DNA from: Auanema rhodensis
Taxonomy: Eukaryota > Animalia > Nematoda
Length of the DNA: 64,000 bases
Assembly (NCBI GenBank): GCA_964057225.1
Contig: OZ059899.1
Location: 620,001 to 684,000 of the forward strand
Direction of reading: 5' to 3'
The notes under the pieces: generated by a model
Database searches by the model: none
Told to the model about the DNA's origin: nothing
The model's input: only the letters and a program-made list of their open reading frames with translations
Program-made: the position numbers and the translations under genes
Shown: one piece after another, positions 1 through 64,000 of the stretch
Numbering within the stretch: position 1 is the stretch's first letter
Layout of the letters: the number at the start of each line of letters is the position of its first letter

Positions 1-880
1 GAAAACCGCATCTCTTTATCTTTCACGTGAAGCGAGTTACATACCAAGGGCACATCACGTGTACATTTAATTAGCATAAATTAAAGTTCACGTAAATTTC
101 AAAGTCATGGTTACCATGCACCAATATCAATAAAAATTTGTTTTTAGACTAATATGGACATGGGGAATCTAATTTTGAAAACCGCATCTCTTTATCTTTC
201 ACGTGAAGCGAGTTACATACCAAGTGCACATCACGTGTACATTTAATTAGCATAAATTAAAGTTCACGTGAATTTCAAAGTCATGGTTACCATGCACAAA
301 TATCAATAAAAATTTGTTTTTAGACTAATATGGACATGGGGAATCTAATTTTGAAAACCGCATCTCTTTATCTTTCACGTGAAGCGAGTTACATACCAAG
401 TGCACATCACGTGTACATTTAATTAGCATAAATTAAAGTTCACGTAAATTTCAAAGTCATGGTTACCATGCACCAATATCAATAAAAATTTGTTTTTAGA
501 CTAATATGGACATGGGGAATCTAATTTTGAAAACCGCATCTCTTTATCTTTCACGTGAAGCGAGTTACATACCAAGTGCACATCACGTGTACATTTAATT
601 AGCATAAATTAAAGTTCACGTAAATTTCAAAGTCATGGTTACCATGAACCAATATCAATAAAAATTTGTTTTTAGACTAATATGGACATGGGGAATCTAA
701 TTTTGAAAACCGCATCTCTTTATCGTTCACGTGAAGCGAGTTACATACCAAGTGCACATCACGTGTACATTTAATTAGCATAAATTAAAGTTCACGTAAA
801 TTTCAAAGTCATGGTTACCATGCACCAATATCAATAAAAATTTGTTTTTAGACTAATATGGACATGGGGAATCTAATTTT

Positions 881-972
881 GAAAACCGCATCTCTTTATC
901 TTTCACGTGAAGCGAGTTACATACCAAGTGCACATCACTTTAGACTAATATGGACATGGGGAATCTAATTTT
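881..972. repeat. Truncated 92-bp monomer (84-bp deletion of monomer positions 59-142)
   Basis: Junction CACATCAC|TTTAGACT at 938/939; monomer starts at 881 and 973. No microhomology or filler. Single copy. Confidence 0.95.
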
Positions 973-3900
973 GAAAACCGCATCTCTTTATCGTTCACGT
1001 GAAGCGAGTTACATACCAAGTGCACATCACGTGTACATTTAATTAGCATAAATTAAAGTTCACGTAAATTTCAAAGTCATGGTTACCATGCACCAATATC
1101 AATAAAAATTTGTTTTTAGACTAATATGGACATGGGGAATCTTATTTTGGAAACCGAATCTCTTTATCTTTCACGTGAAGCGAGTTACATACCAAGTGCA
1201 CATCACGTGTACATTTAATTAGCATAAATTGAAGTTCACGTAAATTTCAAAGTCATGGTTACCATGAACCAATATCAATAAAAATTTGTTTTTAGACTAA
1301 TATGGACATGGGGAATCTAATTTTGAAAACCGCATCTCTTTATCTTTCACGTGAAGCGAGTTACATACCAAGTGCACATCACGTGTACATTTAATTAGCA
1401 TAAATTAAAGTTCACGTAAATTTCAAAGTCATGGTTACCATGCACCAATATCAATAAAAAATTTTTTTTAGACTAATATGGACATGGGGAATCTAATTTT
1501 GAAAACCGCATCTCTTTATCTTTCACGTGAAGCGAGTTACATACCAAGTGCACATCACGTGTACATTTAATTAGCATAAATTAAAGTTCACGTAAATTTC
1601 AAAGTCATGGTTACCAAGCACCAATATCAATAAAAATTTGTTTTTAGACTAATATGGACATGGGGAATCTAATTTTGAAAACCGCATCTCTTTATCTTTC
1701 ACGTGAAGCGAGTTACATACCAAGGGCACATCACGTGTACATTTAATTAGCATAAATTAAAGCTCACGTAAATTTCAAAGTCATGGTTACCATGCACCAA
1801 TATCAATAAAAATTTGTTTTTAGACTAATATGGACATGGGGAATCTAATTTTGAAAACCGCATCTCTTTATCTTTCACGTGAAGCGAGTTACATACCAAG
1901 TGCACATCACGTGTACATTTAATTAGCATAAATTAAAGTTCACGTAAATTTCAAAGTCATGGTTACCATGAACCAATATCAATAAAAATTTGTTTTTAGA
2001 CTAATATGGACATGGGGAATCTAATTTTGAAAACCGCATCTCTTTATCTTTCACGTGAAGCGAGTTACATACCAAGGGCACATCACGTGTACATTTAATT
2101 AGCATAAATTAAAGTTCACGTAAATTTCAAAGTCATGGTTACCATGCACCAATATCAATAAAAATTTGTTTTTAGACTAATATGGACATGGGGAATCTAA
2201 TTTTGAAAACCGCATCTCTTTATCTTTCACGTGAAGCGAGTTACATACCAAGTGCACATCACGTGTACATTTAATTAGCATAAATTAAAGTTCACGTAAA
2301 TTTCAAAGTCATGGTTACCATGCACCAATATCAATAAAAATTTGTTTTTAGACTAATATGGACATGGGGAATCTAATTTTTAAAACCGCATCTCTTTATC
2401 TTTCACGTGAAGCGAGTTACATACCAAGGGCACATCACGTGTACATTTAATTAGCATAAATTAAAGTTCACGTAAATTTCAAAGTCATGGTTATCATGCA
2501 CCAATATCAATAAAAATTTGTTTTTAGACTAATATGGACATGGGGAATCTAATTTTGAAAACCGCATCTCTTTATCTTTCACGTGAAGCGAGTTACATAC
2601 CAAGGGCACATCACGTGTACATTTAATTAGCATAAATTAAAGTTCACGTAAATTTCAAAGTCATGGTTACCATGCACCAATATCAATAAAAATTTGTTTT
2701 TAGACTAATATGGACATGGGGAATCTAATTTTGAAAACCGCATCTCTTTATCTTTCACGTGAAGCGAGTTACATACCAAGTGCACATCACGTGTACATTT
2801 AATTAGCATAAATTAAAGTTCACGTAAATTTCAAAGTCATGGTTACCATGAACCAATATCAATAAAAATTTGTTTTTAGACTAATATGGACATGGGGAAT
2901 CTAATTTTGAAAACCGCATCTCTTTATCTCTCACGTGAAGCGAGTTACATACCAAGGGCACATCACGTGTACATTTAATTAGCATAAATTGAAGTTCACG
3001 TAAATTTCAAAGTCATGGTTACCATGAACCAATATCAATAAAAATTTGTTTTTAGACTAATATGGACATGGGGAATCTAATTTTGAAAACCGCATCTCTT
3101 TATCTTTCACGTGAAGCGAGTTACATACCAAGTGCACATCACGTGTACATTTAATTAGCATAAATTAAAGTTCACGTAAATTTCAAAGTCATGGTTACCA
3201 TGAACCAATATCAATAAAAATTTGTTTTTAGACTAATATGGAGATGGGGAATCTAATTTTGAAAACCGCATCTCTTTATCTTTCACGTGAAGCGAGTTAC
3301 ATACCAAGTGCACATCACGTGTACATTTAATTAGCATAAATTAAAGTTCACGTGAATTTCAAAGTCATGGTTACCATGCACAAATATCAATAAAAATTTG
3401 TTTTTAGACTAATATGGACATGGGGAATCTAATTTTGAAAACCGCATCTCTTTATCTTTCACGTGAAGCGAGTTACATACCAAGTGCACATCACGTGTAC
3501 ATTTAATTAGCATAAATTAAAGTTCACGTAAATTTCAAAGTCATGGTTACCATGAACCAATATCAATAAAAATTTGTTTTTAGACTAATATGGACATGGG
3601 TAATCTAATTTTGAAAACCGCATCTCTTTATCTTTCACGTGAAGCGAGTTACATACCAAGTGCACATCACGTGTACATTTAATTAGCATAAATTAAAGTT
3701 CACGTAAATTTCAAAGTCATGGTTACCATGAACCAATATCAATAAAAATTTGTTTTTAGACTAATATGGACATGGGGAATCTAATTTTGAAAACCGCATC
3801 TCTTTATCGTTCACGTGAAGCGAGTTACATACCAAGTGCACATCACGTGTACATTTAATTAGCATAAATTAAAGTTCACGTAAATTTCAAAGTCATGGTT

Positions 3901-6900
3901 ACCATGCACCAATATCAATAAAAATTTGTTTTTAGACTAATATGGACATGGGGAATCTAATTTTGGAAACCGCATCTCTTTATCTTTCACGTGAAGCGAG
4001 TTACATACCAAGTGCACATCACGTGTACATTTAATTAGCATAAATTGAAGTTCACGTAAATTTCAAAGTCATGGTTACCATGAACCAATATCAATAAAAA
4101 TTTGTTTTTAGACTAATATGGACATGGGGAATCTAATTTTGAAAACCGCATCTCTTTATCTTTCACGTGAAGCGAGTTACATACCAAGTGCACATCACGT
4201 GTACATTTAATTAGCATAAATTAAAGTTCACGTAAATTTCAAAGTCATGGTTACCATGCACCAATATCAATAAAAATTTTTTTTTAGACTAATATGGACA
4301 TGGGGAATCTAATTTTGAAAACCGCATCTCTTTATCTTTCACGTGAAGCGAGTTACATACCAAGTGCACATCACGTGTACATTTAATTAGCATAAATTAA
4401 AGTTCACGTAAATTTCAAAGTCATGGTTACCAAGCACCAATATCAATAAAAATTTGTTTTTAGACTAATATGGACATGGGGAATCTAATTTTGAAAACCG
4501 CATCTCTTTATCTTTCACGTGAAGCGAGTTACATACCAAGGGCACATCACGTGTACATTTAATTAGCATAAATTAAAGTTCACGTAAATTTCAAAGTCAT
4601 GGTTACCATGCACCAATATCAATAAAAATTTGTTTTTAGACTAATATGGACATGGGGAATCTAATTTTGAAAACCGCATCTCTTTATCTTTCACGTGAAG
4701 CGAGTTACATACCAAGTGCACACCACGTGTACATTTAATTAGCATAAATTAAAGTTCACGTAAATTTCAAAGTCATGGTTACCATGAACCAATATCAATA
4801 AAAATTTGTTTTTAGACTAATATGGACATGGGGAATCTAATTTTGAAAACCGCATCTCTTTATCGTTCACGTGAAGCGAGTCACATACCAAGTGCACATC
4901 ACGTGTACATTTAATTAGCATAAATTAAAGTTCACGTAAATTTCAAAGTCATGGTTACCATGAACCAATATCAATAAAAATTTGTTTTTAAACTAATATG
5001 GACATGGGGAATCTAATTTTGAAAACCGCATCTCTTTATCTTTCACGTGAAGCGAGTTACATACCAAGTGCACATCACGTGTACATTTAATTAGCATTAA
5101 TTGAAGTTCACGTAAATTTCAAAGTCATGGTTACCATGAACCAATATCAATAAAAATTTGTTTTTAGACTAATATGGACATGGGGAATCTAATTTTGAAA
5201 ACCGCATCTCTTTATCTTTCACGTGAAGCGAGTTACATACCAAGTGCACATCACGTGTACATTTAATTAGCATAAATTAAAGTTCACGTAAATTTCAAAG
5301 TCATGGTTACCATGAACCAATATCAATAAAAATTTGTTTTTAGACTAATATGGACATGGGGAATCTAATTTTGAAAACCGCATCTCTTTATCTTTCACGT
5401 GAAGCGAGTTACATACCAAGTGCACATCACGTGTACATTTAATTAGCATAAATTAAAGTTCACGTAAATTTCAAAGTCATGGTTACCATGAACCAATATC
5501 AATAAAAATTTGTTTTTAGACTAATATGGACATGGGGAATCTAATTTTGAAAACCGCATCTCTTTATCTTTCACGTGAAGCGAGTTACATACCAAGTGCA
5601 CATCACGTGTACATTTAATTAGCATAAATTGAAGTTCACGTAAATTTCAAAGTCATGGTTACCATGAACCAATATCAATAAAAATTTGTTTTTAGACTAA
5701 TATGGACATGGGGAATCTAATTTTGAAAACCGCATCTCTTTATCTTTCACGTGAAGCGAGTTACATACCAAGTGCACATCACGTGTACATTTAATTAGCA
5801 TAAATTAAAGTTCACGTAAATTTCAAAGTCATGGTTACCATGAACCAATATCAATAAAAATTTGTTTTTAGACTAATATGGACATGGGGAATCTAATTTT
5901 GAAAACCGCATCTCTTTATCTCTCACGTGAAGCGAGTTACATACCAAGGGCACGTCACGTGTACATTTAATTAGCATAAATTGAAGTTCACGTAAATTTC
6001 AAAGTCATGGTTACCATGAACCAATATCAATAAAAATTTGTTTTTAGACTAATATGGACATGGGGAATCTAATTTTGAAAACCGCATCTCTTTATCGTTC
6101 ACGTGAAGCGAGTTACATACCAAGTGCACATCACGTGTACATTTAATTAGCATAAATTAAAGTTCACGTAAATTTCAAAGTCATGGTTACCATGCACCAA
6201 TATCAATAAAAATTTGTTTTTAGACTAATATGGACATGGGGAATCTAATTTTGGAAACCGAATCTCTTTATCTTTCACGTGAAGCGAGTTACATACCAAG
6301 TGCACATCACGTGTACATTTAATTAGCATAAATTGAAGTTCACGTAAATTTCAAAGTCATGGTTACCATGAACCAATATCAATAAAAATTTGTTTTTAGA
6401 CTAATATGGACATGGGGAATCTAATTTTGAAAACCGCATCTCTTTATCTTTCACGTGAAGCGAGTTACATACCAAGTGCACATCACGTGTACATTTAATT
6501 AGCATAAATTAAAGTTCACGTAAATTTCAAAGTCATGGTTACCATGCACCAATATCAATAAAAATTTGTTTTTAGACTAATATGGACATGGGGAATCTAA
6601 TTTTGAAAACCGCATCTCTTTATTTTTCACGTTAAGCGAGTTACATACCAAGTGCACATCACGTGTACATTTAATTAGCATAAATTAAAGTTCACGTAAA
6701 TTTCAAAGTCATGGTTACCATGCACCAATATCAATAAAAATTTGTTTTTAGACTAATATGGACATGGGGAATCTAATTTTGAAAACCGCATCTCTTCATC
6801 TTTCACGTGAAGCGAGTTACATACCAAGTGCACATCACGTGTACATTTAATTAGCATAAATTAAAGTTCACGTAAATTTCAAAGTCATGGTTACCATGCA

Positions 6901-9900
6901 CCAATATCAATAAAAATTTGTTTTTAGACTAATATGGACATGGGGAATCTAATTTTGAAAACCGCATCTCTTTATCTTTCACGTGAAGCGAGTTACATAC
7001 CAAGTGCACATCACGTGTACATTTAATTAGCATAAATTAAAGTTCACGTAAATTTCAAAGTCATGGTTACCATGAACCAATATCAATAAAAATTTGTTTT
7101 TAGACTAATATGGACATGGGGAATCTAATTTTGAAAACCGCATCTCTTTATTTTTCACGTGAAGCGAGTTACATACCAAGTGCACATCACGTGTACATTT
7201 AATTAGCATAAATTAAAGTTCACGTAACTTTCAAAGTCATGGTTACCATGCACCAATATCAATAAAAATTTGTTTTTAGACTAATATGGACATGGGGAAT
7301 CTAATTTTGAAAACCGCATCTCTTTATCTTTCACGTGAAGCGAGTTACATACCAAGTGCACATCACGTGTACATTTAATTAGCATAAATTAAAGTTCACG
7401 TAAATTTCAAAGTCATGGTTACCATGAAGCAATATCAATAAAAATTTGTTCTGAGACTAATATGGACATGGGGAATCTAATTTTGAAAACCGCATCTCTT
7501 TATCTTTCACGTGAAGCGAGTTACATACCAAGTGCACATCACGTGTACATTTAATTAGCATAAATCAAAGTTCACGTAAATTTCAAAGTCATGGTTACCA
7601 TGAACCAATATCAATAAAAATTTGTTTTTAGACTAATATGGACATGGGGAATCTAATTTTGAAAACCGCATCTCTTTATCTTTCACGTGAAGCGAGTTAC
7701 ATACCAAGTGCACATCACGTGTACATTTAATTAGCATAAATTAAAGTTCACGTAAATTTCAAAGTCATGGTTACCATGAAGCAATATCAATAAAAATTTG
7801 TTTTTAGACTAATATGGACATGGGGAATCTAATTTTGAAAACCGCATCTCTTTATCTTTCACGTGAAGCGAGTTACATACCAAGTGCACATCACGTGTAC
7901 ATTTAATTAGCATTAATTAAAGTTCACGTAAATTTCAAAGTCATGGTTACCATGAACCAATATCAATAAAAATTTGTTTTTAGACTAATATGGACATGGG
8001 GAATCTAATTTTGAAAACCTCATCTCTTTATCTTTCACGTGAAGCGAGTTACATACCAAGTGCACATCACGTGTACATTTAATTAGCATAAATTAAAGTT
8101 CACGTAAATTTCAAAGTCATGGTTACCATGAACTAATATCAATAAAAATTTGTTTTTAGACTAATATGGACATGGGGAATCTAATTTTGAAAACCGCATC
8201 TCTTTATCTTTCACGTGAAGCGAGTTACATACCAAGTGCACATCACGTGTACATTTAATTAGCATAAATTAAAGTTCACGTAAATTTCAAAGTCATGGTT
8301 ACCATGAACCAATATCAATAAAAATTTGTTTTTAGACTAATATGGACATGGGGAATCTAATTTTGAAAACCGCATCTCTTTATCTTTCACGTGAAGCGAG
8401 TTACATACCAAGTGCACATCACGTGTACATTTAATTAGCATAAATTAAAGTTCACGTAAATTTCAAAGTCATGGTTACCATGAACCAATATCAATAAAAA
8501 TTTGTTTTTAGACTAATATGGACATGGGGAATCTAATTTTGAAAACCGCATCTCTTTATCTTTCACGTGAAGCGAGTTACATACCAAGTGCACATCACGT
8601 GTACATTTAATTAGCATAAATTAAAGTTCACGTAAATTTCAAAGTCATGGTTACCATGCACCAATATCAATAAAAATTTGTTTTTAGACTAATATGGACA
8701 TGGGGAATCTAATTTTGAAAACCGCATCTCTTTATCTTTCACGTGAAGCGAGTTACATACCAAGTGCACATCACGTGTACATTTAATTAGCATAAATTAA
8801 AGTTCACGTAAATTTCAAAGTCATGGTTACCATGAACCAATATCAATAAAAATTTGTTTTTAGACTAATATGGACATGGGGAATCTAATTTTGAAAACCG
8901 CATCTCTTGATCGTTCACGTGAAGCGAGTTACATACCAAGTGCACATCACGTGTACATTTAATTAGCATAAATTAAAGTTCACGTAAATTTCAAAGTCAT
9001 GGTTACCATGCACCAATATCAATAAAAATTTGTTTTTAGACTAATATGGACATGGGGAATCTAATTTTGGAAACCGAATCTCTTTATCTTTCACGTGAAG
9101 CGAGTTACATACCAAGAGCACATCACGTGTACATTTAATTAGCATAAATTGAAGTTCACGTAAATTTCAAAGTCATGGTTACCATGAACCAATATCAATA
9201 AAAATTTGTTTTTAGACTAATATGGACATGGGGAATCTAATTTTGAAAACCGCATCTCTTTATCTTTCACGTGAAGCGAGTTACATATCAAGTGCACATC
9301 ACGTGTACATTTAATTAGCATAAATTAAAGTTCACGTAAATTTCAAAGTCATGGTTACCATGCACCAATATCAATAAAAATTTGTTTTTAGACTAATATG
9401 GACATGGGGAATCTAATTTTGAAAACCGCATCTCTTTATCTTTCACGTGAAGCGAGTTACATACCAAGTGCACATCACGTGTACATTTAATTAGCATAAA
9501 TTAAAGTTCACGTAAATTTCAAAGTCATGGTTACCATGAACCAATATCAATAAAAATTTGTTTTTAGACTAATATGGACATGGGGAATCTAATTTTGAAA
9601 ACCGCATCTCTTTATTTTTCACGTGAAGCGAGTTACATACCAAGTGCACATCACGTGTACATTTAATTAGCATAAATTAAAGTTCACGTAACTTTCAAAG
9701 TCATGGTTACCATGCACCAATATCAATAAAAATTTGTTTTTAGACTAATATGGACATGGGGAATCTAATTTTGAAAACCGCATCTCTTTATCTTTCACGT
9801 GAAGCGAGTTACATACCAAGTGCACATCACGTGTACATTTAATTAGCATAAATTAAAGTTCACGTAAATTTCAAAGTCATGGTTACCATGCACCAATATC

Positions 9901-10713
9901 AATAAAAATTTGTTTTTAGACTAATATGGACATGGGGAATCTGATTTTGAAAACCGCATCTCTTTATCTTTCACGTGAAGCGAGTTACATACCAAGTGCA
10001 CATCACGTGTACATTTAATTAGCATAAATTAAAGTTCACGTAAATTTCAAAGTCATGGTTACCATGCACCAATATCAATAACAATTTGTTTTTAGACTAA
10101 TATGGACATGGGGAATCTAATTTTGAAAACCGCATCTCTTTATCTTTCACGTGAAGCGAGTTACATACCAAGTGCACATCACGTGTACATTTAATTAGCA
10201 TAAATTGAAGTTCACGTAAATTTCAAAGTCATGGTTACCATGAACCAATATCAATAAAAATTTGTTTTTAGACTAATATGGACATGGGGAATCTAATTTT
10301 GAAAACCGCATCTCTTTATCTTTCACGTGAAGCGAGTTACATACCAAGTACACATCACGTGTACATTTAATTAGCATAAATTAAAGTTCACGTAAATTTC
10401 AAAGTCATGGTTACCATGCACCAATATCAATAAAAATTTGTTTTTAGACTAATATGGACATGGGGAATCTAATTTTGAAAACCGCATCTCTTTATCTTTC
10501 ACGTGAAGCGAGTTACATACCAAGTGCACATCACGTGTACATTTAATTAGCATAAATTAAAGTTCACGTAAATTTCAAAGTCATGGTTACCATGAACCAA
10601 TATCAATAAAAATTTGTTTTTAGACTAATATGGACATGGGGAATCTAATTTTGAAAACCGCATCTCTTTATCTTTCACGTGAAGCGAGTTACATACCAAG
10701 TGCACATCACGTG

Positions 10714-10911
10714 AACCTTATAACCTGTGATTCGAACTTATAACCTGTGATTCGAACTATAACCTGTGATTCGAACCTATAACCTGTGATTCGAACGTAT
10801 AACCTGTGATTCGAACGTATAACCTGTGATTCGAACTTATAACCTGTGATTCGAACTTATAACCTGTGATTCGAACTTATAACCTGTGATTCGAACAATA
10901 AACCCGTTCAA
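10714..10911. other. 198-bp non-satellite insertion with apparent 5-bp target-site duplication (ACGTG at 10709-10713 and 10912-10916)
   Basis: The normal CATC-ACGTG-TACATTT reads CATC-ACGTG-[AACCTTATAACC...AATAAACCCGTTCAA]-ACGTG-TACATTT. Flanking monomer starts are 10653 and 11032 (379 = 176+198+5). Confidence 0.95.
10718..10896. repeat. Minisatellite inside the insertion: 9 units of (N)TATAACCTGTGATTCGAAC, 19-20 bp
   Basis: Units start at 10718, 10738, 10758 (19 bp), 10777, 10797, 10817, 10837, 10857 and 10877. The 19-nt core is identical in all nine. Confidence 0.97.
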
Positions 10912-13319
10912 ACGTGTACATTTAATTAGCATAAATTAAAGTTCACGTAAATTTCAAAGTCATGGTTACCATGCACCAATATCAATAAAAATTTGTTTTT
11001 AGACTAATATGGACATGGGGAATCTAATTTTGAAAACCGCATCTCTTCATCTTTCACGTGAAGCGAGTTACATACCAAGTGCACATCACGTGTACATTTA
11101 ATTAGCATAAATTAAAGTTCACGTAAATTCCAAAGTCATGGTTACCATGCACCAATATCAATAAAAATTTGTTTTTAGACTAATATGGACATGGGGAATC
11201 TAATTTTGAAAACCGCATCTCTTCATCTTTCACGTGAAGCGAGTTACATACCAAGTGCACATCACGTGTACATTTAATTAGCATAAATTAAAGTTCACGT
11301 AAATTTCAAAGTCATGGTTACCATGCACCAATATCAATAAAAATTTGTTTTTAGACTAATATGGACATGGGGAATCTAATTTTGAAAACCGCATCTCTTT
11401 ATCTTTCACGTGAAGCGAGTTACATACCAAGTGCACATCACGTGTACATTTAATTAGCATAAATTAAAGTTCACGTAAATTTCAAAGTCATGGTTACCAT
11501 GCACCAATATCAATAAAAATTTGTTTTTAGACTAATATGAACATGGGGAATCTAATTTTGAAAACCGCATCTCTTCATCTTTCACGTGAAGCGAGTTACA
11601 TACCAAGTGCACATCACGTGTACATTTAATTAGCATAAATTAAAGTTCACGTAAATTTCAAAGTCATGGTTACCATGCACCAATATCAATAAAAATTTGT
11701 TTTTAGACTAATATGGACATGGGGAATCTAATTTTGAAAACCGCATCTCTTTATCTTTCACGTGAAGCGAGTTACATACCAAGTGCACATCACGTGTACA
11801 TTTAATTAGCATAAATTAAAGTTCACGTAAATTTCAAAGTCATGGTTACCATGAACCAATATCAATAAAAATTTGTTTTTAGACTAATATGGACATGGGG
11901 AATCTAATTTTGAAAACCGCATCTCTTTATTTTTCACGTGAAGCGAGTTACATACCAAGTGCACATCACGTGTACATTTAATTAGCATAAATTGAAGTTC
12001 ACGTAACTTTCAAAGTCATGGTTACCATGCACCAATATCAATAAAAATTTGTTTTTAGACTAATATGGACATGGGGAATCTAATTTTGAAAACCGCATCT
12101 CTTTATCTTTCACGTGAAGCGAGTTACATACCAAGTGCACATCACGTGTACATTTAATTAGCATTAATTAAAGTTCACGTAAATTTCAAAGTCATGGTTA
12201 CCATGAACCAATATCAATAAAAATTTGTTTTTAGACTAATATGGACATGGGGAATCTGATTTTGAAAACCTCATCTCTTTATCTTTCACGTGAAGCGAGT
12301 TACATACCAAGTGCACATCACGTGTACATTTAATTAGCATAAATTAAAGTTCACGTAAATTTCAAAGTCATGGTTACCATGAACTAATATCAATAAAAAT
12401 TTGTTTTTAGACTAATATGGACATGGGGAATCTAATTTTGAAAACCGCATCTCTTTATCTTTCACGTGAAGCGAGTTACATACCAAGTGCACATCACGTG
12501 TACATTTAATTAGCATAAATTAAAGTTCACGTAAATTTCAAAGTCATGGTTACCATGAACCAATATCAATAAAAATTTGTTTTTAGACTAATATGGACAT
12601 GGGGAATCTAATTTTGAAAACCGCATCTCTTTATCTTTCACGTGAAGCGAGTTACATACCAAGTGCACATCACGTGTACATTTAATTAGCATAAATTAAA
12701 GTTCACGTAAATTTCAAAGTCATGGTTACCATGCACCAATATCAATAAAAATTTGTTTTTAGACTAATATGGACATGGGGAATCTAATTTTGAAAACCGC
12801 ATCTCTTTATCTTTCACGTGAAGCGAGTTACATACCAAGTGCACATCACGTGTACATTTAATTAGCATAAATTAAAGTTCACGTAAATTTCAAAGTCATG
12901 GTTACCATGCACCAATATCAATAAAAATTTGTTTTTAGACTAATATGGACATGGGGAATCTAATTTTGAAAACCGCATCTCTTTATCTTTCACGTGAAGC
13001 GAGTTACATACCAAGTGCACATCACGTGTACATTTAATTAGCATTAATTAAAGTTCACGTAAATTTCAAAGTCATGGTTACCATGAACCAATATCAATAA
13101 AAATTTGTTTTTAGACTAATATGGACATGGGGAATTTAATTTTGAAAACCTCATCTCTTTATCTTTCACGTGAAGCGAGTTACATACCAAGTGCACATCA
13201 CGTGTACATTTAATTAGCATAAATTAAAGTTCACGTAAATTTCAAAGTCATGATTACCATGAACTAATATCAATAAAAATTTGTTTTTAGACTAATATGG
13301 ACATGGGGAATCTAATTTT

Positions 13320-13469
13320 GAAAACCGCATCTCTTTATCTTAGCACATCACGTGTACATTTAATTAGCATAAATGAAAGTTCACGTAAATTTCAAAGTCA
13401 TGATTACCATGAACTAATATCAATAAAAATTTGTTTTTAGACTAATATGGACATGGGGAATCTAATTTT
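13320..13469. repeat. Truncated 150-bp monomer (net 26-bp deletion removing the TTCACGTGAA palindrome)
   Basis: TCTCTTTATCTT-A-GCACATCAC at 13330-13351; monomer starts are 13320 and 13470. It shares the rare TGATTACCATGAACTA variant with the preceding monomer. Confidence 0.93.
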
Positions 13470-16400
13470 GAAAACCGCATCTCTTTATCTTTCACGTGAA
13501 GCGAGTTACATACCAAGTGCACATCACGTGTACATTTAATTAGCATAAATTAAAGTTCACGTAAATTTCAAAGTCATGGTTACCATGAACCAATATCAAT
13601 AAAAATTTGTTTTTAGACTAATATGGACATGGGGAATCTAATTTTGAAAACCGCATCTCTTTATCTTTCACGTGAAGCGAGTTACATACCAAGTGCACAT
13701 CACGTGTACATTTAATTAGCATAAATTAAAGTTCACGTAAATTTCAAAGTCATGGTTATTATGAACCAATATCAATAAAAATTTGTTTTTAGACTAATAT
13801 GGACATGGGGAATCTAATTTTGAAAACCGCATCTCTTTATCATTCACGTGAAGCGAGTAACATACTAAGTGCACATCACGTGTACATTTAATTAGCATAA
13901 ATTAAAGTTCACGTAAATTTCAAAGTCATGGTTACCATGCACCAATATCAATAAAAATTTGTTTTTAGACTAATATGGACATGGGGAATCTAATTTTGAA
14001 AACCGCATCTCTTTATCTTTCACGTGAAGCGAGTTACATACCAAGTGCACATCACGTGTACATTTAATTAGCATAAATTAAAGTTCACGTAAATTTCAAA
14101 GTCATGGTTACCATGCACCAATATCAATAAAAATTTGTTTTTAGACTAATATGGACATGGGGAATCTAATTTTGAAAACCGCATCTCTTCATCTTTCACG
14201 TGAAGCGAGTTACATACCAAGTGCACATCACGTGTACATTTAATTAGCATAAATTAAAGTTCACGTAAATTTCAAAGTCATGGTTACCATGCACCAATAT
14301 CAATAAAAATTTGTTTTTAGACTAATATGGACATGGGGAATCTAATTTTGAAAACCGCATCTCTTTATCTTTCACGTGAAGCGAGTTACATACCAAGTGC
14401 ACATCACGTGTACATTTAATTAGCATAAATTAAAGTTCACGTAAATTTCAAAGTCATGGTTACCATGCACCAATATCAATAAAAATTTGTTTTTAGACTA
14501 ATATGGACATGGGGAATCTAATTTTGAAAACCGCATCTCTTTATCTTTCACGTGAAGCGAGTTACATACCAAGTGCACATCACGTGTACATTTAATTAGC
14601 ATAAATTAAAGTTCACGTAAATTTCAAAGTCATGGTTACCATGCACCAATATCAATAAAAATTTGTTTTTAGACTAATATGGACATGGGGAATCTAATTT
14701 TGAAAACCGCATCTCTTTATCTTTCACGTGAAGCGAGTTACATACCAAGTGCACATCACGTGTACATTTAATTAGCATAAATTAAAGTTCACGTAAATTT
14801 CAAAGTCATGGTTACCATGCACCAATATCAATAAAAATTTGTTTTTAGACTAATATGGACATGGGGAATCTAATTTTGAAAACCGCATCTCTTTATCTTT
14901 CACGTGAAGCGAGTTACATACCAAGTGCACATCACGTGTACATTTAATTAGCATTAATTAAAGTTCACGTAAATTTCAAAGTCATGGTTACCATGAACCA
15001 ATATCAATAAAAATTTGTTTTTAGACTAATATGGACATGGGGAATCTAATTTTGAAAACCTCATCTCTTTATCTTTCACGTGAAGCGAGTTACATACCAA
15101 GTGCACATCACGTGTACATTTAATTAGCATAAATTAAAGTTCACGTAAATTTCAAAGTCATGATTACCATGAACTAATATCAATAAAAATTTGTTTTTAG
15201 ACTAATATGGACATGGGGAATCTAATTTTGAAAACCGCATCTCTTTATCTTTCACGTGAAGCGAGTTACATACCAAGTGCACATCACGTGTACATTTAAT
15301 TAGCATAAATTAAAGTTCACGTAAATTTCAAAGTCATGGTTACCATGAACCAATATCAATAAAAATTTGTTTTTAGACTAATATGGACATGGGGAATCTA
15401 ATTTTGAAAACCGCATCTCTTTATCTTTCACGTGAAGCGAGTTACATACCAAGTGCACATCACGTGTACATTTAATTAGCATAAATTAAAGTTCACGTAA
15501 ATTTCAAAGTCATGGTTATTATGAACCAATATCAATAAAAATTTGTTTTTAGACTAATATGGACATGGGGAATCTAATTTTGAAAACCGCATCTCTTTAT
15601 CATTCACGTGAAGCGAGTAACATACTAAGTGCACATCACGTGTACATTTAATTAGCATAAATTAAAGTTCACGTAAATTTCAAAGTCATGGTTACCATGC
15701 ACCAATATCAATAAAAATTTGTTTTTAGACTAATATGGACATGGGGAATCTAATTTTGAAAACCGCATCTCTTTATCTTTCACGTGAAGCGAGTTACATA
15801 CCAAGTGCACATCACGTGTACATTTAATTAGCATAAATTAAAGTTCACGTAAATTTCAAAGTCATGGTTACCATGCACCAATATCAATAAAAATTTGTTT
15901 TTAGACTAATATGGACATGGGGAATCTAATTTTGAAAACCGCATCTCTTCATCTTTCACGTGAAGCGAGTTACATACCAAGTGCACATCACGTGTACATT
16001 TAATTAGCATAAATTAAAGTTCACGTAAATTTCAAAGTCATGGTTACCATGCACCAATATCAATAAAAATTTGTTTTTAGACTAATATGGACATGGGGAA
16101 TCTAATTTTGAAAACCGCATCTCTTTATCATTCACGTGAAGCGAGTAACATACTAAGTGCACATCACGTGTACATTTAATTAGCATAAATTAAAGTTCAC
16201 GTAAATTTCAAAGTCATGGTTACCATGCACCAATATCAATAAAAATTTGTTTTTAGACTAATATGGACATGGGGAATCTAATTTTGAAAACCGCATCTCT
16301 TTATCTTTCACGTGAAGCGAGTTACATACCAAGTGCACATCACGTGTACATTTAATTAGCATAAATTAAAGTTCACGTAAATTTCAAAGTCATGGTTACC

Positions 16401-17261
16401 ATGCACCAATATCAATAAAAATTTGTTTTTAGACTAATATGGACATGGGGAATCTAATTTTGAAAACCGCATCTCTTCATCTTTCACGTGAAGCGAGTTA
16501 CATACCAAGTGCACATCACGTGTACATTTAATTAGCATAAATTAAAGTTCACGTAAATTTCAAAGTCATGGTTACCATGCACCAATATCAATAAAAATTT
16601 GTTTTTAGACTAATATGGACATGGGGAATCTAATTTTGAAAACTGCATCTCTTCATCTTTCACGTGAAGCGAGTTACATACCAAGTGCACATCACGTGTA
16701 CATTTAATTAGCATAAATTAAAGTTCACGTAAATTTCAAAGTCATGGTTACCATGCACCAATATCAATAAAAATTTGTTTTTAGACTAATATGGACATGG
16801 GGAATCTAATTTTGAAAACCGCATCTCTTCATCTTTCACGTGAAGCGAGTTACATACCAAGTGCACATCACGTGTACATTTAATTAGCATAAATTAAAGT
16901 TCACGTAAATTTCAAAGTCATGGTTACCATGCACCAATATCAATAAAAATTTGTTTTTAGACTAATATGGACATGGGGAATCTAATTTTGAAAACCGCAT
17001 CTCTTTATCTTTCACGTGAAGCGAGTTACATACCAAGTGCACATCACGTGTACATTTAATTAGCATAAATTAAAGTTCACGTAAATTTCAAAGTCATGGT
17101 TACCATGAACCAATATCAATAAAAATTTGTTTTTAGACTAATATGGACATGGGGAATCTAATTTTGAAAACCGCATCTCTTTATTTTTCACGTGAAGCGA
17201 GTTACATACCAAGTGCACATCACGTGTACATTTAATTAGCATAAATTAAAGTTCACGTAAC

Positions 17262-20200
17262 TTTCAAAGTCATGGTTACCATGCACCAATATCAATAAAA
17301 ATTTGTTTTTAGACTAATATGGACATGGGGAATCTAATTTTGAAAACCGCATCTCTTTATCTTTCACGTGAAGCGAGTTACATACCAAGTGCACATCACG
17401 TGTACATTTAATTAGCATTAATTAAAGTTCACGTAAATTTCAAAGTCATGGTTACCATGAACCAATATCAATAAAAATTTGTTTTTAGACTAATATGGAC
17501 ATGGGGAATCTAATTTTGAAAACCTCATCTCTTTATCTTTCACGTGAAGCGAGTTACATACCAAGTGCACATCACGTGTACATTTAATTAGCATAAATTA
17601 AAGTTCACGTAAATTTCAAAGTCATGGTTACCATGAACTAATATCAATAAAAATTTGTTTTTAGACTAATATGGACATGGGGAATCTAATTTCGAAAACC
17701 GCATCTCTTTATCTTTCACGTGAAGCGAGTTACATACCAAGTGCACATCACGTGTACATTTAATTAGCATAAATTAAAGTTCACGTAAATTTCAAAGTCA
17801 TGGTTACCATGAACCAATATCAATAAAAATTTGTTTTTAGACTAATATGGACATGGGGAATCTAATTTTGAAAACCGCATCTCTTTATCTTTCACGTGAA
17901 GCGAGTTACATACCAAGTGCACATCACGTGTACATTTAATTAGCATAAATTAAAGTTCACGTAAATTTCAAAGTCATGGTTACCATGCACCAATATCAAT
18001 AAAAATTTGTTTTTAGACTAATATGGACATGGGGAATCTAATTTTGAAAACCGCATCTCTTTATCTTTCACGTGAAGCGAGTTACATACCAAGTGCACAT
18101 CACGTGTACATTTAATTAGCATAAATTAAAGTTCACGTAAATTTCAAAGTCATGGTTACCATGCACCAATATCAATAAAAATTTGTTTTTAGACTAATAT
18201 GGACATGGGGAATCTAATTTTGAAAACCGCATCTCTTTATCTTTCACGTGAAGCGAGTTACATACCAAGTGCACATCACGTGTACATTTAATTAGCATTA
18301 ATTAAAGTTCACGTAAATTTCAAAGTCATGGTTACCATGAACCAATATCAATAAAAATTTGTTTTTAGACTAATATGGACATGGGGAATCTAATTTTGAA
18401 AACCGCATCTCTTTATCTTTCACGTGAAGCGAGTTACATACCAAGTGCACATCACGTGTACATTTAATTAGCATAAATTAAAGTTCACGTAAATTTCAAA
18501 GTCATGGTTACCATGAACCAATATCAATGAAAATTTGTTTTTAGACTAATATGGACATGGGGAATCTAATTTTGAAAACCGCATCTCTTTATCTTTCACG
18601 TGAAGCGAGTTACATACCAAGTTCACATCACGTGTACATTTAATTAGCATAAATTAAAGTTCACGTAAATTTCAAAGTCATGGTTACCATGAACCAATAT
18701 CAATAAAAATTTGTTTTTAGACTAATATGGACATGGGGAATCTGATTTTGAAAACCGCATCTCTTTATCTTTCACGTGAAGCGAGTTACATACCAAGTGC
18801 ACATCACGTGTACATTTAATTAGCATAAATTAAAGTTCACGTAAAATTCAAAGTCATGGTTACCATGCACCAATATCAATAAAAATTTGTTTTTAGACTA
18901 ATATGGACATGGGGAATCTAATTTTGAAAACCGCATCTCTTTATCTTTTACGTGAAGCGAGTTACATACCAAGTGCACATCACGTGTACATTTTATTAGC
19001 ATAAATTAAAGTTCACGTAAATTTCAAAGTCATGGTTACCATGAACCAATATCAATAAAAATTTGTTTTTAGACTAATATGGACATGGGGAATCTAATTT
19101 TGAAAACCGCATCTCTTTATCTTTCACGTGAAGCGAGTTACATACCAAGTGCACATCACGTGTACATTTAATTAGCATAAATTAAAGTTCACGTAAAATT
19201 CAAAGTCATGGTTACCATGCACCAATATCAATAAAAATTTGTTTTTAGACTAATATGGACATGGGGAATCTAATTTGGAAAACCGCATCTCTTTATCTTT
19301 TACGTGAAGCGAGTTACATACCAAGTGCACATCACGTGTACATTTAATTAGCATAAATTAAAGTTCACGTAAATTTCAAAGTCATGGTTACCATGAACCA
19401 ATATCAATAAAAATTTGTTTTTAGACTAATATGGACATGGGGAATCTAATTTTGAAAACCGCATCTCTTTATCTTTCACGTGAAGCGAGTTACATACCAA
19501 GTGCACATCACGTGTACATTTAATTAGCATAAATTAAAGTTCACGTAAATTTCAAAGTCATGGTTACCATGAACCAATATCAATAAAAATTTGTTTTTAG
19601 ACTAATATGGACATGGGGAATCTAATTTTGAAAACCGCATCTCTTTATCTTTCACGTGAAGCGAGTTACATACCAAGTGCACATCACGTGTACACTTAAT
19701 TAGCATAAATTAAAGTTCACGTAAAATTCAAAGTCATGGTTACCATGCACCAATATCAATAAAAATTTGTTTTTAGACTAATATGGACATGGGGAATCTA
19801 ATTTTGAAAACCGCATCTCTTTATCTTTTACGTGAAGCGAGTTACATACCAAGTGCACATCACGTGTACATTTAATTAGCATAAATTAAAGTTCACGTAA
19901 ATTTCAAAGTCATGGTTACCATGAACCAATATCAATAAAAATTTGTTTTTAGACTAATATGGACATGGGGAATCTAATTTTGAAAACCGCATCTCTTTAT
20001 CTTTCACGTGAAGCGAGTTACATACCAAGTGCACATCACGTGTACATTTAATTAGCATAAATTAAAGTTCACGTAAATTTCAAAGTCATGGTTACCATGA
20101 ACAAATATCAATAAAAATTTGTTTTTAGACTAATATGGACATGGGGAATCTAATTTTGAAAACCGCATCTCTTTATCTTTCACGTGAAGCGAGTTACATA

Positions 20201-23200
20201 CCAAGTGCACATCACGTGTACATTTAATTAGCATAAATCAAAGTTCACGTAAATTTCAAAGTCATGGTTACCATGAACCAATATCAATAAAAATTTGTTT
20301 TTAGACTAATATGGACATGGGGAATCTAATTTTGAAAACCGCATCTCTTTATCTTTCACGTGAAGCGAGTTACATACCAAGTGCACATCACGTGTACATT
20401 TAATTAGCATAAATTAAAGTTCACGTAAAGTTCAAAGTCATGGTTACCATGCACCAATATCAATAAAAATTTGTTTTTAGACTAATATGGACATGGGGAA
20501 TCTAATTTTGAAAACCGCATCTCTTTATCTTTCACGTGAAGCGAGTTACATACCAAGTGCACATCACGTGTACATTTAATTAGCATAAATTAAAGTTCAC
20601 GTAAATTTCAAAGTCATGGTTACCATGAACCAATATCAATAAAAATTTGTTTTTAGACTAATATGGACATGGGGAATCTAATTTTGAAAACCGCATCTCT
20701 TTATCTTTCACGTGAAGCGAGTTACATACCAAGTGCACATCACGTGTACATTTAATTAGCATAAATTAAAGTTCACGTAAATTTCAAAGTCATGGTTACC
20801 ATGAACCAATATCAATAAAAATTTGTTTTTAGACTAATATGGACATGGGGAATCTAATTTTGAAAACCGCATCTCTTTATCTTTCACGTGAAGCGAGTTA
20901 CATACCAAGTGCACATCACGTGTACATTTAATTAGCATAAATTAAAGTTCACGTAAATTTCAAAGTCATGGTTACCATGAACCAATATCAATAAAAATTT
21001 GTTTTTAGACTAATATGGACATGGGGAATCTAATTTTGAAAACCGCATCTCTTTATCTTTCACGTGAAGCGAGTTACATACCAAGTGCACATCACGTGTA
21101 CATTTAATTAGCATAAATTAAAGTTCACGTAAATTTCAAAGTCATGGTTACCATGCACCAATATCAATAAAAATTTGTTTTTAGACTAATATGGACATGG
21201 GGAATCTAATTTTGAAAACCGCATCTCTTTATCTTTCACGTGAAGCGAGTTACATACCAAGTGCACATCACGTGTACATTTAATTAGCATAAATTAAAGT
21301 TCACGTAAATTTCAAAGTCATGGTTACCATGCACCAATATCAATAAAAATTTGTTTTTAGACTAATATGGACATGGGGAATCTAATTTTGAAAACCGCAT
21401 CTCTTTATCTTTCACGTGAAGCGAGTTACATACCAAGTGCACATCACGTGTACATTTAATTAGCATTAATTAAAGTTCACGTAAATTTCAAAGTCATGGT
21501 TACCATGAACCAATATCAATAAAAATTTGTTTTTAGACTAATATGGACATGGGGAATCTAATTTTGAAAACCTCATCTCTTTATCTTTCACGTGAAGCGA
21601 GTTACATACCAAGTGCACATCACGTGTACATTTAATTAGCATAAATTAAAGTTCACGTAAATTTCAAAGTCATGGTTACCATGAACTAATATCAATAAAA
21701 ATTTGTTTTTAGACTAATATGGACATGGGGAATCTAATTTTGAAAACCGCATCTCTTTATCTTTCACGTGAAGCGAGTTACATACCAAGTGCACATCACG
21801 TGTACATTTAATTAGCATAAATTAAAGTTCACGTAAATTTCAAAGTCATGGTTACCATGAACCAATATCAATAAAAATTTGTTTTTAGACTAATATGGAC
21901 ATGGGGAATCTAATTTTGAAAACCGCATCTCTTTATCTTTCACGTGAAGCGAGTTACATACCAAGTGCACATCACGTGTACATTTAATTAGCATAAATTA
22001 AAGTTCACGTAAATTTCAAAGTCATGGTTACCATGCACCAATATCAATAAAAATTTGTTTTTAGACTAATATGGACATGGGGAATCTAATTTTGAAAACC
22101 GCATCTCTTTATCTTTCACGTGAAGCGAGTTACATACCAAGTGCACATCACGTGTACATTTAATTAGCATAAATTAAAGTTCACGTAAATTTCAAAGTCA
22201 TGGTTACCATGCACCAATATCAATAAAAATTTGTTTTTAGACTAATATGGACATGGGGAATCTAATTTTGAAAACCGCATCTCTTTATCTTTCACGTGAA
22301 GCGAGTTACATACCAAGTGCACATCACGTGTACATTTAATTAGCATTAATTAAAGTTCACGTAAATTTCAAAGTCATGGTTACCATGAACCAATATCAAT
22401 AAAAATTTGTTTTTAGACTAATATGGACATGGGGAATCTAATTTTGAAAACCGCATCTCTTTATCTTTCACGTGAAGCGAGTTACATACCAAGTGCACAT
22501 CACGTGTACATTTAATTAGCATAAATTAAAGTTCACGTAAATTTCAAAGTCATGGTTACCATGAACCAATATCAATGAAAATTTGTTTTTAGACTAATAT
22601 GGACATGGGGAATCTAATTTTGAAAACCGCATCTCTTTATCTTTCACGTGAAGCGAGTTACATACCAAGTGCACATCACGTGTACATTTAATTAGCATAA
22701 ATTAAAGTTCACGTAAATTTCAAAGTCATGGTTACCATGAACCAATATCAATAAAAATTTGTTTTTAGACTAATATGGACATGGGGAATCTGATTTTGAA
22801 AACCGCATCTCTTTATCTTTCACGTGAAGCGAGTTACATACCAAGTGCACATCACGTGTACATTTAATTAGCATAAATTAAAGTTCACGTAAAATTCAAA
22901 GTCATGGTTACCATGCACCAATATCAATAAAAATTTGTTTTTAGACTAATATGGACATGGGGAATCTAATTTTGAAAACCGCATCTCTTTATCTTTTACG
23001 TGAAGCGAGTTACATACCAAGTGCACATCACGTGTACATTTTATTAGCATAAATTAAAGTTCACGTAAATTTCAAAGTCATGGTTACCATGAACCAATAT
23101 CAATAAAAATTTGTTTTTAGACTAATATGGACATGGGGAATCTAATTTTGAAAACCGCATCTCTTTATCTTTCACGTGAAGCGAGTTACATACCAAGTGC

Positions 23201-25357
23201 ACATCACGTGTACATTTAATTAGCATAAATTAAAGTTCACGTAAAATTCAAAGTCATGGTTACCATGCACCAATATCAATAAAAATTTGTTTTTAGACTA
23301 ATATGGACATGGGGAATCTAATTTGGAAAACCGCATCTCTTTATCTTTTACGTGAAGCGAGTTACATACCAAGTGCACATCACGTGTACATTTAATTAGC
23401 ATAAATTAAAGTTCACGTAAATTTCAAAGTCATGGTTACCATGAACCAATATCAATAAAAATTTGTTTTTAGACTAATATGGACATGGGGAATCTAATTT
23501 TGAAAACCGCATCTCTTTATCTTTCACGTGAAGCGAGTTACATACCAAGTGCACATCACGTGTACATTTAATTAGCATAAATTAAAGTTCACGTAAATTT
23601 CAAAGTCATGGTTACCATGAACCAATATCAATAAAAATTTGTTTTTAGACTAATATGGACATGGGGAATCTAATTTTGAAAACCGCATCTCTTTATCTTT
23701 CACGTGAAGCGAGTTACATACCAAGTGCACATCACGTGTACACTTAATTAGCATAAATTAAAGTTCACGTAAAATTCAAAGTCATGGTTACCATGCACCA
23801 ATATCAATAAAAATTTGTTTTTAGACTAATATGGACATGGGGAATCTAATTTTGAAAACCGCATCTCTTTATCTTTTACGTGAAGCGAGTTACATACCAA
23901 GTGCACATCACGTGTACATTTAATTAGCATAAATTAAAGTTCACGTAAATTTCAAAGTCATGGTTACCATGAACCAATATCAATAAAAATTTGTTTTTAG
24001 ACTAATATGGACATGGGGAATCTAATTTTGAAAACCGCATCTCTTTATCTTTCACGTGAAGCGAGTTACATACCAAGTGCACATCACGTGTACATTTAAT
24101 TAGCATAAATTAAAGTTCACGTAAATTTCAAAGTCATGGTTACCATGAACAAATATCAATAAAAATTTGTTTTTAGACTAATATGGACATGGGGAATCTA
24201 ATTTTGAAAACCGCATCTCTTTATCTTTCACGTGAAGCGAGTTACATACCAAGTGCACATCACGTGTACATTTAATTAGCATAAATCAAAGTTCACGTAA
24301 ATTTCAAAGTCATGGTTACCATGAACCAATATCAATAAAAATTTGTTTTTAGACTAATATGGACATGGGGAATCTAATTTTGAAAACCGCATCTCTTTAT
24401 CTTTCACGTGAAGCGAGTTACATACCAAGTGCACATCACGTGTACATTTAATTAGCATAAATTAAAGTTCACGTAAAGTTCAAAGTCATGGTTACCATGC
24501 ACCAATATCAATAAAAATTTGTTTTTAGACTAATATGGACATGGGGAATCTAATTTTGAAAACCGCATCTCTTTATCTTTCACGTGAAGCGAGTTACATA
24601 CCAAGTGCACATCACGTGTACATTTAATTAGCATAAATTAAAGTTCACGTAAATTTCAAAGTCATGGTTACCATGAACCAATATCAATAAAAATTTGTTT
24701 TTAGACTAATATGGACATGGGGAATCTAATTTTGAAAACCGCATCTCTTTATCTTTCACGTGAAGCGAGTTACATACCAAGTGCACATCACGTGTACATT
24801 TAATTAGCATAAATTAAAGTTCACGTAAATTTCAAAGTCATGGTTACCATGAACCAATATCAATAAAAATTTGTTTTTAGACTAATATGGACATGGGGAA
24901 TCTAATTTTGAAAACCGCATCTCTTTATCTTTCACGTGAAGCGAGTTACATACCAAGTGCACATCACGTGTACATTTAATTAGCATAAATTAAAGTTCAC
25001 GTAAATTTCAAAGTCATGGTTACCATGAACCAATATCAATAAAAATTTGTTTTTAGACTAATATGGACATGGGGAATCTAATTTTGAAAACCGCATCTCT
25101 TTATCTTTCACGTGAAGCGAGTTACATACCAAGTGCACATCACGTGTACATTTAATTAGCATAAATTAAAGTTCACGTAAATTTCAAAGTCATGGTTACC
25201 ATGCACCAATATCAATAAAAATTTGTTTTTAGACTAATATGGACATGGGGAATCTAATTTTGAAAACCGCATCTCTTTATCTTTCACGTGAAGCGAGTTA
25301 CATACCAAGTGCACATCACGTGTACATTTAATTAGCATAAATTAAAGTTCACGTAAA
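17262..25357. repeat. Tandem duplication of a 23-monomer (4048-bp) block; boundaries approximate
   Basis: Rare variants recur at offset 4048: 17525/21573, 18529/22577, 19277/23325, 20430/24478. Confidence 0.88.
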
Positions 25358-25764
25358 TTTCAAAGTCATGGTTACCATGAACCAATATCAATAAAAATTT
25401 GTTTTTAGACTAATATGGACATGGGGAATCTAATTTTGAAAACCGCATCTCTTTATCTTTCACGTGAAGCGAGTTACATACCAAGTGCACATCACGTGTA
25501 CATTTAATTAGCATAAATTAAAGTTCACGTAAATTTCAAAGTCATGGTTACCATGAACCAATATCAATAAAAATTTGTTTTTAGACTAATATGGACATGG
25601 GGAATCTAATTTTGAAAACCGCATCTCTTTATCTTTCACGTGAAGCGAGTTACATACCAAGTGCACATCACGTGTACATTTAATTAGCATAAATTAAAGT
25701 TCACGTAAATTTCAAAGTCATGGTTACCATGCACCAATATCAATAAAAATTTGTTTTTAGACTA

Positions 25765-28700
25765 CTTTTGACTGTTTTTAGACCCATCACGTGTACATTT
25801 AATTAGCATAAATTAAAGTTCACGTAAATTTCAAAGTCATGGTTACCATGAACCAATATCAATAAAAATTTGTTTTTAGACTAATATGGACATGGGGAAT
25901 CTAATTTTGAAAACCGCATCTCTTTATCTTTCACGTGAAGCGAGTTACATACCAAGTGCACATCACGTGTACATTTAATTAGCATAAATTAAAGTTCACG
26001 TAAATTTCAAAGTCATGGTTACCATGAACCAATATCAATAAAAATTTGTTTTTAGACTAATATGGACATGGGGAATCTAATTTTGAAAACCGCATCTCTT
26101 TATCTTTCACGTGAAGCGAGTTACATACCAAGTGCACATCACGTGTACATTTAATTAGCATAAATTAAAGTTCACGTAAATTTCAAAGTCATGGTTACCA
26201 TGAACCAATATCAATAAAAATTTGTTTTTAGACTAATATGGACATGGGGAATCTAATTTTGAAAACCGCATCTCTTTATCTTTCACGTGAAGCGAGTTAC
26301 ATACCAAGTGCACATCACGTGTACATTTAATTAGCATAAATTAAAGTTCACGTAAATTTCAAAGTCATGGTTACCATGAACCAATATCAATAAAAATTTG
26401 TTTTTAGACTAATATGGACATGGGGAATCTAATTTTGAAAACCGCATCTCTTTATCTTTCACGTGAAGCGAGTTACATACCAAGTGCACATCACGTGTAC
26501 ATTTAATTAGCATAAATTAAAGTTCACGTAAATTTCAAAGTCATGGTTACCATGAACCAATATCAATAAAAATTTGTTTTTAGACTAATATGGACATGGG
26601 GAATCTAATTTTGAAAACCGCATCTCTTTATCTTTCACGTGAAGCGAGTTACATACCAAGTGCACATCACGTGTACATTTAATTAGCATAAATTAAAGTT
26701 CACGTAAATTTCAAAGTCATGGTTACCATGCACCAATATCAATAAAAATTTGTTTTTAGACTACTTTTGACTGTTTTTAGACCCATCACGTGTACATTTA
26801 ATTAGCATAAATTAAAGTTCACGTAAATTTCAAAGTCATGGTTACCATGAACCAATATCAATAAAAATTTGTTTTTAGACTAATATGGACATGGGGAATC
26901 TAATTTTGAAAACCGCATCTCTTTATCTTTCACGTGAAGCGAGTTACATACCAAGTGCACATCACGTGTACATTTAATTAGCATAAATTAAAGTTCACGT
27001 AAATTTCAAAGTCATGGTTACCATGAACCAATATCAATAAAAATTTGTTTTTAGACTAATATGGACATGGGGAATCTAATTTTGAAAACCGCATCTCTTT
27101 ATCTTTCACGTGAAGCGAGTTACATACCAAGTGCACATCACGTGTACATTTAATTAGCATAAATTAAAGTTCACGTAAATTTCAAAGTCATGGTTACCAT
27201 GAACCAATATCAATAAAAATTTGTTTTTAGACTAATATGGACATGGGGAATCTAATTTTGAAAACCGCATCTCTTTATCTTTCACGTGAAGCGAGTTACA
27301 TACCAAGTGCACATCACGTGTACATTTAATTAGCATAAATTAAAGTTCACGTAAATTTCAAAGTCATGGTTACCATGAACCAATATCAATAAAAATTTGT
27401 TTTTAGACTAATATGGACATGGGGAATCTAATTTTGAAAACCGCATTTCTTTATCTTTCACGTGAAGCGAGTTACATACCAAGTGCACATCACGTGTACA
27501 TTTAATTAGCATAAATTAAAGTTCACGTAAATTTCAAAGTCATGGTTACCATGCACCAATATCAATAAAAATTTGTTTTTAGACTAATATGGACATGGGG
27601 AATCTAATTTTGAAAACCGCATCTCTTTATCTTTCACGTGAAGCGAGTTACATACCAAGTGCACATCACGTGTACATTTAATTAGCATAAATTAAAGTTC
27701 ACGTAAATTTCAAAGTCATGGTTACCATGAACCAATATCAATAAAAATTTGTTTTTAGACTAATATGGACATGGGGAATCTAATTTTGAAAACCGCATCT
27801 CTTTATCTTTCACGTGAAGCGAGTTACATACCAAGTGCACATCACGTGTACATTTAATTAGCATAAATTAAAGTTCACGTAAATTTCAAAGTCATGGTTA
27901 CCATGAACCAATATCAATAAAAATTTGTTTTTAGACTAATATGGACATGGGGAATCTAATTTTGAAAACCGCATCTCTTTATCTTTCACGTGAAGCGAGT
28001 TACATACCAAGTGCACATCACGTGTACATTTAATTAGCATAAATTAAAGTTCACGTAAATTTCAAAGTCATGGTTACCATGCACCAATATCAATAAAAAT
28101 TTGTTTTTAGACTACTTTTGACTGTTTTTAGACCCATCACGTGTACATTTAATTAGCATAAATTAAAGTTCACGTAAATTTCAAAGTCATGGTTACCATG
28201 AACCAATATCAATAAAAATTTGTTTTTAGACTAATATGGACATGGGGAATCTAATTTTGAAAACCGCATCTCTTTATCTTTCACGTGAAGCGAGTTACAT
28301 ACCAAGGGCACATCACGTGTACATTTAATTAGCATAAATTAAAGTTCACGTAAATTTCAAAGTCATGGTTACCATGAACCAATATCAATAAAAATTTGTT
28401 TTCAGACTAATATGGACATGGGGAATCTAATTATGAAAACCGCATCTCTTTATCTTTCACGTGAAGCGAGTTACATACCAAGTGCACATCACGTGTACAT
28501 TTAATTAGCATAAATCAAAGTTCACGTAAATTTCAAAGTCATGGTTACCATGAACCAATATCAATAAAAATTTGTTTTTAGACTAATATGGACATGGGGA
28601 ATCTAATTTTGAAAACCGCATCTTTTTATCTTTCACGTGAAGCGAGTTACATACCAAGTGCACATCACGTGTACATTTAATTAGCATAAATTAAAGTTCA

Positions 28701-31700
28701 CGTAAATTTCAAAGTCATGGTTACCATGCACCAATATCAATAAAAATTTGTTTTTAGACTAATATGGACATGGGGAATCTAATTTTGAAAACCGCATCTC
28801 TTTATCTTTCACGTGAAGCGAGTTACATACCAAGTGCACATCACGTGTACATTTAATTAGCATAAATTAAAGTTCACGTAAATTTCAAAGTCATGGTTAC
28901 CATGAACCAATATCAATTAATATTTGTTTTTAGACTAATATGGACATGGGGAATCTAATTTTGAAAACCGCATCTCTTTATCTTTCACGTGAAGCGAGTT
29001 ACATACCAAGTGCACATCACGTGTACATTTAATTAGCATAAATTAAAGTACACGTAAATTTCAAAGTCATGGTTACCATGAACCAATATCAATAAAAATT
29101 TGTTTTTAGACTAATATGGACATAGGGAATCTAATTTTGAAAACCGCATCTCTTTATCTTTCACGTGAAGCGAGTTACATACCAAGTGCACATCACGTGT
29201 ACATTTAATTAGCATAAATTAAAGTTCACGTAAATTTCAAAGTCATGGTTACCATGAACCAATATCAATAAAAATTTGTTTTTAGGCTAATATGGACATG
29301 GGGAATCTAATTTTGAAAACCGCATCTCTTTATCTTTCACGTGAAGCGAGTTACATACCAAGTGCACATCACGTGTACATTTAATTAGCATAAATTAAAG
29401 TTCACGTAAATTTCAAAGTCATGGTTACCATGAACCAATATCAATAAAAATTTGTTTTTAGACTAATATGGACATGGGGAATCTAATTTTGAAAACCGCA
29501 TTTCTTTATCTTTCACGTGAAGCGAGTTACATACCAAGTGCACATCACGTGTACATTTAATTAGCATAAATTAAAGTTCACGTAAATTTCAAAGTCATGG
29601 TTACCATGCACCAATATCAATAAAAATTTGTTTTTAGACTAATATGGACATGGGGAATCTAATTTTGAAAACCGCATTTCTTTATCTTTCACGTGAAGCG
29701 AGTTACATACCAAGTGCACATCACGTGTACATTTAATTAGCATAAATTAAAGTTCACGTAAATTTCAAAGTCATGGTTACCATGCACCAATATCAATAAA
29801 AATTTGTTTTTAGACTAATATGGACATGGGGAATCTAATTTTGAAAACCGCATCTCTTTATCTTTCACGTGAAGCGAGTTACATACCAAGTGCACATCAC
29901 GTGTACATTTAATTAGCATAAATCAAAGTTCACGTAAATTTCAAAGTCATGGTTACCATGAACCAATATCAATAAAAATTTGTTTTTAGACTAATATGGA
30001 CATGGGGAATCTAATTTTGAAAACCGCATCTTTTTATCTTTCACGTGAAGCGAGTTACATACCAAGTGCACATCACGTGTACATTTAATTAGCATAAATT
30101 AAAGTTCACGTAAATTTCAAAGTCATGGTTACCATGCACCAATATCAATAAAAATTTGTTTTTAGACTAATATGGACATAGGGAATCTAATTTTGAAAAC
30201 CGCATCTCTTTATCTTTCACGTGAAGCGAGTTACATACCAAGTGCACATCACGTGTACATTTAATTAGCATAAATTAAAGTTCACGTAAATTTCAAAGTC
30301 ATGGTTACCATGAACCAATATCAATAAAAATTTGTTTTTAGACTAATATGGACATGGGGAATCTAATTTTGAAAACCGCATCTCTTTATCTTTCACGTGA
30401 AGCGAGTTACATACCAAGGGCACATCACGTGTACATTTAATTAGCATAAATTAAAGTTCACGTAAATTTCAAAGTCATGGTTACCATGAACCAATATCAA
30501 TAAAAATTTGTTTTTAGACTAATATGGACATGGGGAATCTAATTATGAAAACCGCATCTCTTTATCTTTCACGTGAAGCGAGTTACATACCAAGTGCACA
30601 TCACGTGTACATTTAATTAGCATAAATCAAAGTTCACGTAAATTTCAAAGTCATGGTTACCATGAACCAATATCAATAAAAATTTGTTTTTAGACTAATA
30701 TGGACATGGGGAATCTAATTTTGAAAACCGCATCTTTTTATCTTTCACGTGAAGCGAGTTACATACCAAGTGCACATCACGTGTACATTTAATTAGCATA
30801 AATTAAAGTTCACGTAAATTTCAAAGTCATGGTTACCATGCACCAATATCAATAAAAATTTGTTTTTAGACTAATATGGACATGGGGAATCTAATTTTGA
30901 AAACCGCATCTCTTTATCTTTCACGTGAAGCGAGTTACATACCAAGTGCACATCACGTGTACATTTAATTAGCATAAATTAAAGTTCACGTAAATTTCAA
31001 AGTCATGGTTACCATGAACCAATATCAATTAATATTTGTTTTTAGACTAATATGGACATGGGGAATCTAATTTTGAAAACCGCATCTCTTTATCTTTCAC
31101 GTGAAGCGAGTTACATACCAAGTGCACATCACGTGTACATTTAATTAGCATAAATTAAAGTACACGTAAATTTCAAAGTCATGGTTACCATGAACCAATA
31201 TCAATAAAAATTTGTTTTTAGACTAATATGGACATAGGGAATCTAATTTTGAAAACCGCATCTCTTTATCTTTCACGTGAAGCGAGTTACATACCAAGTG
31301 CACATCACGTGTACATTTAATTAGCATAAATTAAAGTTCACGTAAATTTCAAAGTCATGGTTACCATGAACCAATATCAATAAAAATTTGTTTTTAGGCT
31401 AATATGGACATGGGGAATCTAATTTTGAAAACCGCATCTCTTTATCTTTCACGTGAAGCGAGTTACATACCAAGTGCACATCACGTGTACATTTAATTAG
31501 CATAAATTAAAGTTCACGTAAATTTCAAAGTCATGGTTACCATGAACCAATATCAATAAAAATTTGTTTTTAGACTAATATGGACATGGGGAATCTAATT
31601 TTGAAAACCGCATTTCTTTATCTTTCACGTGAAGCGAGTTACATACCAAGTGCACATCACGTGTACATTTAATTAGCATAAATTAAAGTTCACGTAAATT

Positions 31701-34700
31701 TCAAAGTCATGGTTACCATGCACCAATATCAATAAAAATTTGTTTTTAGACTAATATGGACATGGGGAATCTAATTTTGAAAACCGCATTTCTTTATCTT
31801 TCACGTGAAGCGAGTTACATACCAAGTGCACATCACGTGTACATTTAATTAGCATAAATTAAAGTTCACGTAAATTTCAAAGTCATGGTTACCATGCACC
31901 AATATCAATAAAAATTTGTTTTTAGACTAATATGGACATGGGGAATCTAATTTTGAAAACCGCATCTCTTTATCTTTCACGTGAAGCGAGTTACATACCA
32001 AGTGCACATCACGTGTACATTTAATTAGCATAAATCAAAGTTCACGTAAATTTCAAAGTCATGGTTACCATGAACCAATATCAATAAAAATTTGTTTTTA
32101 GACTAATATGGACATGGGGAATCTAATTTTGAAAACCGCATCTTTTTATCTTTCACGTGAAGCGAGTTACATACCAAGTGCACATCACGTGTACATTTAA
32201 TTAGCATAAATTAAAGTTCACGTAAATTTCAAAGTCATGGTTACCATGCACCAATATCAATAAAAATTTGTTTTTAGACTAATATGGACATGGGGAATCT
32301 AATTTTGAAAACCGCATCTCTTTATCTTTCACGTGAAGCGAGTTACATACCAAGTGCACATCACGTGTACATTTAATTAGCATAAATTAAAGTTCACGTA
32401 AATTTCAAAGTCATGGTTACCATGAACCAATATCAATTAATATTTGTTTTTAGACTAATATGGACATGGGGAATCTAATTTTGAAAACCGCATCTCTTTA
32501 TCTTTCACGTGAAGCGAGTTACATACCAAGTGCACATCACGTGTACATTTAATTAGCATAAATTAAAGTACACGTAAATTTCAAAGTCATGGTTACCATG
32601 AACCAATATCAATAAAAATTTGTTTTTAGACTAATATGGACATAGGGAATCTAATTTTGAAAACCGCATCTCTTTATCTTTCACGTGAAGCGAGTTACAT
32701 ACCAAGTGCACATCACGTGTACATTTAATTAGCATAAATTAAAGTTCACGTAAATTTCAAAGTCATGGTTACCATGAACCAATATCAATAAAAATTTGTT
32801 TTTAGACTAATATGGACATGGGGAATCTAATTTTGAAAACCGCATCTCTTTATCTTTCACGTGAAGCGAGTTACATACCAAGTGCACATCACGTGTACAT
32901 TTAATTAGCATAAATTAAAGTTCACGTAAATTTCAAAGTCATGGTTACCATGAACCAATATCAATAAAAATTTGTTTTTAGACTAATATGGACATGGGGA
33001 ATCTAATTTTGAAAACCGCATTTCTTTATCTTTCACGTGAAGCGAGTTACATACCAAGTGCACATCACGTGTACATTTAATTAGCATAAATTAAAGTTCA
33101 CGTAAATTTCAAAGTCATGGTTACCATGCACCAATATCAATAAAAATTTGTTTTTAGACTAATATGGACATGGGGAATCTAATTTTGAAAACCGCATCTC
33201 TTTATCTTTCACGTGAAGCGAGTTACATACCAAGTGCACATCACGTGTACATTTAATTAGCATAAATTAAAGTTCACGTAAATTTCAAAGTCATGGTTAC
33301 CATGAACCAATATCAATAAAAATTTGTTTTTAGACTAATATGGACATGGGGAATCTAATTTTGAAAACCGCATCTCTTTATCTTTCACGTGAAGCGAGTT
33401 ACATACCAAGTGCACATCACGTGTACATTTAATTAGCATAAATTAAAGTTCACGTAAATTTCAAAGTCATGGTTACCATGCACCAATATCAATAAAAATT
33501 TGTTTTTAGACTACTTTTGACTGTTTTTAGACCCATCACGTGTACATTTAATTAGCATAAATTAAAGTTCACGTAAATTTCAAAGTCATGGTTACCATGA
33601 ACCAATATCAATAAAAATTTGTTTTTAGACTAATATGGACATGGGGAATCTAATTTTGAAAACCGCATCTCTTTATCTTTCACGTGAAGCGAGTTACATA
33701 CCAAGTGCACATCACGTGTACATTTAATTAGCATAAATTAAAGTTCACGTAAATTTCAAAGTCATGGTTACCATGAACCAATATCAATAAAAATTTGTTT
33801 TTAGACTAATATGGACATGGGGAATCTAATTTTGAAAACCGCATCTCTTTATCTTTCACGTGAAGCGAGTTACATACCAAGTGCACATCACGTGTACATT
33901 TAATTAGCATAAATCAAAGTTCACGTGAATTTCAAAGTCATGGTTACCATGAACCAATATCAATAAAAATTTGTTTTTAGACTAATATGGACATGGGGAA
34001 TCTAATTTTGAAAACCGCATCTTTTTATCTTTCACGTGAAGCGAGTTACATACCAAGTGCACATCACGTGTACATTTAATTAGCATAAATTAAAGTTCAC
34101 GTAAATTTCAAAGTCATGGTTACCATGCACCAATATCAATAAAAATTTGTTTTTAGACTAATATGGACATGGGGAATCTAATTTTGAAAACCGCATCTCT
34201 TTATCTTTCACGTGAAGCGAGTTACATACCAAGTGCACATCACGTGTACATTTAATTAGCATAAATTAAAGTTCACGTAAATTTCAAAGTCATGGTTACC
34301 ATGAACCAATATCAATAAAAATTTGTTTTTAGACTAATATGGACATGGGGAATCTAATTTTGAAAACCGCATCTCTTTATCTTTCACGTGAAGCGAGTTA
34401 CATACCAAGTGCACATCACGTGTACATTTAATTAGCATAAATTAAAGTTCACGTAAATTTCAAAGTCATGGTTACCATGAACCAATATCAATAAAAATTT
34501 GTTTTTAGACTAATATGGACATGGGGAATCTAATTTTGAAAACCGCATCTCTTTATCTTTCACGTTAAGCGAGTTACATACCAAGAGCACATCACGTGTA
34601 CATTTAATTAGCATAAATTAAAGTTCACGTAAATTTCAAAGTCATGGTTACCATGAACCAATATCAATAAAAATTTGTTTTTAGACTAATATGGACATGG

Positions 34701-37700
34701 GGAATCTAATTTTGAAAACCGCATCTCTTTATCTTTCACGTGAAGCGAGTTACATACCAAGTGCACATCACGTGTACATTTAATTAGCATAAATTAAAGT
34801 TCACGTAAATTTCAAAGTCATGGTTACCATGAACCAATATCAATAAAAATTTGTTTTTAGACTAATATGGACATGGGGAATCTAATTTTGAAAACCGCAT
34901 TTCTTTATCTTTCACGTGAAGCGAGTTACATACCAAGTGCACATCACGTGTACATTTAATTAGCATAAATTAAAGTTCACGTAAATTTCAAAGTCATGGT
35001 TACCATGAACCAATATCAATAAAAATTTGTTTTTAGACTAATATGGACATGGGGAATCTAATTTTGAAAACCGCATCTCTTTATCTTTCACGTGAAGCGA
35101 GTTACATACCAAGTGCACATCACGTGTACATTTAATTCGCATAAATTAAAGTTCACGTAAATTTCAAAGTCATGGTTACCATGCACCAATATCAATAAAA
35201 ATTTGTTTTTAGACTAATATGGACATGGGGAATCTAATTTTGAAAACCGCATTTCTTTATCTTTCACGTGAAGCGAGTTACATACCAAGTGCACATCACG
35301 TGTACATTTAATTAGCATAAATTAAAGTTCACGTAAATTTCAAAGTCATGGTTACCATGCACCAATATCAATAAAAATTTGTTTTTAGACTAATATGGAC
35401 ATGGGGAATCTAATTTTGAAAACCGCATCTCTTTATCTTTCACGTGAAGCGAGTTACATACCAAGTGCACATCACGTGTACATTTAATTAGCATAAATCA
35501 AAGTTCACGTAAATTTCAAAGTCATGGTTACCATGAACCAATATCAATAAAAATTTGTTTTTAGACTAATATGGACATGGGGAATCTAATTTTGAAAACC
35601 GCATCTTTTTATCTTTCACGTGAAGCGAGTTACATACCAAGTGCACATCACGTGTACATTTAATTAGCATAAATTAAAGTTCACGTAAATTTCAAAGTCA
35701 TGGTTACCATGCACCAATATCAATAAAAATTTGTTTTTAGACTAATATGGACATGGGGAATCTAATTTTGAAAACCGCATCTCTTTATCTTTCACGTGAA
35801 GCGAGTTACATACCAAGTGCACATCACGTGTACATTTAATTAGCATAAATTAAAGTTCACGTAAATTTCAAAGTCATGGTTACCATGAACCAATATCAAT
35901 AAAAATTTGTTTTTAGACTAATATGGACATGGGGAATCTAATTTTGAAAACCGCATCTCTTTATCTTTCACGTGAAGCGAGTTACATACCAAGTGCACAT
36001 CACGTGTACATTTAATTAGCATAAATTAAAGTTCACGTAAATTTCAAAGTCATGGTTACCATGCACCAATATCAATAAAAATTTGTTTTTAGACTACTTT
36101 TGACTGTTTTTAGACCCATCACGTGTACATTTAATTAGCATAAATTAAAGTTCACGTAAATTTCAAAGTCATGGTTACCATGAACCAATATCAATAAAAA
36201 TTTGTTTTTAGACTAATATGGACATGGGGAATCTAATTTTGAAAACCGCATCTCTTTATCTTTCACGTGAAGCGAGTTACATACCAAGTGCACATCACGT
36301 GTACATTTAATTAGCATAAATTAAAGTTCACGTAAATTTCAAAGTCATGGTTACCATGAACCAATATCAATAAAAATTTGTTTTTAGACTAATATGGACA
36401 TGGGGAATCTAATTTTGAAAACCGCATCTCTTTATCTTTCACGTGAAGCGAGTTACATACCAAGTGCACATCACGTGTACATTTAATTAGCATAAATCAA
36501 AGTTCACGTGAATTTCAAAGTCATGGTTACCATGAACCAATATCAATAAAAATTTGTTTTTAGACTAATATGGACATGGGGAATCTAATTTTGAAAACCG
36601 CATCTTTTTATCTTTCACGTGAAGCGAGTTACATACCAAGTGCACATCACGTGTACATTTAATTAGCATAAATTAAAGTTCACGTAAATTTCAAAGTCAT
36701 GGTTACCATGCACCAATATCAATAAAAATTTGTTTTTAGACTAATATGGACATGGGGAATCTAATTTTGAAAACCGCATCTCTTTATCTTTCACGTGAAG
36801 CGAGTTACATACCAAGTGCACATCACGTGTACATTTAATTAGCATAAATTAAAGTTCACGTAAATTTCAAAGTCATGGTTACCATGAACCAATATCAATA
36901 AAAATTTGTTTTTAGACTAATATGGACATGGGGAATCTAATTTTGAAAACCGCATCTCTTTATCTTTCACGTGAAGCGAGTTACATACCAAGTGCACATC
37001 ACGTGTACATTTAATTAGCATAAATTAAAGTTCACGTAAATTTCAAAGTCATGGTTACCATGAACCAATATCAATAAAAATTTGTTTTTAGACTAATATG
37101 GACATGGGGAATCTAATTTTGAAAACCGCATCTCTTTATCTTTCACGTTAAGCGAGTTACATACCAAGAGCACATCACGTGTACATTTAATTAGCATAAA
37201 TTAAAGTTCACGTAAATTTCAAAGTCATGGTTACCATGAACCAATATCAATAAAAATTTGTTTTTAGACTAATATGGACATGGGGAATCTAATTTTGAAA
37301 ACCGCATCTCTTTATCTTTCACGTGAAGCGAGTTACATACCAAGTGCACATCACGTGTACATTTAATTAGCATAAATTAAAGTTCACGTAAATTTCAAAG
37401 TCATGGTTACCATGAACCAATATCAATAAAAATTTGTTTTTAGACTAATATGGACATGGGGAATCTAATTTTGAAAACCGCATCTCTTTATCTTTCACGT
37501 GAAGCGAGTTACATACCAAGTGCACATCACGTGTACATTTAATTAGCATAAATTAAAGTTCACGTAAATTTCAAAGTCATGGTTACCATGAACCAATATC
37601 AATAAAAATTTGTTTTTAGACTAATATGGACATGGGGAATCTAATTTTGAAAACCGCATCTCTTTATCTTTCACGTGAAGCGAGTTACATACCAAGTGCA

Positions 37701-40700
37701 CATCACGTGTACATTTAATTAGCATAAATTAAAGTTCACGTAAATTTCAAAGTCATGGTTACCATGAACCAATATCAATAAAAATTTGTTTTTAGACTAA
37801 TATGGACATGGGGAATCTAATTTTGAAAACCGCATCTCTTTATCTTTCACGTGAAGCGAGTTACATACCAAGTGCACATCACGTGTACATTTAATTAGCA
37901 TAAATCAAAGTTCACGTAAATTTCAAAGTCATGGTTACCATGAACCAATATCAATAAAAATTTGTTTTTAGACTAATATGGACATGGGGAATCTAATTTT
38001 GAAAACCGCATTTCTTTATCTTTCACGTGAAGCGAGTTACATACCAAGTGCACATCACGTGTACATTTAATTAGCATAAATTAAAGTTCACGTAAATTTC
38101 AAAGTCATGGTTACCATGCACCAATATCAATAAAAATTTGTTTTTAGACTAATATGGACATGGGGAATCTAATTTTGAAAACCGCATCTCTTTATCTTTC
38201 ACGTGAAGCGAGTTACATACCAAGTGCACATCACGTGTACATTTAATTAGCATAAATTAAAGTTCACGTAAATTTCAAAGTCATGGTTACCATGAACCAA
38301 TATCAATAAAAATTTGTTTTTAGACTAATATGGACATGGGGAATCTAATTTTGAAAACCGCATCTCTTTATCTTTCACGTGAAGCGAGTTACATACCAAG
38401 TGCACATCACGTGTACATTTAATTAGCATAAATTAAAGTTCACGTAAATTTCAAAGTCATGGTTACCATGCACCAATATCAATAAAAATTTGTTTTTAGA
38501 CTACTTTTGACTGTTTTTAGACCCATCACGTGTACATTTAATTAGCATAAATTAAAGTTCACGTAAATTTCAAAGTCATGGTTACCATGAACCAATATCA
38601 ATAAAAATTTGTTTTTAGACTAATATGGACATGGGGAATCTAATTTTGAAAACCGCATCTCTTTATCTTTCACGTGAAGCGAGTTACATACCAAGTGCAC
38701 ATCACGTGTACATTTAATTAGCATAAATTAAAGTTCACGTAAATTTCAAAGTCATGGTTACCATGAACCAATATCAATAAAAATTTGTTTTTAGACTAAT
38801 ATGGACATGGGGAATCTAATTTTGAAAACCGCATCTCTTTATCTTTCACGTGAAGCGAGTTACATACCAAGTGCACATCACGTGTACATTTAATTAGCAT
38901 AAATCAAAGTTCACGTGAATTTCAAAGTCATGGTTACCATGAACCAATATCAATAAAAATTTGTTTTTAGACTAATATGGACATGGGGAATCTAATTTTG
39001 AAAACCGCATCTTTTTATCTTTCACGTGAAGCGAGTTACATACCAAGTGCACATCACGTGTACATTTAATTAGCATAAATTAAAGTTCACGTAAATTTCA
39101 AAGTCATGGTTACCATGCACCAATATCAATAAAAATTTGTTTTTAGACTAATATGGACATGGGGAATCTAATTTTGAAAACCGCATCTCTTTATCTTTCA
39201 CGTGAAGCGAGTTACATACCAAGTGCACATCACGTGTACATTTAATTAGCATAAATTAAAGTTCACGTAAATTTCAAAGTCATGGTTACCATGAACCAAT
39301 ATCAATAAAAATTTGTTTTTAGACTAATATGGACATGGGGAATCTAATTTTGAAAACCGCATCTCTTTATCTTTCACGTGAAGCGAGTTACATACCAAGT
39401 GCACATCACGTGTACATTTAATTAGCATAAATTAAAGTTCACGTAAATTTCAAAGTCATGGTTACCATGAACCAATATCAATAAAAATTTGTTTTTAGAC
39501 TAATATGGACATGGGGAATCTAATTTTGAAAACCGCATCTCTTTATCTTTCACGTTAAGCGAGTTACATACCAAGAGCACATCACGTGTACATTTAATTA
39601 GCATAAATTAAAGTTCACGTAAATTTCAAAGTCATGGTTACCATGAACCAATATCAATAAAAATTTGTTTTTAGACTAATATGGACATGGGGAATCTAAT
39701 TTTGAAAACCGCATCTCTTTATCTTTCACGTGAAGCGAGTTACATACCAAGTGCACATCACGTGTACATTTAATTAGCATAAATTAAAGTTCACGTAAAT
39801 TTCAAAGTCATGGTTACCATGAACCAATATCAATAAAAATTTGTTTTTAGACTAATATGGACATGGGGAATCTAATTTTGAAAACCGCATCTCTTTATCT
39901 TTCACGTGAAGCGAGTTACATACCAAGTGCACATCACGTGTACATTTAATTAGCATAAATTAAAGTTCACGTAAATTTCAAAGTCATGGTTACCATGAAC
40001 CAATATCAATAAAAATTTGTTTTTAGACTAATATGGACATGGGGAATCTAATTTTGAAAACCGCATCTCTTTATCTTTCACGTGAAGCGAGTTACATACC
40101 AAGTGCACATCACGTGTACATTTAATTAGCATAAATTAAAGTTCACGTAAATTTCAAAGTCATGGTTACCATGAACCAATATCAATAAAAATTTGTTTTT
40201 AGACTAATATGGACATGGGGAATCTAATTTTGAAAACCGCATCTCTTTATCTTTCACGTGAAGCGAGTTACATACCAAGTGCACATCACGTGTACATTTA
40301 ATTAGCATAAATTAAAGTTCACGTAAATTTCAAAGTCATGGTTACCATGCACCAATATCAATAAAAATTTGTTTTTAGACTACTTTTGACTGTTTTTAGA
40401 CCCATCACGTGTACATTTAATTAGCATAAATTAAAGTTCACGTAAATTTCAAAGTCATGGTTACCATGAACCAATATCAATAAAAATTTGTTTTTAGACT
40501 AATATGGACATGGGGAATCTAATTTTGAAAACCGCATCTCTTTATCTTTCACGTGAAGCGAGTTACATACCAAGGGCACATCACGTGTACATTTAATTAG
40601 CATAAATTAAAGTTCACGTAAATTTCAAAGTCATGGTTACCATGAACCAATATCAATAAAAATTTGTTTTCAGACTAATATGGACATGGGGAATCTAATT

Positions 40701-43700
40701 ATGAAAACCGCATCTCTTTATCTTTCACGTGAAGCGAGTTACATACCAAGTGCACATCACGTGTACATTTAATTAGCATAAATCAAAGTTCACGTAAATT
40801 TCAAAGTCATGGTTACCATGAACCAATATCAATAAAAATTTGTTTTTAGACTAATATGGACATGGGGAATCTAATTTTGAAAACCGCATCTTTTTATCTT
40901 TCACGTGAAGCGAGTTACATACCAAGTGCACATCACGTGTACATTTAATTAGCATAAATTAAAGTTCACGTAAATTTCAAAGTCATGGTTACCATGCACC
41001 AATATCAATAAAAATTTGTTTTTAGACTAATATGGACATGGGGAATCTAATTTTGAAAACCGCATCTCTTTATCTTTCACGTGAAGCGAGTTACATACCA
41101 AGTGCACATCACGTGTACATTTAATTAGCATAAATTAAAGTTCACGTAAATTTCAAAGTCATGGTTACCATGAACCAATATCAATTAATATTTGTTTTTA
41201 GACTAATATGGACATGGGGAATCTAATTTTGAAAACCGCATCTCTTTATCTTTCACGTGAAGCGAGTTACATACCAAGTGCACATCACGTGTACATTTAA
41301 TTAGCATAAATTAAAGTACACGTAAATTTCAAAGTCATGGTTACCATGAACCAATATCAATAAAAATTTGTTTTTAGACTAATATGGACATAGGGAATCT
41401 AATTTTGAAAACCGCATCTCTTTATCTTTCACGTGAAGCGAGTTACATACCAAGTGCACATCACGTGTACATTTAATTAGCATAAATTAAAGTTCACGTA
41501 AATTTCAAAGTCATGGTTACCATGAACCAATATCAATAAAAATTTGTTTTTAGGCTAATATGGACATGGGGAATCTAATTTTGAAAACCGCATCTCTTTA
41601 TCTTTCACGTGAAGCGAGTTACATACCAAGTGCACATCACGTGTACATTTAATTAGCATAAATTAAAGTTCACGTAAATTTCAAAGTCATGGTTACCATG
41701 AACCAATATCAATAAAAATTTGTTTTTAGACTAATATGGACATGGGGAATCTAATTTTGAAAACCGCATTTCTTTATCTTTCACGTGAAGCGAGTTACAT
41801 ACCAAGTGCACATCACGTGTACATTTAATTAGCATAAATTAAAGTTCACGTAAATTTCAAAGTCATGGTTACCATGCACCAATATCAATAAAAATTTGTT
41901 TTTAGACTAATATGGACATGGGGAATCTAATTTTGAAAACCGCATTTCTTTATCTTTCACGTGAAGCGAGTTACATACCAAGTGCACATCACGTGTACAT
42001 TTAATTAGCATAAATTAAAGTTCACGTAAATTTCAAAGTCATGGTTACCATGCACCAATATCAATAAAAATTTGTTTTTAGACTAATATGGACATGGGGA
42101 ATCTAATTTTGAAAACCGCATCTCTTTATCTTTCACGTGAAGCGAGTTACATACCAAGTGCACATCACGTGTACATTTAATTAGCATAAATCAAAGTTCA
42201 CGTAAATTTCAAAGTCATGGTTACCATGAACCAATATCAATAAAAATTTGTTTTTAGACTAATATGGACATGGGGAATCTAATTTTGAAAACCGCATCTT
42301 TTTATCTTTCACGTGAAGCGAGTTACATACCAAGTGCACATCACGTGTACATTTAATTAGCATAAATTAAAGTTCACGTAAATTTCAAAGTCATGGTTAC
42401 CATGCACCAATATCAATAAAAATTTGTTTTTAGACTAATATGGACATAGGGAATCTAATTTTGAAAACCGCATCTCTTTATCTTTCACGTGAAGCGAGTT
42501 ACATACCAAGTGCACATCACGTGTACATTTAATTAGCATAAATTAAAGTTCACGTAAATTTCAAAGTCATGGTTACCATGAACCAATATCAATAAAAATT
42601 TGTTTTTAGACTAATATGGACATGGGGAATCTAATTTTGAAAACCGCATCTCTTTATCTTTCACGTGAAGCGAGTTACATACCAAGGGCACATCACGTGT
42701 ACATTTAATTAGCATAAATTAAAGTTCACGTAAATTTCAAAGTCATGGTTACCATGAACCAATATCAATAAAAATTTGTTTTTAGACTAATATGGACATG
42801 GGGAATCTAATTATGAAAACCGCATCTCTTTATCTTTCACGTGAAGCGAGTTACATACCAAGTGCACATCACGTGTACATTTAATTAGCATAAATCAAAG
42901 TTCACGTAAATTTCAAAGTCATGGTTACCATGAACCAATATCAATAAAAATTTGTTTTTAGACTAATATGGACATGGGGAATCTAATTTTGAAAACCGCA
43001 TCTTTTTATCTTTCACGTGAAGCGAGTTACATACCAAGTGCACATCACGTGTACATTTAATTAGCATAAATTAAAGTTCACGTAAATTTCAAAGTCATGG
43101 TTACCATGCACCAATATCAATAAAAATTTGTTTTTAGACTAATATGGACATGGGGAATCTAATTTTGAAAACCGCATCTCTTTATCTTTCACGTGAAGCG
43201 AGTTACATACCAAGTGCACATCACGTGTACATTTAATTAGCATAAATTAAAGTTCACGTAAATTTCAAAGTCATGGTTACCATGAACCAATATCAATTAA
43301 TATTTGTTTTTAGACTAATATGGACATGGGGAATCTAATTTTGAAAACCGCATCTCTTTATCTTTCACGTGAAGCGAGTTACATACCAAGTGCACATCAC
43401 GTGTACATTTAATTAGCATAAATTAAAGTACACGTAAATTTCAAAGTCATGGTTACCATGAACCAATATCAATAAAAATTTGTTTTTAGACTAATATGGA
43501 CATAGGGAATCTAATTTTGAAAACCGCATCTCTTTATCTTTCACGTGAAGCGAGTTACATACCAAGTGCACATCACGTGTACATTTAATTAGCATAAATT
43601 AAAGTTCACGTAAATTTCAAAGTCATGGTTACCATGAACCAATATCAATAAAAATTTGTTTTTAGGCTAATATGGACATGGGGAATCTAATTTTGAAAAC

Positions 43701-46700
43701 CGCATCTCTTTATCTTTCACGTGAAGCGAGTTACATACCAAGTGCACATCACGTGTACATTTAATTAGCATAAATTAAAGTTCACGTAAATTTCAAAGTC
43801 ATGGTTACCATGAACCAATATCAATAAAAATTTGTTTTTAGACTAATATGGACATGGGGAATCTAATTTTGAAAACCGCATTTCTTTATCTTTCACGTGA
43901 AGCGAGTTACATACCAAGTGCACATCACGTGTACATTTAATTAGCATAAATTAAAGTTCACGTAAATTTCAAAGTCATGGTTACCATGCACCAATATCAA
44001 TAAAAATTTGTTTTTAGACTAATATGGACATGGGGAATCTAATTTTGAAAACCGCATTTCTTTATCTTTCACGTGAAGCGAGTTACATACCAAGTGCACA
44101 TCACGTGTACATTTAATTAGCATAAATTAAAGTTCACGTAAATTTCAAAGTCATGGTTACCATGCACCAATATCAATAAAAATTTGTTTTTAGACTAATA
44201 TGGACATGGGGAATCTAATTTTGAAAACCGCATCTCTTTATCTTTCACGTGAAGCGAGTTACATACCAAGTGCACATCACGTGTACATTTAATTAGCATA
44301 AATCAAAGTTCACGTAAATTTCAAAGTCATGGTTACCATGAACCAATATCAATAAAAATTTGTTTTTAGACTAATATGGACATGGGGAATCTAATTTTGA
44401 AAACCGCATCTTTTTATCTTTCACGTGAAGCGAGTTACATACCAAGTGCACATCACGTGTACATTTAATTAGCATAAATTAAAGTTCACGTAAATTTCAA
44501 AGTCATGGTTACCATGCACCAATATCAATAAAAATTTGTTTTTAGACTAATATGGACATGGGGAATCTAATTTTGAAAACCGCATCTCTTTATCTTTCAC
44601 GTGAAGCGAGTTACATACCAAGTGCACATCACGTGTACATTTAATTAGCATAAATTAAAGTTCACGTAAATTTCAAAGTCATGGTTACCATGAACCAATA
44701 TCAATTAATATTTGTTTTTAGACTAATATGGACATGGGGAATCTAATTTTGAAAACCGCATCTCTTTATCTTTCACGTGAAGCGAGTTACATACCAAGTG
44801 CACATCACGTGTACATTTAATTAGCATAAATTAAAGTACACGTAAATTTCAAAGTCATGGTTACCATGAACCAATATCAATAAAAATTTGTTTTTAGACT
44901 AATATGGACATAGGGAATCTAATTTTGAAAACCGCATCTCTTTATCTTTCACGTGAAGCGAGTTACATACCAAGTGCACATCACGTGTACATTTAATTAG
45001 CATAAATTAAAGTTCACGTAAATTTCAAAGTCATGGTTACCATGAACCAATATCAATAAAAATTTGTTTTTAGACTAATATGGACATGGGGAATCTAATT
45101 TTGAAAACCGCATCTCTTTATCTTTCACGTGAAGCGAGTTACATACCAAGTGCACATCACGTGTACATTTAATTAGCATAAATTAAAGTTCACGTAAATT
45201 TCAAAGTCATGGTTACCATGAACCAATATCAATAAAAATTTGTTTTTAGACTAATATGGACATGGGGAATCTAATTTTGAAAACCGCATTTCTTTATCTT
45301 TCACGTGAAGCGAGTTACATACCAAGTGCACATCACGTGTACATTTAATTAGCATAAATTAAAGTTCACGTAAATTTCAAAGTCATGGTTACCATGCACC
45401 AATATCAATAAAAATTTGTTTTTAGACTAATATGGACATGGGGAATCTAATTTTGAAAACCGCATCTCTTTATCTTTCACGTGAAGCGAGTTACATACCA
45501 AGTGCACATCACGTGTACATTTAATTAGCATAAATTAAAGTTCACGTAAATTTCAAAGTCATGGTTACCATGAACCAATATCAATAAAAATTTGTTTTTA
45601 GACTAATATGGACATGGGGAATCTAATTTTGAAAACCGCATCTCTTTATCTTTCACGTGAAGCGAGTTACATACCAAGTGCACATCACGTGTACATTTAA
45701 TTAGCATAAATTAAAGTTCACGTAAATTTCAAAGTCATGGTTACCATGCACCAATATCAATAAAAATTTGTTTTTAGACTACTTTTGACTGTTTTTAGAC
45801 CCATCACGTGTACATTTAATTAGCATAAATTAAAGTTCACGTAAATTTCAAAGTCATGGTTACCATGAACCAATATCAATAAAAATTTGTTTTTAGACTA
45901 ATATGGACATGGGGAATCTAATTTTGAAAACCGCATCTCTTTATCTTTCACGTGAAGCGAGTTACATACCAAGTGCACATCACGTGTACATTTAATTAGC
46001 ATAAATTAAAGTTCACGTAAATTTCAAAGTCATGGTTACCATGAACCAATATCAATAAAAATTTGTTTTTAGACTAATATGGACATGGGGAATCTAATTT
46101 TGAAAACCGCATCTCTTTATCTTTCACGTGAAGCGAGTTACATACCAAGTGCACATCACGTGTACATTTAATTAGCATAAATCAAAGTTCACGTGAATTT
46201 CAAAGTCATGGTTACCATGAACCAATATCAATAAAAATTTGTTTTTAGACTAATATGGACATGGGGAATCTAATTTTGAAAACCGCATCTTTTTATCTTT
46301 CACGTGAAGCGAGTTACATACCAAGTGCACATCACGTGTACATTTAATTAGCATAAATTAAAGTTCACGTAAATTTCAAAGTCATGGTTACCATGCACCA
46401 ATATCAATAAAAATTTGTTTTTAGACTAATATGGACATGGGGAATCTAATTTTGAAAACCGCATCTCTTTATCTTTCACGTGAAGCGAGTTACATACCAA
46501 GTGCACATCACGTGTACATTTAATTAGCATAAATTAAAGTTCACGTAAATTTCAAAGTCATGGTTACCATGAACCAATATCAATAAAAATTTGTTTTTAG
46601 ACTAATATGGACATGGGGAATCTAATTTTGAAAACCGCATCTCTTTATCTTTCACGTGAAGCGAGTTACATACCAAGTGCACATCACGTGTACATTTAAT

Positions 46701-49700
46701 TAGCATAAATTAAAGTTCACGTAAATTTCAAAGTCATGGTTACCATGAACCAATATCAATAAAAATTTGTTTTTAGACTAATATGGACATGGGGAATCTA
46801 ATTTTGAAAACCGCATCTCTTTATCTTTCACGTTAAGCGAGTTACATACCAAGAGCACATCACGTGTACATTTAATTAGCATAAATTAAAGTTCACGTAA
46901 ATTTCAAAGTCATGGTTACCATGAACCAATATCAATAAAAATTTGTTTTTAGACTAATATGGACATGGGGAATCTAATTTTGAAAACCGCATCTCTTTAT
47001 CTTTCACGTGAAGCGAGTTACATACCAAGTGCACATCACGTGTACATTTAATTAGCATAAATTAAAGTTCACGTAAATTTCAAAGTCATGGTTACCATGA
47101 ACCAATATCAATAAAAATTTGTTTTTAGACTAATATGGACATGGGGAATCTAATTTTGAAAACCGCATTTCTTTATCTTTCACGTGAAGCGAGTTACATA
47201 CCAAGTGCACATCACGTGTACATTTAATTAGCATAAATTAAAGTTCACGTAAATTTCAAAGTCATGGTTACCATGAACCAATATCAATAAAAATTTGTTT
47301 TTAGACTAATATGGACATGGGGAATCTAATTTTGAAAACCGCATCTCTTTATCTTTCACGTGAAGCGAGTTACATACCAAGTGCACATCACGTGTACATT
47401 TAATTCGCATAAATTAAAGTTCACGTAAATTTCAAAGTCATGGTTACCATGCACCAATATCAATAAAAATTTGTTTTTAGACTAATATGGACATGGGGAA
47501 TCTAATTTTGAAAACCGCATTTCTTTATCTTTCACGTGAAGCGAGTTACATACCAAGTGCACATCACGTGTACATTTAATTAGCATAAATTAAAGTTCAC
47601 GTAAATTTCAAAGTCATGGTTACCATGCACCAATATCAATAAAAATTTGTTTTTAGACTAATATGGACATGGGGAATCTAATTTTGAAAACCGCATCTCT
47701 TTATCTTTCACGTGAAGCGAGTTACATACCAAGTGCACATCACGTGTACATTTAATTAGCATAAATCAAAGTTCACGTAAATTTCAAAGTCATGGTTACC
47801 ATGAACCAATATCAATAAAAATTTGTTTTTAGACTAATATGGACATGGGGAATCTAATTTTGAAAACCGCATCTTTTTATCTTTCACGTGAAGCGAGTTA
47901 CATACCAAGTGCACATCACGTGTACATTTAATTAGCATAAATTAAAGTTCACGTAAATTTCAAAGTCATGGTTACCATGCACCAATATCAATAAAAATTT
48001 GTTTTTAGACTAATATGGACATGGGGAATCTAATTTTGAAAACCGCATCTCTTTATCTTTCACGTGAAGCGAGTTACATACCAAGTGCACATCACGTGTA
48101 CATTTAATTAGCATAAATTAAAGTTCACGTAAATTTCAAAGTCATGGTTACCATGAACCAATATCAATTAATATTTGTTTTTAGACTAATATGGACATGG
48201 GGAATCTAATTTTGAAAACCGCATCTCTTTATCTTTCACGTGAAGCGAGTTACATACCAAGTGCACATCACGTGTACATTTAATTAGCATAAATTAAAGT
48301 ACACGTAAATTTCAAAGTCATGGTTACCATGAACCAATATCAATAAAAATTTGTTTTTAGACTAATATGGACATAGGGAATCTAATTTTGAAAACCGCAT
48401 CTCTTTATCTTTCACGTGAAGCGAGTTACATACCAAGTGCACATCACGTGTACATTTAATTAGCATAAATTAAAGTTCACGTAAATTTCAAAGTCATGGT
48501 TACCATGAACCAATATCAATAAAAATTTGTTTTTAGACTAATATGGACATGGGGAATCTAATTTTGAAAACCGCATCTCTTTATCTTTCACGTGAAGCGA
48601 GTTACATACCAAGTGCACATCACGTGTACATTTAATTAGCATAAATTAAAGTTCACGTAAATTTCAAAGTCATGGTTACCATGAACCAATATCAATAAAA
48701 ATTTGTTTTTAGACTAATATGGACATGGGGAATCTAATTTTGAAAACCGCATTTCTTTATCTTTCACGTGAAGCGAGTTACATACCAAGTGCACATCACG
48801 TGTACATTTAATTAGCATAAATTAAAGTTCACGTAAATTTCAAAGTCATGGTTACCATGCACCAATATCAATAAAAATTTGTTTTTAGACTAATATGGAC
48901 ATGGGGAATCTAATTTTGAAAACCGCATCTCTTTATCTTTCACGTGAAGCGAGTTACATACCAAGTGCACATCACGTGTACATTTAATTAGCATAAATTA
49001 AAGTTCACGTAAATTTCAAAGTCATGGTTACCATGAACCAATATCAATAAAAATTTGTTTTTAGACTAATATGGACATGGGGAATCTAATTTTGAAAACC
49101 GCATCTCTTTATCTTTCACGTGAAGCGAGTTACATACCAAGTGCACATCACGTGTACATTTAATTAGCATAAATTAAAGTTCACGTAAATTTCAAAGTCA
49201 TGGTTACCATGCACCAATATCAATAAAAATTTGTTTTTAGACTACTTTTGACTGTTTTTAGACCCATCACGTGTACATTTAATTAGCATAAATTAAAGTT
49301 CACGTAAATTTCAAAGTCATGGTTACCATGAACCAATATCAATAAAAATTTGTTTTTAGACTAATATGGACATGGGGAATCTAATTTTGAAAACCGCATC
49401 TCTTTATCTTTCACGTGAAGCGAGTTACATACCAAGTGCACATCACGTGTACATTTAATTAGCATAAATTAAAGTTCACGTAAATTTCAAAGTCATGGTT
49501 ACCATGAACCAATATCAATAAAAATTTGTTTTTAGACTAATATGGACATGGGGAATCTAATTTTGAAAACCGCATCTCTTTATCTTTCACGTGAAGCGAG
49601 TTACATACCAAGTGCACATCACGTGTACATTTAATTAGCATAAATCAAAGTTCACGTGAATTTCAAAGTCATGGTTACCATGAACCAATATCAATAAAAA

Positions 49701-51847
49701 TTTGTTTTTAGACTAATATGGACATGGGGAATCTAATTTTGAAAACCGCATCTTTTTATCTTTCACGTGAAGCGAGTTACATACCAAGTGCACATCACGT
49801 GTACATTTAATTAGCATAAATTAAAGTTCACGTAAATTTCAAAGTCATGGTTACCATGAACCAATATCAATAAAAATTTGTTTTTAGACTAATATGGACA
49901 TGGGGAATCTAATTTTGAAAACCGCATTTTTTTATCTTTCACGTGAAGCGAGTTACATACCAAGTGCACATCACGTGTACATTTAATTAGCATAAATTAA
50001 AGTTCACGTAAATTTCAAAGTCATGGTTACCATGAACCAATATCAATAAAAATTTGTTTTTAGACTAATATGGACATGGGGAATCTAATTTTGAAAACCG
50101 CATCTCTTTATCTTTCACGTGAAGCGAGTTACATACCAAGTGCACATCACGTGTACATTTAATTCGCATAAATTAAAGTTCACGTAAATTTCAAAGTCAT
50201 GGTTACCATGCACCAATATCAATAAAAATTTGTTTTTAGACTAATATGGACATGGGGAATCTAATTTTGAAAACCGCATTTCTTTATCTTTCACGTGAAG
50301 CGAGTTACATACCAAGTGCACATCACGTGTACATTTAATTAGCATAAATTAAAGTTCACGTAAATTTCAAAGTCATGGTTACCATGCACCAATATCAATA
50401 AAAATTTGTTTTTAGACTAATATGGACATGGGGAATCTAATTTTGAAAACCGCATCTCTTTATCTTTCACGTGAAGCGAGTTACATACCAAGTGCACATC
50501 ACGTGTACATTTAATTAGCATAAATCAAAGTTCACGTAAATTTCAAAGTCATGGTTACCATGAACCAATATCAATAAAAATTTGTTTTTAGACTAATATG
50601 GACATGGGGAATCTAATTTTGAAAACCGCATCTTTTTATCTTTCACGTGAAGCGAGTTACATACCAAGTGCACATCACGTGTACATTTAATTAGCATAAA
50701 TTAAAGTTCACGTAAATTTCAAAGTCATGGTTACCATGCACCAATATCAATAAAAATTTGTTTTTAGACTAATATGGACATGGGGAATCTAATTTTGAAA
50801 ACCGCATCTCTTTATCTTTCACGTGAAGCGAGTTACATACCAAGTGCACATCACGTGTACATTTAATTAGCATAAATTAAAGTTCACGTAAATTTCAAAG
50901 TCATGGTTACCATGAACCAATATCAATTAATATTTGTTTTTAGACTAATATGGACATGGGGAATCTAACTTTGAAAACCGCATCTCTTTATCTTTCACGT
51001 GAAGCGAGTTACATACCAAGTGAACATCACGTGTACATTTAATTAGCATAAATTAAAGTTCACGTAAATTTCAAAGTCATGGTTACCATGAACCAATATC
51101 AATTAATATTTGTTTTTAGACTAATATGGACATGGGGAATCTAATTTTGAAAACCGCATCTCTTTATCTTTCACGTGAAGCGAGTTACATACCAAGTGCA
51201 CATCACGTGTACATTTAATTAGCATAAATTAAAGTACACGTAAATTTCAAAGTCATGGTTACCATGAACCAATATCAATAAAAATTTGTTTTTAGACTAA
51301 TATGGACATAGGGAATCTAATTTTGAAAACCGCATCTCTTTATCTTTCACGTGAAGCGAGTTACATACCAAGTGCACATCACGTGTACATTTAATTAGCA
51401 TAAATTAAAGTTCACGTAAATTTCAAAGTCATGGTTACCATGAACCAATATCAATAAAAATTTGTTTTTAGACTAATATGGACATGGGGAATCTAATTTT
51501 GAAAACCGCATCTCTTTATCTTTCACGTGAAGCGAGTTACATACCAAGTGCACATCACGTGTACATTTAATTAGCATAAATTAAAGTTCACGTAAATTTC
51601 AAAGTCATGGTTACCATGAACCAATATCAATAAAAATTTGTTTTTAGACTAATATGGACATGGGGAATCTAATTTTGAAAACCGCATCTCTTTATCTTTC
51701 ACGTGAAGCGAGTTACATACCAAGTGCACATCACGTGTACATTTAATTAGCATAAATTAAAGTTCACGTAAATTTCAAAGTCATGGTTACCATGCACCAA
51801 TATCAATAAAAATTTGTTTTTAGACTACTTTTGACTGTTTTTAGACC
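25765..51847. repeat. Ten dispersed copies of a fused 295-bp dimer (77-bp deletion plus 20-bp filler CTTTTGACTGTTTTTAGACC)
   Basis: The filler starts at 25765, 26764, 28115, 33514, 36097, 38504, 40383, 45782, 49245 and 51828. All spacings equal n x 176 - 57. Confidence 0.95.
28115..48160. repeat. About 8-kb block duplicated at a 12,268-bp offset (about 28.1-35.9 kb vs 40.4-48.2 kb); boundaries approximate
   Basis: Markers match at offset 12268: filler 28115/40383 and 33514/45782, TTTTCAGACT 28403/40671, TAATTCGC 35138/47406. The match fails at 48169 (AATTAATATT variant absent at 35901). Confidence 0.88.
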
Positions 51848-54800
51848 CATCACGTGTACATTTAATTAGCATAAATTAAAGTTCACGTAAATTTCAAAGT
51901 CATGGTTACCATGAACCAATATCAATAAAAATTTGTTTTTAGACTAATATGGACATGGGGAATCTAATTTTGAAAACCGCATCTCTTTATCTTTCACGTG
52001 AAGCGAGTTACATACCAAGTGCACATCACGTGTACATTTAATTAGCATAAATTAAAGTTCACGTAAATTTCAAAGTCATGGTTACCATGAACCAATATCA
52101 ATAAAAATTTGTTTTTAGACTAATATGGACATGGGGAATCTAATTTTGAAAACCGCATCTCTTTATCTTTCACGTGAAGCGAGTTACATACCAAGTGCAC
52201 ATCACGTGTACATTTAATTAGCATAAATCAAAGTTCACGTGAATTTCAAAGTCATGGTTACCATGAACCAATATCAATAAAAATTTGTTTTTAGACTAAT
52301 ATGGACATGGGGAATCTAATTTTGAAAACCGCATCTTTTTATCTTTCACGTGAAGCGAGTTACATACCAAGTGCACATCACGTGTACATTTAATTAGCAT
52401 AAATTAAAGTTCACGTAAATTTCAAAGTCATGGTTACCATGAACCAATATCAATAAAAATTTGTTTTTAGACTAATATGGACATGGGGAATCTAATTTTG
52501 AAAACCGCATCTCTTTATCTTTCACGTGAAGCGAGTTACATACCAAGTGCACATCACGTGTACATTTAATTAGCATAAATTAAAGTTCACGTAAATTTCA
52601 AAGTCATGGTTACCATGAACCAATATCAATAAAAATTTGTTTTTAGACTAATATGGACATGGGGAATCTAATTTTGAAAACCGCATCTCTTTATCTTTCA
52701 CGTGAAGCGAGTTACATACCAAGTGCACATCACGTGTACATTTAATTAGCATAAATCAAAGTTCACGTAAATTTCAAAGTCATGGTTACCATGCACCAAT
52801 ATCAATAAAAATTTGTTTTTAGACTAATATGGACATGGGGAATCTAATTTTGAAAACCGCATCTCTTTATCTTTCACGTGAAGCGAGTTACATACCAAGT
52901 GCACATCACGTGTACATTTAATTAGCATAAATTAAAGTTCACGTAAATTTCAAAGTCATGGTTACCATGAACCAATATCAATAAAAATTTGTTTTTAGAC
53001 TAATATGGACATGGGGAATCTAATTTTGAAAACCGCATCTCTTTATCTTTCACGTGAAGCGAGTTACATACCAAGTGCACATCACGTGTACATTTAATTA
53101 GCATAAATTAAAGTTCACGTAAATTTCAAAGTCATGGTTACCATGAACCAATATCAATAAAAATTTGTTTTTAGACTAATATGGACATGGGGAATCTAAT
53201 TTTGAAAACCGCATCTCTTTATCTTTCACGTTAAGCGAGTTACATACCAAGAGCACATCACGTGTACATTTAATTAGCATAAATTAAAGTTCACGTAAAT
53301 TTCAAAGTCATGGTTACCATGAACCAATATCAATAAAAATTTGTTTTTAGACTAATATGGACATGGGGAATCTAATTTTGAAAACCGCATCTCTTTATCT
53401 TTCACGTGAAGCGAGTTACATACCAAGTGCACATCACGTGTACATTTAATTAGCATAAATTAAAGTTCACGTAAATTTCAAAGTCATGGTTACCATGAAC
53501 CAATATCAATAAAAATTTGTTTTTAGACTAATATGGACATGGGGAATCTAATTTTGAAAACCGCATTTCTTTATCTTTCACGTGAAGCGAGTTACATACC
53601 AAGTGCACATCACGTGTACATTTAATTAGCATAAATTAAAGTTCACGTAAATTTCAAAGTCATGGTTACCATGAACCAATATCAATAAAAATTTGTTTTT
53701 AGACTAATATGGACATGGGGAATCTAATTTTGAAAACCGCATCTCTTTATCTTTCACGTGAAGCGAGTTACATACCAAGTGCACATCACGTGTACATTTA
53801 ATTAGCATAAATTAAAGTTCACGTAAATTTCAAAGTCATGGTTACCATGCACCAATATCAATAAAAATTTGTTTTTAGACTAATATGGACATGGGGAATC
53901 TAATTTTGAAAACCGCATCTCTTTATCTTTCACGTGAAGCGAGTTACATACCAAGTGCACATCACGTGTACATTTAATTAGCATAAATTAAAGTTCACGT
54001 AAATTTCAAAGTCATGGTTACCATGCACCAATATCAATAAAAATTTGTTTTTAGACTAATATGGACATGGGGAATCTAATTTTGAAAACCGCATTTCTTT
54101 ATCTTTCACGTGAAGCGAGTTACATACCAAGTGCACATCACGTGTACATTTAATTAGCATAAATTAAAGTTCACGTAAATTTCAAAGTCATGGTTACCAT
54201 GCACCAATATCAATAAAAATTTGTTTTTAGACTAATATGGACATGGGGAATCTAATTTTGAAAACCGCATCTCTTTATCTTTCACGTGAAGCGAGTTACA
54301 TACCAAGTGCACATCACGTGTACATTTAATTAGCATAAATCAAAGTTCACGTAAATTTCAAAGTCATGGTTACCATGAACCAATATCAATAAAAATTTGT
54401 TTTTAGACTAATATGGACATGGGGAATCTAATTTTGAAAACCGCATCTTTTTATCTTTCACGTGAAGCGAGTTACATACCAAGTGCACATCACGTGTACA
54501 TTTAATTAGCATAAATTAAAGTTCACGTAAATTTCAAAGTCATGGTTACCATGCACCAATATCAATAAAAATTTGTTTTTAGACTAATATGGACATGGGG
54601 AATCTAATTTTGAAAACCGCATCTCTTTATCTTTCACGTGAAGCGAGTTACATACCAAGTGCACATCACGTGTACATTTAATTAGCATAAATTAAAGTTC
54701 ACGTAAATTTCAAAGTCATGGTTACCATGAACCAATATCAATAAAAATTTGTTTTTAGACTAATATGGACATGGGGAATCTAATTTTGAAAACCGCATCT

Positions 54801-57800
54801 CTTTATCTTTCACGTGAAGCGAGTTACATACCAAGTGCACATCACGTGTACATTTAATTAGCATAAATCAAAGTTCACGTGAATTTCAAAGTCATGGTTA
54901 CCATGAACCAATATCAATAAAAATTTGTTTTTAGACTAATATGGACATGGGGAATCTAATTTTGAAAACCGCATCTTTTTATCTTTCACGTGAAGCGAGT
55001 TACATACCAAGTGCACATCACGTGTACATTTAATTAGCATAAATTAAAGTTCACGTAAATTTCAAAGTCATGGTTACCATGCACCAATATCAATAAAAAT
55101 TTGTTTTTAGACTAATATGGACATGGGGAATCTAATTTTGAAAACCGCATCTCTTTATCTTTCACGTGAAGCGAGTTACATACCAAGTGCACATCACGTG
55201 TACATTTAATTAGCATAAATCAAAGTTCACGTAAATTTCAAAGTCATGGTTACCATGAACCAATATCAATAAAAATTTGTTTTTAGACTAATATGGACAT
55301 GGGGAATCTAATTTTGAAAACCGCATCTTTTTATCTTTCACGTGAAGCGAGTTACATACCAAGTGCACATCACGTGTACATTTAATTAGCATAAATTAAA
55401 GTTCACGTAAATTTCAAAGTCATGGTTACCATGCACCAATATCAATAAAAATTTGTTTTCAGACTAATATGGACATGGGGAATCTAATTTTGAAAACCGC
55501 ATCTCTTTATCTTTCACGTGAAGCGAGTTACATACCAAGTGCACATCACGTGTACATTTAATTAGCATAAATTAAAGTTCACGTAAATTTCAAAGTCATG
55601 GTTACCATGAACCAATATCAATAAAAATTTGTTTTTAGACTAATATGGACATGGGGAATCTAATTTTGAAAACCGCATCTCTTTATCTTTCACGTGAAGC
55701 GAGTTACATACCAAGTGCACATCACGTGTACATTTAATTAGCATAAATCAAAGTTCACGTGAATTTCAAAGTCATGGTTACCATGAACCAATATCAATAA
55801 AAATTTGTTTTTAGACTAATATGGACATGGGGAATCTAATTTTGAAAACCGCATCTTTTTATCTTTCACGTGAAGCGAGTTACATACCAAGTGCACATCA
55901 CGTGTACATTTAATTAGCATAAATTAAAGTTCACGTAAATTTCAAAGTCATGGTTACCATGAACCAATATCAATAAAAATTTGTTTTTAGACTAATATGG
56001 ACATGGGGAATCTAATTTTGAAAACCGCATCTCTTTATCTTTCACGTTAAGCGAGTTACATACCAAGAGCACATCACGTGTACATTTAATTAGCATAAAT
56101 TAAAGTTCACGTAAATTTCAAAGTCATGGTTACCATGAACCAATATCAATAAAAATTTGTTTTTAGACTAATATGGACATGGGGAATCTAATTTTGAAAA
56201 CCGCATCTCTTTATCTTTCACGTGAAGCGAGTTACATACCAAGTGCACATCACGTGTACATTTAATTAGCATAAATTAAAGTTCACGTAAATTTCAAAGT
56301 CATGGTTACCATGAACCAATATCAATAAAAATTTGTTTTTAGACTAATATGGACATGGGGAATCTAATTTTGAAAACCGCATTTCTTTATCTTTCACGTG
56401 AAGCGAGTTACATACCAAGTGCACATCACGTGTACATTTAATTAGCATAAATTAAAGTTCACGTAAATTTCAAAGTCATGGTTACCATGAACCAATATCA
56501 ATAAAAATTTGTTTTTAGACTAATATGGACATGGGGAATCTAATTTTGAAAACCGCATCTCTTTATCTTTCACGTGAAGCGAGTTACATACCAAGTGCAC
56601 ATCACGTGTACATTTAATTAGCATAAATTAAAGTTCACGTAAATTTCAAAGTCATGGTTACCATGCACCAATATCAATAAAAATTTGTTTTTAGACTAAT
56701 ATGGACATGGGGAATCTAATTTTGAAAACCGCATCTCTTTATCTTTCACGTGAAGCGAGTTACATACCAAGTGCACATCACGTGTACATTTAATTAGCAT
56801 AAATTAAAGTTCACGTAAATTTCAAAGTCATGGTTACCATGCACCAATATCAATAAAAATTTGTTTTTAGACTAATATGGACATGGGGAATCTAATTTTG
56901 AAAACCGCATTTCTTTATCTTTCACGTGAAGCGAGTTACATACCAAGTGCACATCACGTGTACATTTAATTAGCATAAATTAAAGTTCACGTAAATTTCA
57001 AAGTCATGGTTACCATGCACCAATATCAATAAAAATTTGTTTTTAGACTAATATGGACATGGGGAATCTAATTTTGAAAACCGCATCTCTTTATCTTTCA
57101 CGTGAAGCGAGTTACATACCAAGTGCACATCACGTGTACATTTAATTAGCATAAATCAAAGTTCACGTAAATTTCAAAGTCATGGTTACCATGAACCAAT
57201 ATCAATAAAAATTTGTTTTTAGACTAATATGGACATGGGGAATCTAATTTTGAAAACCGCATCTTTTTATCTTTCACGTGAAGCGAGTTACATACCAAGT
57301 GCACATCACGTGTACATTTAATTAGCATAAATTAAAGTTCACGTAAATTTCAAAGTCATGGTTACCATGCACCAATATCAATAAAAATTTGTTTTTAGAC
57401 TAATATGGACATGGGGAATCTAATTTTGAAAACCGCATCTCTTTATCTTTCACGTGAAGCGAGTTACATACCAAGTGCACATCACGTGTACATTTAATTA
57501 GCATAAATTAAAGTTCACGTAAATTTCAAAGTCATGGTTACCATGCACCAATATCAATAAAAATTTGTTTTTAGACTAATATGGACATGGGGAATCTAAT
57601 TTTGAAAACCGCATCTCTTTATCTTTCACGTGAAGCGAGTTACATACCAAGTGCACATCACGTGTACATTTAATTAGCATAAATCAAAGTTCACGTAAAT
57701 TTCAAAGTCATGGTTACCATGAACCAATATCAATAAAAATTTGTTTTTAGACTAATATGGACATGGGGAATCTAATTTTGAAAACCGCATCTTTTTATCT

Positions 57801-58199
57801 TTCACGTGAAGCGAGTTACATACCAAGTGCACATCACGTGTACATTTAATTAGCATAAATTAAAGTTCACGTAAATTTCAAAGTCATGGTTACCATGAAC
57901 CAATATCAATAAAAATTTGTTTTTAGACTAATATGGACATGGGGAATCTAATTTTGAAAACCGCATCTCTTTATCTTTCACGTGAAGCGAGTTACATACC
58001 AAGTGCACATCACGTGTACATTTAATTAGCATAAATTAAAGTTCACGTAAATTTCAAAGTCATGGTTACCATGAACCAATATCAATAAAAATTTGTTTTT
58101 AGACTAATATGGACATGGGGAATCTAATTTTGAAAACCGCATCTCTTTATCTTTCACGTGAAGCGAGTTACATACCAAGTGCACATCACGTGTACATTT

Positions 58200-61100
58200 A
58201 ATTAGCATAAATTAAAGTTCACCTAAATTTCAAAGTCATGGTTACCATGAACCAATATCAATAAAAATTTGTTTTTAGACTAATATGGACATGGGGAATC
58301 TGATTTTGAAAACCGCATCTCTTTATCTTTCACGTGAAGCGAGTTACATACCAAGTGCACATCACGTGTACATTTAATTAGCATAAATTTAAGTTCACCT
58401 AAATTTCAAAGTCATGGTTACCATGAACCAATATCAATAAAAATTTGTTTTTAGACTAATATGGACATGGGGAATCTGATTTTGAAAACCGCATCTCTTT
58501 ATCTTTCACGTGAAGCGAGTTACATACCAAGTGCACATCACGTGTACATTTAATTAGCATAAATTAAAGTTCACCTAAATTTCAAAGTCATGGTTACCAT
58601 GAACCAATATCAATAAAAATTGGTTTTTAGACTAATATGGACATGGGGAATCTAATTTTGAAAACCGCATCTCTTTATCTTTCACGTGAAGCGAGTTACA
58701 TACTGAGTGCACATCACGTGTACATTTAATTAGCATAAATTAAAGTTCACGTAAATTTCAAAGTCATGGTTACCATGCACCAATATCAATAAAAATTTGT
58801 TTTTAGACTAATATGGACATGGGGAATCTAATTTTGAAAACCGCATCTCTTTATCTTTCACGTGAAGCGAGTTACATACCAAGTGCACATCACGTGTACA
58901 TTTAATTAGCATAAATTAAAGTTCACGTAAATTTCAAAGTCATGGTTATCATGAACCAATATCAATAAAAATTTGTTTTTAGACTAATATGGACATGGGG
59001 AATCTAATTTTGAAAACCGCATCTCTTTATCTTTCACGTGAAGCGAGTTACATACCAAGTGCACATCACGTGTACATTTAATTAGCATAAATTAAAGTTC
59101 ACGTAAATTTCAAAGTCATGGTTACCATGCACCAATATCAATAAAAATTTGTTTTTAGACTAATATGGACATGGGGAATCTAATTTTGAAAACCGCATCT
59201 CTTTATCTTTCACGTGAAGCGAGTTACATACCAAGTGCACATCACGTGTACATTTAATTAGCATAAATTAAAGTTTACGTAAATTTCAAAGTCATGGTTA
59301 CCATGAACCAATATCAATAAAAATTTGTTTTTAGACTAATATGGACATGGGGAATCTAATTTTGAAAACCGCATCTCTTTATCTTTCACGTGAAGCGAGT
59401 TACATACCAAGTGCACATCACGTGTACATTTAATTAGCATAAATTAAAGTTCACGTAAATTTCAAAATCATGGTTATCATGAATTAATATCAATAAAAAT
59501 TTGTTTTTAGACTAATATGGACATGGGGATTCTAATTTTGAAAACCGCATCTCTTTATCTTTCACGTGAAGCGAGTTACATACCAAGTGCACATCACGTG
59601 TACATTTAATTAGCATAAATTAAAGTTCACGTAAATTTCAAAGTCATGGTTACCATGCACCAATATCAATAAAAATTTGTTTTTAGACTAATATGGACAT
59701 GGGGAATCTAATTTTGAAAACCGCATCTCTTTATCTTTCACGTGAAGCGAGTTACATACCAAGTGCACATCACGTGTACATTTAATTAGCATAAATTAAA
59801 GTTCACCTAAATTTCAAAGTCATGGTTACCATGAACCAATATCAATAAAAATTGGTTTTTAGACTAATATGGACATGGGGAATCTAATTTTGAAAACCGC
59901 ATCTCTTTATCTTTCACGTGAAGCGAGTTACATACCAAGTGCACATCACGTGTACATTTAATTAGCATAAATTAAAGTTCACGTAAATTTCAAAATCATG
60001 GTTATCATGAATTAATATCAATAAAAATTTGTTTTTAGACTAATATGGACATGGGGATTCTAATTTTGAAACTCGCATCTCTTTATCTTTCACGTGAAGC
60101 GAGTTACATACCAAGTGCACATCACGTGTACATTCAATTAGCATAAATTAAAGTTCACGTAAATTTCAAAGTCATGGTTACCATGCACCAATATCAATAA
60201 AAATTTGTTTTTAGACTAATATGGACATGGGGAATCTAATTTTGAAAACCGCATCTCTTTATCTTTCACGTGAAGCGAGTTACATACGAAGTGCACATCA
60301 CGTGTACATTTAATTAGCATAAATTAAAGTTCACGTAAATTTCAAAGTCATGGTTACCATGAACCAATATCAATAAAAATTTGTTTTTAGACTAATATGG
60401 ACATGGGGAATCCAATTTTGAAAACCGCATCTCTTTATCTTTCACGTGAAGCGAGTTACATACCAAGTGCACATCACGTGTACATTTAATTAGCATAAAT
60501 TAAAGTTCACGTAAATTTCAAAGTCATGGTTACCATGCACCAATATCAATAAAAATTTGTTTTTAGACTAGTATGGACATGGGGAATCTGATTTTGAAAA
60601 CCGCATCTCTTTATCTTTCACGTGAAGCGAGTTACATACCAAGTGCACATCACGTGTACATTTAATTAGCATAAATTAAAGTGCACGTAATATTCAAAGT
60701 CATGGTTACCATGCACCAATATCAATAAAAATTTGTTTTTAGACTAATATGGACATGGGGAATCTAATTTTGAAAACCGCATCTCTTTATCTTTCACGTG
60801 AAGCGAGTTACATACCAAGTGCACATCACGTGTACATTTAATTAGCATAAATTAAAGTTTACGTAAATTTCAAAGTCATGGTTACCATGAACCAATATCA
60901 ATAAAAATTTGTTTTTAGACTAATATGGACATGGGGAATCTAATTTTGAAAACCGCATCTTTTTATCTTTCACGTGAAGCGAGTTACATACCAAGTGCAC
61001 ATCACGTGTACATTTAATTAGCATAAATTAAAGTTCACGTAAATTTCAAAATCATGGTTATCATGAATTAATATCAATAAAAATTTGTTTTTAGACTAAT

Positions 61101-64000
61101 ATGGACATGGGGATTCTAATTTTGAAACTCGCATCTCTTTATCTTTCACGTGAAGCAAGTTACATACCAAGTGCACATCACGTGTACATTTAATTAGCAT
61201 AAATTAAAGTTCACGTAAATTTCAAAGTCATGGTTACCATGCACCAATATCAATAAAAATTTGTTTTTAGACTAATATGGACATGGGGAATCTAATTTTG
61301 AAAACCGCATCTCTTTATCTTTCACGTGAAGCGAGTTACACACCAAGTGCACATCACGTGTACATTTAATTAGCATAAATTAAAGTTCACGTAAATTTCA
61401 AAGTCATGGTTACTATGAACCAATATCAATAAAAATTTGTTTTTAGACTAATATGGACATGGGGAATCCAATTTTGAAAACCGCATCTCTTTATCTTTCA
61501 CGTGAAGCGAGTTACATACCAAGTGCACATCACGTGTACATTTAATTAGCATAAATTAAAGTTCACGTAAATTTCAAAGTCATGGTTACCATGCACCAAT
61601 ATCAATAAAAATTTGTTTTTAGACTAGTATGGACATGGGGAATCTGATTTTGAAAACCGCATCTCTTTATCTTTCACGTGAAGCGAGTTACATACCAAGT
61701 GCACATCACGTGTACATTTAATTAGCATAAATTAAAGTTCACGTAAATTTCAAAATCATGGTTATCATGAATTAATATCAATAAAAAATTTGTTTTTAGA
61801 CTAATATGGACATGGGGATTCTAATTTTGAAAACCGCATCTCTTTATCTTTCACGTGAAGCGAGTTACATACCAAGTGCACATCACGTGTACATTTAATT
61901 AGCATAAATTAAAGTTCACGTAAATTTCAAAGTCATGGTTACCATGAACCAATATCAATAAAAATTTGTTTTTAGACTAATATGGACATGGGGAATCTAA
62001 TTTTGAAAACCGCATCTTTTTATCTTTCACGTGAAGCGAGTTACATACCAAGTGCACATCACGTGTACATTTAATTAGCATAAATTAAAGTTCACGTAAA
62101 TTTCAAAATCATGGTTATCATGAATTAATATCAATAAAAATTTGTTTTTAGACTAATATGGACATGGGGATTCTAATTTTGAAACTCGCATCTCTTTATC
62201 TTTCACGTGAAGCAAGTTACATACCAAGTGCACATCACGTGTACATTTAATTAGCATAAATTAAAGTTCACGTAAATTTCAAAGTCATGGTTACCATGCA
62301 CCAATATCAATAAAAATTTGTTTTTAGACTAATATGGACATGGGGAATCTAATTTTGAAAACCGCATCTCTTTATCTTTCACGTGAAGCGAGTTACACAC
62401 CAAGTGCACATCACGTGTACATTTAATTAGCATAAATTAAAGTTCACGTAAATTTCAAAGTCATGGTTACTATGAACCAATATCAATAAAAATTTGTTTT
62501 TAGACTAATATGGACATGGGGAATCCAATTTTGAAAACCGCATCTCTTTATCTTTCACGTGAAGCGAGTTACATACCAAGTGCACATCACGTGTACATTT
62601 AATTAGCATAAATTAAAGTTCACGTAAATTTCAAAGTCATGGTTACCATGCACCAATATCAATAAAAATTTGTTTTTAGACTAGTATGGACATGGGGAAT
62701 CTGATTTTGAAAACCGCATCTCTTTATCTTTCACGTGAAGCGAGTTACATACCAAGTGCACATCACGTGTACATTTAATTAGCATAAATTAAAGTTCACG
62801 TAAATTTCAAAATCATGGTTATCATGAATTAATATCAATAAAAAATTTGTTTTAAGACTAATATGGACATGGGGATTCTAATTTTGAAAACCGCATCTCT
62901 TTATCTTTCACGTGAAGCGAGTTACATACCAAGTGCACATCACGTGTACATTTAATTAGCATAAATTAAAGTTCACCTAAATTTCAAAGTCATGGTTACC
63001 ATGAACCAATATCAATAAAAATTTGTTTTTAGACTAATATGGACATGGGGAATCTAATTTTGAATACCGCATCTCTTTATCTTTCACGTGAAGCGAGTTA
63101 CATACCAAGTGCACATCACGTGTACATTTAATTAGCATAAATTAAAGTTCACGTAAATTTCAAAATCATGGTTATCATGAATTAATATCAATAAAAATTT
63201 GTTTTTAGACTAATATGGACATGGGGATTCTAATTTTGAAACTCGCATCTCTTTATCTTTCACGTGAAGCGAGTTACATACCAAGTGCACATCACGTGTA
63301 CATTTAATTAGCATAAATTAAAGTGCACGTAAATTTCAAAGTCATGGTTACCATGAACCAATATCAATGAAAATTTGTTTTTAGACTAATATGGACATGA
63401 AGAATCTAATTTTGAAAACCGCATCTCTTTATCTTTCACGTGAAGCGAGTTACATACCAAGTGCACATCACGTGTACATTTAATTAGCATAAATTAAAGT
63501 TCACGTAAATTTCAAAATCATGGTTATCATGAATTAATATCAATAAAAATTTGTTTTTAGACTAATATGGACATGGGGATTCTAATTTTGAAAATCGCAT
63601 CTCTTTATCTTTCACGTGAAGCGAGTTACATACCAAGTGCACATCACGTGTACATTTAATTAGCATAAATTAAAGTGCACGTAAATTTCAAAGTCATGGT
63701 TACCATGAACCAATATCAATGAAAATTTGTTTGTAGACTAATATGGACATGGGGAATCTAATTTTGAAAACCGCATCTCTTTATCTTTCACGTGAAGCGA
63801 GTTACATACCAAGTGAACATCACGTGTACATTTAATTAGCATAAATTAAAGTTCACCTAAATTTCAAAGTCATGGTTACCATGAACCAATATCAATAAAA
63901 ATTTGTTTTTAGACTAATATGGACTAGGGGAATCTAATTTTGAAAACCGCATCTCTTTATCTTTCACGTGAAGCGAGTTACATACCAAGTGCACATCACG
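58200..64000. repeat. Distinct, more divergent satellite sub-domain (different variant set)
   Basis: Variants CACCTAAA, CAAAATCATGGTTATCATGAATTAAT, GGGGATTCT, GAAACTCG, CTAGTATGG and AAGTGCACGT appear only from about 58223 onward. Confidence 0.85.

Follow-up and report, generated by a model that had tools for sequence, protein, structure and literature searches.

What kind of event could set a 198-base insert, most of it copies of a single short word, cleanly into one monomer of a satellite array, and what does the insert record of how it was written? The question arises in a 64,000-nucleotide stretch of DNA, which was analysed whole and is referred to here as the window. The entire window (1..64000, + strand) is an uninterrupted AT-rich satellite array built on a 176-bp monomer, and its 341 clean monomers depart from the consensus by about 1.5 differences each. 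Transitions are found at 2 of the 10 CpG sites of the satellite against 21 of the 46 other C/G sites (P 0.17), and this lack of an excess at CpG would fit either an unmethylated host or conserved CACGT motifs.

A duplicated target in a satellite monomer

The monomer that hosts the insert measures 379 bases (176 + 203). The insert itself occupies 198 of these (10714-10911) and is bounded by an ACGTG at 10709-10713 (+ strand), corresponding to monomer positions 29-33 and to the second of three CACGT motifs, and by another copy at 10912-10916 (+ strand), from which the satellite resumes in register. Taking out the insert together with one ACGTG restores a monomer of 176 bases in which just two common variants remain, and no satellite base is lost at the site. 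The target motif is intact in 339 of the 341 clean monomers. An apparent duplication of at least five bases rarely arises from a blunt random insert (0.76% of trials, a chance of 0.0076), which supports a staggered cut; the original prediction had proposed such a cut from the duplicated ACGTG and the absence of satellite loss, and the 379-base monomer bears out each of these points. At the left junction (10714..10718, + strand) AAC is followed by a two-base spacer, CT. This AAC equals the final three bases of the repeated core described below, with the G of the target providing a one-base overlap. The short motifs on which the prediction drew, namely TGAAC at 10712, GTTCA at 10906, AATAAA at 10897, CACG at 10708, AACG at 10911 and GTTCACGT at 10941, are all where it had placed them. 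However, the snap-back priming that it suggested for the left junction gains no specific support, because this junction matches the monomer over nine bases equally well in the direct and the inverted orientation.

The insert had also been described as occurring once, as against a filler-bearing 295-bp variant amplified tenfold, and this holds within the window. The 295-bp form is one of three other structural variants seen there, whose breakpoints in monomer coordinates are 30/115 (92-bp variant), 123/25 (295-bp variant) and 170/22 (326-bp variant). Each of the three has one breakpoint within seven bases of the duplicated site at 29-33, a clustering with a chance of about 0.003 to 0.018 for an interval chosen after the fact, which is suggestive only of a breakpoint hotspot near the insertion site. 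The 92-bp and 326-bp spacings belong to single-copy deletions at 938/939 and 13341-13343, and in two of the three variants the other breakpoint falls near monomer positions 115-123. The ten copies of the 295-bp variant lie at 25765-25784 and at nine more places up to about 51830; in this variant a deletion joins monomer position 123 to 25 by way of a 20-base filler. By its letters, the filler appears to be an imperfect copy of its own left flank (11-base shared word), the signature of templated end-joining, and this match suggests that templated end-joining acts in the satellite array. In X1, one of the runs compared below, two contigs carry, behind 10706, a loose end of 20 letters that does not resemble the satellite; so close to the insertion site, it could reflect a further insertion or an artefact.

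Cores, junctions and tail of the insert

No less than 180 of the 198 bases of the insert form a nine-copy tandem array with a unit of about 20 bp (10717..10896, + strand). Its nine identical 19-nt cores start at 10719, 10739, 10758, 10778, 10798, 10818, 10838, 10858 and 10878, and the spacers between them are, in order, T, none, C, G, G, T, T and T. From left to right, the insert comprises AAC, the two-base spacer, the nine cores with their spacers and a 15-nt tail. All variation is confined to the core-core junction, with 0 changes in the 171 core bases. At the background rate of the satellite, this invariance is in itself unremarkable (P 0.23); the chance that all changes should fall at one position of 20 is 1.1e-4 if four events are counted and 2.5e-3 if three are, and the chance of four junction events lying within one base is 3.4e-3. 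Read on the bottom strand, the base added over the eight junctions is A in four, C in two and G in one, and is absent in the remaining one.

The tail (10897..10911, + strand) is unique sequence that begins with AATAAA (10897-10902) and ends in two A. It contains no poly(A) run, and the 3' poly(A) or simple-repeat tail that is usual, if not universal, for TPRT insertions is absent. These 15 nt would represent the 3' end of the inserted element. When 34 bases are shuffled, an AATAAA falls among the last 22 with a chance of 0.024, and the satellite monomer itself contains this motif. A 3' hairpin on the + strand is no better than in shuffles, whether folded as RNA (z -0.54) or as DNA (z -0.16). 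The tail was also tried as a decayed core unit (P 0.13), a reading that we did not adopt. When core and tail are compared with the satellite, the best local score is 7, where shuffles mostly reach 8-9, and the longest shared word is 7; as the two are unrelated to the satellite, the template would have come from outside it.

On the minus strand, each core (10727-10737 in the first) carries a candidate motif that would resemble the pol III B box consensus, and Rfam gives no tRNA match at the insert. Its three matches over 10500-11100, at E 2-4.5, all lie far below the family thresholds, and two tandem cores have no exact match in the metagenome collection. The single plasmid BLAST record, in which a tandem array of 21-bp units lies next to a rep gene (79% identity), was rejected: its unit differs, and the match was put down to chance inflated by the repeats. 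This array (198-309 of record L001, 5.3 copies), upstream of the replication gene, probably consists of iterons and is unrelated. Neither the satellite nor the core unit was identified in print by a search of the main text of papers; supplements may contain the satellite or the element.

Recurrence in other samples and a longer variant

Twenty-one runs are listed for the stretch, with no RNA run among them; 19 contain part of it, and nine, from three studies and under three organism labels, contain at least half of its words. Contigs were compared for four of the 21 (X1, X2, X3 and X6), which span three studies and three organism labels; X1 may be the source of the window, and without it the comparison still covers two studies and three labels. 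All four runs yield a contig identical to an inner piece of the array (10729/10730-10807, 0 differences), including the rare no-spacer, C and G junctions. Among the contigs listed, the left junction is found in X1 (10688-10745, 0 differences) and the right junction in X2, X3 and X6 (10880-10937/10939, 0 differences), and none covers the entire insert. Because the identical inner piece recurs in four of four runs, the insert is likely neither an assembly artefact nor a private recent event. The earlier description of it as single-copy and recent thus stands as regards its single occurrence in the window, but its recency is unsupported outside it and is further weakened by the right junction, which is deeper than the array in two of the three runs that list both pieces. 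In ten further listed runs (four with label A, three with B and one each with D, E and F), the share of sampled words present is 0.30-0.40, close to the 0.41 that the satellite alone would give, which is only a lead towards presence/absence variation of the insert.

Contig depth is no copy number, and even within a run its ratios are only roughly indicative; the graph simplification also drops short matches and weak branches, so that copies at other targets could be missed. Relative to the unique piece, the G-unit and T-unit cycles stand at 1.48 and 2.85 in X3 and at 1.69 and 3.53 in X6, where a nine-unit array alone would give 1.45 and 3.05. The G-cycle ratio in X1 is 1.59, and the T region is deeper in X1 and X2, where it is not decodable. 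Because the cycle depths in X3 and X6 match the nine-unit expectation, these runs point to no large pool of the unit elsewhere from which the array might have been copied, and this argues against both a telomeric repeat and a donor minisatellite family.

The depth of the right-junction contig relative to the array piece is 3.3 in X2, 4.3 in X6 and 0.82 in X3. In X2, ten other letters precede 10880 in this contig as a loose end. In X3, a 315-letter contig fits over just 60 letters (10880-10939), and as its end at 10939 is shared with the X6 contig, its excess would lie to the left. Given the greater depth of the right junction in X2 and X6 and the other letters to the left of 10880 in X2, a longer variant exists that has the same 32-nt end (10880..10911, + strand) at the same satellite position. 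Just left of 10880 the array core differs from this variant by two extra bases. The copies that share this end could be independent insertions or one insertion multiplied by recombination.

Origin of the array and its likeness to known systems

As to how the array itself was made, we think it quite probable that templated synthesis ran repeatedly over an interval bounded by the same two points, and that each restart brought in an extra or incorrect base. For the event as a whole our preference is tentative, falling a little short of an even chance: the insert would be the 5'-truncated end of a retroelement, placed at a 5-base staggered cut, the last word of which was re-copied with an untemplated base at each junction. 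The source is likely a retroelement of the non-LTR type, of which the insert would represent no more than the very 3' end (about 34-36 nt), and the nine-unit array was likely written in a single integration event, with 0-2 untemplated or miscopied bases per restart. In such a TPRT-type insertion, a nick in the bottom strand would prime copying from the 3' end of the element, that is, the tail; copying would halt at a fixed template boundary, a base would be added and synthesis would restart at the core end, nine times over, either by template jumping of the reverse transcriptase or by abortive second-strand priming on short cDNA. The last round would end after about four bases and join the top strand via a one-base overlap, leaving ACGTG twice.

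The clean 5-bp duplication without target loss argues for this TPRT-type reading, as does the fixed right end with different letters to its left in X2, which is the polarity of 5'-truncated copies; the nine invariant cores and the confinement of all four junction states to one position point to an array written in one event. The R2 reverse transcriptase is described as adding untemplated bases and as requiring them for template jumps (PMC8857657), R2 5' junctions formed in cells are reported to include "extra template" and untemplated bases (PMC11331408), and TPRT products are described as carrying target duplications and 5' truncations, with tails that may or may not contain poly(A) (PMC2881922). 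Against it stand the want of a poly(A) or simple-repeat tail, of an ORF and of an Rfam match at family threshold, together with an AATAAA that is weak (0.024) and a 3' hairpin that does not rise above shuffles. The master element was not seen, and the longer variant is known from ten letters only. The restarts occur at the core end and not at the tail end, a placement left unexplained by simple end-to-end jumping, and the two extra bases to the left of 10880 likewise count against the TPRT-type reading, as does the X3 right junction, which is not deeper than the array (0.82). Depth is moreover rough, short branches are dropped and no listed contig runs across the whole insert. Finally, identical junctions in several copies could also come from one integration followed by host recombination, the explanation offered for centromeric satellite transposon copies with identical target duplications (10.64898/2026.09.17.752431). 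A bolder version, which we regard as speculative and distinctly unlikely, is that there is a retroelement specific to the satellite, so far undescribed, which cuts the 176-bp repeat at its CATCACGTG site, that its reverse transcriptase, behaving like telomerase in the germline, re-copies a stretch of its own RNA into a one-step minisatellite, and that failed cuts there also explain the three other variants that break at most seven bases away.

Alternatively, polymerase-theta-type end-joining might have refilled a gap, by short rounds of synthesis one after another, when the body of an older, ACGTG-duplicated insert was lost, with its right end as the template. We judge this somewhat unlikely, although it has in its favour the longer and deeper variant that ends in the same right junction, a T-type unit that would pass for a restart on a one-base C overlap, and the 20-base filler of the 295-bp variant, which has a word in common with its flank. 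Primer-template switching is described as running in cycles primed by a single base (PMC5068794), and in flies complex insertions made of imperfect repeats are reported (PMC2895639). The insert was not copied from the satellite flank, the right end of an older insert being the source that could serve, and the loss of target bases typical of this pathway would be found only relative to a longer ancestral insert. The deletion would also need to end no more than a few bases from where the old left junction lay, and nine rounds of equal 19-nt extent would be extreme next to the inserts described, which are short and heterogeneous, with imperfect repeats of 5-8 nt and a wild-type mean of 5.5 nt (PMC2895639). 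An ordinary minisatellite in the inserted fragment, grown by slippage and unequal exchange and altered by point mutations, is improbable: adjacent units of one type (G,G and T,T,T) are what local duplication would give and unchanged core bases are not unusual (P 0.23), but every change lies on one position of 20 (1e-4 to 3e-3), and the order of units over 10729-10807 is constant in four of four runs under three organism labels, unlike that of an unstable array.

The original prediction had also read the ends as LTR/TIR-like, which would make the insert a solo LTR or a small TIR element running from TG to CA over 10712-10910, its 4-bp duplication later mutated in one copy. The inverted match of TGAAC with GTTCA and the AATAAA near the right end fit this description, which we nevertheless consider very improbable. 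Inverted termini of at least five bases within three bases of both insert ends occur in shuffles with a chance of 0.058, which is not significant; the left AAC is plainly the end of a core unit; and the mismatched duplication (CACG/AACG) that it requires appears in that form in all three right-junction contigs listed, whereas the 5-bp parse requires no mismatch. Telomerase products in which units of about 20 nt vary at one boundary may resemble the insert array, and telomerase might have added an interstitial telomeric repeat at a break. This is extremely unlikely, as in X3 and X6 the unit cycles reach just 1.5-3.5 times the depth of the unique piece, where a telomeric repeat would be far deeper. 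The unit is unlikely to be an abundant telomeric repeat, having nine-unit depth in X3 and X6 and, for the G-cycle, also in X1, and a literature search for the motif gave no relevant context. Element-mediated insertion and break repair, the two options initially put forward, remain the best explanations, though the argument then made for them omits the junction-variable array, which is the most telling feature of the insert.

The insert offers a clean natural record of a minisatellite seemingly born in one synthesis event, with a restart signature at each junction. If the reverse transcriptase of a retroelement was responsible, it would attest to serial template re-use in vivo, lying between retroelement copying and telomerase-like repeat addition, and would point to a satellite-targeting element; if host repair was, iterative end-joining would here have run to unusual length and uniformity. 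Under both readings, the insert can serve as a marker to date and follow satellite turnover across related lineages. The component mechanisms are known, and a limited search of the main text of open-licence papers found no earlier account of such an array, nine-fold and variable at its junctions, at a duplicated target.

Among classes of mobile element, TIR DNA transposons and MITEs end in inverted repeats of at least about 10 bp, and the best inverted match near the ends of the insert is of five bases. The TG...CA parse for a solo LTR comes without a perfect 4-6 bp duplication. Helitrons have no target duplication and a strong 3' hairpin, whereas the insert has a duplication and a hairpin not above shuffles. 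Cp1, a SINE-like element at a specific site in the centromeric repeats of Chironomus, offers a lead only, being likewise short, modular and at a fixed satellite site. With the transposons of centromeric satellites it shares the presence, in several copies, of a single junction within the satellite; those described are recognisable LTR and LINE elements, whereas the insert is a 198-base remnant with a junction-variable array (10.64898/2026.09.17.752431). Penelope-like elements are described with a telomerase-related reverse transcriptase, partial-tandem structures and short target duplications (PMC3846280). Neither a pseudo-LTR of about 200 unique bases nor an ORF, in that group one for RT/GIY-YIG, was seen in the insert. 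Repeated short templated rounds, one-base overlaps and restart errors are reminiscent of polymerase theta end joining as reported (PMC5068794, PMC2895639), from which the insert differs in its duplicated target, in a template that is not the satellite flank and in rounds that are longer, more numerous and uniform. With 5'-truncated TPRT insertions and R2 junctions, as these are described (PMC2881922, PMC11331408, PMC8857657), it has in common the target duplication and would share a fixed 3' end with a variable 5' side and untemplated bases at jumps; unlike them, it shows neither such a tail nor an ORF, carries nine serial 19-nt internal copies in place of one extra template, and sits in a satellite rather than in rDNA.

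Follow-up and report, generated by a model that had tools for sequence, protein, structure and literature searches.

The 64,000-nucleotide stretch of DNA analysed here (the window) contains an insert in which a 19-nt core is repeated nine times and joined by a variable linker. The array is real, inherited and statistically odd, and it is best read as the likely stuttered 3' end of a retroelement that probably targets the surrounding satellite. If this is true, the insert would be a natural and inherited record of how the polymerase of a retroelement went back to a single short template many times, leaving untemplated junctions. Such behavior is mostly seen in vitro, and it would provide a concrete route for the birth of a minisatellite. 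The insert would also point to an element family, apparently undescribed, whose endonuclease cuts one satellite site, and such a site-specific endonuclease could account for the other rearrangement breakpoints that cluster nearby.

The insert and its host satellite

The monomer survey showed that the window is an AT-rich satellite array, with 348 empty copies of the target site. The plain monomers (n = 315) had a mean divergence of 0.7% from their consensus in the 64-kb window. One interrupted monomer was 379 bp instead of the usual 176 bp, and the 203-bp excess is made up of a 198-bp insert and an exact 5-bp target-site duplication that flanks it. The insert consists of a 5-nt filler, the nine-core array and a 15-nt unique tail. 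The features are as follows.

1..64000, + strand: host satellite array, AT-rich, 176-bp monomer (monomer survey of the whole window)
10709..10713, + strand: target-site duplication, left copy, 5 bp (monomer columns 125-129)
10714..10911, + strand: the insert, 198 bp
10714..10718, + strand: left (5') junction filler, 5 nt (from the sequence)
10719..10896, + strand: array of nine perfect 19-nt cores (linkers T, none, C, G, G, T, T, T)
10880..10896, + strand: parent-like segment, 17 nt of the last core (array-free occurrence, shown in run X2 and deduced in run X3)
10897..10911, + strand: unique tail, 15 nt, containing a poly(A)-signal hexamer and two terminal A
10912..10916, + strand: target-site duplication, right copy, 5 bp (monomer alignment)

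A preliminary description of this DNA had limited the feature to 10714..10896. The array that it reported is present, but the feature is larger, and the tail and the duplication had been missed.

The 15-nt tail is likely the 3' terminus of an element. It carries the poly(A)-signal hexamer but has just 2-3 A at its end, and a real poly(A) tail is absent. For the 5-nt filler, two readings fit: a piece from inside the core whose synthesis was aborted, or the last bases of a tenth unit followed by a 2-nt linker. No termini of the LTR or DNA-transposon type were found, as the insert has no TG start or CA end and its inverted match length is 0. The predicted 4-bp hairpin formed by the core end and the tail was not beyond shuffled sequences (z -0.54; 37/200 as good). 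Between the tail and the core there is a weak likeness (12 identities; p 0.038 relative to shuffled sequences). This likeness recalls the alignment region of a telomerase-type template, although plain realignment there would not be expected to yield the observed linkers.

All of the other structural breaks in the window (3/3), namely those at 938 and 13341 and a 119-bp variant (10 copies, from 25764 to 51827), break on one side at column 126, 118 or 121 of the monomer. The clustering of these breakpoints within 7 bp of the insertion site gave p 0.003-0.006, with the size of this interval chosen post hoc. It fits recurrent cutting at the insertion site and suggests a cut or break hotspot. The 119-bp variant has been amplified to its 10 copies with irregular spacing, which indicates a young higher-order structure. 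Another local higher-order repeat was seen at 58768-64000, where the monomers share variants in a recurring order in units of about three monomers. A satellite 26-mer had no match in metagenome contigs or prokaryote genome contigs, and literature matches to the core words and to satellite 13-mers were only unrelated, PCR-primer-like sequences.

The 119-bp deletion variant (25722-51903) carries a 20-nt filler composed of two imperfect copies of its own left flank. This filler looks like a product of Pol theta, so iterative repair by the host is also active in the satellite. It raises the possibility that the array itself was made by DNA-templated repair, in which Pol theta or strand invasion copied the 3' junction of an element in a sister monomer and was repeatedly re-primed, with no reverse transcriptase involved. 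Donor junctions at the same satellite site do exist in public contigs, and passages of PMC4912351 report that Pol theta combines templated with untemplated synthesis and re-uses templates in trans. However, the local filler is short and imprecise, as against nine exact cores of equal length, and the exact 5-bp duplication fits an endonuclease cut. The flanks of the break also do not match as a source of the insert: the core has no word longer than 6 nt in common with the flanking satellite, and 6 nt is likewise the longest word that the core and tail share with the rest of the window. Copying in trans could nonetheless supply the template. On this balance we regard DNA-templated repair as an unlikely origin of the array.

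Variation within the array

The nine 19-nt cores reported previously were confirmed with zero mismatches at 10719-10896, where chance would give a mean of 0.06 copies (100 shuffles). There were no further copies of the core in the 64-kb window with up to 3 mismatches allowed. TRF run on the array gave a period of 20 with 9.1 copies. The cores showed 0 changes in 171 bases, while the linker column had four states across the eight inter-copy linkers. The variable linkers noted previously are thus real, but the states number four and not five, as the "CT" counted among them belongs to the 5-nt left junction.

When T is taken as the ancestral linker, at least three events (a deletion, C and G) are needed. 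The probability of three random events all landing in a single one of 20 columns is about 0.0026, and that of their landing in the column right after the parent-like segment is about 2.5e-4. The first value carries modest weight, since this window was one chosen out of many; the boundary behind the second value comes from independent data. The lack of core changes is by itself unremarkable (p 0.29 at the background divergence). The earlier claim that the variation is confined to one junction position holds, and it gains weight at the parent-like edge. The variation is restricted to the base that immediately follows the parent-like segment, which favors multiple re-priming events with errors at the junction over plain slippage.

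The alternative that these values bear on is an ordinary 3' UTR minisatellite of one element subfamily, which would have grown by slippage with a mutable junction base, the copy in the window being truncated inside an older array. The G,G and T,T,T runs do resemble slippage, and a partial unit of 4 nt is one way of reading the left junction. Yet changes spread along the unit, as expected of a slippage minisatellite, were not found; three or more changes would have to fall in a single column, one that borders the parent-like segment.

The array in public contigs from other samples

Array words were present, at half or more of the 26 sampled words, in 9/19 listed runs, which belong to 3 studies and carry 3 organism labels. 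The preliminary description had proposed searching genome and read data for the core, and the public runs contain the array in other samples and under other organism labels. No RNA data set was among the runs listed with these words, which carries no information about expression. The other 10/19 runs contained 0.27-0.31 of the words, which is the share given by the satellite only (8.2 of 26), and they are left out of the evidence. The best run had 20/26 words and none had all; this best run may be the source sample. The core had no match in metagenome contigs or viral contigs.

Contigs were compared for runs X1, X2, X3 and X6 (4/19 runs) at the right end of the insert only. The cores and the tail were covered by contigs in 4/4 of these runs (3 studies), with linker C found in X1 and X3 and linker G in X2 and X3. 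As linkers C and G recur in other samples, they are real and inherited and are not read errors of this assembly. In favor of an artefact of assembly or sequencing are the incomplete word count of the best run and the fact that no one listed contig covers the entire compared stretch. Against such an artefact, linkers C and G, the cores and the junction of tail and satellite were recovered in 4/4 examined runs (3 studies), and the two copies of the 5-bp duplication match exactly. We consider it extremely improbable.

A 17-nt part of the core followed by the tail and the satellite was found with zero differences in 3/4 examined runs (X2, X3 and X6), in junction contigs whose satellite stretch is only 26-28 nt and thus under the 31-letter bridge threshold. 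In the X2 junction contig (depth 1595), 10 non-array letters precede position 10880, and the first two bases of the core differ from this parent-like contig. The X3 junction contig is 315 nt long and has at least 255 further letters, whose upstream position we infer. In a second X3 contig, a diverged part-core and tail meet the satellite at 10910, with at least 255 loose letters. The readable sequence upstream is 10 nt in the X2 parent-like contig and 30 nt in the X3 sister contig. These contigs indicate that this satellite base is where a longer sequence terminates, and that the longer sequence exists in two or more versions. The sister version rests on one contig in one run, and the shared 3' junction may reflect the amplification of one insertion. 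It had been suggested that the array could be the work of an undescribed, free-standing repeat-writing system; this idea is not sustained, as 17/19 core bases and the tail occur array-free as the 3' end of the longer sequence.

The array-to-tail depth ratios in the four runs were 1.1, 5.7, 6.5 and 0.25, on the rough measure of summed contig depth. On the same measure, which gives no copy number, the array depth was 4e-5 to 4e-4 of the satellite peak. The binned depth of X1, as we interpret the bins, rises from 55 for the C linker to about 215 for the array-to-tail contig, which hints at several array-bearing junctions. Several such junctions, together with the wide occurrence of array words across the listed runs, would agree with the 3' UTR minisatellite. 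Against it, the single tail contig listed in X2 and in X3 is not linked to an array, although a gap between contigs proves nothing. Weighing this with the placement of the linker changes, we find the slippage-grown minisatellite possible but unlikely.

Depth also bears on whether a telomerase, or another dedicated short-template reverse transcriptase, wrote its own repeat into a break. Telomerases are known to make errors at the template boundary, for example in fission yeast, and a constant core with a variable boundary base resembles such errors. The core also includes a 5-nt rotation of the arthropod telomere motif, a length of match that is at chance level. The unit does not, however, look like an abundant chromosome-end repeat: at 0.25-6.5 times the depth of the tail junction, the array is far too shallow for chromosome-end tracts, as far as this rough depth measure goes. 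Moreover, the unit is the end of a longer sequence that has a diverged sister at the same site. Rfam gave no match at E<=1 for 10400-11200, and there was no relevant literature match for the core motif. We therefore hold this origin to be very unlikely.

A proposed origin of the array

We propose that the insert arose by target-primed insertion of a non-LTR element, which we consider probable in view of the short duplication, the fixed 3' end with a poly(A) signal, the extreme 5' truncation and the site shared with other contigs. That the insert is a severely 5'-truncated non-LTR retroelement (a LINE or its SINE) whose cores were made by re-priming on one 19-nt segment is the fuller reading, to which we give about an even chance. 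No ORF for a reverse transcriptase or endonuclease was seen in the 10-30 readable letters upstream, and a clade assignment would need an ORF. The element likely favors one site of the 176-bp satellite. The earlier view of a reverse transcriptase acting at a break is plausible from these hallmarks of target-primed reverse transcription, without the separate 19-nt template that it had assumed.

According to this proposal, the endonuclease of the element would cut the two strands around the 5-bp site in a staggered manner. Target-primed reverse transcription would copy the tail of 15 nt and then a further stretch of about 19 nt of the 3' UTR, the minus strand being the first cDNA strand. Synthesis would then stall, and the nascent end would re-engage the same segment up to eight more times; 0-2 untemplated or mis-primed bases would be gained per restart. 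Some copies within the G,G and T,T,T runs could have been added later by slippage. The end of the array would finally be joined to the left target arm.

The reiteration could have taken place on either strand, and the polymerase could be the reverse transcriptase of the element or Pol theta. In a first-strand version, the reverse transcriptase would run off a fixed 5' end and re-engage right before the tail. If it was instead the second strand that was reiterated, the left target arm would jump repeatedly onto the free end of a short cDNA. Either way, one boundary would be a physical end and the other an internal stop that lacks an explanation; the hairpin predicted at this stop is the one that did not exceed shuffled sequences. 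The added T and G would match the 5' junctions formed by R2Bm in vitro, as described in passages of PMC13000458, which fits the second-strand version. The difference between the first two bases of the core and the X2 parent would favor the copying of a cDNA, but the depth steps of X6 may allow for a matching parent allele. The preference for untemplated A on the minus strand that had been suggested is not established, as the donor may have templated the T linker and a model on the plus strand fits equally.

The array insertion is known from a single 5' junction. Shared junctions can arise from one insertion that was copied by host recombination, as indicated in part of bioRxiv 10.64898/2026.09.17.752431. 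Such copying would weaken the case for targeting, whereas the sister end and the cluster of breakpoints argue in the opposite direction.

A stronger form of the proposal is that the reverse transcriptase of a satellite-targeting element adds repeats from a bounded 19-nt segment of its 3' UTR in the manner of a telomerase, and does so recurrently at satellite cuts. We regard this as doubtful, indeed quite unlikely. If it is true, the insert would represent a natural intermediate between target-primed reverse transcription and telomerase, writing new tandem arrays into satellite DNA. Should the array instead be no more than a minisatellite of a 3' UTR or a scar left by Pol theta, it would be a curiosity.

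Comparison with known elements and polymerases

The Cp1 SINE of Chironomus is reportedly a short element inserted site-specifically into centromeric tandem repeats, in which it would resemble this insert. A search for a reiterated internal 3' UTR segment (19 nt, nine times) with variable junctions gave no match in the literature covered, which lacks most subscription papers. The papers cited below were compared through selected passages.

Satellite preference has been documented for Tx1 and YURE families (PMC4494074, figure legend; PMC4640811). The Tx1 clade (Keno, Kibi, Koshi, Tx1-Mar and satellite-targeting families) and the Utopia/NeSL/YURE group have a fixed 3' junction at one base of a multicopy repeat, a short target-site duplication and related families at one site, according to the parts of PMC4494074 and PMC4640811 that were compared, and this insert appears to share these features. 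The reiterated internal 3' UTR segment of this insert is not described for either group in those passages. An R2 family targeting an oyster satellite was considered as a further case and dropped, as it was not borne out by the compared part of PMC5035012.

Pol theta-mediated end joining also produces templated patches and untemplated bases at a break (passages of PMC4912351). It differs from this insert, whose template lies outside the flanks, whose copies are perfect and uniform in length, and whose target site is duplicated instead of deleted.

Tandem repeats at the 3' terminus of LINEs and SINEs, such as TAA in the I factor and TGTAA in UnaL2, have been ascribed to template slippage by the reverse transcriptase in passages of PMC3747384. 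The compared part of PMC3812793 also deals with LINE 3' repeats, slippage and the birth of microsatellites. The units of the I factor and UnaL2 are 3-5 nt and terminal, whereas the present unit measures 19-20 nt, is separated from the end by 15 nt and varies at its junction base.

The formation of the array would be comparable, by analogy, to R2-type jumping with untemplated addition. Passages of PMC8857657 report that the R2 reverse transcriptase adds untemplated bases and jumps between templates, best with a 1-2 nt overhang. The 5' junctions of R2 carry untemplated G and T while its 3' junctions are precise (PMC13000458, in part), and an endonuclease-dead R2 makes head-to-tail tandem copies of its template in cells (PMC11371274, in part). 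The tandem insertions made by the R2 reverse transcriptase and in PRINT likewise show 0-2 extra bases per restart and head-to-tail copies. Nine rounds with an identical start and stop are not described for R2 or Pol theta in the passages compared. R2 jumps between whole templates or onto target DNA, with 28S rDNA as its target, whereas in this insert an internal 19-nt segment with fixed ends would have been re-used nine times within a satellite.
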